A DNA stretch of 64,000 nucleotides from assembly GCA_017477185.1 (NCBI GenBank), contig JAFUXF010000026.1, forward strand, positions 2,215 to 66,214. The letters run 5' to 3'. How positions within the stretch are numbered: position 1 is the stretch's first letter; the number at the start of each line of letters is the position of its first letter. The notes below the pieces were generated by a model. That model was not told where the DNA came from. It ran no database searches and was given only the letters and a program-made list of their open reading frames with translations. Positions 1 through 64,000 of this stretch are shown here, piece by piece. Source of the DNA: Alphaproteobacteria bacterium (GTDB lineage Bacteria; Pseudomonadota; Alphaproteobacteria; RF32; CAG-239). Position numbers and translations under genes: made by a program.

Positions 1-407
1 GATATACTCGGATACGGACTATCTTTTGCTGAAATTTTAATTTTTGCCTCAGACAATAATTTTTTAAATGCCATCTGCGCAGGCATCGATTTAAATGAAA
101 AACCATTAACCTCAAATTTAGGAAGAGGATCATTCCGCCCATTACGAACAAGACTGAAAGCCTTCACGTTATAAGGAATTGAGCTTATCATTTCCTGCGT
201 TTCCCAATTAACATAGCACCGCAAAGGCGTTTCTAAATCCAATTCGTTTGCACCTTTGGTTGTTTTTATCATGTTTTCAGGCTGGGGGGGAATTAATTCA
301 ACATTTGCAACAAGCGGTTCTTGTTGTTTGGGTTGTTCAAAATATGTGCAACCTGTATACAACATACAGCACATCAGTAATATTCCGTATTTTTGCCGCT
401 GTCTCAT
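1..407 (-). CDS. putative lipoprotein, N-terminal part only (gene runs off the left edge of the window)
   Basis: Hand translation of the minus strand from ATG at 405..407 is open down to position 1. It begins MRQRQKYGILLMCCMLYTGC-TYFEQ, a basic n-region plus hydrophobic core plus TGC lipobox-like cysteine. The ATG overlaps the stop of the upstream gene (ATGA), which suggests the operon continues beyond the window. Confidence 0.4.
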   Translation of the reverse strand, partial: MRQRQKYGILLMCCMLYTGCTYFEQPKQQEPLVANVELIPPQPENMIKTTKGANELDLETPLRCYVNWETQEMISSIPYNVKAFSLVRNGRNDPLPKFEVNGFSFKSMPAQMAFKKLLSEAKIKISAKDSPYPSI

Positions 408-1084
408 TTTTTTTCATCCCCACTAACAGGAGCATTTATTTGTGGCGTTATATCACTTGATTCGTGTGTTTCAAATTGGCTGGCATCTATATTATTTTGT
501 TTCATCAATTTATTCATCAAGTCATCCATATTCATACCGGCACCGGCTGTCGGATCGTCCTTAACCGTTACCGGACCAAGCGCGGCTTTCATCTTGGCTA
601 TTTCTGAAGTATCTTCTTTTATCATATCCGGTGATGAATTTTTTTGAAGTTCCAGCTCATACTCCTGAAGATTACGGCGTAAAGCCATAATACCTCCTTT
701 GATTTTTCTCTCAACATAAGGATACAGCTCTCGATGTTTGAGAATAAAGTTTCCCGTTTCGCTAATCTCTTCCAAAACATCTAAAATATACCCGTAGTGA
801 GGATATTCTTCAATAGCAATATTACCTTTTCTGACACATCTTGCCGCAATTCTGGAAATGGTACGATCGTAATAATCGCGCAACAAAATATAGTTATCTA
901 AATACCAAAGGGTCTTCTTGCTAACCAGAGCAACACGCGGTTGATTGGTTGCAGGATGTGGGCTGTTTCCGGATTTCGGGGCATTTACTCCGGAAGGAGT
1001 TTCCCCTTGCTTTTTATCAGAAACTTGTTTTTTGATATCATCCATGAATATTGCTCCCATTTCCTCGTTATGAAGTTTAATCAA
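404..1084 (-). CDS. hypothetical protein (226 aa), last visible gene of the minus-strand T4SS array
   Basis: Intact ORF with no recognisable motif. Co-oriented and tightly spaced with the neighbouring genes. Confidence 0.5.
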   Translation of the reverse strand: MIKLHNEEMGAIFMDDIKKQVSDKKQGETPSGVNAPKSGNSPHPATNQPRVALVSKKTLWYLDNYILLRDYYDRTISRIAARCVRKGNIAIEEYPHYGYILDVLEEISETGNFILKHRELYPYVERKIKGGIMALRRNLQEYELELQKNSSPDMIKEDTSEIAKMKAALGPVTVKDDPTAGAGMNMDDLMNKLMKQNNIDASQFETHESSDITPQINAPVSGDEKK

Positions 1085-1135
1085 AGGGCTGCCTTTTGTA
1101 AATTATTTTAGCAGCTTATACCCAACTTAGGTTAT

Positions 1136-2824
1136 TTAGTTATCGTCATTAGAAGATATCCCAAACCCCTCATCTAAAATGATATTATCATTTTGTTGCT
1201 CTTGAAGATTGTAGGCAACATTGTTTCCAAACAATGCATTTTTTCTATTGTTTGACTGAGAGGTCACATCCGGATTATATGGGTCAGCATCAAAATCATA
1301 TTCTTCTGTTTCTTCACTACCATCATCTTCAACATATTCCCATTCGTACTCTTCACCAGAATCGTCTGAATTTACGGCTTCGCCTTCTTCATCAACATAT
1401 TCCCACTCATATTCCTCATCATTTGAACTATCTTCATCAACAGATTCTAAAATATTATAAGCCGCCTGAACTTCTGTCGTTGCAGAATCCGGTGACTTAT
1501 TCTCTAGAGCAGATACCTCATCGGAAGTAGCAACATTTTCTGTTTCTCCTTCATCCTCATCAACATATTCCCACTCGTATTCTTCATCACCATTTTCAGC
1601 ATTTTCTTCAACGACTTCCGTATCCGATTGTATATTTTCTTGATTTTCCTTCGGTTCTTCTTGTTCTGCAGATACTTCTAAGTTTGCATCTTCCGGCTGA
1701 ATTTCTTCTTTTTCTGCTTTATCCTCTTTAGCTGTCTCTTCTTGATTTTCATTTTCTGTGGCAGGTGTTTCCGTTTTTTCTTCCGGATTTATATCTTTGT
1801 CCTCTGGAATCGGCTCTTCTTTAAGGCTTTTCCATTCTGTATCATTTTCAAATAAATCTTCCGGTGTACCGTCAAAATCCCCCAATAAACTTTCATCTAT
1901 TTCTTCTGTTGTTGTTTCTTCTTCAGCCTCTTCTGGTGCTTCGGCTTGGTGCTTGGACATTTCTTGATAATAGTCGTCTTCAGAAATATCATCAACCGCC
2001 GTTTCTTTTATTGGAGAAGGTGTTTCAACATATTCATCTAAGGACACTGCATCATCCGCAGCATTGTATTTATCGTTATATTCTTGCATTTTAGCATCAT
2101 AATGCGCGCTCATCGGCATTGGGCTGACTGTGCTGAATATTTGATTTTTAAAGAAATCCAAATTTTCGGAATGAACCTTTTGAATCGCCTCTATCAATGC
2201 ATCATTTGACATTTGGCGAATCTCTTTTAAGGCCTGACTGATAATTGCTGAAAATTCTTGTGTTTGCGTATGCGTTATTGTTTTGATTAGCTCAGATTGT
2301 GATTCTGTCGTATTTTTGTTTTGCTTTTCCAAAATTGTCTGCGTCAATTTACTCTGCAAAGCCATAAGGGTTTGAGCTAATTCTTTGGTGTCTTCTTTGC
2401 GATTTTTATCCGAAGTTACCAACGCTTCCTTAAATGCTTTAGCTATTTCATGTGCCATTTCAGGACTTGCCGCTGATTGAACAATTACTCGCGGTTGCTC
2501 CTGATTTTCGCCGGTAGCTGAAAACGTTTTAGCTTCGGCATTTGTTGATGTGCTTTGTTCAAAACTTTCATCTGTTATGCCGGCTTCTTTTTCTAAATCT
2601 GCCAGATACTGCTGAACAACGACGCCTCCCGGTAAAGTGCCTATCAGTCGCTTAATTTCTACCGGTTGCTCTAAGAGCATTTTATTGTAGGCTTCTTTTT
2701 TTTCGGGACTGAATATATGTAATTGGCGGTATAAATTTAAAAGACGTTGAGCAATGATGACAGGATCGCTTTCTGTTCCCATCAGCTTATAATTCTTTGC
2801 AATTTTTCCAGAACTATCCAACAT
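1136..2824 (-). CDS. highly acidic repeat protein (562 aa) with three EEYEWEYV(D/E) aromatic-acidic repeats
   Basis: The C-terminal half is >40% D/E. It has three near-identical DEEYEWEYVDE units and a DPYNPDV motif. No Walker A motif, so it is not VirD4. It sits immediately downstream of virB11. Confidence 0.55.
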   Translation of the reverse strand: MLDSSGKIAKNYKLMGTESDPVIIAQRLLNLYRQLHIFSPEKKEAYNKMLLEQPVEIKRLIGTLPGGVVVQQYLADLEKEAGITDESFEQSTSTNAEAKTFSATGENQEQPRVIVQSAASPEMAHEIAKAFKEALVTSDKNRKEDTKELAQTLMALQSKLTQTILEKQNKNTTESQSELIKTITHTQTQEFSAIISQALKEIRQMSNDALIEAIQKVHSENLDFFKNQIFSTVSPMPMSAHYDAKMQEYNDKYNAADDAVSLDEYVETPSPIKETAVDDISEDDYYQEMSKHQAEAPEEAEEETTTEEIDESLLGDFDGTPEDLFENDTEWKSLKEEPIPEDKDINPEEKTETPATENENQEETAKEDKAEKEEIQPEDANLEVSAEQEEPKENQENIQSDTEVVEENAENGDEEYEWEYVDEDEGETENVATSDEVSALENKSPDSATTEVQAAYNILESVDEDSSNDEEYEWEYVDEEGEAVNSDDSGEEYEWEYVEDDGSEETEEYDFDADPYNPDVTSQSNNRKNALFGNNVAYNLQEQQNDNIILDEGFGISSNDDN

Positions 2825-2930
2825 CTTTTACGAATCTCTAGTTATATCTTTTACCAGATTAGCGAAAGGATGTAAATTTCAGGTTAATATTTTACATTTT
2901 TCATAAATATTTCGCGCTTTTCACAAGATT

Positions 2931-3899
2931 TTATGTTACTTCGGTAACTGCGCGTAAGTTTCCATCTCGGTTTATTTGGACAACGCGTAATTTTTTATGC
3001 ATTTCTTCTATGGTTTTACCTCTGTCAATACTCGGATAGCTATGTAAAATACGATCAACAAAAGCCTCATATGCCGCTTCTGAACTCTCTGCGTGAATCG
3101 TTGCTAAACAGTTATCATGCCCTGATCCCATCAACTCCCATATTGCTCCGGCATTGTTGGTTGAAATCTCACCGCCGATAATCGCATCCGGCGTAAAACG
3201 AACAACCAAGTCAATAATTTTTGCATAGTTAAAATCATTTGTTTGCTCGGTACGAGACATCACAACGTGGACACGATTGGGGTGGGGAACGATTAGTTCT
3301 CGCGTATCCTCGATAGTTATAATTCGTTTATGAATATCTAATATTTTTAATAAATTATTTAAGAATGTTGTTTTACCTGTTGCGGTTGCACCACTAACCA
3401 AAATATGATCACCGCGTTTAATGCTTAACAACAGTCTTTCATAAGGATCTTCCGGATCTTTAATTGCACGGAGCGGATTGATTTTATGAAGTCCTTCGCC
3501 TTGCTTTAAACCATAATCTCCCAGACCAAACGCAACATCGTCGCTATGAACACGAATAGTCAGCGCAATGCCTCCGGTTAAGTCATCTTGATCATACATC
3601 ACATTTTTACCGCAAATCGCAGAAAAACGATGATCTCCCGGAATCGTTGCGTAAACAACCGGTGTTCCCTGTATCGGATCAAACGGAAGTTCATAAGTAT
3701 TAGCAATAATATATAACAAATCCGTTAGATATTCTTTGCTTAATTTTTCATCTTTATACAGCACCCACGGGTAAGCTCTTTTACCGCGTAAACGAAGCCA
3801 TATTTGCCCCGAACGATTGATGGCAACTTCTTCGATATTTTCCTGATTATACCAGTAAGCTAGAGGCCTTAAAACAGATTCTAATACTTTAAAACTCAT
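2931..3899 (-). CDS. virB11: VirB11-family T4SS ATPase
   Basis: Walker A motif SGATATGKTTFLNNLL. Asp-box/His-box context IITIEDTRELI ... GHDNCLATIHAESS. The 322-aa size and position next to VirB10 fit VirB11. Confidence 0.9.
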   Translation of the reverse strand: MSFKVLESVLRPLAYWYNQENIEEVAINRSGQIWLRLRGKRAYPWVLYKDEKLSKEYLTDLLYIIANTYELPFDPIQGTPVVYATIPGDHRFSAICGKNVMYDQDDLTGGIALTIRVHSDDVAFGLGDYGLKQGEGLHKINPLRAIKDPEDPYERLLLSIKRGDHILVSGATATGKTTFLNNLLKILDIHKRIITIEDTRELIVPHPNRVHVVMSRTEQTNDFNYAKIIDLVVRFTPDAIIGGEISTNNAGAIWELMGSGHDNCLATIHAESSEAAYEAFVDRILHSYPSIDRGKTIEEMHKKLRVVQINRDGNLRAVTEVT

Positions 3900-3912
3900 G
3901 CTTTGTTCCTTT

Positions 3913-6900
3913 TTAGAAAAGTTGCGGTATGCTACTGTTTGAAGAAGATGATGAACTTGTTGTCGGCGGCGGAGGCGGCGGCAATGTTCCCGTCGCGGAG
4001 GCTGGTGCCGGAGTTGTTTGTGTCGGCTTATCGTCGACTAACTTTGCCGTTGGTGCGCTTTCTGCGGCAGATGGCGTATCTCCACCGCTGCCACTATAAA
4101 CGACCTGACCACTTCCTTCTCGAACACGTTTATCCGTCACTGCTTTATCATCAATCAAAACCGGACTCCTTCTATCATCTCCTGTACCTGTACCTTCAGG
4201 ATTTCGATCTTCCGTTCTCATCCATAAATCCGTATTTGGATAAATAATGATTCTTGTTCCTGCAGGAACATAAGTCAGAGGCTTAATATTAGCCTTATCT
4301 TGTAAAATTTGCTCAAAAATCTGATTCATATCTTGCAAGAAATTTTCTCTGGCATCATTTGCTGCCTGCTGTTTTGGTGTTTCAACTTCTCCATTTGAAT
4401 TCTCATCATCTGCCATCATATAAGAAGCATAACTGGTTAAGGCCGTTGTCATAATTGGTAATGTATATTTCTTAAACAACTGTTGATCCAGATACCCTAA
4501 AGCTCCTCCTCGTCCTTGCGCATCTGCTGTCAAACCATTAAATTTGAACATTGAGCCATCCGGACGAATCAGACGCTCCCAAGAAATATCAACTTTGGCA
4601 GAAACAGATGTTGTTTCTGACGTTCCAGTCAGTCCGCCTAATGTTCCTATTAAATGGCTACCCGCCGGAATAATAATATTACGCCCTTCTTCGGCATAAA
4701 CATTGCGTTCGACATATGCTGTTACTGGGGTTGGATGATTACTGTCAATTGATCTGGCAATAACTGCAGGAATAGGCTTGTCTGCCAATATCATTTCACT
4801 CATATCAACACGCCATGAAGACATTGTCTTACTAATCCCCTGATCTGACCAATCTTCTTGCATTCCATCAAAAGACCGTCTATCGACATTTGAACTGATT
4901 TTGCCTACCGACATTCCGCTTCGACGAATTTGCTGAGCAGCTCCTAGTGCGGCCGCTCTTTGAGGATCATATCTTTCTCCCGGTCCGAATCCACCTCCAG
5001 GTCCTAAGTTTGTTCCGGGACCGGTTCCCGTCCCATAAGCACCACCATGACCAAAAGTTCCTTGAGGGACGAACATTTCCGCACCCTTTTGCGGACGCGT
5101 GCTTTCTTCTATACCAATTAGTCCACCCTCTTTATCTATAATCAAACCATCCGGCGTTCGTCGACCAATCTGATTTCCTTTTTTATCGACCACCGTTCCG
5201 TCTTCCATGATATCGCCAAGATACTCTCCATCAGGGGTTAAAGCGACACCAAGTGCTGTCCGATATTTTTCCGTACCTTCCGGAGACACACCAATTTTTG
5301 GAAGTTTCGTTGTCTTATCTTTTGGGCTTCGACTAAACCATACTTTTTTTCGTCCTATAGTGTCAAAAGGATCTAACAGTTTATTTCTCCCTCTATGACC
5401 TATAATATTACCATTTATATCAGTAACTGTTCCATCATCCAGTACTTTGCCGATAACCTTACCCTCTAAATCAATAACCGTTCCATCCGGTAAGACACGA
5501 CCGATAATATTGCCATTTTCATCAAAAACTAGATCATTGGCATTAACACGACCGATAACATTACCGTTTTCATCAACAATTTCACCGGAGGAGTTTACTT
5601 TTCCTATTACATTACCCTCAAAATCAACAACTGTTCCGTCAGGCAAAATTCTACCAATAACATTACCATCCTCATCAAAAGCTAAATGGCTGACATTGGC
5701 TCGTCCGATAACATTACCGTCAGCGTCGACAACTGTTCCATCAGGTAATACTCTTCCTATTTTTTTGCCATTTAAGTCAACGACTGTTCCGTCTTCTAAT
5801 ACCCTTCCAATAAGGTTACCATCTTTATCATAAACTAAATTTGCCCTATCGACTGTGCCAAGAACCTTTCCTTCATCATCAACAATTTCTCCTGCAGCAT
5901 TCAAATGCCCAAGCAATCCGCCACCTAAATTAACAACGGTTCCATCCGGAAGCAACCGGCCGATAATATTACCATCTTCATCATATGCAAATGAAGTTTT
6001 GTTAACTTTTCCTATAATTTTACCATTTGCATCGATAACAGAGCCATCTGCTTGAACTTTTCCTATAATTTTGCCATTCACATCGACAACAGAGCCATCT
6101 GATAAAACATGACCTATAACATTACCATTTTCATCAAAAGCCAACGTGCTAACATCTGCATATCCGATAACATTTCCATCTGCATCAACAACTGTTCCAT
6201 CCGGTTGTATTTTCCCGATGACATTCCCATCTAAATCCACTGCCGTTCCGTCAGCTAAAATTTTACCGATAATGTTGCCGTTTTCATCATATATATAAAC
6301 CGTTGTCCCATCTGATGTGTCTGGGGAGACTATCTTACAATTTTTATCAATAATCTCTCCTCTCAAATTAATTTTTCCTAATATATTACCTTTTTTATCA
6401 AAAGCAAATTTTGTTATATCCGTTTGCCCGATAACCTCACCTTTTCTATTAACGACATTTCCCTGTGCATTAATTTGTCCTATCATTTGGCGGTCTTTAT
6501 TGAAAGCCATGCCTTCGCGATTTATTCTACCGATAATTTGTTCGCTTTTATTAAAAATAAAATTACCGGCATCTGCTTGTCCGATGACTTTATTGCGCTT
6601 ATTAACCACATCTCCGTTTAATTTCAGTCGTCCAATGACATTATCATCTTTATCGACAGCAACACCATCCATTTTCACTTTACCGATAATATTGTCGCTT
6701 TTATCTAATATCAGAGTATGATTATGTGCTGTCCCTAAAAATTTATCTTTTTCATCAAACACACGTCCATCTGCGCTTAACATACCAATCATCTTGCCTG
6801 CTGAATTGACAACCGTGCCATCGATTTTTACTTGGCCGACAACGTTACAGAATAAATCATATACTAAATTATCATCATCAGCGCGACCAATAATGTTTCC

Positions 6901-9900
6901 ATCTTTATCAACAACCGTGCCATCAGGCATAATTCTGCCTATTACGTTTCCCGCTTCATCAAAAGCAAATTTACTGACATCAGCCTGACCGATAATGTTT
7001 CCATCTTTATCAACAACTGTTCCGTCTGCTCTAACCATGCCAATAACATTACCGGCAAGATCCACAACTGTTCCATCAGGCAAAACACGACCGATAACAT
7101 TACCATCTTTATCAAAGACTAAATCACTTATATCTGCGTGCCCGATGACTTTTCCATCTTTATCAACGACTGTCCCGTCTGATTTAACACGACCAATTAC
7201 ATTACCGTTCATATCGACAACTGTTCCATCTGTCAGAACTTTTCCGATAATATTGCCATTTTCATCATAAACATACCGATCGCTTGTCGTTTGCGCAATA
7301 ATATTACCATCCTTATCAATTACATCCCCATTATCTTGTAATTTTCCGATAATATTGCCATCTGCATCTACCACATTGCCTTCAGCATCAACGAATCCTA
7401 TAAACTTGCCATTTGCATCAAATAGTTTTGTCATATATGTTTGAGCGTGATAATATTGCAAAGGATGAGCTTTTGCGATAAATTTTCCGGTAGAAGAATT
7501 TATCTCACCTTTGGCATTCAATAAACCTAAAACTTCGCCATTAAAATCTGTTAGTTCACCTTTAAGCGTTAATTCTCCCAAAATCTGATAGCTGTTGTCT
7601 CGAATGATAAAATCTCGATTACCTCGTCCAATCAATTGATTGTCTTTATCAATCAAGAAACCTTGTTTCATTTCTCCTAAATGACTTCCTTGCGGGGATA
7701 GCACATTTCCTTCTTTGGTAATGTACCCCATTACTTTGTTGTCTAAATCATAAATATAAAAATCATATAGGGCATAACCAATATTTCTGCCTTTATTGGT
7801 TATATTACCATAAAAATCAACCTGTCCGAGATTTTCACCCTTAGAATTTGTAACTTGCCCATCTGTGCCAACATATCCAATATATTTATCCTGTAGATTG
7901 AAGGCGACACGATATTTAAATAAATTTCCAATCGGCATACCGTTTTCGGAATTAACATTACCATTAGGTTGCATATACCCTATTATTTTATTTTTACTAT
8001 CGGCTACTTTACCGGTTAAAAGCGTTCTTCCTAAAATTTGTCCTTTAAAATTCATAACCGGATAATATTCAATTTGATGTGCTAAAACTGCGCCATCTGC
8101 ATTTTTTAAATACCCTCTTCTGTCAACACAACCTAAAACTTCATTATTATAATTCAAAACCTGCCCGTTAGCAGAGACGACACCGATAATGTCTCCCGTA
8201 AAATTAATCATAGCATTAGGGAATGCGGCATAGCCTATATATTCTCCGATTTCACTGACAACCTGTCCGTTAGGAAGAATCCGTCCTTGAACAATATCTC
8301 GATAGTTACGAACATATCCTCGCGGTGTTACTACCCCCAAAAATTCGCATTTATCATCAATAATTGAGGCATACTTAACAAGTTGTCCTACCCATACCTG
8401 ATTATTATCAAAAACATCTCGACCGTTTATAATTTTACCCAAAGTGCTTCCCGTAAAATCACGGACAATTCCGTTTACTCCCGTATAACCGAGGATATTT
8501 CCGCTAAAATTCATAACCATTGCATTATTATAGGCATTACCGTTTTTAGGACTGATGATATTTCTGCTACCGGCTTTATCTTCTACTGTCGATAAATCAG
8601 GCAATATTTTCGCGACATAAGAATCGCCACGGCTCACCATATTGTTAACGCCGATTTGACCTAAAAGTTCCCCCTGATTATTAACGACATTTTCAATATC
8701 TAGCACTTTGCCGATAATTTCATTACGTTCGTTAATACTGATGCCTGCTTGCGTTAATTTGCCGACGGTTATCGCATTTTTATTTTGCAAATCTCCGCTC
8801 GGCATAACATAAGAATCAATACTCCCCTTTTCATCATATATGGCGGACAGTCTATAACATCTTCCGGAATTTTTACCATCTGCCGTAAACATATATCCGA
8901 ACGGAGATATAAATTTCTTTTCTCCGTTATCATAAACGATACCATTGATGCCGGCTATTCCTAAAATTTTGTTATTACTATTGACGGAAAGAATATTATC
9001 AAAACTTCCGCCAACTACTCGTCCGGTATTGTCATAAGCGATATTTCCCAACATATAACCGGTTGCCGTACCATCCATTTTAGCAACGATACCGTTTTTC
9101 AGGGCCTGATGCGTTAATGTCCCTTTATAATCGAAAACAGGACCGGAATTGACAACTTTACCAATCAATTCATCATCTTTACCATAAACAAATCCTCTGG
9201 CACCAATATATCCAATGATTTCCGTGGCTCTGGCAACTTTTCCTTCCGGCAGAACACGCCCTAAATAAGTTCCCGAAAAATCTGTTGCTGTGGCAGCAAT
9301 ATCAATTGTTGAACCAATGACTTCTCCGCTATCTTTTACAACCATTCCGTCTGAACGCATTTTGCCTACTAATGTTTCTTTATTGAAAACCTCACCATTA
9401 TAAGTTACAAACCCCAGATATTTCCCTCGATTATCTATAGCATATTTACTACGGACAATACTTCCGATAATGTTTTCACTATCATTGTATACATAACCAT
9501 TTGCTTTAATATGGCCGATATTTTTACCTTCAAAATCAATAACGCTTCCCCCCGGAGCAATACTTCCGATAAAATCTCCTTGATTAGAAACAACCATTTT
9601 TGATGAAATTAAACGCCCCTCTAAAGCGATATCACTACCGATACGACGAAAAGCATATCCGTCTGCAGAAACAAAACCGATTTCTTGTCCTTGCAGATTG
9701 CTGTATGTTCCGTTTCCGGTAAAACGCCCGATTGTTTGTCCATCATCAGAATAGATCAGCCCCGGGAATAAAACGGCACCGATAATATTAAAAAATTCAT
9801 CAATAACCAAGCCGTTTGGTAGAACTCTAGCAACAATTTTTCCTGAAGGGAGGCGAACTGTTCCATCGTTTCCTACTTTTCCCAAAGGTTTATTATCGTT

Positions 9901-10161
9901 GCCGACAGCCACACCTTGCGGAACCACGCCACCAATCACTTTGCCGTTAAAATCAACGATTAAACTGTCCGCGGTTACATTGCCCAGTAATTCATTTTTC
10001 AGCCCAACAACTTTACCATCAGGAATAACTTTACCGATAACTTCACCATTAAAATTTATTGCTGTAATTTCTTGCGCCGATGCTTCTGCGGCTGAAAAAA
10101 CGTTTATTCCGCCGATTAAACCAGCAATAACAATAAATTTTAACATCCATTTTTTTATCAT
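3913..10161 (-). CDS. virB10: giant VirB10/TrbI-domain protein (~2080 aa): signal peptide, ~1600 aa of degenerate 17-aa repeats, Gly-rich linker, VirB10 C-terminal barrel domain, Pro/Ser-rich tail (CagY-like architecture)
   Basis: The C-terminal segment IPAGSHLIGT, ISWERLIRPDGSMF, TADAQGRGGALGYLDQQLFKKY and YVPAGTRIIIYPNTDLW aligns motif-for-motif with the canonical VirB10 barrel (IPRGSLLVGEY / VVWNRLVRPDG / TDALGRAGLSGHVDNHWFERF / IPQGHEFQVY). The likely true start is the internal ATG at 10159..10161 (MIKKWMLKFIVIAGLIGGINVFSAAEASA-QE), which has an SD-like GGATGG upstream. The ORF track extends the frame to 10254. Confidence 0.85.
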   Translation of the reverse strand: MIKKWMLKFIVIAGLIGGINVFSAAEASAQEITAINFNGEVIGKVIPDGKVVGLKNELLGNVTADSLIVDFNGKVIGGVVPQGVAVGNDNKPLGKVGNDGTVRLPSGKIVARVLPNGLVIDEFFNIIGAVLFPGLIYSDDGQTIGRFTGNGTYSNLQGQEIGFVSADGYAFRRIGSDIALEGRLISSKMVVSNQGDFIGSIAPGGSVIDFEGKNIGHIKANGYVYNDSENIIGSIVRSKYAIDNRGKYLGFVTYNGEVFNKETLVGKMRSDGMVVKDSGEVIGSTIDIAATATDFSGTYLGRVLPEGKVARATEIIGYIGARGFVYGKDDELIGKVVNSGPVFDYKGTLTHQALKNGIVAKMDGTATGYMLGNIAYDNTGRVVGGSFDNILSVNSNNKILGIAGINGIVYDNGEKKFISPFGYMFTADGKNSGRCYRLSAIYDEKGSIDSYVMPSGDLQNKNAITVGKLTQAGISINERNEIIGKVLDIENVVNNQGELLGQIGVNNMVSRGDSYVAKILPDLSTVEDKAGSRNIISPKNGNAYNNAMVMNFSGNILGYTGVNGIVRDFTGSTLGKIINGRDVFDNNQVWVGQLVKYASIIDDKCEFLGVVTPRGYVRNYRDIVQGRILPNGQVVSEIGEYIGYAAFPNAMINFTGDIIGVVSANGQVLNYNNEVLGCVDRRGYLKNADGAVLAHQIEYYPVMNFKGQILGRTLLTGKVADSKNKIIGYMQPNGNVNSENGMPIGNLFKYRVAFNLQDKYIGYVGTDGQVTNSKGENLGQVDFYGNITNKGRNIGYALYDFYIYDLDNKVMGYITKEGNVLSPQGSHLGEMKQGFLIDKDNQLIGRGNRDFIIRDNSYQILGELTLKGELTDFNGEVLGLLNAKGEINSSTGKFIAKAHPLQYYHAQTYMTKLFDANGKFIGFVDAEGNVVDADGNIIGKLQDNGDVIDKDGNIIAQTTSDRYVYDENGNIIGKVLTDGTVVDMNGNVIGRVKSDGTVVDKDGKVIGHADISDLVFDKDGNVIGRVLPDGTVVDLAGNVIGMVRADGTVVDKDGNIIGQADVSKFAFDEAGNVIGRIMPDGTVVDKDGNIIGRADDDNLVYDLFCNVVGQVKIDGTVVNSAGKMIGMLSADGRVFDEKDKFLGTAHNHTLILDKSDNIIGKVKMDGVAVDKDDNVIGRLKLNGDVVNKRNKVIGQADAGNFIFNKSEQIIGRINREGMAFNKDRQMIGQINAQGNVVNRKGEVIGQTDITKFAFDKKGNILGKINLRGEIIDKNCKIVSPDTSDGTTVYIYDENGNIIGKILADGTAVDLDGNVIGKIQPDGTVVDADGNVIGYADVSTLAFDENGNVIGHVLSDGSVVDVNGKIIGKVQADGSVIDANGKIIGKVNKTSFAYDEDGNIIGRLLPDGTVVNLGGGLLGHLNAAGEIVDDEGKVLGTVDRANLVYDKDGNLIGRVLEDGTVVDLNGKKIGRVLPDGTVVDADGNVIGRANVSHLAFDEDGNVIGRILPDGTVVDFEGNVIGKVNSSGEIVDENGNVIGRVNANDLVFDENGNIIGRVLPDGTVIDLEGKVIGKVLDDGTVTDINGNIIGHRGRNKLLDPFDTIGRKKVWFSRSPKDKTTKLPKIGVSPEGTEKYRTALGVALTPDGEYLGDIMEDGTVVDKKGNQIGRRTPDGLIIDKEGGLIGIEESTRPQKGAEMFVPQGTFGHGGAYGTGTGPGTNLGPGGGFGPGERYDPQRAAALGAAQQIRRSGMSVGKISSNVDRRSFDGMQEDWSDQGISKTMSSWRVDMSEMILADKPIPAVIARSIDSNHPTPVTAYVERNVYAEEGRNIIIPAGSHLIGTLGGLTGTSETTSVSAKVDISWERLIRPDGSMFKFNGLTADAQGRGGALGYLDQQLFKKYTLPIMTTALTSYASYMMADDENSNGEVETPKQQAANDARENFLQDMNQIFEQILQDKANIKPLTYVPAGTRIIIYPNTDLWMRTEDRNPEGTGTGDDRRSPVLIDDKAVTDKRVREGSGQVVYSGSGGDTPSAAESAPTAKLVDDKPTQTTPAPASATGTLPPPPPPTTSSSSSSNSSIPQLF
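5300..9950 (-). repeat. in-frame degenerate tandem repeat array (~51-bp period; peptide unit ~DxxGNVIGRVLPDGTVV) inside the giant virB10 gene
   Basis: The protein track shows dozens of consecutive GN(V/I)IG(R/K)(V/I)xxDGTV(V/I)D units. The most regular copies are at ~5300..7260, and progressively degenerate copies run toward the N-terminus. The mirror-image plus-strand ORFs (PITLPSxSTTVPSG...) are the antisense reading of the same repeats. Confidence 0.65.
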
Positions 10162-10186
10162 ATTCCATCCAGCCTTTAATTTTTTA

Positions 10187-13100
10187 TCAGTTCCTACGGT
10201 TTTTAGCAACTTCCGGCAAAGCATACCCAGAAATCTGCTTATCCATATTAACAAATGAGCCGTTATTTTTTATGTATCCGCTTTCTTTTCCCATTTCGTC
10301 GACAACAATTCCTTTAGCATTCAATCTCCCGATATATTTGCCTTCATTATTCAATATTGTTGCTCCAATTTTATATATTTTCCCCAAAATATTTTCGTTA
10401 CTATCAACTGCTAAATCGTTAGAGACGACACGTCCGACAACGACACCGCTGTTGTTGGTAATTTTACCATCAAAATTAACATAGCCTACCATTTTATCTG
10501 AGTTATCAATAACAATATCGCCGTCCAAAATATCCCCATACAACTTTCCATTACTGCTGATAACTTGTCCATCAGATAACACTCTGCCGATAACGATATT
10601 TTCTTTGTCGGCAACGGCCCCATTGGGCAGTGTTACGCCAGCTAAATTACCACCGAAATCAATAATTGTACCTCGTTTAAGTAACGTCAAATTTTTATCC
10701 GATGAGCCACCAGGAAGAATTGCAGAAATAACCGTGTTATTCAAATCAAGAACGTCCCCTAATGTGTTTGTATATCCTTGATAATTTCCCCAAATATCTA
10801 CTAAAATATTTTCCGGTAATATTTCACCAATCAATTTTCCTTGTACATCAACAGCTTTACCATCGGAAGTCGTATGCCCGACAACTTTACCATTTACGCT
10901 CAAAATCTCACCATTTTTCAAGCTGTAGCCTAAATATTGACCATCATACCCTACCGCAGCCCCTGTTTTGACAAGACCTCCCAGATATTCTCCTTTGTCA
11001 TTAAAGAAATTACCTTTGCCATCTATTTTTCCAAGTATTGCCCCATACGGACTGACAACTTTTCCATCATAAGATACAAGCCCTAAGCCTTTACCATTGA
11101 AATCAACAACTTGTCCTTGCTCAACGGGAACACCTATTTGATGATTGAAAAATCCAAAACCATCACCTATAATTTTTCCTAAATTACCACCTCTCATATT
11201 ATAAACACTCCCATCAGGGAATAATCTTCCTAAAAATTCTCCTGAAGCATCTATAAAGGAGGTTTTTTCATTCATCAGCACGCCAATAACTTTATTTGAC
11301 GAATCAGCAACTAAATTATTTACAAAAATCTTTCCTGCTTCCTTACCGACTAATCCGATTTCTCCGTTAGAATCGACAATATTGAGGAAATTTCCATTTA
11401 AGTCATACGCATAATTTTTTTCAAGAACATGACCTATGTACTTTCCATCATCATCAAAAACATCGCCATTTATGCCAACGCATCCTATTATATCCGAATT
11501 TGAGGAAACAACGTGATTATCATCAGATATTCGTCCCAAAAACAAACCATCATATCCTATTGCAACACCTTGTTTTCTTATTGCTCCGACAATATCTCCC
11601 TGTTCGTTTAAAACTGTCCCGTCCGGATTTATACAACCGACATACGTTCCTTCCGGTGTTTTAACAATACCATCAGAACCAGCCTCTCCGAGATATACGC
11701 AATTATTATTATATACAGAACCGATTTTGCTTATCTCTCCCACATATTTTCCCGTACTGTCAACGACGACACCATCGAACATAATTTTCAGCTTGGTATC
11801 CGTTATCCCTTTCATAATTTTACCGTTTTTATCAAGGTATCCGATATTTTTACAGCCATACCCGACAGCCATGCCGCTTCGTACCAATTTACCAATAACT
11901 TCCGAACCTGCCGGATCTTTTACCAAACCATTTGCCAAAACCCTGCCTATAACTTGCCCTTCTTTTTCGACAGTTCCTTGATTAGAAATCGTTCCTAAAA
12001 CGCTACCATCAGGAGCTATCGGTAGCATTTGCATCTGCACCAAGGCACCAATACTCTTACTGAATCGGCTTATAATATTCCCTTGAGCATCAATGTAGCC
12101 GATTAATTGACCACTACCATCATAGATTTGACCATCTGATGTTGCATACCCGATAATTCGCCCATTTTTATCCAAAACAAGATTAACGAAATCCCCTGCT
12201 TTGCCGATAATATTACCATTGGCGTCAACCAATGTTCCATCATCAAGCATCTTCCCTAAAATATTTCCTTTAAAGTCCACAACATTTCCGTTTTCATCCA
12301 CATATCCTATGACGTTACCATCTTTATCATAGGCTAACCGCCGCAAATCATCAACACTCAACTCTGACGCATAACCGATGACATTACCATCTTTATCAAC
12401 AACTGTTCCATCAGAAAGAACTGTACCAATAATATTTCCATTGGCATCCACAACATTTCCGTTTTCATCAATATATCCTATCATATTGCCGTTTTTATCA
12501 TAAGCAATTTGCGGCCGATGTGCTGCTTTAGCTGTTCCGATAAGATTGCCTTTTGCATCGTAAATATTACCGTTTTTATCTATTTTACCAATAACGTTTC
12601 CGTTTAAATCCACCATGGTGCCATCCGGATTAACTTTTCCAACTAATTTTCCGTTGGCATCATACATATTACCGTCGGCATCAACATAGCCCATAATCTT
12701 ACCATTAGAATCATATAGAATCTGCTTGGCTGCCTGTTCAATATTTTTTGCTTTTCCGATTAGACGACCATTCGCATCATACATATTGCCGTCTTTATCT
12801 AATTTACCAATAATATTTCCTTTTAAATCAGTAATTGTTCCATCCGGATTAACCTTTCCTATCAGCCTACCGCTGGCATCATACATATTACCATCGGCAT
12901 CTATTCGACCAATAATATTGCCATTATTATCATACAAAATTTTTTCTTTATTTTTGGATGCTGCGGCTTTTCCAATAACGTTGCCATTATTATCCACCAC
13001 CGTGCCATCAGCCAACATCCGTCCTATAGCATTTCCATCCTTATCGACAACTGTTCCATCCGGATTAACATAACCAATGACTTTACCGTTAGCATCATAA

Positions 13101-14380
13101 ACTAATCGACGATTTTCGTCGGCATGCCCTTTTATATTTTTAGTAATAACATTGCCATCTTTGTCAATAAAGCCAACGACCTTCCCATCTTTATCAACGA
13201 CGCTGCCATCAGGCATCACAATACCTAAAACATGTCCGTCTTTATCTATTGCAACACGGCCTTGCTTACTGACGCGCCCGAGGATTTTTCCATCAAGTCC
13301 GATAACCTCACCATTCTTATTTAGGCGACCAATCACATTTCCTTCGCTATCAACCACACTACCATCTGATAAAACACGCCCGATAATATTACCATTTTCA
13401 TCATAAACAAAACCGGCATCAACAGCTTGTCCGATAACATTTCCATCGGCATCAACAACTGTCCCGTCAGGTAACGCTCTTCCTATTATTTTTCCGTTTG
13501 CATCAACAACCGTTCCATCTGCGAGAACTCTACCAATGACATTGCCATTTGCATCATAAACTAATCGCTGATTTTCTGCCACTCCAATAATATTGCCGTT
13601 TTCATCTACAATCATGCCATTGGCATTAACTCTTCCTATTACATTGCCATCGGCATCTCGAACATACCCGTCCTCATCTATTGTGCCAAGAATTTCACCA
13701 TTAGCTCCTATTGCATAACGAACATTTGTATTTGAAGCAGGTGTCCCCTTTGCTAACCCAAGACTTGTCGGATCACAAAAATTACAATCTTCTTTGAGAA
13801 TCGCTTTACCCTCAACAGGCACTTTTTGCGATTTATTGCTCCCTGAACTTAAATTAGCTTCACGCCATGTAATAATAAAATTATTTTGAACATTACCGGC
13901 AACGACAGGTACCCAGTTCATTGTTATATCACAAGTCTGATGACCTCTTAACACTTGGTTACTGCACTCTTCTTTGAACGAAAAGCCATCAAAAGGCGGC
14001 TCGGCTAGTTCAACCGAGACAATACGAACACTGACCCGTCCTGTTGTCCCTATCGTCAACACATTTTTAGCATCTGTTCCAATTACAACTTGCCCCATAG
14101 CGATAGGATTAGGTGTTGTTGTAATTGGTAATTCTCCATTATCAACCGTTTCAAATTCTATACTTTCCTGAATCGGGTCTTCACTCCGGATATCTAAGGC
14201 ATCATCACTTGCCGTAAATACCGGTGCCATATATTGCTCCTCTTCCTCCTCATCACGCATTAAAAGTAATAAACCAAGAATAAAAATGACTAAAGAAATA
14301 ACACCAACCATAATAATTATATGGTTAGTTTTTCTTACATAATTTTCTGATCTGGTTAAAATTTCTCTTTCATCTTTCAT
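10187..14380 (-). CDS. giant membrane-anchored repeat protein (1397 aa) with the same GNVIGRV..DGTVVD repeat family
   Basis: The N-terminus MKDEREILTRSENYVRKTNH plus TM IIIMVGVISLVIFILGLLLLM gives a type II anchor, like the VirB10 N-terminus. It is followed by an acidic stretch, a Cys-containing domain, then ~35 repeat units. The gene lies between virB9 and the giant virB10, separated from the latter by a 25-nt spacer. Confidence 0.7.
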   Translation of the reverse strand: MKDEREILTRSENYVRKTNHIIIMVGVISLVIFILGLLLLMRDEEEEEQYMAPVFTASDDALDIRSEDPIQESIEFETVDNGELPITTTPNPIAMGQVVIGTDAKNVLTIGTTGRVSVRIVSVELAEPPFDGFSFKEECSNQVLRGHQTCDITMNWVPVVAGNVQNNFIITWREANLSSGSNKSQKVPVEGKAILKEDCNFCDPTSLGLAKGTPASNTNVRYAIGANGEILGTIDEDGYVRDADGNVIGRVNANGMIVDENGNIIGVAENQRLVYDANGNVIGRVLADGTVVDANGKIIGRALPDGTVVDADGNVIGQAVDAGFVYDENGNIIGRVLSDGSVVDSEGNVIGRLNKNGEVIGLDGKILGRVSKQGRVAIDKDGHVLGIVMPDGSVVDKDGKVVGFIDKDGNVITKNIKGHADENRRLVYDANGKVIGYVNPDGTVVDKDGNAIGRMLADGTVVDNNGNVIGKAAASKNKEKILYDNNGNIIGRIDADGNMYDASGRLIGKVNPDGTITDLKGNIIGKLDKDGNMYDANGRLIGKAKNIEQAAKQILYDSNGKIMGYVDADGNMYDANGKLVGKVNPDGTMVDLNGNVIGKIDKNGNIYDAKGNLIGTAKAAHRPQIAYDKNGNMIGYIDENGNVVDANGNIIGTVLSDGTVVDKDGNVIGYASELSVDDLRRLAYDKDGNVIGYVDENGNVVDFKGNILGKMLDDGTLVDANGNIIGKAGDFVNLVLDKNGRIIGYATSDGQIYDGSGQLIGYIDAQGNIISRFSKSIGALVQMQMLPIAPDGSVLGTISNQGTVEKEGQVIGRVLANGLVKDPAGSEVIGKLVRSGMAVGYGCKNIGYLDKNGKIMKGITDTKLKIMFDGVVVDSTGKYVGEISKIGSVYNNNCVYLGEAGSDGIVKTPEGTYVGCINPDGTVLNEQGDIVGAIRKQGVAIGYDGLFLGRISDDNHVVSSNSDIIGCVGINGDVFDDDGKYIGHVLEKNYAYDLNGNFLNIVDSNGEIGLVGKEAGKIFVNNLVADSSNKVIGVLMNEKTSFIDASGEFLGRLFPDGSVYNMRGGNLGKIIGDGFGFFNHQIGVPVEQGQVVDFNGKGLGLVSYDGKVVSPYGAILGKIDGKGNFFNDKGEYLGGLVKTGAAVGYDGQYLGYSLKNGEILSVNGKVVGHTTSDGKAVDVQGKLIGEILPENILVDIWGNYQGYTNTLGDVLDLNNTVISAILPGGSSDKNLTLLKRGTIIDFGGNLAGVTLPNGAVADKENIVIGRVLSDGQVISSNGKLYGDILDGDIVIDNSDKMVGYVNFDGKITNNSGVVVGRVVSNDLAVDSNENILGKIYKIGATILNNEGKYIGRLNAKGIVVDEMGKESGYIKNNGSFVNMDKQISGYALPEVAKNRRN
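10300..13710 (-). repeat. in-frame degenerate tandem repeat array (same ~17-aa family) inside the 1397-aa gene
   Basis: Repeated DANGNVIGRVLADGTVVD / DENGNIIGRVLSDGSVVD-type units are visible in the translation. Degeneracy increases toward the C-terminus. Confidence 0.6.
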
Positions 14381-15960
14381 TGCGTTCTAACCACGCTGCA
14401 AAATACACCATTTCTTCCTAATCGACTGCAGACATCATCACCTTCCTGCAACGTCTCAATCGGACCAACTCTTAAATGAAACAGTTCTTTTCCTTGTCCG
14501 TCAGCAGCCGCATCAACCGAGAAAAATGGTTCATATTGTTTTAATGTATCAGAATATTTTTTAGATAACGAGCCCCATAAGCTCTCTAAATTACTGACAT
14601 TACTATCTGTCCCCAACTCTATAGATATATTGCTGTTGTCTGCAAACATCAGTCCTTGTCCTTTACCTCCTCTGTTAGCATAACTGCCTTCCGGTGCATA
14701 ATTTCCGTCGTTTGTAATACGTTGCATATTGGCATAATCAAAATCCCCCTGATTATTTCCATATCCAGGACGATAAGTAATATTCACGCCACCGTTTGGA
14801 TTTTGGCTGTAATTTGATAAAACAAAATTTCCACTGCCACTTGACATATTGTCTCCACCACTATTATCACCCAATCCGCCATTCTTGCCTGGGATTGGGG
14901 CCGGAACTTGCCATTGATGTTCATCTAAATCTTTAGTAGTCGGTGCAAATTCTAATCCGGCTTCATCAGAACGTCTCAATTTCAGACAAACCATTCTCTT
15001 ACCATTCCGCATAACCATATCGCCTATACCCTCAACGATGATTAAGCGATTATTGGGTCCTTTTGTTCTAAAGCCAACCGGCACTTCCAGACGTTCAACA
15101 ATCAGCGTTACGATAGGGCGTTGCGTCATTGTCAATGATTTTTCCCCTAAATCAATATAAGTAAAAATATCATCTCGCCATACTCGTTCCGGTGCAATGA
15201 CAACATCCTCAGGATTTGGAATATAGACTTCAACATCAAACCTAAATTTTGAAGCATCTAGAGGAATAGATTTTATCCAATCTTCTCTTTGAAAACTTTT
15301 AGTAAATAAAGAATCGACAGATTTATTCGGCCCACCTCTATAGGTTGAGGCATTTACTCCGCTGTGTCCACCAATACTTCCCGCAGAAACTCCTGCACCA
15401 CGAGATCCTGACGGACCGTCAATCACATCAACATCGATAATTGAGTTTGTCAGTCGTTCTGTGTTTACCCCTTCACTCTTCAGATAAAAGACATACTTAT
15501 TACCGCTTCTGCCAAAGATCACAATATTTGTATCCACTCCAACATTTGCTCCTTTTTTAGGATAAAGGAGCACTGTGTTCGGACCGGAAATTTGTCCGTC
15601 AAAGCTCGAGCTATCACCTAAATAAATATCCTCAACTAATTCCCAACTCGGAAAATTAAGTAAAGTAATCATTCCTTCTCTCACACGAATTGGCAATATT
15701 AAATCCGGAGACCAATAATATTTGGAATAAGCAGGCTTGCTTTGCCCTTCTCCCAAGTTTTGCAACGGATCAAGCCACGCACTTTGCGTCATTCCCAAAG
15801 CATTAAAGCCGGCATATCCCATATTCATAGGCATGTACATTCCCTGACTCTGATCAGCATTCTGATCCAAGCTCCCCATAGTTGCCTGAGAGCGTGCATT
15901 TTGAGTACCGCTCATTATGATGATAATTAAAAATAAAATTCGACCAAATGCCTTAATCAT
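14377..15960 (-). CDS. virB9: enlarged VirB9-like protein (527 aa): signal peptide, VirB9 N-domain, G/N-rich spacer, possible C-terminal SPOR-like domain
   Basis: The VirB9 N-domain pattern is present (GDSSSFDGQISGPNTVLLYPKKGANVGVDTNIVIFGRSGNKYVFYLKS, resembling 'gn.l.vKP...TNL.V.Td.r.Y.F.L'). The C-terminal ...GKELFHLRVGPIETLQEGDDVCSRLGRNGVFCSVV resembles the yRVrvGPf...A..lC..L...G..C.vv end of SPOR domains. The size is comparable to CagX-type VirB9 proteins. Confidence 0.7.
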   Translation of the reverse strand: MIKAFGRILFLIIIIMSGTQNARSQATMGSLDQNADQSQGMYMPMNMGYAGFNALGMTQSAWLDPLQNLGEGQSKPAYSKYYWSPDLILPIRVREGMITLLNFPSWELVEDIYLGDSSSFDGQISGPNTVLLYPKKGANVGVDTNIVIFGRSGNKYVFYLKSEGVNTERLTNSIIDVDVIDGPSGSRGAGVSAGSIGGHSGVNASTYRGGPNKSVDSLFTKSFQREDWIKSIPLDASKFRFDVEVYIPNPEDVVIAPERVWRDDIFTYIDLGEKSLTMTQRPIVTLIVERLEVPVGFRTKGPNNRLIIVEGIGDMVMRNGKRMVCLKLRRSDEAGLEFAPTTKDLDEHQWQVPAPIPGKNGGLGDNSGGDNMSSGSGNFVLSNYSQNPNGGVNITYRPGYGNNQGDFDYANMQRITNDGNYAPEGSYANRGGKGQGLMFADNSNISIELGTDSNVSNLESLWGSLSKKYSDTLKQYEPFFSVDAAADGQGKELFHLRVGPIETLQEGDDVCSRLGRNGVFCSVVRTQ

Positions 15961-15970
15961 TATTTTAACC

Positions 15971-16720
15971 TTATTTTGATTTATTACGCATTAAAGAATA
16001 TTGTACCACTGTAAATCCTACAGGATTATTCAAACGATCATTAAACTTGACAGATTTTCGGCGATAAACCACACGCAAAGATGCTGTCCAATAATTAATC
16101 TCCGGTGCAGATGATGACGGATACATATCTGTCGTTTCGTATTCTACTTGCCACAAACCGCGTCCCAGCTCATTAACTGTCAAAATATTAACTCTTCGCT
16201 GTAATCCTCTTTGTCGAACCAAATCTAAAGCTCGCCTAGCCGTTTTATTAATAAACTCATCATATACAGCAGATGATGACATTTCCTGAATTGGACCACC
16301 CGGAAGCCAGCGAACTTCCATTTCTGCCTCATCATTAACAATTGTGCTGCGTTGGAGAACATAACTTCGAACAAATGTTTCCGTAATGGATTTGTTTTCG
16401 ACTAAATCTCCACTGTAAGGTACAATATTATATATTTGTTCTTCTTTATTTTGAAATGTCAGCAAATACGGCTCAACTCTAAACAAAGGAATAACCTGAG
16501 CAATAGCAAGTAACAAAACAATATTACAGCATAAACTGACAACCATGATAACAGCAAAAGCACGCGCTGTCCACAAATAACGTTTTTCGTTATTATTTGC
16601 AACAAACACATTTTCTTGTTGAGGACGGCGCATTTGAGAACGCGAACTATTGTTCAGATTTGCTCTGCCTATCAGTTTCTGCTCGCTATTATTACCAAGC
16701 TGATTTGCCATCTGTCGCAT
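15971..16720 (-). CDS. virB8: VirB8-family protein (paralogue 2; bitopic, NTF2-like)
   Basis: Single TM (FAVIMVVSLCCNIVLLLAIAQVIPLF) after a cytoplasmic N-terminus. The C-terminal signature NNPVGFTVVQYS matches the VirB8 NPxGFxVxxY motif. Confidence 0.8.
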   Translation of the reverse strand: MRQMANQLGNNSEQKLIGRANLNNSSRSQMRRPQQENVFVANNNEKRYLWTARAFAVIMVVSLCCNIVLLLAIAQVIPLFRVEPYLLTFQNKEEQIYNIVPYSGDLVENKSITETFVRSYVLQRSTIVNDEAEMEVRWLPGGPIQEMSSSAVYDEFINKTARRALDLVRQRGLQRRVNILTVNELGRGLWQVEYETTDMYPSSSAPEINYWTASLRVVYRRKSVKFNDRLNNPVGFTVVQYSLMRNKSK

Positions 16721-16726
16721 TTCCTA

Positions 16727-16930
16727 TTAAATTGTTTCAATAAACCAATCCGGCAAATCTTTAGGTAATTCAATATGCATACATGCACAAGGTGATAATT
16801 TTAATTCATCCACACCTTTACCCACGCCTACGGGTTCAGCCTCATAATATGACCCAAAAATACCACAGGAGGGCAACATTATGACTGCAACTACCATTAT
16901 AATTTTTTTTATCATTCTGAGATACCTCAT
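16727..16930 (-). CDS. small lipoprotein (67 aa), VirB7-like by position between the two virB8 genes
   Basis: Signal peptide MIKKIIMVVAVIMLPSC-G with Cys at the cleavage position, and a short mature part. Its position corresponds to VirB7 in T4SS operons. Confidence 0.4.
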   Translation of the reverse strand: MRYLRMIKKIIMVVAVIMLPSCGIFGSYYEAEPVGVGKGVDELKLSPCACMHIELPKDLPDWFIETI

Positions 16931-17013
16931 AATTAGTATACTAAACCAGCTAGTTTGAGGTTATACTCTTTTAAATTAAATGTCTAACATCATCTGAGAA
17001 TATCAACAAAGAA

Positions 17014-17769
17014 TTATAAACCCTCTACTTGAGTTTGCGAATAACGAAGAACTGTAAAGCCTAACGGATTGATAAGACGCATACCGGAAAACATACGCTC
17101 TTTAATAAATACTGCCGTGATTGAAGCTGTCCAATACCGAACTGTCATTAACATATCTTGCGAAACATTATTTGTTTCTTTAGGGCTCAGCATATAAGTC
17201 TTAAAATCAACTTTCCAAACGGGACTATGTTGTCCACCGATACGGCGTACCGCAATAATTTCTGTTTCTTGTACAATGCCCTTACCGATAACATCATTCC
17301 ATAGTTTATCTCTGTAAACTGAAAATTCATCAAAAACATATGGGGAAGACAGAAAATTTACCATACCTCCCGGCAACCATCTGTTACGCATTTCTATTTC
17401 ATCGTTTATAATGGTATTGCGCAACTCTATATATTGGCGAATATACATATCGACCAATTTATCTCTTGAGGGCATATTTATCCCTATGCTTTCTGCACGC
17501 ACAATACCTTCACTGCTATCCTGAGATACTACTAAAAACGGCTTTACCGTTACTTGCGGGGCTAGTCGAAAAAGGGCTAGTGATGCGCTGGTAAATAAGG
17601 ACAAAGACAATATGGTTAAAAAAATGAAAAAACGCACTAACCACATATAATACTTGAGTTTAAAGTTTTTTTCATCTTGTTCATATTGTTCGATAAATTC
17701 CAGACGGTGTTCTCTATTTCCATCTGTAATTTCTAAAATTCGACTTCCTTCTAGTTTATTTACAGCCAT
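17014..17769 (-). CDS. virB8: VirB8-family protein (paralogue 1)
   Basis: TM FFIFLTILSLSLFTSASLALF. C-terminal INPLGFTVLRYS VirB8 signature. Clearly diverged from the second copy, so both are likely functional. Confidence 0.8.
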   Translation of the reverse strand: MAVNKLEGSRILEITDGNREHRLEFIEQYEQDEKNFKLKYYMWLVRFFIFLTILSLSLFTSASLALFRLAPQVTVKPFLVVSQDSSEGIVRAESIGINMPSRDKLVDMYIRQYIELRNTIINDEIEMRNRWLPGGMVNFLSSPYVFDEFSVYRDKLWNDVIGKGIVQETEIIAVRRIGGQHSPVWKVDFKTYMLSPKETNNVSQDMLMTVRYWTASITAVFIKERMFSGMRLINPLGFTVLRYSQTQVEGL

Positions 17770-17778
17770 TTTCCTTCC

Positions 17779-20700
17779 CTAAAAATTGCCTGCGAGTTGT
17801 GAACAATAGATATTACCGATCTGATGCAACATACGCTTGAATTCCTTATCTGCCTCTTGTTTTTGTTTCGCTAAAACTTGACGATTTGTCTTTTCCGATT
17901 TTATTTTTTCCTCTAAATCAGCATCTGCTTTTGAGTTATCTGATACAACAGTATATGCTCCGTCATCTTTTTGGAAGACTTTTATCAAATCATTTATTTT
18001 CTGTATTCTTTGTTCAATAATCTCATTGTTATTATTTTGAAATGTCTTGACTTGAGAGGCGGCTGTAGAGATTAATTGGTTACGATACCTCATCAAAGTT
18101 TCATATGCTAATTTGTAGTCATCTTCATTAGCTAAATCAAAATCTTGTGCCGGCGTAAAACCGATTTTAGTAAATAATTCATATAAAGGTTTTTTGGCTT
18201 TTTCAATTTCAAACTGCATTTCAGCTTTGTTTTGACGACTCTGTTGCTCGTAATCTGCTCGCTTTAAGAAATCTCCGATTTGATTTTGGTGTAAACTGGC
18301 AATATCAAATAAAATATCTTTTTGCTCTATTTCTGTATTCGAATCTTTGTGGACATCTGACAGGCGTTGGAAAACATCTTTTGCCAATGCGTTATATTTT
18401 AAGCCATTATCGTATGTTAATATGTGTCCCAGCTCACTCATATTTTGTGAGGGTTTAAACTCACTTAATGATTTTACTTCAGCTATACCTGAAACATCAT
18501 CTGCAAGATTTTTCACGGTATAGTACAATCCTTTTCCTGATACTTCAATATCATAGCATGGATTGCATCCTTCCGCTTCAAGTTTTTTCCAGATTTGAGT
18601 TTCTTTTTCTTTTTGCTCTGTATCAAACATTCTGGCTGTAGCCGTGTATAATCTGTATCTATCCCCTGTTGAAGTAACCAAAAAATTTTTGTATAAACAC
18701 GGAAACATTCCGCCACTGGCCAGTCTTTCAACAGAAGGACGAATGACCGTACTTAAATCTATTTCTTTTTCAACATACGCCGGTTTTCTTAAAATATATT
18801 TCCAAATTTCGGGAACAAACGCGAGGTTGTTCAGTACACCTTCTGATGTAACCAATCCTGATGCACTTCTTGGAATATTGTCATATGTTCCGTAATCGAA
18901 ATAAAGGGTTTCCCTTATCGTCGGCAACGGAACATCCGGAACGGACTTCGGGGCACGGAAATCGCGGTGTTTACCTTCATTACTAACAAAATATTCAACA
19001 TCCGGTTCTTGACAATAATTATGCAAGCAGGCTTCTTCTACAATATATTTTTGGTAAATTGCTCGCAATAAAGACATAATCTCCCCATATGAGCTGTATG
19101 CACCGATATTTGAACTGTATTCAGTCAGTTCTTTTGTCGGCAATTCTCTCAGCTTGTTCATCAATTGCTTATGAATATCAACAACTTGTCTATGATTGTT
19201 GGGATTGTATAAACTATCTCCCATTGCATAAAGCTGATCAATTGTATCTTTTACCAATTCCTCTGCCACACCTCTTGTATCTACAACCAACTGATTAGCA
19301 TTGTTAAGTATTTCCGGTAAGCTAAAAAGATAGGGCGTTTCATCATCAATCATTGTCGGAACGCTAAAATGACTTTGAAAATATGAACTTAAATCCAAAT
19401 TCTTTACTTGGTCAATGGTATCAGCATACCTTTTTTCTTCATCTTGAATTTTATTATCATTTGCAACTGTTATCGCATTAGCCTCATTGGCATATGCATC
19501 ATTAACTTTTTGAATAGATAAAGGTATCTCCGTTTCTAATTTTGTTTTAAGTATATTTAATTGAGCTGTTGTTTCTTCTATCTTTTGATTAACATCAGCT
19601 AACTTTTGTTTTAGGGCTAATACTTTTTCTCGGTTTTCGCTCAAAACATTTTCCGTTTCGGCAATTGCATCAGGTTCATCATACTCTGTTTCAGTTATTT
19701 GAGTCTCGCTTCTTATATAAGTTTTGACAGATGAATCTTCATCTGCTTTTGGTGCTGTTTGCGAAAGCTGAGCATTTACAAGTTGTTGTGTTTGGCGATA
19801 AATTCCTTGTTCTATAAAGTAGCTTTGCTTTTCATTATCTGCCGGCAATTCTTTTTGATAAGTTTCCGTTGAGTTTTCTATCGCCTTAATACCAAGCCCA
19901 TCTTTTTCTTTTTGCAGTAATGTTTTTATTTTAGTCTCTGCACCGGATATTATTGTTTCAGCTTGTAAAATTTCTTCTTCCAGATCTTGTCTTTGAATAT
20001 TTAATGCATCTAACTGAGCTTGACTTCGATTTATTTTATTTACGAGTGTTTCTTTTTCTCGCTCAATATTAGCTAATTGCTGCTCTTTCCTATTATATAA
20101 AGCGTTTAATTTTTCTTTTTCTTCCGCAACCAGAGCATCAACATTATTGGTTATATTATTATTTTCCCTTAAAACTTTATCTTGCAAAAGTGCTAAAGCA
20201 TCAGCATTGTGTTGTTTTTCATCATAGTCCTCAACTAAATTATTCAGTTGTTCGGCAACTTTTAATGTTACTTCCAGGACATTAATTGCATTTAAGCGTT
20301 GTATGATTTTATCGTATTTTCCTTCTATATACTGATTGTAATAAGATTGCGTATCTTTCCATACGGGATAGGCTTTTTTTATTCTTCCCCACTTGCCGTT
20401 TATACCATTTTCTGCCTGATCCTTTGCTAGCATTTTGGCTGCTTCTGAACCGATATTCCATGCTAATTTTTCGCTGGCTTTGAGTTCTTCATCAACCTTC
20501 TTCTCTTTTGCTGCATTTTTAAAACCACCGCTTTTTTTATTAATTTGTGATTTAAGGCGGTCAGCTTGACTTAAATCAGAGCTATCAACCCCCTCCGTAG
20601 AAACGTTTAATTCACTAAAATCATCTGCTTCAGCAACAACTCCTGTATCTATTGCTTTTGCCACATTATATGCCTTTAGTGCCCAACCGGAAATTCCTTT

Positions 20701-21984
20701 ACGTTTTTCACTATTCGCAATTTGTTCATCCGATAATCCGCCATTCCACATCTGGTGCGGATTTTCGTACATTCCGCCAAAATAAGTTATAGCGCACTGT
20801 TCTGAATTTTTGAGAGCCTCTAAGGCTTTTGCATGTATCTTTTTAGCTTTATCATAATTGTTATATAGTTCTTGAATTGTCGACAACCCTTTGGTTTGAT
20901 TGTGAATTTCAATCGCTTTATTAAGTAAGGCTTGAGCTTTATTGATTTGTTCTATACTTGCTAAATTTTCACGGTTTGCAGCATAAGGCGTTTCCAGTTT
21001 GCTTTGAGAAGGAACAAAATTGACAGCTCTTTTGTACTTAGGTTTGGTTTCCTTTTTATTATTTTCGGTATTCTTCATAGTTGAGGCGTTAAGTTCTAGC
21101 TCTTGATTTTGTACAAGCGCGGCTTCAGGATTTTTCATTATTTGAGCAAACGACAATTTTTGTATCTGTTTAGTATATGTCGCCATTTTAATGGTTGCCT
21201 GTTCATTATTCCATGCATTTTCATCACTATCTTCCTCCGGCAACATCGGTTGTACCATACCTGAGCCGATAGCTTGAACGGCAATATATTGCGTTCGCAT
21301 TGCTTCTATTTCTTGAATAATTTTCAATAATGAGTTCATCGTTTCATAAGTATTGTAGGCATTTTTCCAAACGGCATTTTCATCCTGCTCCTCTTGCATA
21401 CCGTTTTTGCCCTCTTTGACAGCTGTTTCAAGTTCTGTAATTGATGTCTCAATTTCATCAAACTTTTTTTCTAATTCTCTGGTAGAAGCATAAAGCTCAA
21501 TGATGCTGTCTTGATAAAACTCAGTCGCCAAATCACGATAAGCCTGACAAATCATTTTATACTCTTCACGATCAGTTTTAGTACAATCTACAGGATACTG
21601 AAAGAACAGTTCATAAACAGCTTCCATAATGGAGGCTTTGTCGTAAATATCATATTTTTTTGATTCTTTAAATTCTTTTGTCCCCGGTAAAGGTTGCTTT
21701 TCCTTTTTTTTGAAAATGCCCCCCATAAATCCGGTAAATTTCCCTGTATATTTGCTGATTGTTGCTTTTGCTTGCTGATTGATGGTCTGCATATAAGCAC
21801 CAGCTTGAGCTGTTACATTCTGTATATTGACTGTTACGGTATCCATAAAAAAGGTTACATCACTGACAACATCTACAGTCGGCGTTAGGGGTCCGGGGGG
21901 GAGAAGAAACGCTCTAACCCCATGACTAAAACTGACGCATAAAACGGCAACAATCAGAAATATTTTTGCTTTAGTCAATTTCAT
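17779..21984 (-). CDS. secreted 1401-aa coiled-coil protein (signal peptide plus long heptad-rich helical regions), unknown T4SS-associated function
   Basis: N-terminal signal peptide MKLTKAKIFLIVAVLCVSFSHGVRA. It is rich in E/K/Q/L heptads and has no TM segments or enzymatic motifs. It occupies the slot between virB8 and the virB4-proximal genes. Confidence 0.6.
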   Translation of the reverse strand: MKLTKAKIFLIVAVLCVSFSHGVRAFLLPPGPLTPTVDVVSDVTFFMDTVTVNIQNVTAQAGAYMQTINQQAKATISKYTGKFTGFMGGIFKKKEKQPLPGTKEFKESKKYDIYDKASIMEAVYELFFQYPVDCTKTDREEYKMICQAYRDLATEFYQDSIIELYASTRELEKKFDEIETSITELETAVKEGKNGMQEEQDENAVWKNAYNTYETMNSLLKIIQEIEAMRTQYIAVQAIGSGMVQPMLPEEDSDENAWNNEQATIKMATYTKQIQKLSFAQIMKNPEAALVQNQELELNASTMKNTENNKKETKPKYKRAVNFVPSQSKLETPYAANRENLASIEQINKAQALLNKAIEIHNQTKGLSTIQELYNNYDKAKKIHAKALEALKNSEQCAITYFGGMYENPHQMWNGGLSDEQIANSEKRKGISGWALKAYNVAKAIDTGVVAEADDFSELNVSTEGVDSSDLSQADRLKSQINKKSGGFKNAAKEKKVDEELKASEKLAWNIGSEAAKMLAKDQAENGINGKWGRIKKAYPVWKDTQSYYNQYIEGKYDKIIQRLNAINVLEVTLKVAEQLNNLVEDYDEKQHNADALALLQDKVLRENNNITNNVDALVAEEKEKLNALYNRKEQQLANIEREKETLVNKINRSQAQLDALNIQRQDLEEEILQAETIISGAETKIKTLLQKEKDGLGIKAIENSTETYQKELPADNEKQSYFIEQGIYRQTQQLVNAQLSQTAPKADEDSSVKTYIRSETQITETEYDEPDAIAETENVLSENREKVLALKQKLADVNQKIEETTAQLNILKTKLETEIPLSIQKVNDAYANEANAITVANDNKIQDEEKRYADTIDQVKNLDLSSYFQSHFSVPTMIDDETPYLFSLPEILNNANQLVVDTRGVAEELVKDTIDQLYAMGDSLYNPNNHRQVVDIHKQLMNKLRELPTKELTEYSSNIGAYSSYGEIMSLLRAIYQKYIVEEACLHNYCQEPDVEYFVSNEGKHRDFRAPKSVPDVPLPTIRETLYFDYGTYDNIPRSASGLVTSEGVLNNLAFVPEIWKYILRKPAYVEKEIDLSTVIRPSVERLASGGMFPCLYKNFLVTSTGDRYRLYTATARMFDTEQKEKETQIWKKLEAEGCNPCYDIEVSGKGLYYTVKNLADDVSGIAEVKSLSEFKPSQNMSELGHILTYDNGLKYNALAKDVFQRLSDVHKDSNTEIEQKDILFDIASLHQNQIGDFLKRADYEQQSRQNKAEMQFEIEKAKKPLYELFTKIGFTPAQDFDLANEDDYKLAYETLMRYRNQLISTAASQVKTFQNNNNEIIEQRIQKINDLIKVFQKDDGAYTVVSDNSKADADLEEKIKSEKTNRQVLAKQKQEADKEFKRMLHQIGNIYCSQLAGNF

Positions 21985-21995
21985 GTTCAGCCTCC

Positions 21996-23645
21996 TTAAT
22001 ATCCAACGGCATTTGTTGCCGTATCTCCAAAATATTCACCGACACTGTTATCGCCGGTTGCATATTCAATAAAGGCTCCGGCAGCAGCTAAAATCGCCAA
22101 TCCTGCTGCAAGTCCTGCAAACCATCCCCAACTGATTCTTCCGCGAATCGCCAAAAATGCAATTCCAACTAAGCCGAAACCACTAATGATATACAAAATC
22201 GTTTTCACACTCCTAAATATATCAGCAAATTTACTCTTTGTGGTGGAAACAATATTTGTTGCAGTTACGGTTGATGCTGTGGTGCTACCAACTTTTGCGG
22301 CTGCCTCATTGGCTTTTAATTCTGCCGCTTGTTGCTTTAGGGCTTCTAATTTTTTTAGCAATCCTTTTTTGCTGTCTGAATAGAGGTAATCATCAATATT
22401 GAAAGCCGTCACATCTTTATCATAATTATTCAATTTCTTCGGCATATTTATCATGTCTTTAGATGTTGCCATTTTCATTTCTGCCGTTAGCAACCGCGCA
22501 AATTTGAGTAACCTCTTCATATTTTCTATTTTAAGCGGAATATCTATCATGAGTGCTGCCGGTGTCGTTTCAACAATTTGCGCATTGCTTTGCAAACTAT
22601 TTGCGTATTCGATATTTTTATCATCTTCGCTCATCTGCTGAACGGCTTGATAATAAACCTCTGCCGCATCATCTAAAAACTTGCCGCGCCGATAAGCCAT
22701 CAGTTTTTTATTCCCTTCAACAGAATCTTCTTCATTCTTTTTATAAAAATTTTTGGCAATCACTTCATTCATGGCTGATGCCGCATTGCCTGAAAACAGA
22801 TTACCAACGGCTCCCGAGTTCATTAAACTAAAAGGATCATCAACGTTTCCGACCATATTAAGTGCTTTGTCTTTAAGTTCATTTATTTTTTTCATCACGC
22901 CATTCGGACCGTTGAGGTTTTGTTCATATTCTTCTGTCAGCGCTTCAATGTCGTCTTCATACGTTGCATCAATCTTTTTTATTTTTGCCTGATTATCCGC
23001 AATTATTCCTTTGCAATAAGAAACTGCACTATTATCCGAACCATCATTCTTTTCTGCATTACTTATTATTTCTTCGCATTTTTCGATATTATCATTATAT
23101 GGTTTAACTTCTCTATCTCGAGCATCTTGTAAATCTTGTACCGTTTGGTTAAAACTGGTTTTAAGTTGTGTCAATTCTGTTTGTAAATTAACCAATTCCT
23201 GTGCATTTGCCATGTTTGCGGCGGTTCCGGCGGCTCCTGCCACGGCACCGGTTGCTGAATTGGTAAGATCAGTAACATTACCGGCAGCATCTCCGACAAT
23301 ACCGGTTGCACTTCCGGCAGCATCTTTAAGCCCTTGCGCTGATTTTTTCGCATCATTGACCGAAGATTTTACATCATTAACTGCAGATTTCACCTGCTCT
23401 ACTTCAGACTTGATTTCATCTATCTTGGCCATACCTTCTTTGACACCATCGACCAATTTTTGATACGTTTTCAGGTGCTCTAATTGTTTTTGTGCTTTAT
23501 CTACCGTGTTTCCAACTTGCTCTGTAACGCTTTTTAAAATTTCCCCAACAGAGCGAGAAGCATCCATTTTTAATGTCGCTTGAGCTGAAGAAATCCAAGA
23601 AAAACCAACAAGAATATATAAGATATATTTTATTTGTTTAATCAT
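21996..23645 (-). CDS. 549-aa protein: signal peptide, coiled-coil region, C-terminal pair of hydrophobic helices
   Basis: MIKQIKYILYILVGFSWISSAQA signal. The C-terminal ILYIISGFGLVGIAFLAIRGRISWGWFAGLAAGLAILAAAGAFIEYATG is a hydrophobic hairpin with a short basic loop. Overlaps the next gene by 8 nt. Confidence 0.55.
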   Translation of the reverse strand: MIKQIKYILYILVGFSWISSAQATLKMDASRSVGEILKSVTEQVGNTVDKAQKQLEHLKTYQKLVDGVKEGMAKIDEIKSEVEQVKSAVNDVKSSVNDAKKSAQGLKDAAGSATGIVGDAAGNVTDLTNSATGAVAGAAGTAANMANAQELVNLQTELTQLKTSFNQTVQDLQDARDREVKPYNDNIEKCEEIISNAEKNDGSDNSAVSYCKGIIADNQAKIKKIDATYEDDIEALTEEYEQNLNGPNGVMKKINELKDKALNMVGNVDDPFSLMNSGAVGNLFSGNAASAMNEVIAKNFYKKNEEDSVEGNKKLMAYRRGKFLDDAAEVYYQAVQQMSEDDKNIEYANSLQSNAQIVETTPAALMIDIPLKIENMKRLLKFARLLTAEMKMATSKDMINMPKKLNNYDKDVTAFNIDDYLYSDSKKGLLKKLEALKQQAAELKANEAAAKVGSTTASTVTATNIVSTTKSKFADIFRSVKTILYIISGFGLVGIAFLAIRGRISWGWFAGLAAGLAILAAAGAFIEYATGDNSVGEYFGDTATNAVGY

Positions 23646-24318
23646 TATGCGCCTCCTCAGATTCCTCTTGTTTTGCAGTCATATCGACCGTCAGCGTCTT
23701 GAGACTTTGTGTATATTGATATTCTTGCATCAGGCTTTCCAGCATATAAATTTTAGCCAAGCGATTGACGATATCTATGGCTTTGGCATTGACTTCCGCC
23801 GCCATTTGATTAGTGTCGGTCATATCATCATCACGAATTGTTTCTTTGAGAAGTTGGGTTCTGGAAGTGAATGCAAATGCGTATAATCTCGCTATTGAAT
23901 CGCGCATAGCTGCCTGTATAATTTCTTGATGTTGTTTAAAGGCTTCAGAATCATTCCCTTCTCCACTTTTGGGCAGTAATTTTTCTTGTGCTGCTTTGGC
24001 AATCTCCTCATTTGGAGCGTCTGTTAACGATGGGATTCCCTCTATTTGTGTTGCACCCAGTTCTTTTATTTTATCAACATCTAACGTTTGTATTGTACTT
24101 AATCCGCTTTCTGCTTTGTCTTTAATCTCTTTTGCTTTTTCAGAAGCATCCTTAAATTGATCCTTATATTCCTGAATTTTTTCCTGATAAGTCGTTGCTT
24201 TCTCTTGAACTGTTTGCAATAAATTTTGAATTTTTTGAATAGCATCAATATCTGCCTTTGCCGAAAATGACGGTATCAACAGCATGGCAATAAATAGTAA
24301 TAGAAATTGTTTATTCAT
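23638..24318 (-). CDS. secreted 226-aa helical protein, possible VirB5-like minor pilus/tip component
   Basis: Signal peptide MNKQFLLLFIAMLLIPSFSAKA. The size, all-helical K/E/Q-rich composition and position downstream of virB4 resemble VirB5. No diagnostic motif was found. Confidence 0.45.
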   Translation of the reverse strand: MNKQFLLLFIAMLLIPSFSAKADIDAIQKIQNLLQTVQEKATTYQEKIQEYKDQFKDASEKAKEIKDKAESGLSTIQTLDVDKIKELGATQIEGIPSLTDAPNEEIAKAAQEKLLPKSGEGNDSEAFKQHQEIIQAAMRDSIARLYAFAFTSRTQLLKETIRDDDMTDTNQMAAEVNAKAIDIVNRLAKIYMLESLMQEYQYTQSLKTLTVDMTAKQEESEEAHND

Positions 24319-24322
24319 TTTC

Positions 24323-26653
24323 CTATCCTTCCTCTTTGCCTGTATCTTCAGCTTTAGGCGTTAATTGCCCAAGGTTTTCCAAACTTGATGTTGCTATTCT
24401 GGCTGCGTAAATTTGTACAATTTCATCAATTATTTTTTGCATTTCATTATCTGTCTTGAACAAAGCATTAAAATTGGTCCGTTCATCCTGACTATTAGTT
24501 ATATTTTCTTTAATGACATCTAATTCCTCATCATACTTGGCGGTTTTAACTTTTTGGTATAAGGATTTTCCTAAAATATTTAACATATCTTGATATTTAA
24601 TATTATCGATAAAATTCTTCCCGACTTCCGCTTTAGTAAAATCTTTATCATTGGCTTCCTTTACCGTTTGATAATAGCAATCTTTGACCATACGAATATT
24701 GTCGGCGTCTAATTTTATCAAACATTTTTTGGCAAAATTCTCCGGAAGAACAGGATACTCTATTGAGGCGTTTGCCTCCTCTGATTCTTTAACATTATCA
24801 TGGAGACCGCGAATCACTGAATAATCGTAATCACCTTTAATTTCACCTAAGCCAATTTCAGTTTCTTCATCAAGCGTTTCGGGTTTAACCGCTCCGATAT
24901 TGCCAATTGCGGTATTAACAAGAGATGAGGTAAATATTCGGCGAATCCTGTTAAGCAAATACAGACTCTCTTTATTTGTTATGGCAATGCTTGCAATAGC
25001 ATCATTGGTTGCTCCGTCTTTTCTGATTTTATCGCTATCTTCAATATATTTTGTCAGGACATTAGCAAAATAACTGCCGGAATCGGCTTTATCCTTCCAT
25101 GCTTCTGTCAAACCATAGACATTTTGTTCTGCGGTAATTACAGAATAGATACCTCTTGCTTCTTCTGCAATGGTGGCATCTTCATCATTCATTTTTTTTA
25201 GTAGTATATTAGCACAATCCTGAATAACTTTCATGTCTGTTAAATCTTCTGCTTTAAAACAGCATTCTTTAGCTAAGGTTTCTGAAGTAATAATAATTTC
25301 TCCATCTTTGCTGTTTTGTATGGCATTATTATAGTCACTGCATTGCGTTACATCGGCAAATTTCAAGGTCGCTTGATAATTTATTCTTGCGCTGCTTTGC
25401 CTAACATATTCTCCATCATCAAACAAAAGGCTTTCTTGTTGGGGAGTACCAAAAGCACGACGATTAATCTGAATACTCTCGGTAGCACCCTTTATTGTAT
25501 CAACATCATCTGCACTTACAGAACTTGATTTAGAAACATCTTTAAGCTTTTCTAGTGAACGTGTTGCGCCTGATACTGCTCTACTTTCATCTGTACTCTC
25601 AGAGCTTGCTTTCGTGGTATTTTCAAGATTTTCTAAAAGAGGGATTGTATCAGATAGGGTTGCCGGTTCAACTTCTTTGGCATTCGGAGCGACAAACGCT
25701 TTGCGTCCGGCTATCGGCTCTTCATAAACTTTACTATCTGAATTGATGATATCTGCTTCATCTAACGTACTGATATCCTTTAAGGTTTCAATATCACCTG
25801 TGGCAACAGCCTTTTTCAATGTTTTATCAAGAGAGGAAACTCCGGCACTACTACCTTGCGCAGAAGAATTAGAAACGACTTGCTCGACAGAAGATGATTT
25901 TAGTGTTGTCGGTTGAGAAGAAACATCACTATTTTGAGATGCTGAAACTGTATTTTGCGGCGTAAAGGCTACTCGCCCTATCGTAGATGCTTCTGTCTCA
26001 GACACAGGCATTTGTGTTTCCGGTTCCGGCATTACCGGAGACGCGGGTGTCACCTGTTCTGTCTTTGGAATATACTCCTCTGCCGCATTAACAGTGCTGT
26101 TAATGGTACTTTTGACATTATTTACTTTATCTTTTGCATCAGCAACAGCTTGCCCCGCCAAATTCACGGCGCCGGAAGCTGCACTTTTTGCATCCTCATA
26201 AGTGGATTTAGCATCGTTGTATGCGGATTTTGCTTCGTCTATTTTAGACGTTACCTCTTTTTTAGCGTCTTCAACCTTCTTTTTGTATTCATCAAATTTT
26301 GCTTTTTTCTTCTCGTATTCTTTTTTGGCGTCTTCAACCTTTTTCTTGATTTTATCAAGTTTTTCTTTGGCTTTTTTCAGTTTATCCGCTTTTTTCTTAA
26401 CTTCTTGTACTTTATCCAAATTAAATTTGCTCATACTGGCTTTGGCATCACCTATCGCAGAATTAATCGATGTGACTGTCTTACTTTCAAGAATCTGTGT
26501 TTTATATTGATCAATCTTTTGCATAATTGATTGTGCATTTTGAAAAATTGCGGAACAATCAAATGTCGGCCACAGTGCTTGTGCGGAGGACTGAAATAAC
26601 GCAGAGCAGATAATACCCATAAGCATAATTTTGACATATTTTTTTAAGTGCAT
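24323..26653 (-). CDS. secreted ~776-aa protein: signal peptide, K/E/D-rich coiled coil with internal duplication (KKKVEDAKKE x2), Ser/Thr-rich linker, C-terminal globular domain
   Basis: The likely start is the internal ATG at 26651..26653 (MHLKKYVKIMLMGIICSALFQSSAQA). The ORF track starts 21 codons upstream. No TM segments. It lies immediately downstream of virB4. Confidence 0.6.
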   Translation of the reverse strand: MHLKKYVKIMLMGIICSALFQSSAQALWPTFDCSAIFQNAQSIMQKIDQYKTQILESKTVTSINSAIGDAKASMSKFNLDKVQEVKKKADKLKKAKEKLDKIKKKVEDAKKEYEKKKAKFDEYKKKVEDAKKEVTSKIDEAKSAYNDAKSTYEDAKSAASGAVNLAGQAVADAKDKVNNVKSTINSTVNAAEEYIPKTEQVTPASPVMPEPETQMPVSETEASTIGRVAFTPQNTVSASQNSDVSSQPTTLKSSSVEQVVSNSSAQGSSAGVSSLDKTLKKAVATGDIETLKDISTLDEADIINSDSKVYEEPIAGRKAFVAPNAKEVEPATLSDTIPLLENLENTTKASSESTDESRAVSGATRSLEKLKDVSKSSSVSADDVDTIKGATESIQINRRAFGTPQQESLLFDDGEYVRQSSARINYQATLKFADVTQCSDYNNAIQNSKDGEIIITSETLAKECCFKAEDLTDMKVIQDCANILLKKMNDEDATIAEEARGIYSVITAEQNVYGLTEAWKDKADSGSYFANVLTKYIEDSDKIRKDGATNDAIASIAITNKESLYLLNRIRRIFTSSLVNTAIGNIGAVKPETLDEETEIGLGEIKGDYDYSVIRGLHDNVKESEEANASIEYPVLPENFAKKCLIKLDADNIRMVKDCYYQTVKEANDKDFTKAEVGKNFIDNIKYQDMLNILGKSLYQKVKTAKYDEELDVIKENITNSQDERTNFNALFKTDNEMQKIIDEIVQIYAARIATSSLENLGQLTPKAEDTGKEEG

Positions 26654-26728
26654 AGTACCCTCCTTTGAGAAGCCTTGATTATTTATTCTAACAAAAATTT
26701 GCATGAGGATAAACAATATTCTGCTTCA

Positions 26729-29218
26729 TTACGCAATATTTAAATATTTTGTAACAAAGTTTTCTTCTCCATACTCCTTTATTAAATCTTCAACCAACAA
26801 TACATTTTTACGGCTGGAGTTATATAGTTTCAAATACGGTCCGAGACCACTTAAATCAACATCCAAAATAACAGATTCACCTGTTGCCGGACGTGATAGT
26901 AGGATTGCATAAGGAAATTCGCGATACGATTTGCCGAAAATAAAGTCGATTTCTCGTTGCGTTAAATTCCAATTAGCATAATCTTCCGGCATAGCTTGCG
27001 GATTTCGGAAGAAAATAATCGTTTGGCATTGTCCGCGGATAACCTCACCAACACCTAATTTATCGATAATATTGGGTTGTTGAAAAGCACATAAATACGC
27101 CTGTCGTTTTTTACGACCTTCTTGCAAACCAATCATAAAATAATCTCGGAACATAGGGTGTTTGAGCATTGGCGCGGTTTCATCGATCATGATTAAAGAA
27201 GGAACACCTGTATCACCAACTTCTGACTGTATACGGTGCATAATATAACTGATAACAGCCGGTGCCAGTGTTTCATCTTCAAAAATATGGGTAAAATCAA
27301 AAGCAGTAAACCTTTTTGAACTTAAATCAAGACTATCGGTATCTGCATTAAAAATATTTCCATACTGCTCAGGATTAATCCACCGAAACAATTCTCTCCG
27401 CATATTACCGGTTGGCGAAAAACAGCTTTTGTAAAGGTTTTTCAATATACGTTCTTCCGGTTTAAGATAATCAAATGCCGTGGTTACCGCTCGACCGATT
27501 TCTCTTTCAGACAACGCGTCATCAACCATAGTAATGGCTTTTAACCAACGGCGTAAAAAGGCTCTGTTATTCGGATTATTTTCACAGTCAAACGGATTTA
27601 AGGAAACATTTTTTTCATCCCCGTCAAAACCGATATAAGCCCCTCGAACAGCGCGCGTAAAAATTTCAGCACCACGGTGACGATCAAAGAAAAACACCTT
27701 CAAATCCTTATGGCGCATAGCCTGCCCGGCTAAAAATGTCAGTAACGTCGTCTTACCTTGTCCGGTCGGACCAATAATACAACAGTGCGCAACAGCAGCG
27801 TCTTCGCTTGAAACGTGAAATTGGAATCGATAGGCTGAGCCTGACGTTGTTCGAAATACAGAAATAGCTCCTTCCCCCCAATCACTTTTACTAAAACCTT
27901 CTGCCGGTCGGTCAAAACACACAGCCATCGCTACTACTCTTGATAAATAGCGGTATGTCCTCGGATATGCATCATATGTCGGGAACTGATTAAAGAATGC
28001 TGCCTGCGCAACCCATCCCTCTCTGACCGGCGTAACACTAAACAAGCGGCATATACGTTGGACTTCGCTTTCAGCAAAATCTATCTCCTCCATGTTATCA
28101 CCGCGAATAATGATATCCATGGCATATTCAGTTAAAGCCTGATAATCTGCATCGCTATCTTCAATTGTTGATAAAACTTCACTGTATTGCGCCACCACAT
28201 CTGGAGAAAAGCTCGTTGAGGTTGCCATGCGTTGTTGTTGTATCAGCAAGGCTCGAGCCTTCGGCTTAAACATTGGCTTAATATTGTGCAACAGCGTTAG
28301 CTCACAATCAATTGACAGCAGACTGGCAATCATATTTTCATCCATATAATCCCCTGGAGCACGAATCCCCATGACAATGGCAAACTTTTCTTTATTTCCG
28401 GAGAAAAATTTAATAACACCTTCTTCCTCCGTAAAATGAATGTGGTCAGTTGTCAGCATTTCATTGAGTTGATATCCTTCTGCATTACCTACTTTCGGAT
28501 TTGGTTTACCTATCGGACTGCAAATACGGCTAAACACCGAAAAAGGACTATCTTCTGCCTTACTGTCTTCGGTTTCAAATAAAGGTTTTATTCCATAGTC
28601 ATTTAATGTTGCCATTAGAGATTGAGACGTGTAGTTCAGGTCTTTTAAGGCATCCGTTCTATCGGCAACGGAAAGAATTATGTAGTGCGTATTACTATAA
28701 ACTCTATCTAGAGTATTGTGCCATGTTTCTGATACTTGTTGTAAAATTGCGCTTCCAAAATCACCTTTATCGGTCTCCATTTCTATACGATCTCGCAACG
28801 TTAAAACACGACAAGTTACCTGAAGTTCGCCCATACTGTCTATCCACAGTTTACGCGCCTCCATCATAGACATAACCTTTTCTTCAGTCACGAAACTTAA
28901 ATCTATGCCATCTACCTTAAAAATTCGAGCAAAAGAACCATTATAGCAACGAATCGTTATCCCGTCCGCCATCAATTTTGTAAATGGCAAAAAATCCGCA
29001 ACGCGTGATTCTTGTGGTTGAGGCAAAATATATCGGCCAAATTTTGTTACCCAAACACCAGCAAATGCGGCTGCCGAAATAAATCCGATAACCGCTACAA
29101 TAACTTCCACATTGCTCAAGCCTTGAACAAAAATGGATACAAAATCAAATTCATCAGGGCGCAAATTTATTCCCCTTACTTTTATACAGATTGTTGCTGA
29201 TAACCCGACATTGACCAT
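26729..29218 (-). CDS. virB4: VirB4-family T4SS ATPase
   Basis: Walker A motif GPTGQGKTTLLTFLAGQA. Walker B context SLIMIDETAPML. The 829-aa ORF overlaps virB3 by 65 nt. Its first ~80 aa include a hydrophobic helix, so either the start is internal (e.g. MADGITIRC at ~28972) or the protein carries a VirB3-like N-terminal extension. Confidence 0.9.
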   Translation of the reverse strand: MVNVGLSATICIKVRGINLRPDEFDFVSIFVQGLSNVEVIVAVIGFISAAAFAGVWVTKFGRYILPQPQESRVADFLPFTKLMADGITIRCYNGSFARIFKVDGIDLSFVTEEKVMSMMEARKLWIDSMGELQVTCRVLTLRDRIEMETDKGDFGSAILQQVSETWHNTLDRVYSNTHYIILSVADRTDALKDLNYTSQSLMATLNDYGIKPLFETEDSKAEDSPFSVFSRICSPIGKPNPKVGNAEGYQLNEMLTTDHIHFTEEEGVIKFFSGNKEKFAIVMGIRAPGDYMDENMIASLLSIDCELTLLHNIKPMFKPKARALLIQQQRMATSTSFSPDVVAQYSEVLSTIEDSDADYQALTEYAMDIIIRGDNMEEIDFAESEVQRICRLFSVTPVREGWVAQAAFFNQFPTYDAYPRTYRYLSRVVAMAVCFDRPAEGFSKSDWGEGAISVFRTTSGSAYRFQFHVSSEDAAVAHCCIIGPTGQGKTTLLTFLAGQAMRHKDLKVFFFDRHRGAEIFTRAVRGAYIGFDGDEKNVSLNPFDCENNPNNRAFLRRWLKAITMVDDALSEREIGRAVTTAFDYLKPEERILKNLYKSCFSPTGNMRRELFRWINPEQYGNIFNADTDSLDLSSKRFTAFDFTHIFEDETLAPAVISYIMHRIQSEVGDTGVPSLIMIDETAPMLKHPMFRDYFMIGLQEGRKKRQAYLCAFQQPNIIDKLGVGEVIRGQCQTIIFFRNPQAMPEDYANWNLTQREIDFIFGKSYREFPYAILLSRPATGESVILDVDLSGLGPYLKLYNSSRKNVLLVEDLIKEYGEENFVTKYLNIA

Positions 29219-29447
29219 AGGCCTGTATCATGGTTGATATGTGCGGATCTTTAACACCCATCGCAATGACAATAATATGACCTATAGCTATAGTCGCTAT
29301 AAAAAATATTGGGTTTAAATTCCATATTCCCATACACATAAACATTATCGGGAACTGAATTCCTAAATTGAGTAACGTAGGCAAAAAGGGACCCCATAAT
29401 ATTTTTGGAGGATTTGCCACCGCTTTATAGATCATTTCCCTCATCAC
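29154..29447 (-). CDS. virB3: VirB3-family small inner-membrane protein
   Basis: 97 aa with two hydrophobic helices (LNLGIQFPIMFMCMGIW / IFFIATIAIGHIIVIAMGV). Sits immediately upstream of and overlapping virB4. Confidence 0.75.
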   Translation of the reverse strand: MMREMIYKAVANPPKILWGPFLPTLLNLGIQFPIMFMCMGIWNLNPIFFIATIAIGHIIVIAMGVKDPHISTMIQAYGQCRVISNNLYKSKGNKFAP

Positions 29448-29530
29448 ATTTATCCTTTTTATAAAGAATCCTTATTTTATAGTGTACCTTTTTTTTATGA
29501 ATAATACCTTAATTTTCATACTTATAAAAC

Positions 29531-30070
29531 CTATTCAAAAGACCACATTATATTGTTTTTCTCTTGGCAATATTGTTTGGCCTGCTTACGACTTAACGGT
29601 AATCCCTTATTTCCCCAACTAAAATCATATGTTCCCTTATCATTTTGAATACTCATTGAAATTAAGCCCAGTTTATCTTGCTCTTTTCCCTGAAAAATTG
29701 CTAATTCAATGCATTCTTTTTTATCTAATTCTCGATAAGTAATAACAAAACTTCTTGCCCCCGGCATCACTTGTGTCCCGTCACCATCAGCACCGATTAC
29801 GACTTCTTTGCCAAGAGTATTAAAGATTTTATTATCTTTCAGCTCTCCTTGATAAAACTTTTGCTCTATTGCAACTGTATTGTTCAGTCCCCAGTAATCC
29901 GGACGATTGCGGTAGTACATCCGAACTTTCTCGGTCATTTTTATCAATTCTTTGTCTGCAGCAATAATCTCTGAAGGAGGACGTTTAAAACTGAAGATTA
30001 CACCCAACAAAATGATAAAAAATAATGAAAACAGCCATATATACAAAATCAATTTTTCTTTATTTATCAT
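29531..30070 (-). CDS. small N-terminally anchored protein with two C-terminal Cys, non-canonical pilin-like candidate (position of R64 pilS)
   Basis: The ATG at 30068..30070 lies 1 nt after the stop of the GspF-like gene. It gives MINKEK + LILYIWLFSLFFIILLGVIFSF, a short polar leader plus ~22-aa hydrophobic helix, followed by a ~150-aa domain with Cys...Cys ~50 aa apart. It lacks the G/F/E5 prepilin peptidase site, so calling it a pilin is tentative. Confidence 0.35.
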   Translation of the reverse strand: MINKEKLILYIWLFSLFFIILLGVIFSFKRPPSEIIAADKELIKMTEKVRMYYRNRPDYWGLNNTVAIEQKFYQGELKDNKIFNTLGKEVVIGADGDGTQVMPGARSFVITYRELDKKECIELAIFQGKEQDKLGLISMSIQNDKGTYDFSWGNKGLPLSRKQAKQYCQEKNNIMWSFE

Positions 30071-30071
30071 G

Positions 30072-31187
30072 CTATTTTCCCATTGAATTGGTAATTTGAT
30101 CTTGCATATCAAATACGCCCATTACCGCCCAAGCAATAACGCCACCGATTGATAACAATGCCACCATATTTAAAACACTGGCTTTTTGCTCAATCATGTA
30201 TACAGATTCATCCAACCATTCGTTTGCTAAATTATCAATGGCTTCTTCAAAGTTATCCAACTCAGAATAAACTGACAAATCAGAAATGATTTCCTTATCT
30301 GGAAACTCCAGTTTTGTCTTATAGAGAGCCACACCTAAGTTGTCACCATTATTGATATATTTGAGGCTCTTATCAATTCTTTCTTTTAGATATTTGTTCG
30401 CATCACGACGCAATGCACTCATCGCACTGGAAACAGGAGTTCCTCCTTTAATTAAAGCAGCCATAGCTAAAAGCCAACTGATGCCGGCAAATATCTTATA
30501 CAAAGACCAAGGCGGGAATCGGTCAAAAACAACCCTTGTTTGTCCGACCCAGATACCTATGGTTAAATAAATTGTAATCATGGCTACAGGAAGAGCAGCA
30601 AATGCTACAAACCAGTATTTTTGAATCCACTCGGAAACACCAACCAAGTCAGCGGCTATCCCTGTCCACCGCGTATCCGGAGCTGCCTCCAACATAGGAG
30701 GAACCATGTAGACGCCTATTGCATACAAAATCAAAACAGACATCATGGTCAAAAATGCCGGATATGCAATTGCTCCGACAATCGGGCGAATCATTTTTGT
30801 AGATCCTTCCGTTACTTTAATTAAATTGTGTAATGCACTTTCCAAGTTAGAAACATCACCCGTCGATAGCATCAGCCTTTCTCTTGACGGAGCCCAACCA
30901 TTAAGTGCGTCAGCAAATGTCAAACCATTTTGCAGGGTTTTCATCCATGAAGTAATTGCAATTGCCATCGGTTCATATGGGTTTTTACCATTATCACTAA
31001 CCCCCTGATAAAGCATATCCAAGCCATCCATTAAAGAAAAGCGGTTAGCCATCAAAGATGCTAGTTTTCGATAAAGTTTCAGTCTTGTCTTATTAGAACA
31101 AAGACAAATTATCTGCGCATATTTAATCTCAACTTTACTGATTTTGCGCATATTTTTTTTCAGACTTCTATTTCTTTGTTCTACCAT
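30072..31187 (-). CDS. GspF/PilC/TadB-family polytopic inner-membrane platform protein (R64 PilR-like)
   Basis: 371 aa. It has two soluble helical repeats (FSLMDGLDMLYQGVS... and ISDLSVYSELDNFEEAIDNLANEW), each followed by hydrophobic helices, the T2SS-F family topology. Adjacent to a GspE-type ATPase. Confidence 0.6.
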   Translation of the reverse strand: MVEQRNRSLKKNMRKISKVEIKYAQIICLCSNKTRLKLYRKLASLMANRFSLMDGLDMLYQGVSDNGKNPYEPMAIAITSWMKTLQNGLTFADALNGWAPSRERLMLSTGDVSNLESALHNLIKVTEGSTKMIRPIVGAIAYPAFLTMMSVLILYAIGVYMVPPMLEAAPDTRWTGIAADLVGVSEWIQKYWFVAFAALPVAMITIYLTIGIWVGQTRVVFDRFPPWSLYKIFAGISWLLAMAALIKGGTPVSSAMSALRRDANKYLKERIDKSLKYINNGDNLGVALYKTKLEFPDKEIISDLSVYSELDNFEEAIDNLANEWLDESVYMIEQKASVLNMVALLSIGGVIAWAVMGVFDMQDQITNSMGK

Positions 31188-31198
31188 GTGTTTTTTCC

Positions 31199-32875
31199 TT
31201 AATAAGATGGTCTCTGATCAAGCAACCCGCACCAACGTTCGACTTCTTCTAAGTCAATCCAACCTTTTAACATACGCTCCATTGCCGCATCTTTTAAAGT
31301 TCTTCCGTTTAAATCACTCGTCCAATAATCAATCGCTTTACGCGTTTGGCTTTCAATCATTAGCTCTAAGAACGTGGCATCAGGCAAAATAATTTCAGGA
31401 ACGCAAATACGACCTTTTACACCTCGATTATCGCAATACTTGCACCCCGGACCACGCATATATGTATTTTCAATACCAAAATCACCTAAAGCCATCTTTA
31501 AACGTTTAACTGCCGGATTATCAAGCATTTCTTTAACACTTTTGCGACAATGCGGGCATAATCTTCGAAACAAACGTTGAGAAATCAATCCTTTCATGAG
31601 CTCAGGGTCCGCTAACATAAATTTCTGGATTCCCATATCACGCAAACGAGTAATAATTGCCGGTGCCGAGTTTGCGTGTAAGGTTGACCATACACCGTGT
31701 CCGGACAATGCGCCCTTAAAAGTTAACTCTGCAGCCGATAAAGAACGAATTTCGCCCACCATAATCACATCCGGGTCAGAACGCAAAGCGGCTGATAATG
31801 CTTTAGTAAACATTTCGTCCTTTTCTTCTTCGGTGGTTGCGTTGGTTACAGGCATTTGTCGCGCACCGGGAATCGGATACTCCGGCGGATCTTCAACGGT
31901 AATCAGGTTTAATTCATAATTTTTTTCTTGTAATAATTTAATCATGTTGCGTTGCAAAGTTGTACTTTTACCTGAACCTGTCGGTCCGGCGATAATACTT
32001 AACCCTGTTGGCACAGAACGTAAACGATAAAATAAATTTTCTTCATATTCACCAAAACCTAAAGAAGATAAATCACCACTCCCATCCGGATTATCATCTG
32101 CATACAACAGACGCATAACCAAATACTGCGATCCGAAAGCTATCGGATTAAATTGTAGGCGGATAGCTAACACATTGTGTGGCAACATTAATTTACCATT
32201 TGACCCTCGTAATGGCGTTGAACCAAGTTTTTGTGCGCCCTGAAATTCATTTTGAGTATAGTTCGAATCGGAAATATCGGCAGAAGCAAATGCTGCACGA
32301 ACAAAGGCTTCGCCCCATTCTCCGTCGTACTCCATGACTGTTTGCATCATGCCATTAACACGAAACATAATTTGCGTACTGTCTGCTACGACAACGTGAA
32401 TATCTGACACTTTGTTGGCCGCGGCACGCGCTACAACATTGACAAAGTCACGCTGCATTTGCAGTTGGTTTTCTTCAACTTCCTTCTCAGATAATTCAAC
32501 CGGGCGTGACCGTTCACCATATGCATAAATAGCATTTAGTTCATTTTGAGTCACAAATATCGGGTTACCAAATCGTAACCCTTTTCTTTTGGCAAGAGCC
32601 TGAAAGCTCATGACTCTTCCATCAAAACGGTGGGCCTCTACGACCAGAAAACGTCCATCTGAAAATAATGCCAGCAGACGACGCGTATCATCACCGACCG
32701 ATATCGTTTCCGAATTAGGTAATGTCAGTAACTTATTTCCAGCAACAAATAAAGACTGTATTAAGCCTGTTTTTTCGGTATCATCAGAAGATTTAACATC
32801 ATTTGTCTCTGAAGTTGTTTTTTCAACTGAATCTCCTGTATTTGGCGCAATATTTTGTTTTTCTTCATCGGCCAT
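31199..32875 (-). CDS. GspE/PilB-family secretion/pilus-assembly ATPase (R64 PilQ / TcpT / BfpD-like)
   Basis: Walker A motif IIAGPTGSGKSTTLQ. Asp box VEDPPEY. Walker B motif DPDVIMVGEIR. His box GHGVWSTLHANSA. Tetracysteine CPHC...CKYC zinc motif typical of this family. Confidence 0.9.
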   Translation of the reverse strand: MADEEKQNIAPNTGDSVEKTTSETNDVKSSDDTEKTGLIQSLFVAGNKLLTLPNSETISVGDDTRRLLALFSDGRFLVVEAHRFDGRVMSFQALAKRKGLRFGNPIFVTQNELNAIYAYGERSRPVELSEKEVEENQLQMQRDFVNVVARAAANKVSDIHVVVADSTQIMFRVNGMMQTVMEYDGEWGEAFVRAAFASADISDSNYTQNEFQGAQKLGSTPLRGSNGKLMLPHNVLAIRLQFNPIAFGSQYLVMRLLYADDNPDGSGDLSSLGFGEYEENLFYRLRSVPTGLSIIAGPTGSGKSTTLQRNMIKLLQEKNYELNLITVEDPPEYPIPGARQMPVTNATTEEEKDEMFTKALSAALRSDPDVIMVGEIRSLSAAELTFKGALSGHGVWSTLHANSAPAIITRLRDMGIQKFMLADPELMKGLISQRLFRRLCPHCRKSVKEMLDNPAVKRLKMALGDFGIENTYMRGPGCKYCDNRGVKGRICVPEIILPDATFLELMIESQTRKAIDYWTSDLNGRTLKDAAMERMLKGWIDLEEVERWCGLLDQRPSY

Positions 32876-32881
32876 TTGTCA

Positions 32882-34303
32882 CTACTCTAAAAACATGCCA
32901 TCTCTCAAACTCGGAAGTCTTTTTTCTGATGAAGGAGGTGCTAGAATCTCTTCTTCATCCTCAAAATCATCACTTACGGCATTAATCGGCTTCGTCGGCT
33001 CTTTATCTAATATACCACCGGCAGAGAAGTAGAGATAATCTTTAACACCATTTCTATCTGCAGTAATATATGTTTGTGTTATTTCTTCAATTACATGACC
33101 GGTATTCAGTATTGTTCCCGGTTTAACCATAAATGTTCCCCCGTTTTTATTAATTAGCTTAGCGACCAATACTTCACCTTTACCACTAATCTCCATAATG
33201 GCATATTCATCGGATATCTTCGCTTTCGGTGCTTCTTCATCCTCAGTAATATCAACTAATGCAAATGGGTTTGGTCCTGTTTGCTTACTTTCCTCAAAAG
33301 CCTTTTTCTCAGCTTCTAATTTTGACTTCAGAACGGCAACTTGTGTCTGTAACGTTGTAATCTCTTTTGTATACTTTTCTTTTGCCGCTTTTGCCGCCAT
33401 ATTAGCTCGCTCAATCGACGACGTAATGTTTTTCAAATATTCTTTTTGACGCGAAAGTAATTCTTTTTGAGCCTCTTCTTCTTTGACTAATTGGTTGTAA
33501 AGACGCGCATTATAATCAATCCATTCCTGATTGTTTTTAAGCATTGTCTCTTTATAGGCTTTCAAAACTCTTTCTTGTCTTAGTTTTTCGTACTTGATTG
33601 ATAATTCTTTGAGCTTTCTTTGTTCAATAAGCAATTTTCTTTCCTGCTCTTTTTCCCACTCTTCCTGCGCTCTTTTTCGTTGCAACTCCCTTTCTTTTTC
33701 CTCGTCTTTTGCTCTTTGTCTTTGAGCTTTCATGGCTGCAATTTCATTCTTAATTCTTTCTCTTTTTAATTCCAAAGAAAGCAAACCTGTTTGCTTTTCA
33801 ATATCCGCCATTTGTGAAAATAAATCTTCCTTAACTTGATTCATAATCTTATCACCAAATGAAGCCCCGCTATCAGCTTGCTGTTGAGATGCTTGCAGAG
33901 CTTGACGATCGGTTTCTTCCACAAAATTATTATATGCTTTTAAGATATTGTTATCTTGCGGATTTTCTGCTGGTATCGAGGAAGATAAAGTCGTATTAGT
34001 TTCCTCAGCAGAGGAACTTTCTGCCAAGGATTGTTGCTGATTATCTCCGCCTAGTACCGGTGCCGGTTGAAGCATCGGAGCATTTGGAGCAATATCAGGA
34101 CGACTATCATCACTGTTATTGTTTTCTGTAGACACATCCTGATTATTCACAGCGTCAGGGCTCTCTATCGTTACACCGCCATTTGAAGAGTCTTCATTAT
34201 TTATTGAAGGCAATTCTTGCGCTATAGCAGCTATGCTAATAGCACTTAGAATCCCTACAACAAATAAAAAATACCTTATAGTGCTTTTTATTTTATAAAA
34301 CAT
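32882..34303 (-). CDS. secreted/anchored 473-aa protein with Q-rich region, K/E/R coiled coil and a C-terminal PilP / GspC-HR-like beta domain
   Basis: N-terminal signal/anchor MFYKIKSTIRYFLFVVGILSAISIAAIA. The C-terminal AIMEISGKGEVLVAKLINKNGGTFMVKPGTILNTGHVIEEITQTYITADRNGVKDYLYF fits the HR-domain pattern (A.I..gg....v.~GdtL.gg.V..I....V.L..nG....L.f) of secretin-binding PilP/GspC proteins. Confidence 0.5.
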   Translation of the reverse strand: MFYKIKSTIRYFLFVVGILSAISIAAIAQELPSINNEDSSNGGVTIESPDAVNNQDVSTENNNSDDSRPDIAPNAPMLQPAPVLGGDNQQQSLAESSSAEETNTTLSSSIPAENPQDNNILKAYNNFVEETDRQALQASQQQADSGASFGDKIMNQVKEDLFSQMADIEKQTGLLSLELKRERIKNEIAAMKAQRQRAKDEEKERELQRKRAQEEWEKEQERKLLIEQRKLKELSIKYEKLRQERVLKAYKETMLKNNQEWIDYNARLYNQLVKEEEAQKELLSRQKEYLKNITSSIERANMAAKAAKEKYTKEITTLQTQVAVLKSKLEAEKKAFEESKQTGPNPFALVDITEDEEAPKAKISDEYAIMEISGKGEVLVAKLINKNGGTFMVKPGTILNTGHVIEEITQTYITADRNGVKDYLYFSAGGILDKEPTKPINAVSDDFEDEEEILAPPSSEKRLPSLRDGMFLE

Positions 34304-35603
34304 AGATTACCCCCTCGTAAGACCAAGAACCGCTATCCGTATCGTATTTTATACTATTAATAACAAGTCCTGAAAATTTTGTTAACACGTCCATCCATGT
34401 CATTGGATTTTGATTTACCGTAAATGAAAAACCAACCTGTTTATAAATAATTGTTTTTGGCGGATCATTCGGATTTGCAGCAGGAACCTGCACTGTTTCC
34501 TGTTGATCAGATAAAGAAATCGACAAATCTAAAGATTGAAATAAGTCATTGATAATATTTTTTAACTCAATGTCTGTATAAGCCGGTGGTGATTTAATAG
34601 TTTGCGGACTATAACTGGTGCTGGCAATAAGTGTTCCACCATCTGTAGAAATAGACCGAGCAGCAAACTTCATACCCGACTCATTTAACGCTTGATCGAC
34701 CCATGAAATTCGGCCAACTTGCCTGTTCCAAGAAACGGTTGCCCCACTATCCGAACAATTTATCCCCCCTATTTTCCATCCTGGCGGCATAATTTTAACC
34801 ATATTCATGGCATCTCGGTAGCAATAAAGCAAAATTTCTTCCGGATTTTTAAGTGTTTCCCATGGTTTGATAATAGGCTTTTCTTCAACAACAACCGGCT
34901 TAATTATTTTCGGACGAACAGGTGCAACTATTACCGGCTGTTTTTTCGGAGCAAACAATACATCCACAACAAAAGAGGACAGAACCCAAAAACCAATTAC
35001 GGCAGAAACGGCCACGATCGCATAAAGTTTTATACCCCTTAACGCCTTAACCTTTTGCAACTTAGCGCGTATACCATTTTCTAAAATGGCAGAGAGGTCC
35101 ATTGCCTTGGTATCTTCTATACCCCACTCGGCAGGAGCTATTCTATACCCCCAGTCAGGTACCGTCATCATTGACATAAACTGTTCTTTTGCATCCTCTT
35201 CTTTAAGGAACAGCATATCACCATCGGATAAGATAATATCATTTCTGACGCAGCAGTACCACCACCCGTTATCAACCTTAAAGACAGCCACAAATGATGA
35301 TTTATCAGCAAATGATGTTGCCACAGAGACAGCGAGAGAATTCATTCCCTTGCGATAGCCATCAGAGCTGGAACAAACACCAAATTGAACAACTTTTCCC
35401 GGTTTAAGAGCGAATAGATCCGCTCCTTCTAAAATACTCTCTGCAGTTTCATCAATTTCCGTATATGGATCATCTCTATTTTGTAATGGTTGCCAAAATA
35501 GACCCGCAACATAAGTTTTACCATCAATAACCGTTGTCGCAGCCCATGAACGATTGGCTGTTGCATCAAAATCTTTATCATATAATTTTGCGTTTTCTAA
35601 CAA
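34293..35603 (-). CDS. bitopic inner-membrane pilus-assembly protein (R64 PilO / BfpC-like by size and topology)
   Basis: 436 aa with a ~190-aa cytoplasmic N-domain, a single TM (LYAIVAVSAVIGFWVLSSFVV) and a ~220-aa periplasmic domain. Located between the secretin and the PilP-like gene. Confidence 0.45.
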   Translation of the reverse strand: MLENAKLYDKDFDATANRSWAATTVIDGKTYVAGLFWQPLQNRDDPYTEIDETAESILEGADLFALKPGKVVQFGVCSSSDGYRKGMNSLAVSVATSFADKSSFVAVFKVDNGWWYCCVRNDIILSDGDMLFLKEEDAKEQFMSMMTVPDWGYRIAPAEWGIEDTKAMDLSAILENGIRAKLQKVKALRGIKLYAIVAVSAVIGFWVLSSFVVDVLFAPKKQPVIVAPVRPKIIKPVVVEEKPIIKPWETLKNPEEILLYCYRDAMNMVKIMPPGWKIGGINCSDSGATVSWNRQVGRISWVDQALNESGMKFAARSISTDGGTLIASTSYSPQTIKSPPAYTDIELKNIINDLFQSLDLSISLSDQQETVQVPAANPNDPPKTIIYKQVGFSFTVNQNPMTWMDVLTKFSGLVINSIKYDTDSGSWSYEGVIYVL

Positions 35604-35622
35604 CGGTTTTCCTCTTTTATTC

Positions 35623-37290
35623 TTAGATATTATGCATTCTTGATTCCGGATTTAACGGAGATTCCAAAACAACCGGCGTTAAAACAATAACGAGTATACT
35701 TCTTGTTTTTTTAGCCGATGCCGAACCGCCTAACAAAGAGTTGGTCGCAGAGCCGACGCCCGATTTATCGGTTGTATTTTCAACACGCTCATACCCTGTC
35801 AACACCAAGGACTGGCCTGATGTCATGACAACTTCCTGAGAAAATCCTCGAGATTCAACAATCGGGTTTTGAATATATTGACCACTTCCCCCTTCTGCTG
35901 TTCCACCGTCTAAGCTAACCTTATCCAAAGCCAATAAATCAGAAAGAGTTAAATTAAACATCATCATAATACGACCATGTTCCAAAATACGCGGCAATAC
36001 ATTCATCGTGAAACCTGTTTCAATTTCCTGCGTTTCCGTGGAAATATCATAATAATTAGAATCACCGCCACTGTTTGTCTTTGTAATTTCTGAAATATAA
36101 TTTTGCTTTTTAACAACCTGAATTGGGGCCGGCTTGTTATTGAGCGTCGTTACCGTACCACTGGTAATCAGGCTTGTCGTCGCTTGAGTAGACAAAGCCT
36201 TCATTGCTGCCGAAACATCAAAATTACCAGGCAATAACGTTAAGGATAAATTATCAGCTATAGACGTATCACCAGCTCCAAGTCCGGCAATTCCGATTGA
36301 CTGAGGATTATAAGCATATGTTGCTATTTTTGAGCCATCCTCACCGACTGTAATACTTTTCAACCGTTTTACAAAAGCAGGATCCTGAAACATTGCCGAT
36401 AGATTGAGATTAAAGTAATCACTATCCCCGACATTTACCTGATATACTTTTACAGAAATAGCGACTTGTCGACTTAAGCGAACATTCTGCTCATTAATAA
36501 ACTTTGCAACTTTCTTAATATCATTCGGATTAGCTGTTACAACAACCGTTCCGTTTGACGAATCCATACTCAGTTGCGCAGACGCGTCGATCATTGACTT
36601 GATTGAGTTTTCAATATTGCCCCAAAACTCTAACTTTGCCGAGTTAGACATCGTTAAAGAGTTGGTTGCCCCACTACCGCTGGCAGAACCTCCTAAAGAA
36701 ACATTCATGCTCGGTTCACTAGGAAGACTATACAACACAAATGTTCTGGTAATATTTTTATAAAAATAAATTTCTTTTTTATCGTACTTCCACCAAACAC
36801 CAAAACGAGATCCAATCTCATCTAACAAACCACTTAAAGGCCCTTGATAAGAAACGAGCATTTTGTTTGGCTCCGTCCAATCGACATTGACATTCTTTGG
36901 ATTAGGTTTATTTTGCTGAGCCGTTTCTCTGGCTTCATCATTCATATCACCGGCAAAACTGACACGCACTCCCGTAATTTTGTTAATCATATCACCGATT
37001 TCATACAATGTTATCGGACGATTACTAATCAGTGTAACACCATCTTTTGTTTCAAAATTAGCAGGTAACGGCTGTCCGTCATATTCAATTTCACTAACAT
37101 CGCCGAGCCAAATATCATTTTTTACACGCACAACATCTTCAGCAATTGCTTTATCAGGCAACTTTGCTTTTTCACTCAGGACCGTTGCCTTTTCAACATC
37201 TCTTTCGACCGTTGCATCCATTTCTGTTGAAATAGAACAAGAAGACGTCATCCCCAATAAAAGAATCGCCCCAAATGCATTACGCGTCAT
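35623..37290 (-). CDS. secretin-family outer-membrane channel, lipoprotein type (R64 PilN / TcpC / BfpB-like)
   Basis: C-terminal secretin domain: IQNPIVESRGFSQEVVMTSGQSLVLTGYERVENTTDKSGVG...LLGG...RSILVIVLTPVVL. N-terminal lipoprotein signal MTRNAFGAILLLGMTSSC. The start at 37288..37290 lies 1 nt after the stop of the upstream lipoprotein gene. The ORF track extends to 37386. Confidence 0.85.
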   Translation of the reverse strand: MTRNAFGAILLLGMTSSCSISTEMDATVERDVEKATVLSEKAKLPDKAIAEDVVRVKNDIWLGDVSEIEYDGQPLPANFETKDGVTLISNRPITLYEIGDMINKITGVRVSFAGDMNDEARETAQQNKPNPKNVNVDWTEPNKMLVSYQGPLSGLLDEIGSRFGVWWKYDKKEIYFYKNITRTFVLYSLPSEPSMNVSLGGSASGSGATNSLTMSNSAKLEFWGNIENSIKSMIDASAQLSMDSSNGTVVVTANPNDIKKVAKFINEQNVRLSRQVAISVKVYQVNVGDSDYFNLNLSAMFQDPAFVKRLKSITVGEDGSKIATYAYNPQSIGIAGLGAGDTSIADNLSLTLLPGNFDVSAAMKALSTQATTSLITSGTVTTLNNKPAPIQVVKKQNYISEITKTNSGGDSNYYDISTETQEIETGFTMNVLPRILEHGRIMMMFNLTLSDLLALDKVSLDGGTAEGGSGQYIQNPIVESRGFSQEVVMTSGQSLVLTGYERVENTTDKSGVGSATNSLLGGSASAKKTRSILVIVLTPVVLESPLNPESRMHNI

Positions 37291-37291
37291 T

Positions 37292-38005
37292 TTATTCAAA
37301 AGCATTCTCGTCCTCCATCGTCTCAACAACCAATACACGATTTCCCTTATAAAACGTAGCAATCGGTGCAGGTTTTGCTCGAGCAAAAGTTCTTATCAAC
37401 GCTGCACTTGCATCCGCAAATCGACCACGGAACATCGCTCCTGCCGTTAAAGGATAATTACGATTTGTTTTCCAAACCAACCGCCATCCTGCGCGATCGC
37501 TCCATTCTGTCATCAATTCTTTCAGGTTTTGACCTTCTTCCGCTAGCCAATCTTCAACAGGATCTTCCGGATTTTGGGAATTTAGACCACCATCATCACT
37601 TTCTTCAGCAGCTACACTATCATCATATTCTTCGACCTCATCATCAACAGACGGAGGAATTGCCGCAGACATATTACTACCAGCACCCGTACTTACTACA
37701 TTTTGATCACGAGGTGTTCTCTCTCCATACTGACGATAATCAGCAGCGACGTCTGTGTAGCTGACAAATTCTGAGTTTTTATCACCATCCGGTCCTGCCG
37801 AAACGACTTCCACGCAATCAGGGTCATCCGGCAGATCCATCGGTTGCGTCAGAGTTCCCATGCAGCCGGCAATAAGAACCGAGAGCATTCCTAAACAAAA
37901 TCCATTTTTCATATCCATAAGTAATATTCCCAAATATTTAAATATTTTTTTCATCATACAAACATAAAAATAAATAATCAAGAACGGACAGCGACTTATT
38001 ACCAA
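37292..38005 (-). CDS. lipoprotein with C-terminal TcpQ/PilL-like domain (secretin pilot/partner)
   Basis: Lipobox MKNGFCLGMLSVLIAGC-MGT. The true start is probably the internal ATG at ~37912 or ~37957. The C-terminal WSDRAGWRLVWKTNRNYPLTAGAMFRGRFADASAALIRTFARAKPAPIATFYKGNRVLVV matches the TcpQ C-domain pattern of ICE/R64 PilL proteins. Confidence 0.55.
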   Translation of the reverse strand: MVISRCPFLIIYFYVCMMKKIFKYLGILLMDMKNGFCLGMLSVLIAGCMGTLTQPMDLPDDPDCVEVVSAGPDGDKNSEFVSYTDVAADYRQYGERTPRDQNVVSTGAGSNMSAAIPPSVDDEVEEYDDSVAAEESDDGGLNSQNPEDPVEDWLAEEGQNLKELMTEWSDRAGWRLVWKTNRNYPLTAGAMFRGRFADASAALIRTFARAKPAPIATFYKGNRVLVVETMEDENAFE

Positions 38006-38012
38006 TTACAGC

Positions 38013-39707
38013 TTACCATTTTTGATAATACTTTTTCCACTCCTCATCCTCTTTAGGCCCTTGCGCCGCATTCACTATCTTTACGGTTCTTACAACAAAT
38101 GAATTAGGCTCTCTATCAACAAATGCAGTATTTATCTTTTGATAATCGACGCCATTTGCCGTCAGAATATTATAGAGCATATTAAGGCGTTTTTGCTGCA
38201 AGGCAAACGACTTTGAGCCATCTATACGAATCTCCAACCCCACATCCTTATCATCGACAGCTTTTTTCGCAAATGCCTGTATCCAACGCAACGTCTGCCC
38301 CGAAATTTCTGCCCGATTGGGCTGAAAAGACAACCTGATTTCAGTTGGTAAAATGACTATTTTTTCTTCATCTTCGGTCTGTTTTTTACTTTTTAGGAGA
38401 TTATTTCCTTTTGCTTTCAGCTTCTTGATTGCTTTTTCTCTGTTTTCCTTCGAAAAGACAGAGGAAAGACTATCCAATATGGATTTTTCTTTTGTATTCT
38501 TAACAGTTTTCGTCTTTGTTTTCTTTTTCGGTATAGGAGTTATTTGTCCTTCATCATCACTGATATCTGGAACCAAATCATCTTCATCCAGCAAATCCTG
38601 CGGAATAGGAATCAGCAGATTATCCTGAACTGCAATTTTGGCTGTCTTTTTTTCTAAACTTACTTTATTTTTAGCAATAAGTCCTTCCGCTTTCTTTTTA
38701 GCCGCCTCTGACGAAAAACCTTCTTTTAGAATTTTTTTATTCTTAATAAACTTACTTCCCCGAGCAACAAGCCATGGATTATCGTCTTTATGCTTTTCAG
38801 CCATTGTTTGCCACTTTCTTTTTTGCGGCCGGTCATTACCAACAACTTCCTCCGATGCAGTTAACGACACATTTTCACCTAAACTGGCAACTTGTGACGG
38901 CTCAGGCATCTTCTTTTCTTCTGCCGTCTTAGTGTTTCCCTGCAACGGGATACTCTTCTCTTCTTCTTGCAAAACCTCCTTAACCTGTTCATCCACGGTG
39001 TTTTGATTTTCCGCGGCTTTCTTTTCCTTATATTTTTTGAGATTATCAATTTTGAAAATTTGCTTTGTTGCCTTTATCATAATCGGACCACTCTGCTCAC
39101 TCAAAACAATAGGTTTATGATTTTCGATTTTAGCAGCACTCTCTTCCTCTTTTGCAGGACTTTCCGATTTATCACCAGATAAAGCAATTTGACTCTCTTC
39201 TACCGTCGGTTTTTCCGAATCAAAATCTCCGGAATAAACCAATGGCATATCCGGAATATTATTTAACTCCTCCTGCTTATCTGCGTCTGGAATTTTTTCA
39301 ACAAACAGAGGGATTTCCTCTGCAGTTGCCTCATCTTTTTCCTCTTCTTTTTGAAGTTTAAGAGGCATATTATATGCTACCTTCACCTTTTCTGCCTGAA
39401 TGGGCGGAGATTCAAGGGTTTCCTGATAAACAGGTTCCGATTTTAAGGCGTGTGCGTATAGTTGCGGAGACCGGAAAAACAATGAAATATTTTTACGAGG
39501 GATTTGTACATCATTCTTCGGCGTTTGAGGGGTATAAAAAAACGCTCTGTCCACACCAATAACCACGGACAAAGTAATCACAAAACTATACACGAATGTT
39601 TTGAACCCTATTCTGGTCATAAAACAAACCCCTCGTATTTTAGATAAAATAAACTGCGACTCTTGGCAAGCACATATCATTTTATGCACAATCTTTTTCT
39701 TAATCAT
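38013..39707 (-). CDS. first gene of the array: N-terminally anchored 564-aa K/E-rich protein with a possible C-terminal OmpA/MotB-like domain
   Basis: TM FVYSFVITLSVVIGV near the N-terminus. The start may be internal (MTRIGFKTF at ~39620). The charged, low-complexity middle is followed by C-terminal GLEIRIDGSKSFALQQKRLNMLYNILTANGVDYQKI, which loosely fits peptidoglycan-binding OmpA-like domains. Confidence 0.45.
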   Translation of the reverse strand: MIKKKIVHKMICACQESQFILSKIRGVCFMTRIGFKTFVYSFVITLSVVIGVDRAFFYTPQTPKNDVQIPRKNISLFFRSPQLYAHALKSEPVYQETLESPPIQAEKVKVAYNMPLKLQKEEEKDEATAEEIPLFVEKIPDADKQEELNNIPDMPLVYSGDFDSEKPTVEESQIALSGDKSESPAKEEESAAKIENHKPIVLSEQSGPIMIKATKQIFKIDNLKKYKEKKAAENQNTVDEQVKEVLQEEEKSIPLQGNTKTAEEKKMPEPSQVASLGENVSLTASEEVVGNDRPQKRKWQTMAEKHKDDNPWLVARGSKFIKNKKILKEGFSSEAAKKKAEGLIAKNKVSLEKKTAKIAVQDNLLIPIPQDLLDEDDLVPDISDDEGQITPIPKKKTKTKTVKNTKEKSILDSLSSVFSKENREKAIKKLKAKGNNLLKSKKQTEDEEKIVILPTEIRLSFQPNRAEISGQTLRWIQAFAKKAVDDKDVGLEIRIDGSKSFALQQKRLNMLYNILTANGVDYQKINTAFVDREPNSFVVRTVKIVNAAQGPKEDEEWKKYYQKW

Positions 39708-39741
39708 TTTTTTTATTTTTTTGTTTTTTAGCTAAAAATCT

Positions 39742-39769
39742 CTTGATTTTTACCCTTTTAAATTATAAT
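39742..39769 (+). promoter_or_regulatory. sigma70-like promoter candidate for the tRNA-Arg gene (TTGATT, ~15-16 nt spacer, perfect TATAAT)
   Basis: cTTGATTtttacccttttaaatTATAATc ends 15 nt before the tRNA 5' end. The AT-rich palindromic -10 could also serve the divergent minus-strand operon. Confidence 0.3.
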
Positions 39770-39784
39770 CAAAAAAAACGAGGT

Positions 39785-39861
39785 GTCAGCGTAGCTCATC
39801 AGGATAGAGCACCAGTTTCCTAAACTGGGGGCAGTGGGTTCAAGTCCCGCCGCTGACGCCA
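39785..39861 (+). tRNA. tRNA-Arg (anticodon CCT)
   Basis: Hand-folded cloverleaf. Acceptor stem GTCAGCG/CGCTGAC. D arm GCTC-ATCAGGAT-AGAGC. Anticodon stem CCAGT/ACTGG with loop TTCCTAA (anticodon CCT). T arm GTGGG-TTCAAGT-CCCGC. Discriminator G, encoded CCA. Confidence 0.85.
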
Positions 39862-40273
39862 TTTTTTAACTATTTGCTTTTCCTATCATCTTATTGACGG
39901 TATCGTTTAGTTTATCTTGCGGATCATCAACTCCCAAATTAACATATATTTGTGTGCTTTGCAGAAATTTATGTGTGAAAGCTCGCTTTACCATAAAAGC
40001 ACCAGCACCATTTGGCGTAATTTGCAGAGAAAGTCCTTTTTCTTCTGTATCATAAAAAATATCCTTTTATTAGGGGTTGCTAAGTCTTTGATAGTAGCTT
40101 TTGTAACCTTAAATTTGTTTTTCTCTCTTGCGTTTCTGGTGCCTAAAATTTTAGTAAATTCAGTAAAATTCAATCCAATCAAAAAATTTTAAAAATACGA
40201 GTTTTTCTGTGTAAAACAGTATATTATAAGTAATTTAGGAAAGCAAGAAAAATCTAAATAAAACACTATGCCA

Positions 40274-40312
40274 CAGTTTAGGAAACTGGTGCTCTATCCT
40301 GATGAGCTACGC
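40274..40312 (-). repeat. 39-nt inverted partial copy of the tRNA-Arg 5' half (D arm to anticodon stem), a pseudo-tRNA fragment
   Basis: cagtttaggaaactggtgctctatcctgatgagctacgc is the exact reverse complement of tRNA positions 39791..39829. Identity stops abruptly on both sides. Confidence 0.7.
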
Positions 40313-40560
40313 CGGTGCATAAAGCCTTTATAATCTACCATAAAGATATTTGCAAGGCAGCTTTTTAATATATTTATCTGTGTCGGGTATTTGATATTAT
40401 TGATGGAATAAAGTTTATCGTATGTTTGATAATAGATTTTTCTATCTTCAAAAGAGCTAAGCTGATTTTTATAAAAAATATTTTCGAATTTTGTTGTATT
40501 TATTTTATTAGCATATATAATATCATCATTAGTTTATTACTATTTGATTAGGAGATTTAA

Positions 40561-42081
40561 ATGACAAGAAAATTAAAGGTCATGTTTTCTACGCATGGTT
40601 TGGTAGAAGGTGACTTTGCTTTTGATACTGATGATAAAGGATATACGATTACCCGAGTTGTTTCAAAAAAAGTTATTACTGGTCAAGATACTGGGGGACA
40701 AGTCTATTATGTTAAGGCTTTAGCGACGAGTTCTAATAGCTATGATGTTGATCTTGTAACACGCCGTGTTGACCCTCGAATTTGTCCTCAATTTGGAGGA
40801 ACTTACAGAGAATTAGGCAACAATATTAATTATACAATTGAAACACAATGGCACGAAAGCTCTAAAATTCGTAGTCGTGTTTTACGGGTACCTGCCGGAG
40901 GGAATTTTATGTTTATTCCTAAAGAGGAAATTGTTCCTTTGCTTCCGGAACTTGTTGATAATTTATTTGATTTTTATAAACGGGAAAAACGACTTGAAAA
41001 TATTGAAGTTGTTGAAGGACATTATCGCGATGGAATGCTGGCGGCAGATATGCTATGCACCAAAATCTCAGACGAAACGGGTCATCGTCCGGTCATGCTC
41101 GTTACGAGCCATTCTCTCGGGCACAAAAAATATGAGCGTAATCTTCCTCTTTATGAAAACGGAATGATTAATGAAACCGAATGGAAATGGCACAATTTTG
41201 AGGATCGAATTGCCCATGAAAAATATACTTTTGATAAGGCAGATATTATTATTGCAACTTCACCGGATGAACAAACAAGATTGCTGGCAGCTCCTTATTT
41301 GCAAGATATCAATAAAATTACAGTAATTCCCCCCGGTTATAATGACAAAGTTTTTAGTCCTTTGTCTTTACAAGAAAAAAATAAATTGAAGCATCAATTT
41401 GAATACAAAGATTTAGACGGAGCCGTTCGTCATATTGATTTGACAGGTAAAAAAATTGTTTCTTCTTTAGGGCGTGTTGTTCGAGATAAAGGCTTTAGCG
41501 AGTTATCCCGCTCTATGGTTGAAATTATGAAAGAAGATCCCTCTGTTTATTATATGCTCAGCGGAGAAAAGGATAACCCTGTTACGGAAGAATGTCGAGA
41601 TATTCTTAAAGGATTTGAAGAGCGCGTTATTTTCTTGCCATCTCTTAATCAGGCAGAAATGGCTCGTGTATATAGAGTATCTACAATTTTTATAATGTCT
41701 AGCTTAAACGAAGCTTTTGGAATGGTTCCCATTGAAGCGATGGGGTGCAAAACGGCTGTTATTGTTGGGCGTAGCGGGTTTAATGATTTTGCGCATTGTG
41801 CTGATATCCGTGACGATAGTTTAGATTTTTCCAAAACCATCGGGATTTATGCGCCTTCTCAAGAGTCTGATCGTTGGCGACAAGTTAAAGCATTAAAACT
41901 TCTTTTAAATGATCAGGATTTATGCACTCAGATTTCTGAAAACGGTTATAATTATGCCAAAAATAATTTAACGTGGGAGATGATTTCAACGCAAAAGGAT
42001 CAGCTTGTTCAAAAAAAGCTGACATCACGTTTGCAATCTTTTAATTTTAAAAATTTAGCAAATAATGATTTACAATATTAA
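40561..42081 (+). CDS. GT4 glycosyltransferase of the sucrose-phosphate-synthase / mannosylfructose-phosphate-synthase type
   Basis: LVTSHSLGHKKYERNL...DKADIIIATSPDEQ parallels the SPS motif TGHSLGRNKLEQ...ELVITSTRQE. GT-B C-terminal domain with the EAFGMVPIEAMGCKTAVIV nucleotide-sugar binding motif. Confidence 0.8.
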   Translation: MTRKLKVMFSTHGLVEGDFAFDTDDKGYTITRVVSKKVITGQDTGGQVYYVKALATSSNSYDVDLVTRRVDPRICPQFGGTYRELGNNINYTIETQWHESSKIRSRVLRVPAGGNFMFIPKEEIVPLLPELVDNLFDFYKREKRLENIEVVEGHYRDGMLAADMLCTKISDETGHRPVMLVTSHSLGHKKYERNLPLYENGMINETEWKWHNFEDRIAHEKYTFDKADIIIATSPDEQTRLLAAPYLQDINKITVIPPGYNDKVFSPLSLQEKNKLKHQFEYKDLDGAVRHIDLTGKKIVSSLGRVVRDKGFSELSRSMVEIMKEDPSVYYMLSGEKDNPVTEECRDILKGFEERVIFLPSLNQAEMARVYRVSTIFIMSSLNEAFGMVPIEAMGCKTAVIVGRSGFNDFAHCADIRDDSLDFSKTIGIYAPSQESDRWRQVKALKLLLNDQDLCTQISENGYNYAKNNLTWEMISTQKDQLVQKKLTSRLQSFNFKNLANNDLQY

Positions 42082-42097
42082 AAAGTACACTAAGAAA

Positions 42098-42126
42098 CCG
42101 CTGACATAAAGTCGGCGGTTTTTTTC
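42098..42126 (+). terminator. rho-independent terminator (ccgctgac-ataaa-gtcggcgg plus T8)
   Basis: 8-bp GC-rich stem with one G-U pair, 5-nt loop and a run of T residues directly after the GT4 stop. Confidence 0.7.
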
Positions 42127-42207
42127 TTTACTTTTTGTCAAAAAACTGCTAAATCAGGATTACAAAACAATTATTTTATTCATTATTTATTTTTAAAACT
42201 TATTATT

Positions 42208-43776
42208 ATGGCAACAAAAAAACATCTGAACAATGAGGTAATCTATCAGATTTACCCATTAACTTTTGCTTATGCCTCGGGAAGTCAAACAGATCCTTAC
42301 CCGAGTGGTGCTTATGGAAATCTCAAAGGAATTACATCGCGTGTTAAGTATGTTGAATCTCTTGGGGTGGACGCAATCTGGATTACGCCTTTTTATAAAT
42401 GGGGCGGTAACGGCTTTGGCTACGATATGGTTGATTATTGCTCCGTTGATCCGATGTATGGTAATTTGGATGACTTTAAGGAGCTTTGCGAAACCTATCA
42501 TCGACATGGTATCCGTGTTTTGATAGATCAAGTCTACAATCACTGTTCCATCTATCACCCGTGGTTTATTCAGAGTGAAGAGCGAAAATTAGGTTTTGAA
42601 GACTTCTTTGTCTGGGCAGATGCCAAAGGCTTTGATAAAAACGGACGACCTATTGTCCCGAATAACTGGACATCAATCTGGGATTCTTCGGGCAACAGCG
42701 CATGGATGTGGAGCGATACCAGAAAGCAATTCTACATGCACTCCTTTGACTACACAATGCCAAACTTAAACCTCAACAATCGCCGCGTACAGAACGAGAT
42801 ACTGAAAGTGGCTGAATTTTGGTTTGACTTAGGTGTTGACGGTTTCCGTCTTGACGCTGTAACACATTATGCTTGTGACCCTCAGCTCAGAGACAATCCG
42901 TTGGATGAAAAAGGTCATCAAATCCGCCGCTATGATATCAATTCATTGGGAGGTGCCGAGTTCATCAACCGATTGAAGGATCTGTGTAATACCTATGAAG
43001 TTCCGAAAACACTTCTGGCGGAGTACTGGTATGATAAGTCCCCTAAAGGCTTTGCAAAGGCAAAGAAGATTCTGGCAGAGAGTGGGTGTGATGCTTTCTT
43101 TACCGGTGCATTGAATCGCGGGTTAAAAGGTCTGGCAGATTCGTTGCGGGACGAAATGCGTGTTTCTCCGAATGGCGAAAAACTCAATTGGGCTTTTTCC
43201 AACCATGATTTGGAGCGAGCTCCGAGCCGCATTTTCGGGAATCAGCACTCTGTGCAAAGGAGTAAGTTGCTGATGAGCCTGCTGATGGTTCTCCCCGGAA
43301 GTATCTGTATTTTCCAAGGTGAGGAGCTGGGCTTACCCAATCCCCAAAGCATGGATGAGTGCAAGAATCCGAACAATGATCCCTTGGGCATCTGGACGGA
43401 TTTTAACAGTCCGTGGGATGCTGCTCGTGCCGGTTTTGCCATGAGTGACAGCCCCGATGATCCGAGCCGTCAGTTGGCTTTGCATCCCTCTGAGGAGCAG
43501 TATAAATATGCTGTTTCCCGACAGTGGACGACGGAATCCATGCTCGAACACACGAGAAAATGTATTTATTTTCGCAGAGGAAGCCGTTTCTTTAGTGGGT
43601 ATGGCACCATCATTCCGCTGAAGGTTAAAAAGGCAAATGTTATCGCCTTCGTACGCACGGATGAGGATGACAGATCTCGTTGTCTTTGTATTTTTAACTT
43701 CAATAAATATCCTGTTGAAGTGAAATATAAAGGGACGCGACACATTGTCCGTGGGGAAGATTATATCCTTGGTTAA
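42208..43776 (+). CDS. GH13 (alpha-amylase family) enzyme: alpha-glucosidase / sucrose-hydrolysing or phosphorylase-like
   Basis: VIYQIYPLTF...GNLKGITSRVKYVESLGVDAIWITPFY and DQVYNHCS, GFRLDAVTH, FSNHD are the conserved GH13 regions I-IV. Paired with the SPS-like GT, this suggests compatible-solute or disaccharide metabolism. Confidence 0.85.
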   Translation: MATKKHLNNEVIYQIYPLTFAYASGSQTDPYPSGAYGNLKGITSRVKYVESLGVDAIWITPFYKWGGNGFGYDMVDYCSVDPMYGNLDDFKELCETYHRHGIRVLIDQVYNHCSIYHPWFIQSEERKLGFEDFFVWADAKGFDKNGRPIVPNNWTSIWDSSGNSAWMWSDTRKQFYMHSFDYTMPNLNLNNRRVQNEILKVAEFWFDLGVDGFRLDAVTHYACDPQLRDNPLDEKGHQIRRYDINSLGGAEFINRLKDLCNTYEVPKTLLAEYWYDKSPKGFAKAKKILAESGCDAFFTGALNRGLKGLADSLRDEMRVSPNGEKLNWAFSNHDLERAPSRIFGNQHSVQRSKLLMSLLMVLPGSICIFQGEELGLPNPQSMDECKNPNNDPLGIWTDFNSPWDAARAGFAMSDSPDDPSRQLALHPSEEQYKYAVSRQWTTESMLEHTRKCIYFRRGSRFFSGYGTIIPLKVKKANVIAFVRTDEDDRSRCLCIFNFNKYPVEVKYKGTRHIVRGEDYILG

Positions 43777-43787
43777 CGATAAAAAAA

Positions 43788-43816
43788 CCGCTGACACAAA
43801 GTCAGCGGTTTTTTTA
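43788..43816. terminator. bidirectional rho-independent terminator (ccgctgac-acaaa-gtcagcgg, T-run / A-run) between convergent genes
   Basis: Perfect 8-bp stem flanked by A7 upstream and T8 downstream. It lies between the GH13 stop (43776) and the M20 peptidase stop (43819) and is a near-copy of the hairpin at 42098..42126. Confidence 0.75.
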
Positions 43817-43818
43817 TA

Positions 43819-44925
43819 TTATTTTCCAGCTAATTTATCTAAGAACTTAATCTGAATATCCGCTAATTTTTCAACGCTGTCAATAACCACATATTCTCCA
43901 CTGGCGTGCATTCCCTCGCCTGTTCCTGAGTGCATAATCACAATTGACCCTTTAACGGCAAATGAGCGCGAATCCGTTGCCCCTCCGATATGTTCAAACT
44001 CTATTTTCTGTCCTAAGATATTTTCAGCAAACTCTTTGTAATCCAAAATATACGGATTATTCTCATCCATGACAACCGGAGTGCTTTCAGAAACAATTTT
44101 ATAAGTCACGCCTTTTTCCATACACTGATCAAGATTTTTCCTTAAATCGGCAACGCTTGACGTTTCTGTTAATCTGAAATCACACAAGGCTTCTGCATGA
44201 TTAGAAATAATATTAGAAACGTCCCCCCCCTTAATTGAGGCAAAATGGACCGTATCTTGCCATTTGTTTTTCGGCTCAGGTAATTCTTTTGAATAATAAG
44301 GATAAAGTTTGCGAATATTGGCACAAGTCATCATCAATTTTTCATTGGCATCAATCCCTTCCCAAGGCGTAGAACCGTGAGCTTCAAGCCCTTCAGCAAT
44401 AATTTTAACAAAAACGGGATTTTTGCATTTGCTGACAATTTTTAGGATATCGCCGCCGACATCATTATCTAAGACTATTTTTGCTTGAATATTCGGATGA
44501 GCATTCATGAATGCGTGCGTACTGTTGCTTCCTTTTTCTTCATCGGTAGATAAAATAATACCGAATTTTAAGTTCAACTTGTTTTCTAAAACATGAAACA
44601 TAGAATTAAAAGCAACCGCGGCAAAAGATTTCATATCCAAAGTCCCGCGCCCGTACATTTTTCCATCTTTAATAAAAGGAGAAAACATCTCATCTGCAGC
44701 AGGAACAACGTCCAGGTGTCCTAAAACAATAACATCAAACTCCTCAACATCTTGATTGCGTATAAAAAGAACCGGAGAAGTATCCTTATAGCGGCAGACA
44801 TCAACAACAGCTCTGCTTCCTTTAAAAAGGTTTTGACAGTACGCCATACACTTATCAATTTCTGCTAAATTTCCGGTTTCTGTTCTGAATTGGATTAAGT
44901 CTTTAATGGTTTCTAATAAATTCAT
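43819..44925 (-). CDS. M20-family metallopeptidase (ArgE/DapE-type deacylase)
   Basis: Metal-binding motifs VLGHLDVVPA and GRGTLDMKS. Further His/Glu positions fit M20 dimetallic hydrolases. Confidence 0.8.
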   Translation of the reverse strand: MNLLETIKDLIQFRTETGNLAEIDKCMAYCQNLFKGSRAVVDVCRYKDTSPVLFIRNQDVEEFDVIVLGHLDVVPAADEMFSPFIKDGKMYGRGTLDMKSFAAVAFNSMFHVLENKLNLKFGIILSTDEEKGSNSTHAFMNAHPNIQAKIVLDNDVGGDILKIVSKCKNPVFVKIIAEGLEAHGSTPWEGIDANEKLMMTCANIRKLYPYYSKELPEPKNKWQDTVHFASIKGGDVSNIISNHAEALCDFRLTETSSVADLRKNLDQCMEKGVTYKIVSESTPVVMDENNPYILDYKEFAENILGQKIEFEHIGGATDSRSFAVKGSIVIMHSGTGEGMHASGEYVVIDSVEKLADIQIKFLDKLAGK

Positions 44926-45010
44926 GTTTTTTCCTCATGTTTTACGTTTTCTTCACAATCTTGGGATATATTAGGCTTAATATAATAAAAAATGATTAAA
45001 ATACGAGGAT

Positions 45011-45520
45011 GTGATGAAAAGGATTTTCTTTGCTTGTTTATTGGCCCTGTTTTCCTTTAATGCTAGCGCAGAGGGCTTACCTGATGAAGGAGAAAGCGGT
45101 TTAGCTTTGCCCAGAATGGTATCTTTGCGTTCTAACATGATAAACGCACGTTCCGGTCCGGGAGCAAGGTATCCGATTTCTTGGGTATATCGTCAAAAGG
45201 GGGCTCCGGTTGAAATTACTGCAGAATTTGAGTTGTGGCGGAAAATTAAAGACTGGAAAGGCTCAGAATCTTGGGTTCATAAATCTATGCTGACGGGGAA
45301 AAGGAGTATTAAACTTATTACTCCGGGAGAAAGCAATATTTATGAGTATCCGGATTATAATTCAAAGGTTATTGCTCGTGCTGAGGAGGAAGTTGTCGGA
45401 ATGATAAAAAAATGTCCTACAGGTAAAACTTTTTGTTTAGTCAATTTTGAAAATAAAATTGAAGGATGGGTTCCTAAAAGCAATGTTTTTGGGGTTTATC
45501 CCGATGAAGTCATTGATTAA
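45011..45520 (+). CDS. secreted SH3b-domain protein
   Basis: Signal peptide MMKRIFFACLLALFSFNASA. The INARSGPGARYPISWVYRQKGAPVEITAEF...WRKIKDWKGSESWVHKSML bacterial SH3 pattern is present twice. Confidence 0.6.
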   Translation: MMKRIFFACLLALFSFNASAEGLPDEGESGLALPRMVSLRSNMINARSGPGARYPISWVYRQKGAPVEITAEFELWRKIKDWKGSESWVHKSMLTGKRSIKLITPGESNIYEYPDYNSKVIARAEEEVVGMIKKCPTGKTFCLVNFENKIEGWVPKSNVFGVYPDEVID

Positions 45521-45680
45521 AAAAATGCTCTCCACGGAGAGCATTTTTTATACCTCACAAGATTTAGTGTGGAAAAGTTATTTTTTGTATTTTTTTATAC
45601 TTGTTTTAGTATATTTTGATTTTATCTAATCTATCATTGTTAATTTCCTATAGATAAAAACAAACTAAAAGAGGTTTCTG

Positions 45681-46796
45681 ATGACTCATGTTTCTGATAA
45701 CTTTGAGAAAAAAATTCTTAATGGTTTCAACACATTAGCACGACACACTTTTCGTACGATGAAATATATTGATAAAGAATTCGGTATCAGTCGTCTGACA
45801 AAAAAAATGGTCTTGGCTCTCGGATTAAAACTCATTACACTCGCCGCACCCCACGCTCAAATCAGTCTGCATGCGCAGAATGTACAAAAAAAATCTGTTC
45901 CACAACTTCTCGCAAAAACAGCTGAAATCAAGGAAAACCCTACTTATGAAGAGTTTTTTGAAAAACACCAAACTCAGGTTATTGAACGCCAAAAATCTTT
46001 TGCCATCGCTTTGTGGGAAAATCTGCAAACAAATATCCATATTGTTCAAGAAGCTGAAAAAAAAGGAAAACAAAGCAGAACAAAGGCTTTGCGAGAATTA
46101 TTTCAGGTCTATAAGAAAGATGGAATTATCATTGATAAAGAATATTTCTGTGCTTCTGCCGGTTTAGGCTCTTTTTTACAAACCATTGATGATGGGCAGT
46201 TCGAGGAATATCGTCTTATCTCAGAATGTCTTACCAATCCGAATAATTGCAGCAAAATAATTAAGGATTTTAAACTTAATTTTGGCACAAAAAAAGAAAG
46301 TTCTGATATCCAGAAAAGTTTGGCTGACATTTTTAAGAAAAATCCGTATGCCGTCTGCATCGTTTTTCCTCGTTCTAAAAGTAACAGCCGTAGTGGATAT
46401 CACTATGTGACCGTATTTTCCAATTCGCTGGCGGTAGATACTCTTTTAGCATACGAGGACAGCTTGCACGGCAAAACGGCCAGATTTAATCGCACGGCTA
46501 TCTCCAACACTGAAGATTATTTTATCGGAGAGAGAAAACGAGGATATGTCTTTGATGTTTCTGAAATGATAGGTAATTACCAAATTTTTGATATGTTCAT
46601 CAATTACCTTCACCGAAAAGAAAATCCTTTAATAAAGCCGGTTGAAATTCGGTCATTATGTCCTGTATCTTTTCAGCCGTTTTCTCAAACTAAACCCATT
46701 AAAAAAGATGAAAAAGAGTTTGCATGGGCTGCCGTCGGGCGAAAACCTGTTGATCCGCAAATCTTGTTGGCATCAAATAATCAACGGATGAATTGA
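45681..46796 (+). CDS. hypothetical protein (371 aa)
   Basis: Intact ORF with its own RBS (aaaagagg upstream). No recognisable motif. Sits in the AT-rich variable segment near the tRNA. Confidence 0.5.
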   Translation: MTHVSDNFEKKILNGFNTLARHTFRTMKYIDKEFGISRLTKKMVLALGLKLITLAAPHAQISLHAQNVQKKSVPQLLAKTAEIKENPTYEEFFEKHQTQVIERQKSFAIALWENLQTNIHIVQEAEKKGKQSRTKALRELFQVYKKDGIIIDKEYFCASAGLGSFLQTIDDGQFEEYRLISECLTNPNNCSKIIKDFKLNFGTKKESSDIQKSLADIFKKNPYAVCIVFPRSKSNSRSGYHYVTVFSNSLAVDTLLAYEDSLHGKTARFNRTAISNTEDYFIGERKRGYVFDVSEMIGNYQIFDMFINYLHRKENPLIKPVEIRSLCPVSFQPFSQTKPIKKDEKEFAWAAVGRKPVDPQILLASNNQRMN

Positions 46797-47289
46797 TTTT
46801 GCGATTCTGATGTCTTTTTTGGCGATTCTGTTTTTTGGACTATCAGAGTCGCTAATTTTTTTATAAGGGCTCAAAACGAATCTGAGTCTCGATTTGCCGC
46901 GAATCGTTGGAAAGACTCATTTTTTTATCAATCTTTTGTTAATAAATGGCAGCTAGAATCCGAAGCATGAATTCATAATCTTTTCGAAAAGATAAAAAAC
47001 CGGTCAAAAAAATTAAAACTTGGCAGAATGTCATTTGATAGCAACAGAAGTTGTGATGATAAAAGAATTTTAGTTAAAATGTTTATTTCCTTGCACGGTG
47101 ATGGATGATAAGCATTTTAAGAATAGAAATTAAGTATTTTTATGTCTTCTCTCTCAATCAAAAACACTTGTTGGTGTCGGAGCAAGCGTTTTTGATGAGA
47201 GGAGAAGAGTTATTGTGGAATTATTATAGGATACATTTTGTCTTAACAAAAAACTCCCAAGCCGATAAAGGTCTTAGGAGTTTTTGAGG

Positions 47290-47817
47290 TTACATGAAAA
47301 CCATCGGGCGTACCCGACAGCTTTCACTGCGTTTTAGCTCTATTACTTTTCCGGTTTGGAAGTCTATCGCTTTTGCTAAATAGGACTTCGAAGCCGGTGT
47401 TTCCAGCCAATAACGACTTTCTCGCAGAGGCTCTTTTCCGAAACTTTTCAACACCTGATTGATTTTGATCAAATGCTGGTAGATCTCAAGAGCTTGTTCT
47501 TCTGTCATTAGCCGTGTCCGGATTTGCCTGCAATTTTGCAAAGCTGCTAGGTAAGACATCGGAACAGATAATTCGGTTAACCCGATATCTGCCTCATCCA
47601 GATGAACAGCTTTTATCGACCGCATGGGCTTGAAACTTTTACTGACCTCCCCATTAGCATATCGCAACGCGATAGGGAGTTCTTCCTCTGCCTCATAAAG
47701 AGGCAAACACTCATAAAACTTGGCGTAGTTAACCATCTCAGCTAACTCAGAAATACTGATTTCATGCTCACGCAAAAAAACAGATAACGCCTCTAACTTT
47801 TTCTTACTCATAGGCAA
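47290..47817 (-). CDS. hypothetical protein (175 aa)
   Basis: Intact ORF with no motif recognised. Confidence 0.4.
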   Translation of the reverse strand: MPMSKKKLEALSVFLREHEISISELAEMVNYAKFYECLPLYEAEEELPIALRYANGEVSKSFKPMRSIKAVHLDEADIGLTELSVPMSYLAALQNCRQIRTRLMTEEQALEIYQHLIKINQVLKSFGKEPLRESRYWLETPASKSYLAKAIDFQTGKVIELKRSESCRVRPMVFM

Positions 47818-47916
47818 TTATATTCGTTAATAATATTCATTGGGAGAGTATTTATATCATAAAAATCTTCTTTTGTAAATAGACAAAATAAACGAAATTT
47901 TATTTTTTTGCAAATT

Positions 47917-48690
47917 CTAATAAACCATCTGGTCTTTACTTTTCTTGGTCACAATAACTCTTTGATACATTCCCCCCAAGAACTTGGTCTTTTGCCAGTT
48001 ATAATCTAAATCTCTTTCTGCAAAACTGGCAATTTCTCTGTCCCATAATTTTTCGGCAAAAGGTTGTTTCAGGCGGTTAAACATCCGCACAACGTAAGCT
48101 AAAGGATGTAGCATATTAGGACGCCCATAGTCCACAAATATCACCTTTCCTCCCTCTTTGAGGCTGTTTAAGGCATTATTGACGACCTTCATTTTACTGA
48201 CTATCGGTAATTCATGCAACAACATAAAACAAATGATTGTATCATATTTTTCAGGTAACTTTTCTTCAGCATTATAGTGATAAAACTTCACTTGCGGATA
48301 TCCGTCTCCCAAATGTTCTTGAGCAAATGAAATCTGTGCATTATTCACATCTATAACATCAAATCTCCCCTTATAGCCTATTTGATCGGCAATGTCTTTA
48401 ATCTCATCTCCAAAAGTGATACCCATTTGTAAGACTTTCGTCTGAGGATAAATATCTTCAATAAATGAATTTATTATTTTCTCTCGTGTGAATAAACTCA
48501 GAATATTATTGATAAATCTTGAACGAAAAAACCTAAACCACTTTTCATCCTGATAAAGACGAGGGTACACTGCCGTTTGGTACACCGGCAACGGAAATGT
48601 TTTAGACTGCATTAAAACACGACTTTCCAATTCTTCTTTTTTTGCGGCTTTTTCTTCAGCTTCTACTTCGCTAATTAATTTTATCATCAT
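47917..48690 (-). CDS. class I SAM-dependent methyltransferase
   Basis: VLQMGITFGDEI (motif I, G-x-G-like), FDVIDV (motif II), YDTIICFMLLHELP, GGKVIFVDY (post III). Rossmann-fold methyltransferase order. Confidence 0.65.
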   Translation of the reverse strand: MMIKLISEVEAEEKAAKKEELESRVLMQSKTFPLPVYQTAVYPRLYQDEKWFRFFRSRFINNILSLFTREKIINSFIEDIYPQTKVLQMGITFGDEIKDIADQIGYKGRFDVIDVNNAQISFAQEHLGDGYPQVKFYHYNAEEKLPEKYDTIICFMLLHELPIVSKMKVVNNALNSLKEGGKVIFVDYGRPNMLHPLAYVVRMFNRLKQPFAEKLWDREIASFAERDLDYNWQKTKFLGGMYQRVIVTKKSKDQMVY

Positions 48691-48702
48691 ATCCTCTCTT
48701 TA

Positions 48703-49380
48703 TCAGGAGCCTTTAATTAACCCTAGTTTTGTGGCTTCCATAACGGCGGCTGTTCGATTATAAACGCCCAATATTTTCAAAATAGCTGTCATATGAAGTT
48801 TAACTGTTCCTTCGGTCATACCCAATTCAAAAGCAATTACTTTATTCGATTTACCGGCGGCAACTTCTTCCAGAACATCTTTTTGACGTGGTGTCAAATG
48901 CGGTTTATTTGAAGAAAGACTCACATTTTCGACCATCATTTCTTGCAGTAGTTTATCAGCTTCTGTCACACTGTCAAGCTGTTGTGTTTGCAAAAATTCT
49001 TGCGGTAACCATGCTCCTCCGGATAACACCAGCTGCAGAGCATTGATTATTTCATCATGCGATGAGGTCTTAGAAAGATATCCTGAAACCCCCAATTCAA
49101 TTGTTTTTTGCACAATTTCACGGTCAAAAACAGCAGATAAAATAATAATCGGTGTCTCAGGAATTTTATCATGAATCTTTTTGATCGCATTGCTCCATAC
49201 ATCCCCCGGCATAGCTAAATCAGTTAAGATTAAATCGAATTTTTTTTGGCGTTCAAGGATTTCAAATATTTCTGTGTAATTATGCGTCAAAACAATTTCT
49301 GCCTCAGCATAATTTGTTTTGAGAAGCAGCTCTAACCCTTTCAAAAACAACTCATGATCATCTGCTACTAATATTTTCAT
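48703..49380 (-). CDS. NarL/FixJ (LuxR)-family two-component response regulator
   Basis: Receiver domain from MKILVADDHELF with the conserved Asp (ILTDLAMPGD) and Lys. C-terminal LuxR helix-turn-helix LTPRQKDVLEEVAAGKSNKVIAFELGMTEGTVKLHMTAILKIL. The ATG at 49378..49380 overlaps the rsmE stop by 4 nt. The ORF track extends 56 codons further. Confidence 0.8.
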   Translation of the reverse strand: MKILVADDHELFLKGLELLLKTNYAEAEIVLTHNYTEIFEILERQKKFDLILTDLAMPGDVWSNAIKKIHDKIPETPIIILSAVFDREIVQKTIELGVSGYLSKTSSHDEIINALQLVLSGGAWLPQEFLQTQQLDSVTEADKLLQEMMVENVSLSSNKPHLTPRQKDVLEEVAAGKSNKVIAFELGMTEGTVKLHMTAILKILGVYNRTAAVMEATKLGLIKGS

Positions 49381-50096
49381 TTCCAATCTCCTCTTAATGC
49401 TTGCCAACAAGCCAATGCGGCAACGGCTGCCGTTTCGGCACGAAGAATCCTGTTTCCTAAGGTAACACCAGTCGCAAAAGGTGCTTTCCTTAATTGTTCC
49501 AATTCTTGAAGCGAAAATCCGCCCTCCGGACCAACCAAAACGGCACATTTATCTTCATTGATAAATGCTTGTAAGGGCGGTTTGCTGTTGAGGGTTTCAT
49601 CTAAATAGTATAATTTGCGATCAGTCGGCCAGCATTTTAACAAATTTTCAAAATCTATTACCTCTGCAACCTCCGGCAAATCAACACGTCGACATTGCTC
49701 TGCCGCTTCAATTGTTTGAGCGATAAAGCGTTCTTTTTTAACACGTTCACTAATCGTATAACGCGTTAAAACCGGTATGATTTTTCGGACACCGAGTTCT
49801 GTCGCTTTCTGTACAATAAAATCTGTATTATCTTTTTTGACAGGCGCAAATATTAACCAAATATCCGGTGGCAAACAATACGACCTTTGCAATTTGAGAA
49901 TATGCAAAACACAATGTTTTTTGCTTGTTTCCGCAATTTCACATAGATATTCCCCACTTTGATTATCGAAACATAACAACGAATCTCCGACCTGACGCTT
50001 CATTACATGAGTCAAATAATGACTTTGTTTCTCATCAAGTTCTATTGCGTTGTTTACGGATAACGGCTGTGCAATGTATAATCTGATTTGTCCCAT
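49377..50096 (-). CDS. rsmE: 16S rRNA (uracil1498-N3)-methyltransferase RsmE
   Basis: MGQIRLYIAQPLS... N-terminal PUA-like region. C-terminal SPOUT-knot motifs LVGPEGGFSLQE and TLGNRILRAETAAVAALA. Confidence 0.8.
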   Translation of the reverse strand: MGQIRLYIAQPLSVNNAIELDEKQSHYLTHVMKRQVGDSLLCFDNQSGEYLCEIAETSKKHCVLHILKLQRSYCLPPDIWLIFAPVKKDNTDFIVQKATELGVRKIIPVLTRYTISERVKKERFIAQTIEAAEQCRRVDLPEVAEVIDFENLLKCWPTDRKLYYLDETLNSKPPLQAFINEDKCAVLVGPEGGFSLQELEQLRKAPFATGVTLGNRILRAETAAVAALACWQALRGDWK

Positions 50097-50184
50097 AAAT
50101 TTTCTGCATAACTTGTTTTTTGTTTTCTTATTTTAGAAGATATATGTTAAATTTTGTTAAATACTAACATTATTTGAGGCGGAT

Positions 50185-50850
50185 ATGATTGTTACGATTG
50201 ACGGTCCGGCAGCGGCAGGAAAAGGAACTTTAGCAAGCGTTTTAGCTCAGACATATCATCTGGTGTATTTTGATACAGGAATGGTTTATCGTGCTGTCGG
50301 GCTGGATATGTACTTGCATCATGATGACCCTCATGATGAAGAAAAGGCAACGCAATATGCCGACGCGCTGACTTTTACAAAAATGCACGACTTGGCAAAG
50401 AATCCGGATTTTCGTTCGGCAATCGGTGGAAATTATGCCTCTATTGTTTCGGCACATCCGAAAGTTCGCGCGGCACTCCTCAAAATGCAACAAGATTTTT
50501 CTAAGAATCCTACATTTGCCGACGGAACACTGGCTGAAGGGGCTATTTATGACGGACGAGATACCGGCACAGTGGTCTGTCCTCATGCAGACATTAAGTT
50601 TTTTATTACCGCCTCAACAGAAGTGCGTGCGATGCGGCGTTTTAAGGAATTTCAAGCAAAAGGGTTGACAACTGACTATGAGACCGTTTTGGCGGATATG
50701 AAAGCGCGTGATGAGCGCGATGCGACGCGTTCCACCGCACCGATGAAACCGGCCGAAGATGCCATCGTTTTTGACACTTCAGCAATGTCGATTGAAGAAG
50801 TTTTAGCTTACGCGCTGAAGATTATTGATGAGAGAATCAAGAATTCTTAA
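50185..50850 (+). CDS. cmk: cytidylate kinase
   Basis: P-loop IVTIDGPAAAGKGTLASVLA. CMP-binding DTGMVYRAV and DGRDTGTVV motifs. Confidence 0.9.
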   Translation: MIVTIDGPAAAGKGTLASVLAQTYHLVYFDTGMVYRAVGLDMYLHHDDPHDEEKATQYADALTFTKMHDLAKNPDFRSAIGGNYASIVSAHPKVRAALLKMQQDFSKNPTFADGTLAEGAIYDGRDTGTVVCPHADIKFFITASTEVRAMRRFKEFQAKGLTTDYETVLADMKARDERDATRSTAPMKPAEDAIVFDTSAMSIEEVLAYALKIIDERIKNS

Positions 50851-51014
50851 AGAAAATGCTTGAAAAATAAAAAGATAGTGGTATAAACAGCTGGTCTGAT
50901 GAGGATAGGGCACGCTATATCAGATATTAACCTCGTGCAAGTCCACCCGCAAAGGGCTTTTGGTTGTATTGATTCAATAAGCTCGGGTTGGCATTTTTTG
51001 AAATATATTTATTT

Positions 51015-52700
51015 ATGACAAACGCAGAATTTAAAATCCCTGAAACAACTGAAAACTTTGCTGAGCTCTTGAATGAGCAATTCGGTGAAGACTCCTTAAC
51101 AGGTTCTGTTGTTAAAGGTACTGTTATTCGTTTAACTCCTGATTTCGCTATGGTTGATGTCGGGTTAAAATCAGAAGGCCGTATTCCTCTCCGTGAATTC
51201 GGTCAAAATCCGGAACTCAAAGTCGGCGATAAAATCGAAGTTTACGTTGACAGATATGAAGATAAAGACGGACAAATTGTTTTGTCTCGTGAAAAAGCAC
51301 GCCGTGAAGAAGTATGGCAAGATTTGGAAAAATCTCTTAATGCCGGCGAACGTGTCAACGGTATCATTTTTGGTCGTGTTAAAGGCGGCTTTACGGTTGA
51401 CTTAAACGGCGCAATTGCTTTTCTCCCAGGTTCTCAAATTGACATTCGTCCGATCCGCGATATTACCCCATTGATGGGCATTTCTCAACCATTCCAAATT
51501 TTGAAAATGGATAAGGTCAGAGGCAATATCGTTGTTTCTCGCCGCGTTGTTTTGGAAGAAACACGCGCTGAAGCCCGTGCTGAATTAATCGGCGATATCA
51601 AAGAAGGTTCTGTTCTCGAGGGTGTTGTTAAAAACATTACCGATTACGGTGCATTCATTGATTTGGGCGGTGTTGATGGTTTATTACACGTTACGGATAT
51701 TTCTTGGAAACGTATTAACCACCCTGCAGAAGTTTTGTCTGTTGGTCAGACTGTTAAAGTTCAGGTTATCAAATTTAATGAAGATAATCAACGCATCAGC
51801 TTGGGCATGAAGCAGCTTGAAAATGACCCATGGCAAGATGTTGCTAACAAATTTAAGGTTGGCGATATTTGCAAAGGTAAAGTTACAAACATCACCGATT
51901 ACGGTGCATTTGTTGAATTAGAAGACGGTATTGAAGGTTTGGTTCATGTCTCTGAAATGAGCTGGACACGCAAAAATGTTCATCCGGGTAAGATTGTTTC
52001 TACTTCTCAAGAAGTTGAAGTTAAGGTCTTGGAAGTTGATCCGGAAAAACGTCGTATCTCTTTGGGCATCAAACAATGCACACCGAATCCTTGGGCTGCC
52101 TATATTGAAGAGCATCCGCTCGGATCAGTTATTGAAGGTAAAATCAAAAACATTACCGAATTTGGTTTGTTCATTGGCTTGAGCGATGAAATCGACGGTA
52201 TGATTCACTTGTCTGATATCTCTTGGGATAAAGCCGGTGAAGAAGCTGTTAAAGATTACACCAAAGGTCAAGACATCCAAGCTAAAATTATTGATGTTGA
52301 TGTTGAAAAAGAACGCATCAGTCTTGGTATTAAACAACTAAGCGAAGAAGCAGTTTCTTCTGCTTTAGAGGGTATCAAGAAAGGCGATATCGTTAAGGCA
52401 ACAATTACCGCTATTGAAGATAAAGGCGTTGTTGTTGACGTTAATGGTTTGACAGCAAACATCAAGAAAGCTGACTTGTCTAAAGATAAAGCTAATCAAA
52501 ATCTCGACAACTATCATGAAGGCGACGTTTTGGAAGCCAAAGTTACTTCCGTAGACAAGAAAAACGTTAAAATTGGCTTATCCGTTAAAGCTCGTGAAGT
52601 CGAGGAAGAAAAGAAAGCTTTAGAAGAATATTCTAATACCGACTCTTCTAACTCCGCTTTAGGTGATGCTTTAGGTAAAGCCTTAAAGAAGAAAGCTTAA
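51015..52700 (+). CDS. rpsA: 30S ribosomal protein S1 (six S1 domains)
   Basis: Six repeated S1 OB-fold units (G.V.G.V..I.d.GaF.dlG.~GL.H.Se~sw). The start is probably MTNAEFKIPETTENFAELL (51015); the ORF track starts at 50988. Confidence 0.9.
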   Translation: MTNAEFKIPETTENFAELLNEQFGEDSLTGSVVKGTVIRLTPDFAMVDVGLKSEGRIPLREFGQNPELKVGDKIEVYVDRYEDKDGQIVLSREKARREEVWQDLEKSLNAGERVNGIIFGRVKGGFTVDLNGAIAFLPGSQIDIRPIRDITPLMGISQPFQILKMDKVRGNIVVSRRVVLEETRAEARAELIGDIKEGSVLEGVVKNITDYGAFIDLGGVDGLLHVTDISWKRINHPAEVLSVGQTVKVQVIKFNEDNQRISLGMKQLENDPWQDVANKFKVGDICKGKVTNITDYGAFVELEDGIEGLVHVSEMSWTRKNVHPGKIVSTSQEVEVKVLEVDPEKRRISLGIKQCTPNPWAAYIEEHPLGSVIEGKIKNITEFGLFIGLSDEIDGMIHLSDISWDKAGEEAVKDYTKGQDIQAKIIDVDVEKERISLGIKQLSEEAVSSALEGIKKGDIVKATITAIEDKGVVVDVNGLTANIKKADLSKDKANQNLDNYHEGDVLEAKVTSVDKKNVKIGLSVKAREVEEEKKALEEYSNTDSSNSALGDALGKALKKKA

Positions 52701-52752
52701 TTTAAGCAATTGACTTTAAGAAAAGAGGGACGAAATCGCCCCTCTTTTTTTG
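52683..52752 (+). repeat. direct repeat copy 1: last ~6 codons of rpsA plus its terminator hairpin
   Basis: ttaaagaagaaagcttaatttaagcaattgactttaagaaaagagggacgaaatcgcccctcttttttt is repeated with ~90% identity at 53577..53648. Confidence 0.75.
52724..52751 (+). terminator. rpsA rho-independent terminator
   Basis: agaggg-acgaaatcgc-ccctct followed by T7. Confidence 0.7.
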
Positions 52753-52754
52753 TT

Positions 52755-53096
52755 CTAAGGTAAAAAACAAAAAAGCAAGAAAATTCCGAAATAAACGAGA
52801 ATATAAAAAATAATTTTTAAAAATTTCTTGCTGATTTTCTTATTTATCAAATGTATTGCGATAAAGTAGGTTGCAATAAATGCTAAAAGAGATATCTTGT
52901 AAATACTATTGTATAACTCATCTTCATTTTCTTGAATAAATGATAGTGTTTCTTTGCTACTATCCGCTGATAATAGAGTAAAAAACAGTGCCATATTAAG
53001 CCAAGGGACGATTAACGCTAAAAGACAAAAAAATGCTATTTTTTTTAATACGGAAATATTTTTTTGCATCTGCTTATTCCTTGTATTATTTGCCAT
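52755..53096 (-). CDS. small hydrophobic membrane protein (about 113 aa) inside the duplicated-terminator insertion
   Basis: The ORF track gives 52755..53201. The likely start is ATG 53094..53096 (MANNTRNKQMQKNISVLKKIAFFCLLALIVPW...), 10 nt after the stop of the upstream small gene. Three predicted TM helices. Confidence 0.35.
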   Translation of the reverse strand: MANNTRNKQMQKNISVLKKIAFFCLLALIVPWLNMALFFTLLSADSSKETLSFIQENEDELYNSIYKISLLAFIATYFIAIHLINKKISKKFLKIIFYILVYFGIFLLFCFLP

Positions 53097-53457
53097 AGCG
53101 GCGGGTTGAACGATGTTTAATATATTCTTTAGCCATATTTTGCAATTGTTTATCATATTTGTACAGAGGAGATTCCATTGCATTGAATAAATCATCTGCA
53201 TCCCAATTTTTTGGTTTTTTATCTATAGGCAATTTAGGATTGTAATATTCCTTAATTAATTTTTTATTTTTGTATAAGGGAGAAGATTTGTCATAATATT
53301 TTTTAACAGCATAGTCTTCTCTTTTGTTAAGTGTTTTTATTCCACCCGAATCTAAAAATTTTAATCCGGCTTTTTTTAAGGCGTTTTTACCAACATATCT
53401 GGCCGCAGAACTAATAATAGGAAGCAGTGGGAGAGGCATTTTATTTTTCCTTTTCAA
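53086..53457 (-). CDS. small Lys/Tyr-rich basic protein (123 aa) inside the insertion
   Basis: MKRKNKMPLPLLPIISSAARYVGKNALKKAG..., ~25% K/R. No recognisable motif. Confidence 0.35.
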   Translation of the reverse strand: MKRKNKMPLPLLPIISSAARYVGKNALKKAGLKFLDSGGIKTLNKREDYAVKKYYDKSSPLYKNKKLIKEYYNPKLPIDKKPKNWDADDLFNAMESPLYKYDKQLQNMAKEYIKHRSTRRYGK

Positions 53458-53576
53458 TCTGTAAATTAACCATATATATTTTCATTAACCATATTTATAA
53501 CAAAATGCAATATATTATAACAAAATATTAACAAAAAATTGCAGCTTTTAGAATGATTATTTATAGTACTAATCTT

Positions 53577-53648
53577 TTTTAAGGAAGAAAGCTTAATTAA
53601 GCAATTGACTTTAAGAAAAGAGGGACGGAAACGTCCCTCTTTTTTTGC
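53577..53648 (+). repeat. direct repeat copy 2 (rpsA 3' end plus terminator), perfect 8-bp stem with GAAA loop
   Basis: ttaaggaagaaagcttaattaagcaattgactttaagaaaagagggacggaaacgtccctcttttttt. Compared with copy 1 it has one 1-nt indel and a compensated change in the stem. Confidence 0.75.
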
Positions 53649-53756
53649 TTGCATTTTTCTTAAAGTGTTTTATAGTAACCTTTGTAGGCAGAGATGCTTA
53701 CAGGGGCCTCAAAATCTCCTCGTAGATAAAAATAACTCCTTCTGATAAAGAGGGAG

Positions 53757-53835
53757 ATGATGAAATATATTGAATACATCATGCTGTTCTACGACAGTTT
53801 TGAGCTCCCTCACCTTTTAAAAAGGTGAGTTTTTT
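53757..53835 (+). other. candidate 23-codon small ORF with strong SD (aagagggag-ATGATG...) whose stop lies inside a rho-independent terminator (ctcacc-ttttaaaa-ggtgag plus T6); possible small protein or leader or sRNA
   Basis: MMKYIEYIMLFYDSFELPHLLKR. The SD AGAGGGAG lies 0-3 nt upstream of tandem ATG codons, and a hairpin plus T-run follows immediately. No long ORF lies upstream on this strand. Confidence 0.25.
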
Positions 53836-53987
53836 GTTAGGAACTATTCTCTTGAATGGTCATCACCGAGCTTGATTCGGTGATCTAATATTAAAGGAAT
53901 CTGCTTTTATCAATATTGGATTGTCGGATCAAGTCCGACAATGACTAAATAGGGTAAAAAAACAAAAATTAGGAGCTAAGAAAAAAC

Positions 53988-54203
53988 ATGAAATACGCAA
54001 ACATCCTCAAAAAAGAACTCGGGCTGCAGCTTGGCATTTTGCGCCTCAAACAAGGCAAAAAGCTAAGCCGTGTCGCGACGGATTTAGGTTGGAAAGACCA
54101 AGTCATCGACCAAATCGAAAACGGCTACCACCACACATGGAAACGCTATTACGAACTCCTCAAATATTATCATGGCACAATTGGGATTATTATTGACAAG
54201 TAA
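53988..54203 (+). CDS. small XRE/Cro-type HTH transcriptional regulator (71 aa)
   Basis: LGLQLGILRLKQGKKLSRVATDLGWKDQVIDQIENG fits the helix-turn-helix_3 pattern (lg..lr.lR...glsq..lA...g.s...is..E.G). Good SD (aggag) 8 nt upstream. Confidence 0.5.
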   Translation: MKYANILKKELGLQLGILRLKQGKKLSRVATDLGWKDQVIDQIENGYHHTWKRYYELLKYYHGTIGIIIDK

Positions 54204-54296
54204 TCCCCTTTTCTGAGCACGGCTTTGTATCCCTTAACATCGCCCTCAGGTGCTCATCGGGGCTGGCTTGTTACAACAGCCCCACCATCAAAAAAC

Positions 54297-54328
54297 GGAG
54301 CCGTGCCGAAAACGCGGCTCCTTTTATT
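54297..54328. terminator. bidirectional rho-independent terminator between the convergent XRE gene and yejB
   Basis: ggagccg-tgccgaaaacg-cggctcc followed by ttttattt, with A-run upstream. Confidence 0.6.
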
Positions 54329-55425
54329 TACACCTTATCAAAATTAATTCTCGGATCAACCAGAGAATATGTTATATCACTTATCAACTTTAGAATTAAG
54401 CCTAAAAGAGCAAAAATATACAATGTTCCGAAAATAACCGGATAATCGCGCGTCATAATCGCTTCGTAACCCAGAAGCCCCATACCATTAAGAGAAAAAA
54501 TAACCTCTATTAACAAAGAGCCGGTAAATAACATTTTAATCAGTAACGCAGGAAATCCGGCAATCACAATTAACATAGCGTTTCGAAAAACATGACCGTA
54601 TAAAACCTGACTTTCGGTTAATCCCTTGGCTTTGGCTGTTAATACATAGGGCTTGTTTATTTCATCCAAAAATGAATTTTTTGTCAGCATGGTCAGGCTG
54701 GCAAATCCACCGATCACCATCGCCAATACAGGCAAAGTAATGTGCCAGAAATAATCGCCAATTTTACCTAAAAGAGATAGATTTTCCCAGTTATCTGAGG
54801 TTAGGCCTCGTAGAGGAAACCACTGAAAATATATGCCGCCGGCAAAAACAACAATCAAAAATACGGCGAATAAAAATACCGGTATTGCCGCACCGATAAT
54901 AATTGCACATGAAGTCCATACATCAAAGGGGCTACCATCTTTAACGGCTTTTTTTATTCCCAACGGAATGGCAATCAGGTATATTAATAGGGTTGACCAT
55001 AAACCCAAAGATATAGATACCGGCATGCGTTCTTTGATAAGTTCCCAAACCGTTTTATTATGATAAAAACTGGTACCAAAGTCAAAAGTTGCATAGTCTT
55101 TTATCATCTTTACAAAACGTTCCGGTGCCGGCTTATCAAAACCAAATTGCTTTTCCAGTGCTTTAACCAAATCTTCCGGCACTCCTTGCGCTCCTTGATA
55201 CTGGCTTTGTTGTGCCGTATTCATATTGACTTGAGTGGTTGAACTGAGCGATGATTTTGAATCTGTATTCATACCTTGATACTTGGCAAGCATATATTCA
55301 ACAGGTCCTCCGGGGGCAAGCTGAATAATTGCAAAATTTAAAAACAAAATTCCAAATAAAGTTACTGGAATCAGCAAAAGGCGTTTTATAATGTAATTTC
55401 TCATTTTGCCTCCTTCATCCACCAT
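54328..55425 (-). CDS. yejB: ABC transporter permease, YejB/OppB family (peptide/microcin-C type importer)
   Basis: Binding-protein-dependent permease with the N-terminal RLLLIPVTLFGILFLNFAIIQL helix. The long periplasmic loop is typical of YejB. The EAA-like motif lies in the last cytoplasmic loop. Confidence 0.75.
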   Translation of the reverse strand: MVDEGGKMRNYIIKRLLLIPVTLFGILFLNFAIIQLAPGGPVEYMLAKYQGMNTDSKSSLSSTTQVNMNTAQQSQYQGAQGVPEDLVKALEKQFGFDKPAPERFVKMIKDYATFDFGTSFYHNKTVWELIKERMPVSISLGLWSTLLIYLIAIPLGIKKAVKDGSPFDVWTSCAIIIGAAIPVFLFAVFLIVVFAGGIYFQWFPLRGLTSDNWENLSLLGKIGDYFWHITLPVLAMVIGGFASLTMLTKNSFLDEINKPYVLTAKAKGLTESQVLYGHVFRNAMLIVIAGFPALLIKMLFTGSLLIEVIFSLNGMGLLGYEAIMTRDYPVIFGTLYIFALLGLILKLISDITYSLVDPRINFDKV

Positions 55426-57212
55426 GTTTGAGGAAGAAAACCTGTTTTAACAGTTGTTTGAGGTTGTTCAAACTTATTCCAATAAGCCACACGTTGGGTT
55501 GGTGAATACCAATGCGGAATTAAGTACCAGCCGTGAAGCAACACTCTGTCTAATGCGCGGACATATGCTTCATAATCTTCTTGCCTTTGGGCACTGATTA
55601 TGCCTTTGATTAACTCGTCAACAACCGGATTTTTCAATCCTAAGATATTATAGCTTCCGCGCACGTCAGCAGAAGCACTGCCCCACATTTCAGTCTGCTC
55701 ATTCCCCGGCATACGGCTGACATTAAAACCGGCAATTGCCATCTCAAAATCAAAATTATCAAGTCTGTTTTTAAAAACACTCGGTTCAATATTGCGGAAC
55801 TTCATCTTTATTCCTATTTTTTTCAGATTAGCAATGAAGGGAAGCATAACTCGTGTAAAAGCGGCTCCGTTTGCTGAATTACCGAGAACTTCTATTGTCA
55901 ATGGTTCTTGTGTCGCAAGATTTGTCATTTTTCCATTTACAAAGTCGTATCCGGCCGCTTGTAGCAATTTAACCGCTTTTTTGAGATTTTTACGCGTTTC
56001 TTCAGGCGTACGATGTGAGGGTAATCTTGGTGCTTCGGTAAATATACTTTCTTCTAATTTGTCTTTATATTTTTCTAGAATTTCGCGCTCTTTTCCTTGC
56101 GGCAAACCAGTAGCTTCCATGCCGGTATTTGGAAAAAAGCTGGCAATACGCGTATATTGTTTGTAAAAAAGATTTTCATTTGCCCATTCAAAGTTAAAGG
56201 CAAGAGCTATAGCTTGGCGAACACGTTTATCCTTAAACTTATCTTTGCGTAGGTTAAAAGCAAAATTTTGTAAAGGGGCGGCATTATTATGTTTAATATC
56301 TTTTTTTAAGACCTTCCCGCTTTTGATAATATCATTGTCGTAGCCGACAGCCCAGATTTTGGCGATATATTCTTCTCGTGCATCTATGTTACCGGCAAAT
56401 AAAGCCTGTAAGGTTACCGTTGTATCTTGATAATAGTCATAACGCAGCTCATCAAAATTGAACATTCCTTTGCGCGTTGGTAAATCTTTTGCCCAATAAT
56501 CAGGATTACGCTTAAATTGAATAAACTTATTGACTTCAAACTTATCTAAAACATAAGGGCCACTCCCAAGTGGCGGGACTAAACTTGGCTCAGAAAAATC
56601 TTTTCCTACCCAGTCATCTTCCGAATAAATGCTCATTTGCGCCAAAATTAAAGGAAGTTCCCTATTTTGTGACCCTTTCTTAAAATAAAAACGAACATGG
56701 CGGTCGTTTACCTCTTCTACGCGATCAACATCAGCATAGTAAACTTTATAAAAAGGCTGACCTTTTTCAACCAGTGCCTTATAAGAAAAAATAACATCTT
56801 TCGCTAAAACAGGCTTTCCATTGTGAAATTTTGCCCGTTCATCCAAAATGAATCCGACATAACTTTTGTCTTCAGGATATTCAAACTCCTTTGCCAGCAA
56901 AGGATAAACTGTTGCAATATCATTTACAGCTCCGACTCCTAAGGTATCAAGCGTGAGTGACACCGTATAGCCGCCATCTGATATCCCCTTAAAGATAAAC
57001 GGATTAAAATTATCAAAAGTCCCATAGGTCGGCATAACCATACGACCACCTTTAGGGGCATCCGGATTTACATAAGAAAAATTAGTAAAATCTGCCGGAT
57101 ACTGCGCTTTTCCATACAAAGCCAAATAAGGCAATGTTTCCGCAACAGCTGAAAAGCTCCATCCGGCAAACAAAAGTGTCCAAAAGAATCTATTTATGGT
57201 AGTTCTCAGCAT
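55401..57212 (-). CDS. yejA: ABC transporter periplasmic substrate-binding protein, YejA/OppA cluster (family 5 SBP)
   Basis: Signal peptide MLRTTINRFFWTLLFAGWSFSAVA. 603-aa family-5 SBP with the N-terminal PKGGRMVMPTYGTFDNFNPF region. Overlaps yejB by 25 nt. Confidence 0.75.
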   Translation of the reverse strand: MLRTTINRFFWTLLFAGWSFSAVAETLPYLALYGKAQYPADFTNFSYVNPDAPKGGRMVMPTYGTFDNFNPFIFKGISDGGYTVSLTLDTLGVGAVNDIATVYPLLAKEFEYPEDKSYVGFILDERAKFHNGKPVLAKDVIFSYKALVEKGQPFYKVYYADVDRVEEVNDRHVRFYFKKGSQNRELPLILAQMSIYSEDDWVGKDFSEPSLVPPLGSGPYVLDKFEVNKFIQFKRNPDYWAKDLPTRKGMFNFDELRYDYYQDTTVTLQALFAGNIDAREEYIAKIWAVGYDNDIIKSGKVLKKDIKHNNAAPLQNFAFNLRKDKFKDKRVRQAIALAFNFEWANENLFYKQYTRIASFFPNTGMEATGLPQGKEREILEKYKDKLEESIFTEAPRLPSHRTPEETRKNLKKAVKLLQAAGYDFVNGKMTNLATQEPLTIEVLGNSANGAAFTRVMLPFIANLKKIGIKMKFRNIEPSVFKNRLDNFDFEMAIAGFNVSRMPGNEQTEMWGSASADVRGSYNILGLKNPVVDELIKGIISAQRQEDYEAYVRALDRVLLHGWYLIPHWYSPTQRVAYWNKFEQPQTTVKTGFLPQTWWMKEAK

Positions 57213-58536
57213 TCATCCACTCGCCGAACGGATAAGAAAAATCCTCATCATTACTAATTTTGGGTTCAGGCATTCCCTCTTCTTTTTGAAAAACAGGTTC
57301 TTGTTGTGCCGATAGGTCTCTTTGTTTGGCTTCTTCCCACTCTTTTTTCAAATCAGCTAATTGATTTTGAGTCTGTTGGAATCCGCTTTCAAGCTCAGAA
57401 GTCACAACGGAGGGAGTGGGTGCAAATATATCTTGCAGAGGTTTTTCTTCAGGTATTATGCTAACCTCTTCTTCCTCATTTTCTTTCGGTTCATTTTCTG
57501 TTTCTACGTGCTCAGATGGTTCTTCAATATCTTCGCTAAAATGCGGTTCTCTCGGCATTGATATATCTTCAGAAGGATTACCAAAACTTTTGGCAAAGGC
57601 CATTGACAGAGGATCTGCATTTTCTTGTACATCTTCTTTCACATTTTCTGTTTTTTTGCGGGTAAAGGTGTTTAAGAACATTTGACGGGCATTCTCGGAC
57701 AGCGGTTTTTTTTCAGGTTCTTTCTGAGGAATAAATACAATATTTGATTTTTCTGTATCAACTTCTTTTTCAGCTTCATCAACATCAGAAAATCCTTCGT
57801 TTTCTTGCGGGGTATCCTCAGCCATTTGTTTGTGAGCCAAGCTCAAATCTCTATTTTGACGAATAGAATCCGCAGGGCCGGCAAGTAAACTAAAAACTTT
57901 ACCAAAAACGCCTGTTTCGATAACGTTTAGAAAAATTCTTTCCTGATCATGTTTTTCAAGCATATTTATCAAATTTTGATAGCGAGAACAAAACTCAAGA
58001 ATTGTCCCTCCGAGAATGACATCTTTTAGCGATTTTTCAAGCAGAATTTTCGGCAAATTCGGCTGATTTTGGTAAACATCTATCAATACTTTTCCTAATG
58101 CCCACTTTCCGCCATTTTTAACTTTAACCCACAAAGAGTCTATTTGCTCGGACGTTGACAGGTTGCCTCTTTCTATAATTTCTGACAGCAATTCATTCAT
58201 ATCTGCAATAAACATATCAAATTTATTTAGAATAATACCATTTTTATAGCTATCATGAGATTCCAATAACACCTTTATCATAGCATCTGCATATTCTTGA
58301 TTTTTACGCATTTGCTTAAACAACGAATACATATTTTTATTGAGAACAGACGTGCTGAAATACTGATATATATACCCGAAAACGACCCAAAGAATTAAAA
58401 TCGGCAAGGCCACGACGGCAACGCTTAGAGAAAAACTCTCCATATTCTCGCCGGACATATTTGAAATAGAATAAAAAAGCCAAATAATACTTGAAAAAAC
58501 CGAAACGAAAAAAGCTGCTGACAACACGTTTATCAT
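57190..58536 (-). CDS. membrane protein (two N-terminal TM helices) with a long acidic C-terminal tail
   Basis: MINVLSAAFFVSVFSSIIWLFY and VAVVALPILILWVVFGYIY helices are followed by a ~230-aa soluble domain and an E/D/P-rich tail. Overlaps the yejA start by 23 nt. Confidence 0.5.
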   Translation of the reverse strand: MINVLSAAFFVSVFSSIIWLFYSISNMSGENMESFSLSVAVVALPILILWVVFGYIYQYFSTSVLNKNMYSLFKQMRKNQEYADAMIKVLLESHDSYKNGIILNKFDMFIADMNELLSEIIERGNLSTSEQIDSLWVKVKNGGKWALGKVLIDVYQNQPNLPKILLEKSLKDVILGGTILEFCSRYQNLINMLEKHDQERIFLNVIETGVFGKVFSLLAGPADSIRQNRDLSLAHKQMAEDTPQENEGFSDVDEAEKEVDTEKSNIVFIPQKEPEKKPLSENARQMFLNTFTRKKTENVKEDVQENADPLSMAFAKSFGNPSEDISMPREPHFSEDIEEPSEHVETENEPKENEEEEVSIIPEEKPLQDIFAPTPSVVTSELESGFQQTQNQLADLKKEWEEAKQRDLSAQQEPVFQKEEGMPEPKISNDEDFSYPFGEWMNAENYHK

Positions 58537-58707
58537 CCTTATTATTTTTTAATGAATTGTATTTTAGCCGTTTTCACCGTAAAAGCAATTATTTTTCTAA
58601 TATTACGGCTACCTTTCCACAACAAAATCAACAGTATTTTAAAATAATAGTCGAAATTTGTTTTTTTTGTGCTATAAGAAGAGACAGATTTAATATTGAA
58701 GAGATAA

Positions 58708-59682
58708 GTGATGAATCAGACAAATACTTTGATTTTGGATTTTGAAAAAAATATTGTCGAAATTGAGGCCAAACTCGAAAGTCTAAAACTTTTAGCAGAA
58801 GATGAATCTGTTGATATCTCGCAGGAAACAACGAGATTAAAACAAAAACTTGAACGGCAGATGAAATTGACTTACGCTAATCTAACGCCTTGGCAAAAAT
58901 TGCAAGTATCGAGACACCCGCAACGTCCGCATTGTTTGGACTATGTTAACGGCTTAATTGAGGATTTTACGCCTCTTTGCGGTGATCGTTTTTTTGGCGA
59001 CGATGAAGCAATGGTTTGCGGTATAGGTCGTTTCAGAGAAACCTCCGTTGTTGTTATCGGACAAGAAAAAGGACACGACTTACAATCTCGCATGAAATAT
59101 AATTTCGGCATGGCGAAGCCTGAAGGATATCGAAAGGCACAACGCTTAATGGATATGGCTGATAAGTTTAATATGCCGATTATTGCTTTTGTGGATACAG
59201 ATGGAGCTTTTCCGGGGATTGATGCTGAAGCCAGAGGACAAGCTGAAGCTATTGCCTCATCCATCCAAAAATGCTTACAAGTTAAAACACCTATTATTTC
59301 TATCGTTATCGGTATGGGCGGTTCTGGCGGAGCTATTGCAATTGCAACGGCCAATCGTATTCTTATGCTTGAAAACTCCATTTATTCGGTTATTTCACCG
59401 GAAGGTTGTGCTTCTATTTTATGGCGTTCCGCTGACAAAGTTCAAGAAGCGACGGCAGCACTTTGTTTAACGGCTCAAGATTTGAGAAAATTCGGCGTCA
59501 TTGATGAAATTATCAAAGAACCTCTTGGTGGTGCACATCGCCATCCGGATCAAATAATCCAAAAAGTAGGAGATGCCATTGCCAAGCATCTGAAAGAATT
59601 GTCAGCTTCTACAGGCGAAGAGTTAAAAAAGCAGAGATCCGCAAAATTTTTAGCGATGGGACGTAATCTTCCTGAAAATTAG
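58708..59682 (+). CDS. accA: acetyl-CoA carboxylase carboxyltransferase subunit alpha
   Basis: Crotonase-fold motifs PIIAFVDTDGAFPG and SIVIGMGGSGGAIAIATANRILML. Confidence 0.9.
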   Translation: MMNQTNTLILDFEKNIVEIEAKLESLKLLAEDESVDISQETTRLKQKLERQMKLTYANLTPWQKLQVSRHPQRPHCLDYVNGLIEDFTPLCGDRFFGDDEAMVCGIGRFRETSVVVIGQEKGHDLQSRMKYNFGMAKPEGYRKAQRLMDMADKFNMPIIAFVDTDGAFPGIDAEARGQAEAIASSIQKCLQVKTPIISIVIGMGGSGGAIAIATANRILMLENSIYSVISPEGCASILWRSADKVQEATAALCLTAQDLRKFGVIDEIIKEPLGGAHRHPDQIIQKVGDAIAKHLKELSASTGEELKKQRSAKFLAMGRNLPEN

Positions 59683-59693
59683 AGGTCTTGTGA

Positions 59694-60821
59694 ATGTCTG
59701 AACATGATATTTGGTTGTTATCTTTTGGTATCGGCATAACCTTTTTACTACTGTGTAATCTGTTGTATGCTCTTTTGAAAAAAGACCCTGTTCGAGAGTT
59801 GCATTCTCTGACAGATGCTCTGTTTCGCGGGCAAGCGGAGCTGGCAGGAAGAATGTCTCAACTTTCCGAATCATCTAACCAACAACAAGGAAAGCTTTCG
59901 GAGGCGATTAACGAGCAAAAACTTTCCGTTTTGAAACTTATGGATGAGAAATTATTGGCTGTTACCAAAAGCGTCGGAGAAGGTTTGCAACAATCCACAG
60001 CAAAAACAACGGAGACAATTCAGGACTTGCGTGAAAGATTAGTTAAGATTGATGTTGCCCAACAAAAAATATCTCACTTGTCGGAACAAGTTGTCTCTTT
60101 GCAGGAAGTGTTGTCGAACAAGCAAGCTCGCGGTGCATTCGGTGAGATTCAGCTTAACGATTTGGTCAAATCAATTTTGCCTCCTTCTGCTTACGAATTT
60201 CAATGTGTTTTAAGTAATCAAAAACGTGCAGATTGTGTTCTCAGACTACCGAATCCGCCGGGAATGATTGTTATTGATTCAAAATTTCCGCTGGAGAGTT
60301 ATCAGGCATTACGCAATGCATCTTCTGACCGAGAAAGGGTTGAAGCGGAGCGTTTTTTTCGTGCTTCTGTCCTCAAACATATTAAAGATATCGCCGAAAA
60401 ATATATTATTAACGGAGAAACAGCCGAATCGGCTTTAATGTTTTTACCGGCAGAATCGATTTATGCTGAACTTTATACAAACTTTACAGACGTCGTTGAG
60501 TATTCTTACCGCTCAAAAGTATGGATTGTATCTCCGACAACACTGATGGCAACACTTAATACCGTCAGAGCTGTACTAAAAGATGTTACTATGCGAGAGC
60601 AAGCCGGTGTTATTCAAAAAGAAGTCTGTACTTTAATTGAAGACATCGCTCGCCTTGATGATCGTATAGAAAGTTTAGCTCGCCACTTTGAGCAGGCCTC
60701 AAAAGATATCGGTGATGTTCGGATTTCTTCAGGAAAAATTTCACGACGAATCGAAAAAATAGAGGACTTACAATTGGGCGAATATGCTCCTCCACAAGCC
60801 AATAAATATATTGCCGAGTAA
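59694..60821 (+). CDS. rmuC: DNA recombination protein RmuC
   Basis: N-terminal TM, long coiled coil, C-terminal RmuC nuclease-like domain (ARGAFGEIQLNDLVKSILP ... VIDSKFPLESY ... MFLPAESIYAEL). Confidence 0.8.
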   Translation: MSEHDIWLLSFGIGITFLLLCNLLYALLKKDPVRELHSLTDALFRGQAELAGRMSQLSESSNQQQGKLSEAINEQKLSVLKLMDEKLLAVTKSVGEGLQQSTAKTTETIQDLRERLVKIDVAQQKISHLSEQVVSLQEVLSNKQARGAFGEIQLNDLVKSILPPSAYEFQCVLSNQKRADCVLRLPNPPGMIVIDSKFPLESYQALRNASSDRERVEAERFFRASVLKHIKDIAEKYIINGETAESALMFLPAESIYAELYTNFTDVVEYSYRSKVWIVSPTTLMATLNTVRAVLKDVTMREQAGVIQKEVCTLIEDIARLDDRIESLARHFEQASKDIGDVRISSGKISRRIEKIEDLQLGEYAPPQANKYIAE

Positions 60822-60934
60822 TAACTTTGGGATAACTTGTAACAATTTTTATTTTTTTATAAATTTGCGATATTGATTTATGAATTAAAATAAGATATTT
60901 TATGGTTAACTTAACAAAACAAAAGAGGTATATT

Positions 60935-61216
60935 GTGACAAAATCTGAGTTGATTGAAAAAATTTTAGCAAAAAATCCGCATTTAACATTGAAAGATGTT
61001 GATCGTATTGTAACAACCGTTTTGGAAAAAATTATCAGTTCTTTGGCTGCTGGCGATCGTGTCGAGTTTCGCGGGTTTGGCGCATTTTCTGTCAGAACGA
61101 GAACACCGCGTATTGCTAAAAACCCTCGGACAGGAGCAAAAGTTGAGGTAGACGAGAGAAAAATTCCTCACTTTAAGACCGGAAAGCAATTGCATGAGTT
61201 ATTGAACAAAAGATAA
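60935..61216 (+). CDS. ihfB: integration host factor subunit beta
   Basis: [26 protein letters not shown]...[28 protein letters not shown]. The GTG start at 60935 has an AAGAGG SD 6 nt upstream. The ORF track's ATG at 60902 adds 11 atypical residues. Confidence 0.85.
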
Positions 61217-61238
61217 TTTTATATGACGGAGTAGCACG

Positions 61239-61646
61239 ATGGGATTTATTAAGACATTAATCGGCTTGCCGATTGTCGCGGTTATTTTGATCTTTGCCTT
61301 TGTTAATAACAACCTGGCAGAGTTCAGTTTGTGGCCGTTTGAACTGGAAATAACCGTATCCCAAAGCGTTGCCGTTTTATTTTTTGTTATTTTAGGCTTC
61401 TTACTCGGTAATTTGTTTTCTTGGCTATCATATGCTCCATTGCGAAAAGATTTAAAAAAACAAAAAAAAGCAAATAAAAAACTTAGTAAACAGCAACAGG
61501 TTCTTACGGAAACTGTTTCCGGTCTGCAAGGTGATTTGGAGCAAATTAGAGCAGAAAAAGAGGCTTTAATGCCTGAAAAACCAAGTTGGCTGAGTTTCTT
61601 AAAAAAACAGTCTACCGAAAATAACACTGATGATGGGGAAAAGTAA
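61239..61646 (+). CDS. lapA: LapA-family (DUF1049) inner-membrane protein
   Basis: Two N-terminal TM helices (LIGLPIVAVILIFAFV / SVAVLFFVILGFLLGNLFSWL) followed by a coiled-coil tail. Typical position after ihfB. Confidence 0.6.
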   Translation: MGFIKTLIGLPIVAVILIFAFVNNNLAEFSLWPFELEITVSQSVAVLFFVILGFLLGNLFSWLSYAPLRKDLKKQKKANKKLSKQQQVLTETVSGLQGDLEQIRAEKEALMPEKPSWLSFLKKQSTENNTDDGEK

Positions 61647-62536
61647 TGAACTGGCTTACCGATTTCGTTCGTCCGAAAGTTACTAAAGTTACCATAAAAG
61701 AGGATATTGCCGATAATTTATGGATTAAATGTCCGGTATGCGGAAAAATGCTTTTTTCTAAAGAGCTGAAGAAAAGTATGTATGTTTGCACGGAATGCGG
61801 ACATCATTTGCGCCTGTTTGTTGATAAAAGACTGAAATTATTGTTTGATGGGAAATATACCGAGATTGCTTTACCTCAACCTAAAGAAGATCCCTTAAAA
61901 TTTAAGGATTCTAAGCGTTATACCGATCGTTTGAAATCTTATCGCAAGGCGACCGGTCATAATGATGCTATTCGTGTGGCTCATGGCGAGATAGGGGGCA
62001 TTCCTTGTGTTGTCGCCGCGATGGATTTTGCTTTTATGGGTGGCTCTATGGGAATGGCTGTAGGCGAAGGAATCGTCAAGGCGGCAGAACTTTCTGCAAA
62101 GAATCACTACCCCTTAATTATCGTTACGGCGTCCGGTGGTGCTCGTATGCAAGAAGGAATTTTATCTTTAATGCAAATGGCTCGAACAACCGCGGCCATC
62201 AATCAAGTTAAAGAAAAAGGTATTCCCTATATTTCTATTTTGACAGACCCGACTACAGGGGGTGTCTCTGCTTCTTTTGCCATGTTGGGAGATGTTCATA
62301 TTGCAGAAAAGGGGTGCATTATCGGTTTTGCAGGTGCTCGAGTTATTGAACAGACTATTCGAGAAAAATTACCGGAAGGATTTCAGCGTGCCGAATATCT
62401 TTTGGAACATGGAATGGTTGATATTGTCGTTACTCGTTCGGAAATGAAAGAAACTCTGGTTAAAGTCATCAGTATTTTAACCCATAAAAAACCGGCCATC
62501 AGCCGTCCTCTTTTAGAAAGCAAAACAAGTTCATAA
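61646..62536 (+). CDS. accD: acetyl-CoA carboxylase carboxyltransferase subunit beta
   Basis: N-terminal zinc ribbon CPVCGKML...CTECGHH. Carboxyltransferase motifs IVTASGGARMQEG and GGVSASFAMLGDV. Confidence 0.9.
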   Translation: MNWLTDFVRPKVTKVTIKEDIADNLWIKCPVCGKMLFSKELKKSMYVCTECGHHLRLFVDKRLKLLFDGKYTEIALPQPKEDPLKFKDSKRYTDRLKSYRKATGHNDAIRVAHGEIGGIPCVVAAMDFAFMGGSMGMAVGEGIVKAAELSAKNHYPLIIVTASGGARMQEGILSLMQMARTTAAINQVKEKGIPYISILTDPTTGGVSASFAMLGDVHIAEKGCIIGFAGARVIEQTIREKLPEGFQRAEYLLEHGMVDIVVTRSEMKETLVKVISILTHKKPAISRPLLESKTSS

Positions 62537-62557
62537 CTTTTTTAGCAGGAGACAAAT

Positions 62558-64000
62558 ATGCTGTCGTTAAAACATCTCAACATCAAGTCTTTTAATGAGA
62601 ATTTGGCGTATTTGAATAAAAATTGTCTTGATTATTCGATTGACGATATTTCTGCACTTTCACAAGTTGAAATTCAAACAGAAAACAGTAAAATTTATGC
62701 TTTTTTGCAGATTGTTGATGACGACTCTTTGGTTTCACCGACACAGCTCGCCTTAAATGATGAAGCCTTTGCAAATTTAGGAGAATCGGAAGGGACTGAA
62801 GTTATCGTCAGTTTAGCGGCGACAGCACCCAGTCGTACTGCCCTTAAGCGCAAAATTGCGGGTAATATTTTATCTCCGCAAGATTATAAATTTATCATTA
62901 AAGATATTGTCAACAGGCGTTATTCTGATATTGATATTGCCTCATTTATTGTTGCCGGCGGTACGTTTATCAGTGCTAATGAGGTTTTGGGATTAACCGA
63001 TGCGTTAGTTGATAATACTAAAATTGATTGGCCTTATGAAAAACTAGTCGTAGATCATCATTGTTTAGGCGGTATCCCTGGCAATAAAACAGATATTATT
63101 ATCGCAGCGATTGTCGGAGCGTATGGTATTGCCATTCCCAAAACCGTTGCAAAGGCAACAACTTCTTGCGCCAGCGTCGCTGATACTATGGGCATTTTGT
63201 GTAACATCAACTTATCTCAGGACAAATTTAAGGAACTGGTTACCACCAATCGAGCCGTTGTTGCTAATTATGAGCCGCTTGAAGTGGTTGATGCCATTAA
63301 ATCCATTTCTAATGTAGAACGGCATTTAGGATTGACTCAACAAGAGTTTTTATTAACTGAAGTTCTTGCGCTTAAAATTTCTGCCGGCGTTACTCATTTA
63401 TTGATAGATATTCCGGTTGGTGAAAAATCTCGCATTAAAACGATTTATGAGGCTATCAGACTCCGAAAATTGGCAGAATTTGTCGGCGATCGGTTAGGAA
63501 TTGATATCGAAGTTGTTATTACAGACGGAAGCGAACCGATTGGAAACGGAATTGGAGCTATTTTAGAGGCTCGGGATATTATCCAGATTTTAAAAAATAA
63601 GCCTAATGCGCCGCAAGATTTGCTTGAAAAATCATTATTTCTTGCCGGTCGTTTATTAGAATTTGATCCTAAATTGCATGGCGGGAAAGGCTATGATACG
63701 GCAGCGGAAATTTTGCGCTCCGGTCAAGCCTTGGAAAAATTAAATGAAATTATCCGCGCACAAGGCAAAAAAGAACAACCGGTATTAGGAGGCTATACTC
63801 GTGATGTTTTAGCTCCGGAGAGCGGTGAAGTTATTGCCATTGATAATCAGCAAATTAACCGTATCGGAATTTGGTCAGGTGTTCGTCAATATCTCGGAGC
63901 GGGAATTGATTTGTTTAAGAAAGTCGGTGATATTGTTACCGCCGGAGAACCTCTGTATCGTATCTATGCTTGTTCTCCGGAAGATTTGGAGTTAGCTGAA
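62558..64000 (+). CDS. thymidine phosphorylase family protein (glycosyl transferase family 3), C-terminally truncated by the window edge
   Basis: DHHCLGGIPGNKTDIIIAAIVGAYGIAIPKTVAKATTSCASVADTMG fits the KHSTGGVGD.TSL.L.PIVAA.G..VPKMSGRGLGHTGGT core of pyrimidine-nucleoside phosphorylases. The ORF starts at ATG 62558 and is still open at 64000. Confidence 0.7.
   Translation, partial: MLSLKHLNIKSFNENLAYLNKNCLDYSIDDISALSQVEIQTENSKIYAFLQIVDDDSLVSPTQLALNDEAFANLGESEGTEVIVSLAATAPSRTALKRKIAGNILSPQDYKFIIKDIVNRRYSDIDIASFIVAGGTFISANEVLGLTDALVDNTKIDWPYEKLVVDHHCLGGIPGNKTDIIIAAIVGAYGIAIPKTVAKATTSCASVADTMGILCNINLSQDKFKELVTTNRAVVANYEPLEVVDAIKSISNVERHLGLTQQEFLLTEVLALKISAGVTHLLIDIPVGEKSRIKTIYEAIRLRKLAEFVGDRLGIDIEVVITDGSEPIGNGIGAILEARDIIQILKNKPNAPQDLLEKSLFLAGRLLEFDPKLHGGKGYDTAAEILRSGQALEKLNEIIRAQGKKEQPVLGGYTRDVLAPESGEVIAIDNQQINRIGIWSGVRQYLGAGIDLFKKVGDIVTAGEPLYRIYACSPEDLELAE

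Follow-up and report, generated by a model that had tools for sequence, protein, structure and literature searches.

Two diverged VirB8 paralogues, a mini-lipoprotein and an enlarged VirB9 with a predicted SPOR-like tail in a chromosomal T4SS of gut Alphaproteobacteria

Gene order and conservation of the locus

Within the window, that is, the whole 64-kb stretch of DNA analysed, four genes on the minus strand were found exactly at the stated coordinates. Along this strand they follow each other as an upstream VirB8 paralogue of 251 aa (17014..17769), a mini-lipoprotein encoded by a 67-aa ORF (16727..16930), a downstream VirB8 paralogue of 249 aa (15971..16720) and a VirB9/TrbG homologue of 527 aa (14377..15960). 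Spacers of 6 nt and 10 nt separate the downstream virB8 from the lipoprotein gene and virB9, respectively, and the virB9 stop codon overlaps with the start codon of the gene that follows (ATGA). Between the upstream virB8 and the lipoprotein gene there is a gap of 83 nt, the corresponding gap at other loci being about 70–240 nt. A promoter-like site (TTCGCA-17-TATAAT, minus strand, 17013..17041) with 10 of 12 hexamer matches was predicted where the upstream virB8 ends, before this gap. As promoter-like sites are not enriched in the region (16 versus 12.9 ± 3.4 in shuffled sequences), this weak and optional feature only hints at an internal start. No terminator-like site was found.

The order p1401-VirB8-lipoprotein-VirB8-VirB9-giant protein-VirB10-VirB11 was present in all 33 species-level loci spanning the region, which derive from gut and rumen alphaproteobacterial MAGs. 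The core of it, VirB8-lipoprotein-VirB8-VirB9-giant protein, is also kept in three distant MAG loci (L035, L041, and L042). The giant protein, located between VirB9 and VirB10, is a repeat (beta-flower) protein, and the VirB10 of the locus is itself 2113 aa long. All four genes showed dN values of 0.06–0.43 with dS above 1 (dS being saturated and dN far below it). Judged from such sequence comparison, all four are under purifying selection, and a large clade of uncultured Alphaproteobacteria from gut and rumen carries the T4SS as a stable trait.

VirB4 and VirB9 each occur once in the window, which has no polytopic ORF resembling VirB6, and VirB6, VirD4, VirB1, and a relaxase were not detectable within it. 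In a pattern scan each genome had a single VirB9 locus, and the two contigs of MAG RUG14194 look like two pieces of one gene. It should also be noted that a 797-aa coiled-coil protein gave a weak TrbJ-like match.

Features of the encoded proteins

The VirB9 homologue was identified through a match of its residues 79–326 to PF03524 (E 4e-11; 43.6 bits against a cut-off of 34.2; profile positions 4–195 of 198), a family matched by all 62 aligned orthologues. That alignment occupies 647 columns for proteins of approximately 530 aa. A total of 1312 homologues were found, the best 120 of the 1312 being 60–88% identical and 514–574 aa in length. The protein begins with an N-terminal hydrophobic signal (signal peptide) and an N-terminal extension, followed by both VirB9 domains, two low-complexity stretches and a SPOR-like C-terminus. 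The N-terminal beta domain (residues 79–176; 15433..15726, minus strand), assigned from Pfam and with strands modelled at pLDDT 59–73, has a dN of 0.02–0.10 against orthologues, among the lowest in virB9. The C-terminal beta-sandwich (residues 228–330; 14971..15279, minus strand) lies within the Pfam match and carries Cys325, invariant in 62 of 62 sequences. BLASTP pairs this residue with C241 of Rickettsia bellii VirB9a, a predicted disulfide partner of VirB7 equivalent to C262 of Agrobacterium tumefaciens (PMC2653234). A Gly/Ser/Asn-rich low-complexity linker follows (residues 331–443; 14632..14970, minus strand; pLDDT <50), varying in sequence and length among orthologues and showing the highest dN of the gene (0.33–0.70). 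The description of this VirB9 as oversized in an earlier note on this DNA is borne out, with the 527 aa reached through linkers and an added C-terminal domain. The geometry of VirB9 together with its tail is assumed, because the model of the full-length protein was poor (mean pLDDT 46).

The last 84 residues (444–527; 14380..14631, minus strand) form a SPOR-like domain according to Pfam (PF05036, E 3.8e-4), an AF2 model and Foldseek. The Pfam match over residues 446–525 is marginal, its 21.2 bits being 0.2 bits above the gathering score of 21. SPOR was matched by 58 of the 62 orthologues at E values up to 0.01 (best 2.7e-6), and the tail of the distant orthologue L035 scored 17.7 bits, under the threshold. 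Modelled alone, the domain reached a pLDDT of 84 with an RNP-like beta-alpha-beta-beta-alpha-beta arrangement, and its three best Foldseek matches in the PDB were CwlC (1x60) and the SPOR domain of RlpA (6i09 and 6i05), with target-normalised TM scores of 0.73–0.76 and rmsd of 2.5–3.4 Å. Ferredoxin-like proteins ranked after the SPOR domains in this search, the fold being a common one. A sequence search of the PDB with the tail profile retrieved no solved SPOR domain. The SPOR likeness that the earlier note had seen in the VirB9 C-terminus thus stands on the at-threshold Pfam match, its recurrence among orthologues and the best fold matches.

Six tail residues, namely E448, H495, R497, C511, C521, and R525, are invariant. 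E448 (in ISIELGTD; invariant in 62 sequences) occupies the position at which SPOR domains carry a conserved beta1 Gln, as assigned from the Pfam coordinates (446–525 corresponding to profile 6–76) and the x-Q-x-G pattern. It thereby stands where RlpA has Q270, and the likewise invariant D452 where RlpA has F274. The acidic residue is kept in relatives, with ISIEISSD in L035, ISVELGSD in L041 and YEVDLGSG in Erythrobacter. The conserved Gln (RlpA Q270, FtsN Q251, and DamX Q351) forms hydrogen bonds to the MurNAc lactyl and GlcNAc acetyl groups, and in simulations the RlpA SPOR domain loses de-N-acetylated glycan because the Q270 bond is gone (PMC6895207), which marks the position as critical. 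Glu448 and Asp452 in place of Gln and Phe could weaken or alter glycan binding. The residues H495, R497, and R525, on strands beta3 and beta4 of the model, could form a basic patch as in other SPOR domains.

Both VirB8 proteins match PF04335 well above its cut-off of 23.2 bits, the upstream copy with 55.7 bits (E 7.6e-15) and the downstream copy with 75.4 bits (E 7.6e-21). A hydropathy scan predicted both to be bitopic. The upstream copy has a cytoplasmic tail, one TM segment at about residues 48–66 and a periplasmic NTF2-like domain, the downstream copy has one TM segment at about residues 55–73, and the cytoplasmic tails of the two differ. The VirB8 dimerisation motif near the C-terminus, NPXG (PMC4676284), is kept in both (INPLGFTVLRY upstream and NNPVGFTVVQY downstream). 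Its N, G, and F are invariant and its P is invariant or at least 90% conserved among 22 orthologues of each copy, with N234, G237, and F238 of the upstream copy invariant in 22 of 22. The copies share 30% identity across 211 aa (BLASTP E 3e-33), and their families match each other at a profile-profile E of 2e-43. The diverged pair described in the earlier note was thus recovered, and the near-identity that it had named as a refutation did not occur. The family profiles match VirB8 structures from Bartonella, Brucella, and Agrobacterium as well as TrwG and TraE (E 4.5e-10 to 5e-4), the downstream profile fitting the solved Bartonella structures better (E 4.5e-10). Across loci, identity is 36–76% for the upstream and 48–78% for the downstream VirB8. 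By these values and its higher dN, the upstream copy is the faster-evolving and the downstream copy the more conserved one.

The mini-lipoprotein has a signal peptide and a lipobox, examined in an alignment of 31 orthologues. Translation probably begins at the second ATG (16915), which is preceded by GAGG and would yield a precursor of 62 aa, the length of most orthologues, and from that start a mature protein of about 43–46 aa. The lipobox is conserved, reading MLPSC here (LPSC in this subclade) and LSAC, LTAC or LSSC in orthologues. The Cys is followed by FGSYYE...ELKLSPCAC...PDWFIETI, within which FGSYYE and ELKLSPC are invariant and SPCAC carries two invariant Cys residues. No match to Pfam or NCBIfam was obtained for this protein, and the VirB9-binding motif P[ILV]NK is absent from its sequence. 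VirB7 proteins are, however, without detectable conservation (PMC2653234), so the missing similarity counts against calling the protein a VirB7 homologue and not against its acting as a VirB7. An HMM of the lipoprotein matched a small ORF directly 5′ of the lone virB8 of the conjugative T4SS plasmids from Microvirga and Erythrobacter (E 1e-11 to 1e-13), and owing to this homology the protein, a predicted small outer-membrane-type lipoprotein, is taken to be a VirB7 equivalent. The VirB7 position proposed for it beforehand is supported by the conserved lipobox as well as by the placement of these homologues.

Proposed function and alternative explanations

It is suspected, with a probability of about 0.6, that these proteins belong to the scaffold with which a chromosomal VirB-type (type IVA) system spans the periplasm, and that the outer-membrane ring of this system is tethered to, or positioned on, the cell wall by the predicted SPOR-like tail of VirB9. 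The lipoprotein would cap the C-terminal domain of VirB9 in the outer-membrane core complex, where its SPC cysteine may form a disulfide with Cys325 of VirB9, as VirB7 does with VirB9 in Agrobacterium. The two VirB8 copies would probably take non-equivalent VirB8 positions of one machine, together making a putative hetero-oligomeric ring placed between the inner-membrane and core complexes. From the outer-membrane ring, the SPOR-like tail would hang on a disordered linker of approximately 115 aa, and it is predicted to bind the peptidoglycan sacculus. Such binding would anchor the machine or confine it, for example to the septum or a new pole.

The foremost alternative, itself unlikely, is that the SPOR fold has been reused to bind something other than denuded glycan, the tail then being an assembly or gating module and not a wall anchor. 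Candidate partners would be a modified (e.g., de-N-acetylated, cationic) glycan, the neighbouring giant beta-flower proteins or another T4SS subunit. The invariant acidic residues at the canonical glycan-contact positions, the retention of an acidic residue in the distant relatives and the failure of RlpA to hold de-N-acetylated glycan without the Q270 bond would all agree with such a change of ligand, and tail and giant repeat proteins co-occur in all MAG loci. The Erythrobacter plasmid T4SS, however, has a homologous tail and no beta-flower giants, so the tail is independent of these proteins. The invariant H495, R497, and R525 could still make a basic patch; SPOR domains are <20% identical to each other, and the basic-patch residues are not positionally conserved among them (PMC6895207).

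Next in rank, and likewise doubtful, is the explanation that the two VirB8 copies do not act in one machine. The upstream copy would then be a subunit for regulation or for an alternative state, in the way suggested for the rvh-II proteins, or it would serve the upstream pilus/surface module and be transcribed apart from the lipoprotein-VirB8-VirB9 genes itself. Its faster evolution is consistent with this, as are the 83-nt gap and promoter-like site compared with 6–10 nt among the following genes, its place in L041, where it heads the T4SS genes and follows unrelated hydrolase genes, and a predicted operon boundary at the same place in R. typhi (PMC4676284). Nevertheless, it keeps its TM segment and the EMxxRWxPGG and NPxGF motifs invariant or nearly so, whereas RvhB8-II lacks NPXG and forms an atypical dimer (PMC4676284). 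No terminator-like site was found either, and co-function is suggested by the strictly adjacent position of the two copies in all lineages examined. An artefact of assembly or a tandem duplication of recent date, for which nothing but the adjacency of two same-family genes could be cited, was refuted by the divergence of the copies and their recurrence in more than 33 independent assemblies and three distant MAG lineages; each copy forms its own family, with 71% bootstrap support for monophyly of the upstream one. A true relationship to the rvh systems of Rickettsiales, with the gene order inherited from a common ancestor, is in turn highly improbable. The order VirB8-VirB7-VirB8-VirB9-VirB10-VirB11 mentioned for rvh in the earlier note is correct and equals that of R. 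typhi (rvhB8-II / rvhB7-rvhB8-I-rvhB9-II-rvhB10-rvhB11; PMC4676284). In both systems the more divergent VirB8 lies upstream and the VirB7-bridging position of VirB9 is a Cys; the lipoprotein and RvhB7 also share a short K-S-P-C-like motif, and the host is alphaproteobacterial. The kinship that this order had suggested was not supported, though, since the VirB8 profiles gave 21–27 bits on RvhB8-I and −1 to 24 bits on RvhB8-II compared with 72–137 bits on plasmid VirB8s. Neither profile retrieved the R. typhi RvhB8-II structure from the PDB at E values up to 10. In a neighbour-joining tree with 500 bootstraps, groupings expected from a shared duplication appeared in 1% and 0% of replicates, and RvhB8-I and RvhB8-II were placed together against all others in 83%. 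The lipoprotein HMM scored RvhB7 at 4–5 bits, which is no more than shuffled sequences reach (99th percentile 5.7), the window holds single VirB4 and VirB9 genes and no VirB6, and relatives with a single VirB8 exist. On this sequence evidence the rvh reading is largely refuted, and the results indicate that the VirB8 duplication arose within the T4SS lineage of the locus, independently of that in Rickettsiales.

Comparison with known systems

The T4SS of the locus is an undescribed form of a familiar machine. It shares with rvh, besides the features above, a possible transcription break ahead of the VirB7 gene. The VirB8 copies are 30% identical here as opposed to 18% between RvhB8-I and RvhB8-II, VirB9 is enlarged whereas RvhB9-II is truncated, and the hosts are gut Alphaproteobacteria instead of Rickettsiales. 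Systems of the rvh type have duplicated VirB4 and VirB9, multicopy VirB6 and no VirB5 (PMC11077975); within the 64-kb window, neither a second VirB4 or VirB9 nor several copies of VirB6 were seen. An RvhB8-II-like copy at the locus is not supported, as both VirB8s keep the NPXG that RvhB8-II has lost.

The CagX protein of Helicobacter pylori (522 aa) is, like the VirB9 of the locus (527 aa), a VirB9 homologue of approximately 520 aa, and the Pfam family matching the latter is named after it. The cag-like inflation of VirB9 proposed in the earlier note was not confirmed. CagX is large through an internal periplasmic insertion of 130 aa (residues 131–260; PMC13417560), whereas the VirB9 described here is enlarged by an N-terminal extension, two low-complexity stretches and the SPOR-like C-terminus. 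A sequence search of the PDB with this VirB9 returned no CagX chain, the sole match being Xanthomonas citri VirB9, and the likeness to CagX does not go beyond size.

With SPOR domains (FtsN, DamX, DedD, RlpA, and CwlC; PF05036) the tail has in common the beta-alpha-beta-beta-alpha-beta arrangement and a C-terminal location preceded by a long, disordered linker of low complexity, as is usual for such domains (PMC6895207). It also has a Cys pair (C511/C521), and the FtsN SPOR domain likewise has a functionally relevant disulfide. It differs in its fusion partner, an outer-membrane subunit of a secretion system in place of a division protein or hydrolase. A core-complex-associated wall binder, the role suggested here for the tail, is known in DotK (IcmN), an OmpA-like lipoprotein that binds peptidoglycan and helps to hold the Legionella Dot/Icm system at the poles (PMC10266036). 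DotK is, however, a separate lipoprotein of a type IVB system. The tail is not homologous to it and, as the candidate wall binder of a type IVA system, constitutes a predicted SPOR-fold domain within VirB9 itself.

The closest annotated VirB4 proteins are those of Microvirga sp. VF16 plasmid pMVF16-3 (38% identity) and an Erythrobacter aureus YH-07 plasmid (35%). Both are alphaproteobacterial megaplasmids with conjugative VirB/Trb-type (type IVA) T4SSs; they share the order lipoprotein-VirB8-VirB9-VirB10-VirB11 with the locus, and their mini-lipoproteins are homologous to its lipoprotein, with the motif K-x-S/T-P-C-A-C. Their VirB9 is also enlarged (550 aa in Microvirga and 432 aa in Erythrobacter), and the Erythrobacter VirB9 tail is homologous to that of the locus (hhalign E 1.8e-5). 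Their single VirB8s scored 92–137 bits under both paralogue profiles. The plasmid systems carry a MobA/MobL relaxase and VirD4, a protein of 428–453 aa without Pfam match in the VirB6 position and a VirB10 of normal size (529–590 aa), with no beta-flower giant annotated. The locus differs from them in being chromosomal and in having two VirB8s, a giant repeat protein and a VirB10 of 2113 aa.

The four-gene module and its locus

The four ORFs that the earlier note had placed at 14377-17769 were all found there, lying back-to-back on the minus strand. They encode an upstream VirB8 (251 aa, 17014-17769, Pfam VirB8 E = 7.6e-15), a 67-aa lipoprotein in the VirB7 position (16727-16930), a downstream VirB8 (249 aa, 15971-16720, Pfam VirB8 E = 7.6e-21) and VirB9 (527 aa, 14377-15960), whose residues 79-326 match the VirB9/TrbG family (PF03524). 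The gaps between them are 83, 6 and 10 nt, respectively, and the stop of VirB9 overlaps the start of the next gene. No terminator-like sites were detected within 14377-17769, and one promoter-like site lies just 5' of the lipoprotein gene, such sites not being enriched relative to shuffled sequences.

This module forms the middle of a long minus-strand type IV secretion system (T4SS) locus. It is preceded in the order of transcription by a VirB3-like ORF, VirB4, a 797-aa coiled-coil protein, a 226-aa protein, a 549-aa protein with a weakly VirB2/TrbC-like two-helix pilin at its C-terminus and a 1401-aa secreted coiled-coil protein, and is followed by a 1397-aa beta-flower repeat protein, a 2113-aa VirB10 and VirB11. 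Apart from a pilus cluster directly upstream, described below, the remainder of the window contains chromosomal housekeeping genes. One VirB4 and one VirB9 are present, with no polytopic VirB6-like protein, VirD4, relaxase or VirB1 transglycosylase found in the 64-kb window. Within 1-29447 the VirB6 position is held by the 1401-aa protein (17779-21984), for which there was no family match.

The 1397-aa and 2113-aa proteins are two giants encoded 3' of virB9 (3913-14380, minus strand). The former consists of a VirB10-like N-terminal membrane anchor and otherwise only beta-flower/RHS-like repeats (PF21785, E = 3e-102), with the same repeats occurring in VirB10 together with a C-terminal TrbI domain (residues 1822-2011). 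Both giants are present in every related locus, where they measure between about 1140 and 2730 aa. As annotated, the VirB10 ORF begins at a TTG that makes it overlap the preceding gene by 68 nt, and its true start is probably further downstream.

The 549-aa protein (21996-23645, minus strand) weakly matches the TrbC/VirB2 pilin over its last ~80 residues (E = 4.7e-4), without reaching the Pfam cut-off. This pilin-like end has two hydrophobic helices and is preceded by a coiled-coil of ~440 aa with a signal peptide; if this protein is the T4SS pilin, its pro-region or fusion is unusually long. Directly upstream of the T4SS is a type IVb pilus cluster (29531-39861) encoding a PilS-like pilin, T2SSF, a T2SSE ATPase, a PilO-like protein, a secretin and TcpQ, the end of which adjoins a tRNA-Arg(CCT) gene (39785-39861). 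IncI plasmids combine a thin pilus with a T4SS, and the pairing seen here recalls them, with the difference that the T4SS of the window is type IVA and chromosomal. Just 3' of virB11, an extremely acidic protein of 562 aa is encoded (1136-2824, minus strand) which carries the motif EEYEWEYV(D/E) three times and matches no family. It could be a substrate or chaperone-like partner of the T4SS.

Conservation of the paired VirB8s and the lipoprotein

Scanning a single genome for each species yielded 33 loci. Almost all are attributed by their labels to uncultured Alphaproteobacteria of the human, ruminant, chicken and mouse gut, among them 'Candidatus Scatocola', 'uncultured Azospirillum sp.' and 'Rhodospirillales'. 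The order 1401-aa protein-VirB8-lipoprotein-VirB8-VirB9-giant repeat protein-VirB10-VirB11 is the same in every locus that spans the region. Identities of the related loci to the window range over 36-76% for the upstream VirB8, 48-78% for the downstream VirB8, 55-80% for VirB9, 58-91% for the lipoprotein and 76-92% for VirB11. For all four module genes dN is far below dS; dS is saturated, so that only the ranking of dN is informative, this being lowest for the core domains of VirB9, followed by the lipoprotein and the SPOR-like tail of VirB9, the downstream VirB8, the upstream VirB8 and finally the VirB9 linker. Three records carrying the locus are labelled Lactobacillaceae, Eubacteriales and Bacteroidaceae (L013, L031 and L033). 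As their loci are ordinary members of the family, these are most likely mis-binned or mislabelled MAGs and not cases of lateral transfer.

The two VirB8s had been described as diverged paralogues, and pairwise comparison agrees with this, the copies having 30% identity over 211 residues. A single transmembrane segment is present in each copy, as is the motif NPxGFTVxxY at the C-terminal end. This low identity, together with the same gene order across loci, rules out a recent duplication or an assembly artefact; taken with the dN values it indicates an old duplication in which both copies have been maintained. All upstream-type VirB8s whose loci were inspected lie within a VirB8-lipoprotein-VirB8-VirB9 arrangement, even those with only ~26-36% identity to the copy in the window, and one lineage (L038) has only lipoprotein-VirB8-VirB9-VirB10-VirB11 at that locus. 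Judged from these sequences, the VirB8 duplication is deep within the family.

It should also be noted that in L038 (6546-16867) the lipoprotein gene follows a ComM-like gene with no upstream VirB8 copy, and that in the distant MAG locus L041 (10001-20708) the T4SS genes begin with the upstream VirB8, behind unrelated hydrolase genes. Some distant MAGs have a split T4SS, and in some lineages the system is scattered into islets, as is also the case for the T4SS of Rickettsia.

The mini-lipoprotein proposed for the VirB7 position is upheld by a lipobox conserved across 31 orthologues, which also have a basic n-region and a hydrophobic core in common. The lipobox is LSAC, LTAC or LSSC in the orthologues and LPSC in the subclade of the window, which is unusual at position -2. 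The mature protein has ~43-46 residues with the invariant motifs FGSYYE, ELKLSPC(A/S)C and P(D/S)WF, and was matched by no model in Pfam or NCBIfam. A second ATG at 16915, with GAGG 9 nt upstream, gives a product of 62 aa, the length of most orthologues. A VirB7-VirB9 disulfide through Cys325 of VirB9 is plausible, since this residue is invariant and was aligned by BLASTP with the cysteine of R. bellii VirB9a that Gillespie et al. (PMC2653234) equated with A. tumefaciens C262, the disulfide partner of VirB7.

The C-terminal tail of VirB9

VirB9 is oversized, as had been noted, its 527 aa being about twice the usual length due to four additions. The signal peptide is followed by a conserved extension of ~55 aa, the two VirB9 domains are separated by a Gly/Ser-rich stretch of ~50 aa, and behind them come a variable linker of low complexity (~115 aa) and an 84-aa C-terminal domain (residues 444-527), the latter almost invariant among orthologues. 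The suggestion that this tail is SPOR-like was substantiated by profile, model and fold matches. Residues 446-525 match SPOR (PF05036) at 21.2 bits, just over the gathering score of 21, and the domain was matched in 58 of 62 orthologues (best E = 2.7e-6). The AF2 model of the full-length protein, built with the 62 orthologues, has a mean pLDDT of 46 and is usable for the tail only; the isolated tail was modelled with a pLDDT of 84 and the order beta-alpha-beta-beta-alpha-beta. In a Foldseek search of the PDB with the tail, the three best matches were SPOR domains of CwlC and RlpA (target-normalised TM 0.73-0.76, rmsd 2.5-3.4 A), with that of DedD lower in the list. SPOR domains are usually terminal and placed behind a long disordered linker (PMC6895207), as is the VirB9 tail.

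Three observations count against a simple reading of this resemblance. The fold is a common one, and the tail profile found no SPOR match among PDB sequences (only a chance match to a deoxyguanosine kinase). In SPOR domains the one highly conserved residue is a Gln of beta1, with its amide hydrogen-bonded to the MurNAc lactyl and GlcNAc acetyl groups (PMC6895207); in the tail this residue is an invariant Glu (E448) and the Phe equivalent is Asp. An hhalign comparison with an approximate E. coli FtsN SPOR sequence gave only a weak partial alignment near the GP motif and is not counted as evidence. The invariant H495, R497 and R525 could supply a basic patch. On the modelled structure the tail is a SPOR-fold domain, and it is likely to bind denuded glycan.

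The domains, their conservation and the gene order are observed features of the module. In the overall picture inferred for it, which is given a probability of about 0.6, the lipoprotein and the VirB9 C-terminal domain would form an outer-membrane cap, while the two VirB8s, with a dimerisation motif in common and differing cytoplasmic tails, would occupy non-equivalent positions in the ring joining the inner-membrane complex to the core complex. The tail would reach back via the linker to the sacculus and either anchor the core complex or confine it to a wall region, for example the septum or new pole. The least secure step in this picture is the binding of glycan by the tail. On a further and rather unlikely reading, the tail would represent a new SPOR specificity class, with Glu for the universal Gln, reading a particular sacculus chemistry to site the giant T4SS; the VirB8s would form an obligate hetero-oligomeric ring sized for the enlarged machine, and the module would be convergent with the Rickettsiales vir homologue (rvh) system, in gut Alphaproteobacteria that are abundant and uncultured.

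Relationship to plasmid, Rickettsiales, Cag and Dot/Icm systems

By VirB4, the nearest annotated T4SSs are those of megaplasmids of Microvirga (38%) and Erythrobacter (35%), both of which encode a MobA/MobL relaxase, VirB2-VirB4, one VirB8, VirB9-VirB11 and VirD4; unlike the window locus, these relatives thus have relaxase and VirD4. Just 5' of VirB8 the plasmids have an ORF for a lipoprotein of 58 or 68 aa with the motif K-x-(S/T)-P-C-A-C, as in the gut family, and the gut-family lipoprotein HMM matches these ORFs with E values of 1e-11 to 1e-13, which assigns the lipoprotein to the standard VirB7 slot of a genuine conjugative family. The VirB9 tail also extends beyond the gut clade, to distant MAG loci (family HMM, E = 1e-27 to 1e-41) and, as a homologous domain, to the VirB9 of the Erythrobacter plasmid (hhalign E = 1.8e-5). 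The VirB9 of Microvirga pMVF16-3 (L034, 26441-28093) has 550 aa with a long Pro/Ala-rich linker and a C-terminal segment of ~85 aa ending in a Cys pair spaced C-x8-C, as against C-x9-C in the tail of the window. This segment did not match SPOR and its hhalign comparison with the tail profile was not significant (E = 0.45); from its sequence, it may represent the same domain in highly diverged form.

The gene order that the earlier note compared with rvh is indeed that of R. typhi, namely rvhB9-I, rvhB8-II / rvhB7, rvhB8-I, rvhB9-II, rvhB10, rvhB11 / rvhD4 (PMC4676284). The kinship that this order might suggest was not sustained by the comparison with Rickettsia sequences (Figure S9 of PMC2653234). 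Against the family profiles of the upstream and downstream VirB8s, RvhB8-I obtains 21-27 bits and RvhB8-II obtains -1 to 24 bits, compared with 72-137 bits for the single VirB8s encoded on plasmids of Paracaedimonas, Erythrobacter and Microvirga. In neighbour-joining trees, which are distance-based and can mislead with proteins as divergent as these, RvhB8-I and RvhB8-II grouped against everything else in 83% of 500 bootstraps, the groupings expected of a shared duplication were found in 1% (upstream copy with RvhB8-II) and 0% (downstream copy with RvhB8-I), and bootstrap support did not separate a duplication before the split from the plasmid VirB8s from one after it (43% against 30%). RvhB8-II has lost the NPXG motif (PMC4676284), which both VirB8s of the window keep, and the R. 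typhi RvhB8-II structure was not matched in the PDB at E values up to 10 by either VirB8 or either family profile. Homology of the lipoprotein to RvhB7 was also considered and was not significant, though a K-S-P-C-like motif is common to both. The VirB8-lipoprotein-VirB8 arrangement is best read, from these comparisons, as a parallel invention and not as rvh kinship.

This arrangement had counted as part of a Rickettsiales signature. Its independent origin in a different alphaproteobacterial T4SS lineage, and its stability over deep divergence, would argue for a structural purpose of the paired-VirB8 layout and offer a second system in which to ask what the second VirB8 does. The module is carried by uncultured Alphaproteobacteria that are widespread in gut and rumen and of which the biology is almost unknown; their large and conserved chromosomal secretion machine, with its giant repeat proteins, offers a good starting point for learning how they interact with other cells. 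In the literature searched, the locus in gut Alphaproteobacteria was not described, nor was anything relevant found on RF32 or on beta-flower proteins with a T4SS. SPOR and rvh are both absent from a recent review of T4SS nomenclature. The same searches found nothing linking SPOR to VirB9 or to T4SSs, nor any wall-binding fold fused directly to VirB9. The pair PF05036 and PF03524 is already precomputed in the database for many of these proteins and is therefore visible to anyone who looks.

The likeness of VirB9 to CagX, also raised in the earlier note, holds for size only, CagX being enlarged by an internal periplasmic insertion of 130 aa and not by a C-terminal domain (PMC13417560); a PDB sequence search with VirB9 matched only X. 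citri VirB9. The enlarged VirB10 is more suggestive of the Cag system, its size recalling CagY. The nearest functional precedent for the tail is DotK of Legionella, a peptidoglycan-binding OmpA-like lipoprotein that helps to hold the type IVB Dot/Icm system at the poles (PMC10266036). The fusion of VirB9 with a SPOR-fold domain would be a simple and testable way for a type IVA machine to attach to the sacculus or take up its position there in a comparable manner.

Follow-up and report, generated by a model that had tools for sequence, protein, structure and literature searches.

An expanded VirB5-like protein set, one member fused to a VirB2 pilin, probably fills the virB4-virB8 interval of a chromosomal type IV secretion locus

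The interval between virB4 and virB8 of a chromosomal type IV secretion system (T4SS) in a gut alphaproteobacterium is best explained as an expanded, fast-evolving set of VirB5/TrbJ-type proteins, one of them fused to a pilin, with VirB6 encoded elsewhere; we give this reading a probability of about 0.6. VirB5 is a periplasmic stalk and pilus-tip component of VirB-type systems. The locus lies in a stretch of 64,000 nucleotides (the window) and is flanked by housekeeping genes. Its features are as follows.

2931-3899, minus: virB11-like ATPase
3913-10254, minus: giant virB10, with TrbI C-terminus and beta-flower/RHS repeats
10187-14380, minus: p1397, beta-flower repeat protein
14377-15960, minus: virB9, CagX and SPOR
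15971-16720, minus: virB8b, PF04335
16727-16930, minus: p67, VirB7-like lipoprotein homologous to plasmid lipoproteins
17014-17769, minus: virB8a, the first virB8, PF04335 (E 7.6e-15 and 7.6e-21 for the virB8 pair)
17779-21984, minus: p1401, ORF of 1401 aa
21996-23645, minus: p549, ORF of 549 aa
21999-22283, minus: VirB2/TrbC pilin module of p549 (aa 455-549), from PF04956 and the pilin alignment
23638-24318, minus: p226, ORF of 226 aa
24323-26716, minus: p797, 797 aa from a TTG (793 aa by gene callers), from ORF and translation
26729-29218, minus: virB4, PF03135 E 1.5e-14, TIGR00929 E 6.4e-112
29154-29447, minus: virB3-like gene, weak PF05101 match (E 0.009)
29531-39707, minus: type IVb pilus-like operon (p564, TcpQ, secretin, PilO, p473, T2SSE, T2SSF, PilS-like pilin)

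Four consecutive minus-strand ORFs (p797, p226, p549 and p1401) occupy the interval between virB4 and virB8a, and all four products begin with a Sec-type signal ending in AxA, as the preliminary description of this DNA had stated. In a Kyte-Doolittle scan p797, p226 and p1401 have no hydrophobic segment after the signal peptide, and p549 has exactly two (aa 482-500 and 508-526), at its C-terminal end. None of the proteins exceeds two hydrophobic helices or matches PF04610 (TrbL/VirB6) at E < 0.1, and the earlier view that they lack the multi-helix profile of VirB6 is upheld. Taking the cluster in all frames, only the T2SSF gene of the pilus operon has at least four hydrophobic segments. No SLT/VirB1 domain was present among the proteins scanned, again as described before. 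Neither VirD4, a relaxase nor VirB6 was recognised in the ORFs examined over 84 kb (a set that excludes ten small flank ORFs). Elsewhere in the cluster, the virB3-like product is homologous to VirB3 of sister plasmids (E 7e-6 to 1e-10), and p67 matches lipoproteins of an Erythrobacter plasmid (E 4e-13) and a Microvirga plasmid (E 1e-9).

The description of all four proteins as dominated by K/E/Q heptad coiled coils was overstated. A crude heptad scan gave 18% for p797, 42% for p226, 22% for p549 and 13% for p1401 (0% for VirB4 and VirB9). In p1401, moreover, two domains are conserved and carry invariant C, W, G and P residues, and an alpha/beta core is predicted for its C-domain (AF2 pLDDT 80; no PDB match to the model below E 0.6).

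In p549 the Sec signal (aa 1-23) precedes an N-terminal helical domain of ~430 aa, which a linker connects to a VirB2 pilin module at the C-terminus. The two hydrophobic segments, noted earlier as a two-helix hairpin, are TM1 (nt 22146-22202) and TM2 (nt 22068-22124) of this module. PF04956 (TrbC/VirB2) matches the whole protein with E 4.7e-4 and its C-terminal 109 aa with E 2.8e-5 (24.7 bits, short of the 27.9 cutoff), while a family HMM of stand-alone pilins from related loci matches the hairpin with E 1.9e-32. The module is 40-65% identical to these pilins of 111-145 aa, and 51 of 54 stand-alone pilins match PF04956 (best E 3.5e-13). In the pilin alignment the p549 module was set against 53 stand-alone pilins and a second fusion protein from related loci. 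Judged by sequence, the VirB2 pilin is not missing but fused to the C-terminus of p549, contrary to the earlier statement that none is recognisable, and the hairpin is the sole pilin-like sequence in the window and flanks. p549 is predicted to have a periplasmic N-terminal domain, two inner-membrane helices with a cytoplasmic RGR loop between them, and a periplasmic C-terminus. This is also the topology of unassembled VirB2.

An identical p549 protein is found on 12 contigs, and no processing site is evident at the junction. The pilin fusion is present in four lineages in total, the others being P0048 (82% identity), P0049 (67%) and L050 (53%), and its linker is conserved across them. The p549 orthologs of most relatives lack the two-helix VirB2 anchor; four close relatives (L006, L007, L041 and L056) lack both the fusion and any pilin nearby. 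Relatives also have further fusions of VirB2 to large domains, for example the L028 protein of 681 aa, with TrbC at its N-terminus (E 2.8e-9).

The reference profile for VirB5 was made from three proteins of sister plasmids (described below), each encoded directly after virB4. Among these the Erythrobacter protein alone has been shown to pass PF07996 (E 6.8e-7, above cutoff); that of Microvirga is tied to it by BLAST (E 1e-13). By hhalign the profile aligned with all four proteins, the link being strongest for p1401; match probabilities were 90.9% with p1401 aa 31-237 (E 1.1e-6, 180 columns), with p226 at 84-94% over 205-228 columns (local run), with the N-terminus of p797 at 89-97% over 42-70 columns, and with p549 at about aa 240-363, inside the N-terminal domain, at 86%. 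The p226 value drops to 56% over 90 columns with a deeper alignment of 47 sequences. Reversed sequences scored no more than 0.6% (0.2% for p797), and unrelated secreted low-complexity domains of the same loci no more than 1.4%. The alignments of p1401 and p226 begin at the mature N-terminal motif and span the full length of VirB5 (180-228 columns). Mature N-termini are of the type P-[TV]-x-D or x-I-D, comparable to the 'IPVID' of the plasmid VirB5 proteins, and the position directly after virB4 is the canonical one for VirB5/TrbJ. A solved VirB5 was not found by sequence even with a true VirB5 profile, and profile searches of PDB and NCBIfam returned coiled-coil noise only. No confident fold and no direct match to a VirB5 HMM backs the link. 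We note that helical or coiled-coil composition can inflate profile scores.

The four proteins are most likely enlarged relatives of VirB5, and what had been seen as coiled-coil proteins in the VirB6, VirB2 and VirB1 slots looks like an expansion of the VirB5 slot. A role at the tip or in a fibre, as proposed before, fits the profile similarity. Each would consist of a Sec signal, a VirB5-like helical region and a different extension of its own, that of p549 being the only VirB2-type pilin module of the system.

p226 (Sec signal aa 1-22; mature N-terminus 'DIDAIQ') is VirB5-sized and all-helical, and may be close to a minimal VirB5. PF07996 directly matches none of 47 members of its family, and the AF2 model (pLDDT 48) is unusable, having only three long helices. 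p797 is likely to start at M22 (nt 26653), where its signal peptide (aa 22-47) begins. A TrbJ/VirB5-like mature N-terminus, 'LWPTFD...', runs from aa 48 to about 120; the putative extension has a K/E-rich coiled coil (aa 100-214), the S/T-rich linker recorded earlier (aa 225-440, nt 25397-26044; S/T/P-rich, 25% S+T by composition) and a conserved C-terminal domain (aa 441-797). Its weak match to NCBIfam TrbJ NF010448 (E 7e-4 to 1e-4, far under cutoff) did not recur across the p797 family. In p1401 a Sec signal (aa 1-25) is followed by the VirB5-like region (nt 21274-21894), starting 'PLTPTVD', and the putative extension of about 1150 further residues. The N-domain is conserved to about aa 600, the coiled-coil middle (aa 601-869) is variable, and the C-domain (aa 870-1401, nt 17782-19377) is conserved and has no assigned fold. 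Homologs occur in 63 loci (a count that includes repeat samples of the window's own strain), and p1401 is present in every locus, directly before virB8. No Pfam domain was found in 46 homologs, and the family counts 277 cluster representatives.

No PF04610 match or polytopic VirB6 was recognised among the ORFs examined in the 84 kb around the cluster, and in 60 of the 61 related species none lies closer than 10 kb to virB4. Relatives do, however, have such genes off the operon. Sphingosinicella p1 carries a divergent gene for a six-TM TrbL/VirB6-like protein ~25 kb from the virB operon, beside an SLT gene. Three gut relatives (L039, L083 and L084) encode VirB6-like proteins of 616-760 aa near the superlocus. 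In L039 the TrbL/VirB6-like gene is found 3 kb upstream of virB3, with three housekeeping genes in between; in the metagenome loci L083 and L084 it adjoins the type IVb pilus operon, and in L084 there is no virB3-B11 nearby, which weakens its tie to the T4SS. Given these off-operon genes, found in relatives as well as in a sister plasmid, the system is most likely split, and VirB6, absent from the locus, is probably encoded elsewhere in the genome rather than replaced. The preliminary description had offered both options; only the first is favoured.

On the other option VirB6 would be dispensable or replaced, and the periplasmic stalk and the platform for pilus assembly, given in R388 by the VirB6 pentamer, would be made of the VirB5-like proteins, chiefly p549, with its two-helix anchor, and the universally conserved p1401. 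Besides the absence of VirB6 and the invariable place of p1401 before virB8, this draws support from the sister plasmids, where the VirB6 slot holds a soluble VirB5-like protein X (422-453 aa), and from R388 VirB6, which is anchored in the membrane by only two helices and is largely periplasmic (PMC12857230). We consider it unlikely in view of the off-operon genes. Moreover canonical VirB6 gave profile probabilities of no more than 0.3% against the four families, the sequence of the p549 anchor clearly identifies it as VirB2, most orthologs lack this anchor, and VirB6 is reported to be conserved in all T4SSs (PMC12857230).

The four proteins diverge rapidly relative to core components, with identities of 18-56% across species whose VirB4 proteins are 64-92% identical. 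Together with their Sec signals, large modular architectures (including the S/T-rich linker and a C-domain without assigned fold) and the lack of VirD4 in 84 kb, this could suggest that they are not structural, but Sec-exported substrates or effectors, or else surface adhesins that the machine releases. They would pass by Sec to the periplasm and then out via the T4SS, like pertussis toxin in the VirD4-less Ptl system; two-step secretion is documented for VirD4-less systems (PMC12857230). Yet the number and order of the set between virB4 and virB8 are kept in 61 species, positional equivalents (VirB5 and X) occur in sister plasmids of conjugative type, and p549 is covalently joined to a pilin. 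No toxin or enzyme domain was detected in any of the four, the earlier suggestion of effectors gained no positive evidence, and the VirB5 similarity has clean controls; we regard a substrate role as improbable.

Less probable still is that the similarity to VirB5 arises artificially from helical Q/K/E-rich composition and shared signal peptides, the pilin module being the only true T4SS part and the remainder periplasmic or surface coiled-coil proteins, specific to the lineage and unrelated in origin, in the operon by chance; the three-sequence profile, the failure of PF07996, the noise in database searches and the fall of p226 to 56% are in keeping with this, but the low control scores, the full-length alignments from the mature N-terminus and the canonical position argue against it.

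On the preferred reading of an expanded VirB5 set, the four proteins would make up, or be attached to, the stalk, tip or fibre of a T4SS that is chromosomal and in which no VirD4 is seen, and which may act jointly with the type IVb pilus when cells make contact or adhere. The pilus operon neighbours the VirB cluster across the whole lineage; the two are divergent in 42 loci and run in the same direction in 7, namely the window and its closest relatives. About 45 loci (most of the 61 related genomes) have stand-alone pilins upstream of virB3, mostly as two to four VirB2 genes; in the window's clade there is none, the pilus operon is inverted there, and in the window a type IVb pilin gene is directly upstream of virB3. 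The operon may have been inverted onto virB3 in this clade with loss of the VirB2 genes from that place, the pilin surviving, here and in three other species, fused to the C-terminus of a p549-family protein. A chromosomal location, no VirD4 seen and constant pairing with a pilus fit an apparatus for contact or adhesion whose surface parts evolve fast.

The closest VirB4 proteins in a plasmid collection (35-38% identity) are those of three alphaproteobacterial sister megaplasmids with VirB/Trb-type T4SSs: Microvirga sp. VF16 pMVF16-3 (NZ_CP069357.1), the Erythrobacter aureus YH-07 plasmid (NZ_CP031358.1) and Sphingosinicella sp. BN140058 p1 (NZ_CP035502.1). They share the gene order (virB2, virB3, virB4, virB5, VirB5-like X, lipoprotein, virB8, virB9, virB10, virB11), homologous lipoprotein, VirB3 and VirB8, and an operon without polytopic VirB6 (25 kb away in Sphingosinicella p1, which also carries T2SSE and T2SSF genes). 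By contrast they encode both VirD4 and a MobA relaxase, and presumably conjugate, whereas the window locus is chromosomal and has neither within 84 kb. They also have a single VirB2 of 111-117 aa, one VirB5 of 251-273 aa, one X protein, one VirB8 and a VirB10 of normal size; a pilin fusion and giants of 797 or 1401 aa are absent.

The rvh T4SS of Rickettsiales is a split system with components scattered in islets (PMC2653234). It resembles the window in its alphaproteobacterial host, duplicated VirB8 and a series of large paralogous genes that comes after virB3-virB4, and is at the same time its mirror image, having five hydrophobic VirB6 paralogs after virB4 and no VirB5, where the window has four VirB5-like non-membrane proteins and no VirB6 in the locus. 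The Cag system of Helicobacter pylori has several diverged VirB5-like surface proteins (CagL, CagI and CagH), and shares with the window a giant repeat-containing VirB10 (CagY-like) and a CagX-type VirB9 (PF03524 match in the window). No sequence relation of the four proteins to Cag proteins is detectable. Cag differs in having VirD4 (Cag-beta), CagW (VirB6) and a stand-alone CagC pilin, and the VirB10 repeats of the window are of beta-flower/RHS type, unlike Cag.

The IncI1 plasmid R64, like the window, has a T4SS with a genetically coupled operon for a type IVb pilus; the pilus operon of the window matches PF06864 and PF08805 and includes PilO, secretin, T2SSE, T2SSF and a PilS-type pilin. 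The R64 thin pilus (PilL-PilV) promotes contact in liquid. The R64 T4SS is of I-type (Dot/Icm-like) and serves plasmid conjugation, whereas that of the window is VirB-type and chromosomal, with no VirD4 found.

Trw of Bartonella is an alphaproteobacterial chromosomal VirB-type T4SS without VirD4, with multiple copies, variable in sequence, of the surface components VirB2 and VirB5, for which adhesion rather than translocation has been proposed (PMC12857230). The window's lineage likewise has several VirB2 paralogs (two to four) and VirB5-like genes (three to seven) per locus. The Trw copies, studied by Seubert et al. in 2003, are reportedly tandem duplicates of normal-sized genes, VirB6 being duplicated too. 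Unlike these, the paralogs of the window are highly diverged, carry different large extensions and include one fused to a pilin, in a locus that is without VirB6 and tied to a type IVb pilus.

The T4SS genes of the window form a long array, all on the minus strand, with the transcription order pilus operon, virB3, virB4, four open reading frames encoding secreted proteins, virB8a, lipoprotein, virB8b, virB9, p1397 (a protein of 1397 aa), VirB10 and a virB11-like gene. The features around the four reading frames are:

39707 to 29531, minus strand: type IVb pilus-like operon (p564, TcpQ, secretin, PilO, p473, T2SSE, T2SSF, PilS-like pilin)
29154-29447, minus strand: virB3
26729-29218, minus strand: virB4
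15971-17769, minus strand: virB8a, a 67-aa lipoprotein (p67) and virB8b, i.e. two diverged VirB8 paralogs either side of the lipoprotein
14377-15960, minus strand: virB9 (CagX-type with SPOR)
3913-14380, minus strand: 1397-aa protein with TM segment and beta-flower repeats, then giant VirB10
last of the array, after VirB10, minus strand: virB11-like ATPase

Elsewhere the window carries housekeeping genes (cmk, rpsA, an ABC transporter, RmuC, accA/accD). p67 is homologous to the lipoproteins at the VirB7 position in plasmids of Erythrobacter and Microvirga. The C-terminus of VirB9 is a SPOR peptidoglycan-binding domain (PF05036, E 3.8e-4). VirB10 is 2113 aa long, with a TM segment, beta-flower/DUF3659/RHS repeats and a TrbI C-terminus; the reading frame of the 1397-aa protein precedes it and shares 68 nt with it. 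In locus L067 (10001-17439) six more genes without Pfam matches lie 3′ of virB11; these include genes for a very acidic 562-aa protein in which the motif EEYEWEYV is repeated, a 416-aa lipoprotein, and two Cys-rich secreted paralogs (592 and 209 aa) that have CQIGDIYY.DDTC...PIGVVYD in common. The window itself includes this stretch only at 404-2824.

The four proteins encoded between virB4 and virB8a are named by length, with p226, p549 and p1401 having 226, 549 and 1401 aa. p797 has 797 aa if read from a TTG codon (793 aa according to gene callers), with its signal peptide starting from M22. All four reading frames have a Sec-type signal with an AxA end. A 191-aa reading frame with three hydrophobic segments that lies antisense within p797 (25955-26530, plus strand) is probably spurious.

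The preliminary description had found no recognisable VirB6 in this interval, and that is borne out. In a Kyte-Doolittle scan (19-residue window, threshold 1.6) p797, p226 and p1401 have no hydrophobic segment past the signal peptide, and p549 has two, at its extreme C-terminal end; a VirB6 was taken to need at least five. None of the four matches PF04610 (VirB6/TrbL) at E < 0.1, and comparison of a canonical VirB6 (Paracaedimonas Pc_352) with all the families by hhalign gave probabilities of 0.3% or less. No SLT/VirB1 domain was matched in the four proteins. Translation of the window in six frames revealed polytopic reading frames (four or more segments) only for T2SSF and an ABC permease, the latter being the six-TM frame at 54328-55425 that was considered as a VirB6 and rejected. 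The description of the four as dominated by coiled coils is too strong, since heptads make up 13-42% of the proteins in a crude scan. Two domains of p1401 are conserved, with invariant Cys, Trp, Gly and Pro residues, and an alpha/beta core is predicted for the C-terminal one. An AF2 model of that domain folds confidently (pLDDT 80), with no fold match in the PDB.

The statement that no pilin can be recognised does not hold. A VirB2-type pilin module is present, fused to the C-terminus of p549. Taken alone, aa 441-549 match PF04956 with 24.7 bits (E 2.8e-5), just below the curated cutoff of 27.9. This Pfam family is matched by 51 of the 54 aligned members of the pilin family (best E 3.5e-13), an alignment that includes the C-termini of two fusion proteins. 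Identities of the p549 C-terminus with stand-alone pilins from related loci are 40-65%, and p549 matches the family-specific pilin HMM with E 1.9e-32. Its TM segments (aa 482-500 and 508-526) are connected by the short positively charged loop AIRGRISW, so that the VirB2 hairpin is present. The layout of a VirB2 precursor (i.e. about 100-150 aa, with the leader directly before the mature pilin and the gene upstream of virB3) is not; some 430 residues separate the Sec signal from the pilin module, the gene lies downstream of virB4, and there is no AxA processing site at the junction (AAKVGSTTASTVTATNIV). The pilin-family profile has no second match in the window and its flanks, and no match among PDB sequences.

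The best matches of p549 in many related loci are proteins of 111-145 aa encoded just upstream of virB3, comprising a signal peptide and two hydrophobic helices, and these do fit the VirB2 precursor layout. Their genes occur as two to four tandem paralogs, the third of which often encodes 570-1800 aa with the pilin hairpin embedded. In L008, L014, L037 and other loci, this third pilin upstream of virB3 carries the hairpin N-terminally or in mid-protein. The lineage thus repeatedly fuses VirB2 to large domains. The p549 fusion and its linker are retained in three further lineages (82, 67 and 53% identity), and the fusion is not an artefact of assembly. Identical p549 is found on 12 contigs of gut-type metagenome assemblies, and a homology search with concatenated p226 and p549 as query yielded p549 orthologs alone, three in number.

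The nature of the four proteins was addressed by comparison of profiles. The p797, p226 and p549 families are joined through their N-terminal parts by BLAST and iterative HMM searches, and a similar motif recurs at the mature N-terminus, i.e. PTxD in the p797 family, ADID in p226 and PPGPxTPTxD in p1401. PF07996 (VirB5) has no match in the four proteins, nor in any of 47 members of the p226 family. p797 matches the NCBIfam TrbJ model (NF010448) with E 1e-4 to 7e-4, at about 20 bits where the cutoff is 225; in a scan of 50 N-termini of its family SMC/Rad50-type coiled-coil matches dominated and TrbJ did not recur. Profiles of the p797 N-terminus, p226, VirB5 and the p1401 N-domain retrieved only coiled-coil and heptad noise from PDB sequences.

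The reference profile for VirB5 was built from only three proteins, those of plasmids of Microvirga, Erythrobacter and Sphingosinicella, and a PF07996 match is shown for the Erythrobacter member alone (251 aa, E 6.8e-7, beginning AGIPVIDP). p1401 matches it at 90.9% (E 1e-6) over aa 31-237 and 180 columns, starting exactly at the N-terminal motif. For p226 the values are 84-94% over 205-228 columns in a local run, and 56% over 90 columns using an alignment of 47 sequences. The p797 N-terminus reaches 89-97% over 42-70 columns, and p549 (aa 240-363) 86% over 124-190 columns. Reversed sequences gave 0.6% or less, and two other secreted domain families of the same loci 1.4% or less. The large third pilins of the relatives were also considered as VirB5-like, and rejected at 1.4% or less. 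Because the profile contains three sequences we regard this evidence as moderate.

Proteins of the TraC/TrwJ type have a VirB5 fold of three long helices in a bundle, with a globular appendage. An AF2 model of p226 based on 47 homologs contains three long helices (aa 20-62, 123-158 and 169-223); it is unreliable (pLDDT 48, pTM 0.28) and too poor for its Foldseek matches to have any meaning. A typical VirB5 is Sec-exported, has about 220-270 aa and is encoded directly after virB4. Of the four, p797 fits in position and not in size, p226 fits in size and comes from the second gene after virB4, and p549 and p1401 are far larger; all four carry the Sec signal. On these profile comparisons the four are likely to be VirB5-family paralogs. 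We go no further than likely, since direct HMM matches are absent and the p226 model does not reveal a fold.

A VirB4-based scan taking one genome per species found 61 related loci, with VirB4 identities of 64-92%, and the cluster is syntenic in all of them. Nearly all are labelled uncultured Alphaproteobacteria from human, ruminant, rodent or bird guts, including 'Ca. Scatocola' and 'uncultured Azospirillum'. The four proteins diverge much faster than the core, with identities of 18-56% compared to the 64-92% of VirB4. In another sample from the same strain group (L002) the p797 ortholog is split into reading frames of 454 and 303 aa (6690-9071) and that of p1401 (11410-15591) has 1393 rather than 1401 aa, so both genes vary at the level of the strain. 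The p1401 family has 277 cluster representatives at 50% identity, nearly all of 1100-1850 aa, in which no Pfam domain is found. We found no description of this system in the literature.

The type IVb pilus-like operon is complete and adjoins the VirB cluster throughout the lineage. In 42 loci it is divergent from an operon of pilin, virB3 and virB4. In the clade of the window (seven loci) it is inverted and co-directional, the gene of the PilS-like pilin is directly next to virB3, and the stand-alone VirB2 genes have disappeared, so that a type IVb pilin gene occupies the usual place of virB2. Within this clade the fused pilin is found only in the sub-lineage of the window and in L050; L006, L007, L041 and L056 have no pilin within 22 kb.

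Among annotated systems the nearest are those on megaplasmids from Microvirga, Erythrobacter and Sphingosinicella, whose VirB4 proteins are 35-38% identical. Their genes encode MobA, VirB2, VirB3, VirB4, a protein of 251-273 aa, a soluble protein of 422-453 aa (protein X), a small lipoprotein homologous to p67, VirB8 to VirB11 and VirD4. There is no VirB6 within the operon in any of the three plasmids, and protein X, which occupies its slot, matches the VirB5 profile at 96% over 175-185 columns. The next outgroup, plasmids of Ca. Paracaedimonas (VirB4 31% identical), has a normal six-TM VirB6 after VirB5 (PF04610, E 6.7e-5). In Sphingosinicella p1, scanned over its full 347,485 bp, a six-TM protein of 441 aa is encoded 25 kb away, with an SLT transglycosylase at 1 kb; it matches the Paracaedimonas VirB6 with E 7.7e-7 and PF04610 with E 4.2e-5. 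We note that this plasmid (NZ_CP035502.1) and that of Erythrobacter are megaplasmids of 347-408 kb, and that the former encodes its own dnaE, dnaN, ligase, ribonucleotide reductase, RecA and many methyltransferases, in addition to T2SSE and T2SSF genes and the separate islet of SLT and VirB6.

Using the Sphingosinicella VirB6 as query, a 739-aa protein was matched in the gut locus L039 (PF04610, E 2.6e-4). It has a signal peptide, a Cys-rich N-domain, five TM segments and a G/A/K-rich tail. Its gene lies 3 kb upstream of virB3, with XerC, aroK and a ROK gene in between. Two more homologs, in L083 and L084 (42-47% identity, 6-7 TM segments), came from a metagenome scan; their genes are divergent and adjoin the type IVb pilus operon. 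Searched with a profile of these three gut proteins, neither the window with its two flanks of 10 kb nor the other 60 loci gave a match. On the simplest reading this clade of T4SS habitually keeps VirB6 outside the main operon, as the plasmid does VirB1 too, and the genome of the window encodes it elsewhere; the VirB6 missing from the locus is thus probably off-locus. The preliminary description is partly confirmed in what it observed and partly supported in its interpretation, corrected by the fused pilin, the probable VirB5-family giants and the probable off-locus VirB6.

Part of L084 (JGI Ga0247611_10000515, 185-22130) has the chromosomal flanks of the window, the pilus operon and the gene of the VirB6-like protein (760 aa), and there are no virB3-B11 genes within 22 kb. 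Either the T4SS has been lost or moved, or the VirB6-like gene is independent of it. The latter would suit an alternative that we think improbable, in which the off-operon VirB6-like genes belong elsewhere, e.g. to the type IVb pilus that adjoins in L084, and the clade needs no VirB6 pentamer to build its stalk and the platform on which pili assemble. The fibre would then be anchored and nucleated by the universally conserved giant of the VirB5 family (1401 aa), in concert with the VirB5-like-VirB2 fusion in p549 or, in relatives, with the large proteins that contain a pilin hairpin internally. The absence of VirB6 from the three plasmid operons had at first suggested that it is lacking in the entire clade, sister conjugative plasmids included; this was rejected on the off-operon TrbL/VirB6 of Sphingosinicella p1, and then on L039, L083 and L084.

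Going beyond the observed gene content, topology, pilin homology and gene-order history, we infer that the four proteins would be exported by Sec and form or decorate a periplasmic stalk, pilus tip or fibre. p549 would lie in the inner membrane with VirB2 topology and its VirB5-like domain of 430 aa in the periplasm. Processing might release a pilin from it, or it might polymerise with the domain on display, or serve as an anchor or adaptor.

If this reading holds, a chromosomal T4SS that is unusual in design and permanently tied to a type IVb pilus is shared by an entire lineage of uncultured Alphaproteobacteria of the gut; at least 61 species have it, from human, ruminant, rodent and bird hosts. 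The parts exposed at the surface would have been expanded and elaborated, into several proteins of the VirB5 family that reach about 1800 aa, pilins in which VirB2 is fused to large domains, and the giant VirB10 with its repeats. Pilus biogenesis is currently modelled as polymerisation of VirB2 on a platform of VirB6, nucleated by a pentamer of VirB5; a covalent VirB5-like-VirB2 protein would be a natural experiment for this model. Cultured hosts of the sister plasmids (Erythrobacter, Sphingosinicella and Microvirga) would allow a direct test of the VirB5-like protein in the VirB6 slot and of the off-operon VirB6. Since VirB6 appears habitually to lie outside the operon, T4SS genes missing from MAG loci should not be taken as absent.

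That the T4SS of the window is always paired with a type IVb pilus brings to mind the thin pilus of R64. No VirD4 or relaxase domain is found among the reading frames examined in the 84 kb of window and flanks, and the lineage has two to four VirB2 and three to seven VirB5-like genes per locus; the features of the Trw-like class (i.e. no coupling protein or relaxase, and amplified variable VirB2 and VirB5) are thus present in the window and its lineage. Functionally the system, with its amplified, fast-evolving parts of VirB2 and VirB5 type and its giant VirB10 full of repeats, would resemble Bartonella Trw, for which a role in adhesion is proposed (PMC12857230). By contrast, the rvh system of Rickettsiales has five VirB6 paralogs and no VirB5 (PMC2653234), and the system of the window appears to be its mirror image.

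What the first reader, a model, noticed from the sequence alone, without database searches (positions are those of the whole stretch)
29531..38005. A type IVb pilus / R64 thin-pilus-like module (secretin, TcpQ/PilL lipoprotein, GspE ATPase, GspF platform, PilP-like) fused into the same operon as the VirB T4SS
Reading 5' to 3' on the minus strand, the genes are: a TcpQ-domain lipoprotein (37292..38005); a lipoprotein secretin (35623..37290); a bitopic assembly protein (34293..35603); a PilP/GspC-HR-like protein (32882..34303); a GspE-family ATPase with a Zn tetracysteine motif (31199..32875); a GspF-family platform protein (30072..31187); and a small pilin-like protein (29531..30070). This mirrors the pilL-pilN-pilO-pilP-pilQ-pilR-pilS order of the IncI1 R64 thin pilus and the ICE-borne PilL-PilV systems. 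Here it runs without a break, via 1-nt spacers and gene overlaps, into virB3-virB4 and the rest of a VirB-type (type IVA) system. R64 pairs its thin pilus with a Dot/Icm-like (type IVB) system, and PAPI-1-like ICEs pair theirs with GI-type systems. A VirB/rvh-like T4SS with a secretin-based type IVb pilus in one transcription unit is not a combination I recognise as described. It could provide an adhesion or attachment pilus for a host-cell-directed T4SS.
Basis: partly seen in the sequence, partly recalled or inferred. Interest (0 to 1): 0.85.

Follow-up and report, generated by a model that had tools for sequence, protein, structure and literature searches.

The report
Chromosomal thin-pilus plus VirB secretion cluster
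An uncultured gut or rumen alphaproteobacterium carries on its chromosome the same pairing of an attachment-pilus machine and a VirB-type transfer machine that IncI2 plasmids use to mate in the gut, but with no DNA-transfer genes nearby; the pairing is therefore not new, although this fixed, lineage-wide version is undescribed.

Summary
All seven ORFs exist and hit the expected families: TcpQ, a PilN/BfpB-type secretin, PilO, weak PilP, a GspE-type ATPase, a GspF-type platform and a PilS/bundlin-like protein. They lie co-directionally upstream of virB3-virB4...virB11.

The novelty claim fails. E. coli IncI2 plasmid R721 (typed MPF_T) and Hydrogenophaga pBPS33-1 carry VirB-type T4SS genes and pilL/N/O/P/Q/R/S genes in one co-directional train. 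The IncI2 TP114 pilus is experimentally required for conjugation in the gut.

What differs here:
- The cluster is chromosomal, in uncultured gut/rumen Alphaproteobacteria, and conserved across at least 25 species-level genomes.
- No relaxase, VirD4, prepilin peptidase, PilM or PilV was found locally.
- The "pilin" has no prepilin cleavage site.
- A conserved extra first gene (38013-39707) belongs to the module.

Most sister lineages transcribe the two systems divergently. There a canonical prepilin and a PilT-like ATPase end the pilus module, and a terminator-like hairpin precedes virB3. The window's subclade lacks all three next to the module, so the tandem layout looks like a real, lineage-specific operon fusion.

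Best reading: a domesticated IncI2-like contact-plus-transfer apparatus. It is a new variant of a known kind, of moderate interest.

The parts
39762..39789 (-). Best promoter-like site upstream of the first module gene (CTGACA-16-TATAAT, 11 of 12).
   Evidence: Consensus scan. This is a pattern match only.
38013..39707 (-). Conserved first gene of the module (564 aa). It has an N-terminal TM helix, a long low-complexity linker and a highly conserved ~92-aa C-terminal alpha/beta domain.
   Evidence: It sits in the same position in every relative examined. The C-terminal domain has 80% mean column identity. No Pfam or NCBIfam hit. There is only a non-significant, in-register match to Pal/OmpA-like (E=1.1). 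The AF2 model is of low confidence and the Foldseek search was uninformative.
37292..38005 (-). PilL-like lipoprotein with a TcpQ domain (LIAGC lipobox).
   Evidence: Pfam TcpQ, 2.6e-16. The lipobox is read from the translation.
35623..37305 (-). PilN/BfpB-type type IVb secretin.
34293..35603 (-). PilO (PAP_PilO), a bitopic assembly protein.
   Evidence: Pfam, 6.1e-21. One TM segment at residues 187-205.
32882..34303 (-). PilP-like protein with a long coiled-coil insert.
   Evidence: TIGR03021, 1.1e-5, below its cut-off. Its position matches pilP in R721 and pBPS33-1.
31199..32875 (-). PilQ/GspE-type assembly ATPase with a tetracysteine motif.
   Evidence: T2SSE, 1.7e-68. It is 74-100% identical across the clade and 34-37% identical to the R721, Hydrogenophaga and Bosea pilus ATPases.
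30072..31187 (-). PilR/GspF-type inner-membrane platform.
   Evidence: T2SSF, 1.5e-23.
29531..30070 (-). PilS1: a bundlin/PilS-like globular domain with two conserved Cys, behind an uncleavable-looking signal-anchor helix. It has no G(-1) or E(+5).
29478..29512 (-). Conserved box TTAAGGTATTATTCATAAAAAAAAGGTACACT in the 83-nt gap before virB3. The same box lies upstream of virB3 in both gene layouts. Here it lacks the 3' hairpin arm and T-run seen in sister lineages.
   Evidence: Expected chance matches in the window: 0.02.
29154..29444 (-). VirB3.
   Evidence: Weak Pfam hit, 0.009. It is 61-91% identical to the clade's orthologues that precede VirB4.
26729..29164 (-). VirB4 ATPase.
   Evidence: CagE_TrbE_VirB, 1.5e-14. 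TIGR00929, 375 bits. PDB TrwK, 1.1e-38.
404..26716 (-). The rest of the T4SS gene train:
- 797-aa and 226-aa proteins;
- a 549-aa protein with a VirB2-like C-terminus (22008-22256);
- a 1401-aa protein;
- VirB8 x2 (17014-17769, 15971-16720);
- VirB9+SPOR (14377-15960);
- a 1397-aa beta-flower/RHS protein;
- a giant VirB10 (3913-10254);
- VirB11 (2931-3899);
- an acidic 562-aa protein and a 218-aa protein.
39785..39861 (+). tRNA-Arg(CCT) abutting the upstream end of the cluster. It is a boundary marker, not part of the machine.
   Evidence: It is not conserved in most relatives.

Best explanation
This is a chromosomally fixed composite derived from conjugation machinery. It joins a PilN/BfpB-type type IVb ('thin') pilus assembly module to a VirB-type (MPF_T-like) type IV secretion system. 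The architecture is the one found on IncI2 plasmids.

By analogy with IncI2 and R64, the pilus module captures and holds a partner cell in the unstable gut or rumen environment. The VirB channel then transfers cargo. The cargo is unknown and is probably not plasmid DNA, because no relaxase or coupling protein is nearby.

In most of the clade the two systems are adjacent and are read divergently from a shared intergenic region. In the window's subclade a rearrangement placed virB3 directly behind the pilin-like gene. The terminator-like hairpin and the proximal promoter-like site that precede virB3 elsewhere are missing. The two systems are therefore probably co-transcribed here.

Shown: gene identities, the two layouts, their conservation, and the plasmid precedents. 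Inferred: pilus formation, co-transcription, the contact-stabilising role and the nature of the cargo.
For: - Family assignments.
- Source organisms are gut/rumen alphaproteobacterial MAGs: 25 species-level genomes carry the module.
- The window's layout is shared by L007-L013, whose ATPases are 88-92% identical.
- The divergent layout appears in L014-L026, L029, L031-L033, L036 and L037.
- The ATPase (74-100%) and VirB4 (about 80-100%) are at least as conserved as syntenic housekeeping neighbours (46-81%), which fits vertical inheritance.
- The flanks are housekeeping genes and GC content is uniform.
- Terminator-like hairpins of -18 to -24 kcal/mol plus a T-run precede virB3 in the divergent layout. 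They are absent in the window's layout (-2 to -8 kcal/mol), where the gap is about 70 nt shorter. No terminator-like site lies in the window's gap.
- Precedents: R721, pBPS33-1 and the TP114 experiments (PMC7508951, PMC9045228).
Against: - The window holds no canonical prepilin, prepilin peptidase, PilT-like ATPase, PilM or PilV, so pilus formation in this subclade is unproven.
- PilS1 lacks the cleavage site and E5.
- A conserved box and a weak promoter-like match (9 of 12) remain in the gap, so an internal promoter is not excluded.
- Some relatives (L001-3, L028) have the pilus module with no VirB genes in the 3-4 kb upstream, so the linkage is not universal.
- No VirB6-like polytopic protein was recognised.
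- There are no transcript or functional data.
Confidence: 0.55

Rival explanations
1. The two systems work independently and are adjacent only because both descend from one ancestral mobile element. On this view the pilus module is a colonisation or aggregation pilus of the TCP/BFP kind, unrelated to T4SS function.
For: - The secretin, pilin-like protein and PilT-like ATPase are closest to BFP-type parts.
- L001-3 and L028 show the module without adjacent VirB genes.
- In L049 the PilT-like ATPase stands alone.
Against: - Adjacency survives in two different layouts across most of the clade.
- In the window's subclade the terminator-like hairpin between the systems is missing.
- The experimentally studied plasmid composites of the same architecture use the pilus for T4SS-mediated transfer (PMC7508951).
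Confidence: 0.2
2. In the window's subclade the module no longer builds an external pilus. Having lost the canonical prepilin and the PilT-like ATPase, its secretin-ATPase-platform core and the membrane-anchored pilin-like PilS1 serve another purpose. They might form a T2SS-like pseudopilus or secretin conduit, or an accessory envelope complex for a T4SS that lacks a coupling protein.
For: - There is no PilS2 or ATP2 homologue in the window, in L004-L013 or in L034-35, whereas nearly all divergent-layout loci have ATP2 and most have PilS2.
- PilS1 has no cleavage site.
- No VirD4 is found in or after the cluster.
- All eight module ORFs are intact and strongly conserved within the subclade.
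Against: - PilS2, the peptidase and ATP2 could sit elsewhere in the genome. Prepilin peptidases are often loners (PMC6668835).
- Only about 81 kb of this genome was visible.
- PilS1 is present equally in lineages that do have a canonical prepilin, so it is not a replacement for one.
- No such repurposing has a precedent that I could test.
Confidence: 0.15
3. The region is part of a still-mobile integrative conjugative element whose relaxase, coupling protein and integrase lie outside the visible sequence.
For: - A tRNA-Arg gene abuts the cluster.
- The closest T4SS and pilus-module relatives in annotated records are on conjugative-type plasmids.
Against: - No integrase, relaxase or VirD4 lies in the window or within 7-10 kb on either side.
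- The tRNA is not conserved next to the cluster in relatives.
- The flanks are syntenic housekeeping genes that have diverged as much as, or more than, the cluster.
- GC content is uniform.
Confidence: 0.07

Closest known systems
IncI2 plasmid transfer region (R721; TP114 and mcr-1 IncI2 plasmids)
   Same: - A VirB-type (MPF_T) T4SS and a PilN-type type IVb pilus are encoded in one co-directional gene train, with pil genes flanking and following the virB genes.
- Both occur in the gut setting. The TP114 pilus stabilises mating pairs and is essential in liquid and in the gut (PMC7508951, PMC9045228).
   Different: - Only 23-34% protein identity.
- IncI2 is plasmid-borne and has a MOBP relaxase, VirD4, VirB1, PilM, the PilT transglycosylase, the PilU A24 peptidase, a cleavable PilS and shufflon PilV. 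None of these was found here.
- Here the order is pil-then-virB.
- Here there are an extra first gene, an uncleavable pilin-like protein, duplicated VirB8, VirB9-SPOR and a 2100-aa VirB10.
Hydrogenophaga sp. BPS33 plasmid pBPS33-1 (and PBL-H3 plasmids); Bosea pANAM02 pilus module
   Same: - These are the closest pilus-module relatives found in annotated records: ATPase 36-37%, platform 31-32%, secretin 27-29%.
- They also carry a ~320-336-aa PilT-like ATPase, like the sister clade's ATP2 (31-34% identity).
- In pBPS33-1, VirB2-B3-B4...B9-B10 runs directly into TcpQ-PilN...PilV.
   Different: - Their VirB4 is only 23% identical, so it belongs to a different T4SS lineage.
- They have TraI/TraD, PilM and PilV.
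- They are plasmid-borne.
R64 (IncI1) thin pilus and PAPI-1/ICE PilL-PilV clusters
   Same: The pilL-N-O-P-Q-R-S gene families and order are shared. The pilus is an accessory to a conjugative T4SS (PMC3548315).
   Different: These are paired with MPF_I or MPF_G systems rather than a VirB type. They include a peptidase, PilV and a cleavable pilin.
Conjugative VirB clusters of alphaproteobacterial plasmids (Microvirga pMVF16-3, Erythrobacter aureus, Sphingosinicella, Paracaedimonas)
   Same: These are the closest T4SS relatives: VirB4 30-38%, VirB11 35-41%, VirB9 28-34%.
   Different: They carry a MobA/MobL relaxase and VirD4 and have no pilus module.
Bundle-forming pilus (BFP) of EPEC
   Same: The secretin is closest to BfpB among solved structures. 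The PilS1 profile hits BfpA. The sister-clade module has a BfpF-like second ATPase.
   Different: BFP is a stand-alone adhesion pilus with its own peptidase and minor pilins, and no T4SS is attached.

Membership tests
Type IVb pilus system (TXSScan definition, PMC6668835: pilB, pilC, pilQ, pilA and pilD mandatory) | Secretin of the T4b (PilN/BfpB) type | tested here: met
Type IVb pilus system (TXSScan definition, PMC6668835: pilB, pilC, pilQ, pilA and pilD mandatory) | Assembly ATPase (GspE/PilB family) and inner-membrane platform (GspF/PilC family) | tested here: met
   T2SSE 1.7e-68 and T2SSF 1.5e-23.
Type IVb pilus system (TXSScan definition, PMC6668835: pilB, pilC, pilQ, pilA and pilD mandatory) | Major pilin with a class III signal peptide (G at -1, E at +5) | tested here: not met
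   PilS1 has the pilin globular domain but no G(-1)/E(+5), and this is true of all orthologues. A six-frame scan of the window finds no prepilin motif except a lookalike in the VirB4 N-terminus. A canonical prepilin (PilS2) exists only in sister lineages. The rest of the genome was not visible.
Type IVb pilus system (TXSScan definition, PMC6668835: pilB, pilC, pilQ, pilA and pilD mandatory) | Prepilin peptidase (A24); it may be encoded away from the locus | tested here: inconclusive
   None was found in the window, in about 17 kb of extra flank or in any related locus (Pfam; tblastn with three A24 peptidases). Whole genomes could not be scanned.
R64/IncI-type thin pilus (pilL-pilV) | Gene order pilL-pilN-pilO-pilP-pilQ-pilR-pilS | tested here: met
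   Compare R721.
R64/IncI-type thin pilus (pilL-pilV) | PilM, PilT lytic transglycosylase, PilU peptidase and PilV adhesin with shufflon | tested here: not met
   No homologues in the window or in the related loci.
VirB-type (MPF_T) type IV secretion system | VirB4 plus VirB3, VirB8, VirB9, VirB10 and VirB11 | tested here: met
VirB-type (MPF_T) type IV secretion system | VirB2 pilin and VirB6 polytopic channel protein | tested here: inconclusive
   A VirB2/TrbC-like segment occurs only as the C-terminus of a 549-aa ORF (Pfam 4.7e-4; 55-57% identity to small VirB2 genes of relatives). No polytopic VirB6-like protein was recognised.
VirB-type (MPF_T) type IV secretion system | Conjugative function: VirD4 coupling protein and relaxase | tested here: not met
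   None in the cluster or within about 7 kb downstream. The rest of the genome was not visible.
IncI2-type composite (MPF_T T4SS plus T4b pilus in one train) | Co-directional, contiguous virB and pilL/N/O/P/Q/R/S genes | tested here: met
   Window. R721.
IncI2-type composite (MPF_T T4SS plus T4b pilus in one train) | Plasmid replicon of the IncI2 lineage, with close sequence relationship | tested here: not met
   The context is chromosomal housekeeping genes. Identity to R721 is only 23-34%.
Rickettsiales vir homologue (rvh) T4SS | Duplicated VirB4, VirB8 and VirB9, several large VirB6-like proteins, and closest relatives in Rickettsiales (the feature list is from my own knowledge) | tested here: not met
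   Only VirB8 is duplicated. VirB4 and VirB9 are single, and no VirB6-like protein was recognised. Within the plasmid collection searched, the nearest VirB4s are plasmid VirB4s of Hyphomicrobiales and Sphingomonadales. No Rickettsiales sequences were compared directly.

The most novel reading that the evidence does not exclude
A conjugation-derived T4SS plus type IVb pilus was domesticated early in a large clade of uncultured gut and rumen Alphaproteobacteria. It then became a lineage-defining, contact-dependent delivery apparatus for effector injection, interbacterial killing or epibiosis rather than plasmid transfer. In the window's subclade the two machines were fused into one operon, and the canonical prepilin and the retraction ATPase were dropped. 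That would mean the pilus machine has been converted into a non-filament, T4SS-integrated envelope sub-complex built around the membrane-anchored pilin-like PilS1.
Probability: 0.15. Interest if true: 0.7.

Novelty: new variant of a known kind. Interest (0 to 1): 0.4.

Why it matters
The pairing of a thin pilus with a VirB-type T4SS is already known from IncI2 plasmids, so it needs no new category.

The new element is a relaxase-less, chromosomally fixed and very strongly conserved version. The ATPases are 74-100% identical across many species. It occurs in an abundant but uncultured group of human-gut and rumen Alphaproteobacteria about whose biology almost nothing is published; my searches found no paper on their secretion systems.

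If the apparatus is used for contact-dependent delivery to other cells, it would be a central clue to how these bacteria live.

The two layouts also give a natural experiment on how accessory pili and T4SSs become transcriptionally coupled. One is divergent, with a terminator-like hairpin before virB3. The other is tandem, with that hairpin deleted.

Tried and rejected
- **Is the 562-aa protein after VirB11 a VirD4?** No. It is acidic and low-complexity, has no Walker A motif and has no similarity to three VirD4s.
- **Is the sister-clade 320-aa ATPase the displaced VirB11?** No. It scores best as PilT family, and the window's VirB11 is a true VirB11.
- **Does the window's subclade keep that ATPase or the canonical prepilin elsewhere?** Unresolved.
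  - A homologue search gave 1424 hits. None of the top 120 sits on a contig whose length matches the known contigs of this subclade.
  - Two look-ups of length variants found only another divergent-layout locus (L048) and a lone ATPase in a more distant lineage (L049).
- **Fold of the first gene's C-terminal domain.** The profile search against PDB gave only Pal/OmpA-like at E=1.1. The single-sequence AF2 model had pLDDT 58 and Foldseek gave no match with E <= 0.001. No assignment was made.
- **AF2 model of PilS1.** pLDDT was 50, so it was unusable and no fold search was run.
- **The tool's terminator scan.** It missed the sister-clade hairpins, probably because of its loop-length or G-C-pair limits. 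They were shown by RNAfold instead.
- **The conserved box as a canonical sigma-70 promoter.** The spacing is inconsistent between species. Only L032 (10 of 12) and the window (9 of 12) pass the scan, so its function is left open.
- **tRNA-Arg as an island integration site.** It is not conserved in relatives.
- **Literature searches on this clade's secretion systems.** They returned nothing.

Full report
**Observation**

The window carries one long minus-strand gene train from 39707 down past position 404.

- TcpQ domain, 37292-38005: 2.6e-16.
- Secretin, 35623-37386: 1.7e-15. Its best NCBIfam model is the PilN-family type IVB secretin TIGR02520, at 258.8 bits against a cut-off of 287.65.
- PAP_PilO, 34293-35603: 6.1e-21.
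- A coiled-coil protein, 32882-34303: only a weak PilP match, TIGR03021 at 1.1e-5, below its cut-off.
- T2SSE ATPase, 31199-32875: 1.7e-68. The CPHC...CKYC motif is visible.
- T2SSF platform, 30072-31187: 1.5e-23.
- A small PilS/bundlin-like protein, 29531-30070: PilS_N 3.9e-5.

The secretin is 27-29.5% identical over its full length to annotated PilN-family and BfpB secretins. It matches the solved BfpB structure sequence at 1.5e-49.

Downstream on the same strand lie VirB3 (weak), VirB4, two VirB8, VirB9 with a SPOR domain, a 2113-aa VirB10 homologue and VirB11.

**Corrections to the anatomy**

- The module begins one gene earlier than reported. A 564-aa membrane protein (38013-39707) precedes the TcpQ gene in every relative examined. 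Its ~92-aa C-terminal domain has 80% mean column identity.
- The pilin-like/virB3 junction is an 83-nt gap, not a 1-nt spacer.
- The pilin-like protein, here called PilS1, is homologous to type IVb pilins. A profile of its orthologues hits bundlin BfpA at 9.4e-5, and two Cys are invariant.
- PilS1's N-terminus is a basic stretch followed by a TM helix. No glycine at -1 or glutamate at +5 appears in any orthologue, so it cannot be a normal prepilin.
- A six-frame scan of the window for a class III signal motif finds only a lookalike in the VirB4 N-terminus.
- No A24 prepilin peptidase, PilM, PilV, VirD4 or relaxase occurs in the window. None occurs in about 17 kb of additional flank from the same organism, or in any related locus.

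**Source and context**

- An identical ATPase sits on ENA metagenome contigs.
- Twenty-five species-level genomes carry close relatives. All are MAGs from human, mouse, chicken or ruminant guts, labelled Alphaproteobacteria, 'uncultured Azospirillum sp.' or Candidatus Scatocola.
- NCBI places Scatocola in Rhodospirillales incertae sedis. From memory, this corresponds to the GTDB order RF32; I did not test that.
- The cluster is flanked by housekeeping genes (cmk, rpsA, accA/accD, dnaK and others), and GC content is uniform.
- In the sister lineages the flanking genes are syntenic between species and have diverged as much as, or more than, the pilus ATPases: 46-81% against 78-84%.

This indicates a vertically inherited chromosomal locus rather than a recently acquired element.

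**Two layouts**

I ran tblastn with all of the window's proteins against the fetched loci and looked at gene-level context.

- *Tandem layout.* The window's closest relatives (ATPase 88-92% identical; L007-L013) share its order: first gene-PilL-PilN-PilO-PilP-ATPase-platform-PilS1-VirB3-VirB4 and onward.
- *Divergent layout.* Most other lineages (ATPase 74-81% identical) have the VirB operon upstream on the opposite strand. It is read divergently from a shared intergenic region of about 330 bp and starts with one to three VirB2/TrbC genes.

In the divergent layout the pilus module continues beyond PilS1 with two further elements.

- Zero to three copies of a canonical prepilin, PilS2. Its N-terminus (E/D)Q(S/T/K)G|RSM(V/I)EMLGVLAIIGVL is invariant in 17 copies, and it hits Bundlin at 1e-14.
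- A 320-aa ATPase that scores best as PilT family.

Neither gene is present in the window or next to the module in its subclade. Whether they lie elsewhere in those genomes could not be determined. A few loci (L001-3, L028) show the pilus module with no VirB genes in the 3-4 kb upstream, so the linkage is frequent but not universal.

**The junction**

The gap before virB3 contains a box, TTAA(G/C)-N5-6-T(A/T)TTCATAAA. It is conserved upstream of virB3 in both layouts, whatever gene precedes it. Only 0.02 chance matches are expected in the window.

| Feature before virB3 | Divergent layout | Window's subclade |
|---|---|---|
| Hairpin after the box | -18 to -24 kcal/mol, followed by a T-run | 3' arm and T-run missing; -2 to -8 kcal/mol |
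| Proximal -10-like site | TATAAT or TATCAT, about 30 nt before the ATG | Missing |
| Box to ATG | 125-145 nt | About 55-66 nt |

The consensus scan finds no terminator-like site in the window's gap, and only 9-of-12 promoter-like matches. The best minus-strand promoter-like site in the region (11 of 12) lies upstream of the first gene, at 39789-39762.

The tandem layout therefore looks like a genuine, lineage-specific operon fusion. A residual internal promoter or operator at the conserved box cannot be excluded without transcript data.

**Comparison with what is known**

Annotated plasmids, however, show the same pairing with VirB-type systems.

- *E. coli IncI2 plasmid R721.* MOB-suite types it MPF_T/MOBP. 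On one strand it encodes TrbM, TcpQ-family PilL, PilM, VirB1, VirB2, VirB3, VirB4, VirB9, VirB10, VirB11 and VirD4. These are followed by PilN, PilO2, PilP, the ATPase, the platform, the major pilin, a transglycosylase, an A24 peptidase and PilV.
- *Hydrogenophaga pBPS33-1.* VirB2...VirB10 runs straight into TcpQ-PilN-PilO2-PilP-ATPase-platform-pilin-ATPase-PilM-PilV.
- *IncI2 plasmid TP114.* Its pilus has been studied experimentally. Deleting pilS abolishes transfer in broth and cuts transfer in the mouse gut more than 1000-fold, which the authors attribute to mating-pair stabilisation (PMC7508951; see also PMC9045228).

The claim that this combination is undescribed is therefore wrong.

The window's proteins are only remote relatives of these systems: 23-34% identity to R721, and 27-37% to the Hydrogenophaga and Bosea pilus modules. 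The window's T4SS is closest to conjugative VirB clusters on Microvirga, Erythrobacter, Sphingosinicella and Paracaedimonas plasmids (VirB4 30-38%). Those clusters have a relaxase and VirD4 but no pilus module. The two halves thus have different nearest relatives, which suggests that the pairing arose more than once. 'rvh-like' is not supported.

**Mechanism**

The best-supported reading is a domesticated, IncI2-like contact-plus-transfer apparatus. The type IVb machine would provide partner capture in a flowing gut environment, and the VirB channel would provide transfer.

The missing relaxase and coupling protein, the giant repeat-rich VirB10, the VirB9-SPOR fusion and the string of unannotated proteins after VirB11 point to a cargo other than plasmid DNA. 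I consider this an inference only.

For the window's subclade, pilus formation itself is unproven, because no cleavable pilin, peptidase or retraction ATPase was visible. There are three rival readings:

- independent systems that are adjacent by descent;
- a repurposed, non-filament secretin-ATPase complex;
- a still-mobile element.

They are listed with their evidence in the rival explanations.

**Verdict**

This is a new variant of a known kind, of moderate interest. Its main value is as a conserved and probably lifestyle-relevant feature of an abundant uncultured gut lineage, and as a clean example of operon fusion by terminator loss.

Noticed in passing
window 39785-39861 (+): A tRNA-Arg(CCT) gene lies 78 nt from the start of the cluster's first gene. 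Among 14 related loci checked, it is found only in L008.
   Followed up: partly
window about 29050-29164 (-), VirB4 N-terminus: The VirB4 N-terminus reads FVQG|LSNVEVIVAVIGFISAAAFAGVW. This is the only class-III-signal-like motif (G, x4, E, then a hydrophobic run) in a six-frame scan of the window. It is conserved in the sister clade (L036). It is probably just a TM anchor, but it is curious next to a pilus machine that lacks a prepilin.
   Followed up: no
window 3913-10254 and 10187-14380 (-): The VirB10 homologue is about 2100 aa. About 15 beta-flower (PF21785) and RHS repeats precede its TrbI domain. The adjacent 1397-aa protein is built from the same repeats. This recalls the giant repeat-bearing VirB10 homologue CagY (from my own knowledge).
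   Followed up: no
window 21996-23645 (-); VirB2-like part at 22008-22256: The only VirB2/TrbC-like sequence is the C-terminus of a 549-aa coiled-coil ORF. Sister lineages have small VirB2 genes plus 262-aa and 1490-aa proteins with an embedded VirB2-like segment.
   Followed up: partly
window 14377-15960 (-): VirB9 (CagX domain) carries a C-terminal SPOR peptidoglycan-binding domain.
   Followed up: no
window 1136-2824 (-): The 562-aa protein after VirB11 is extremely acidic and contains three EEYEWEYV(D/E) repeats. It has no family hit. It could be a cargo or chaperone-like protein.
   Followed up: no
window 17779-26716 (-): No polytopic VirB6-like protein was recognised among the large unannotated T4SS-cluster proteins of 797, 226 and 1401 aa. 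The 1401-aa protein has only a signal peptide.
   Followed up: partly
L036 17093-19990; also L001, L037, L048, L049: Next to the sister-clade pilus module lies a 226-232-aa VWA-like protein that is 89-93% identical between species. It is far more conserved than its neighbours and is followed by a PP2C phosphatase and a Ser/Thr kinase.
   Followed up: no
L049 10001-10975: In one more distant lineage the PilT-like ATPase stands alone between an SH3_4 gene and a Redoxin gene, with no pilus module. In the window's closest relatives, M20(-)-SH3_4(+) sits directly upstream of the module's first gene. In the window that block (43819-45520) is displaced and inverted, with a glycosyltransferase, an amylase and the tRNA in between.
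   Followed up: partly
L005 13712-16147: In one assembly of the same organism VirB4 is split into two ORFs of 214 and 576 aa. This could be a frameshift, an assembly error or strain-level inactivation.
   Followed up: no
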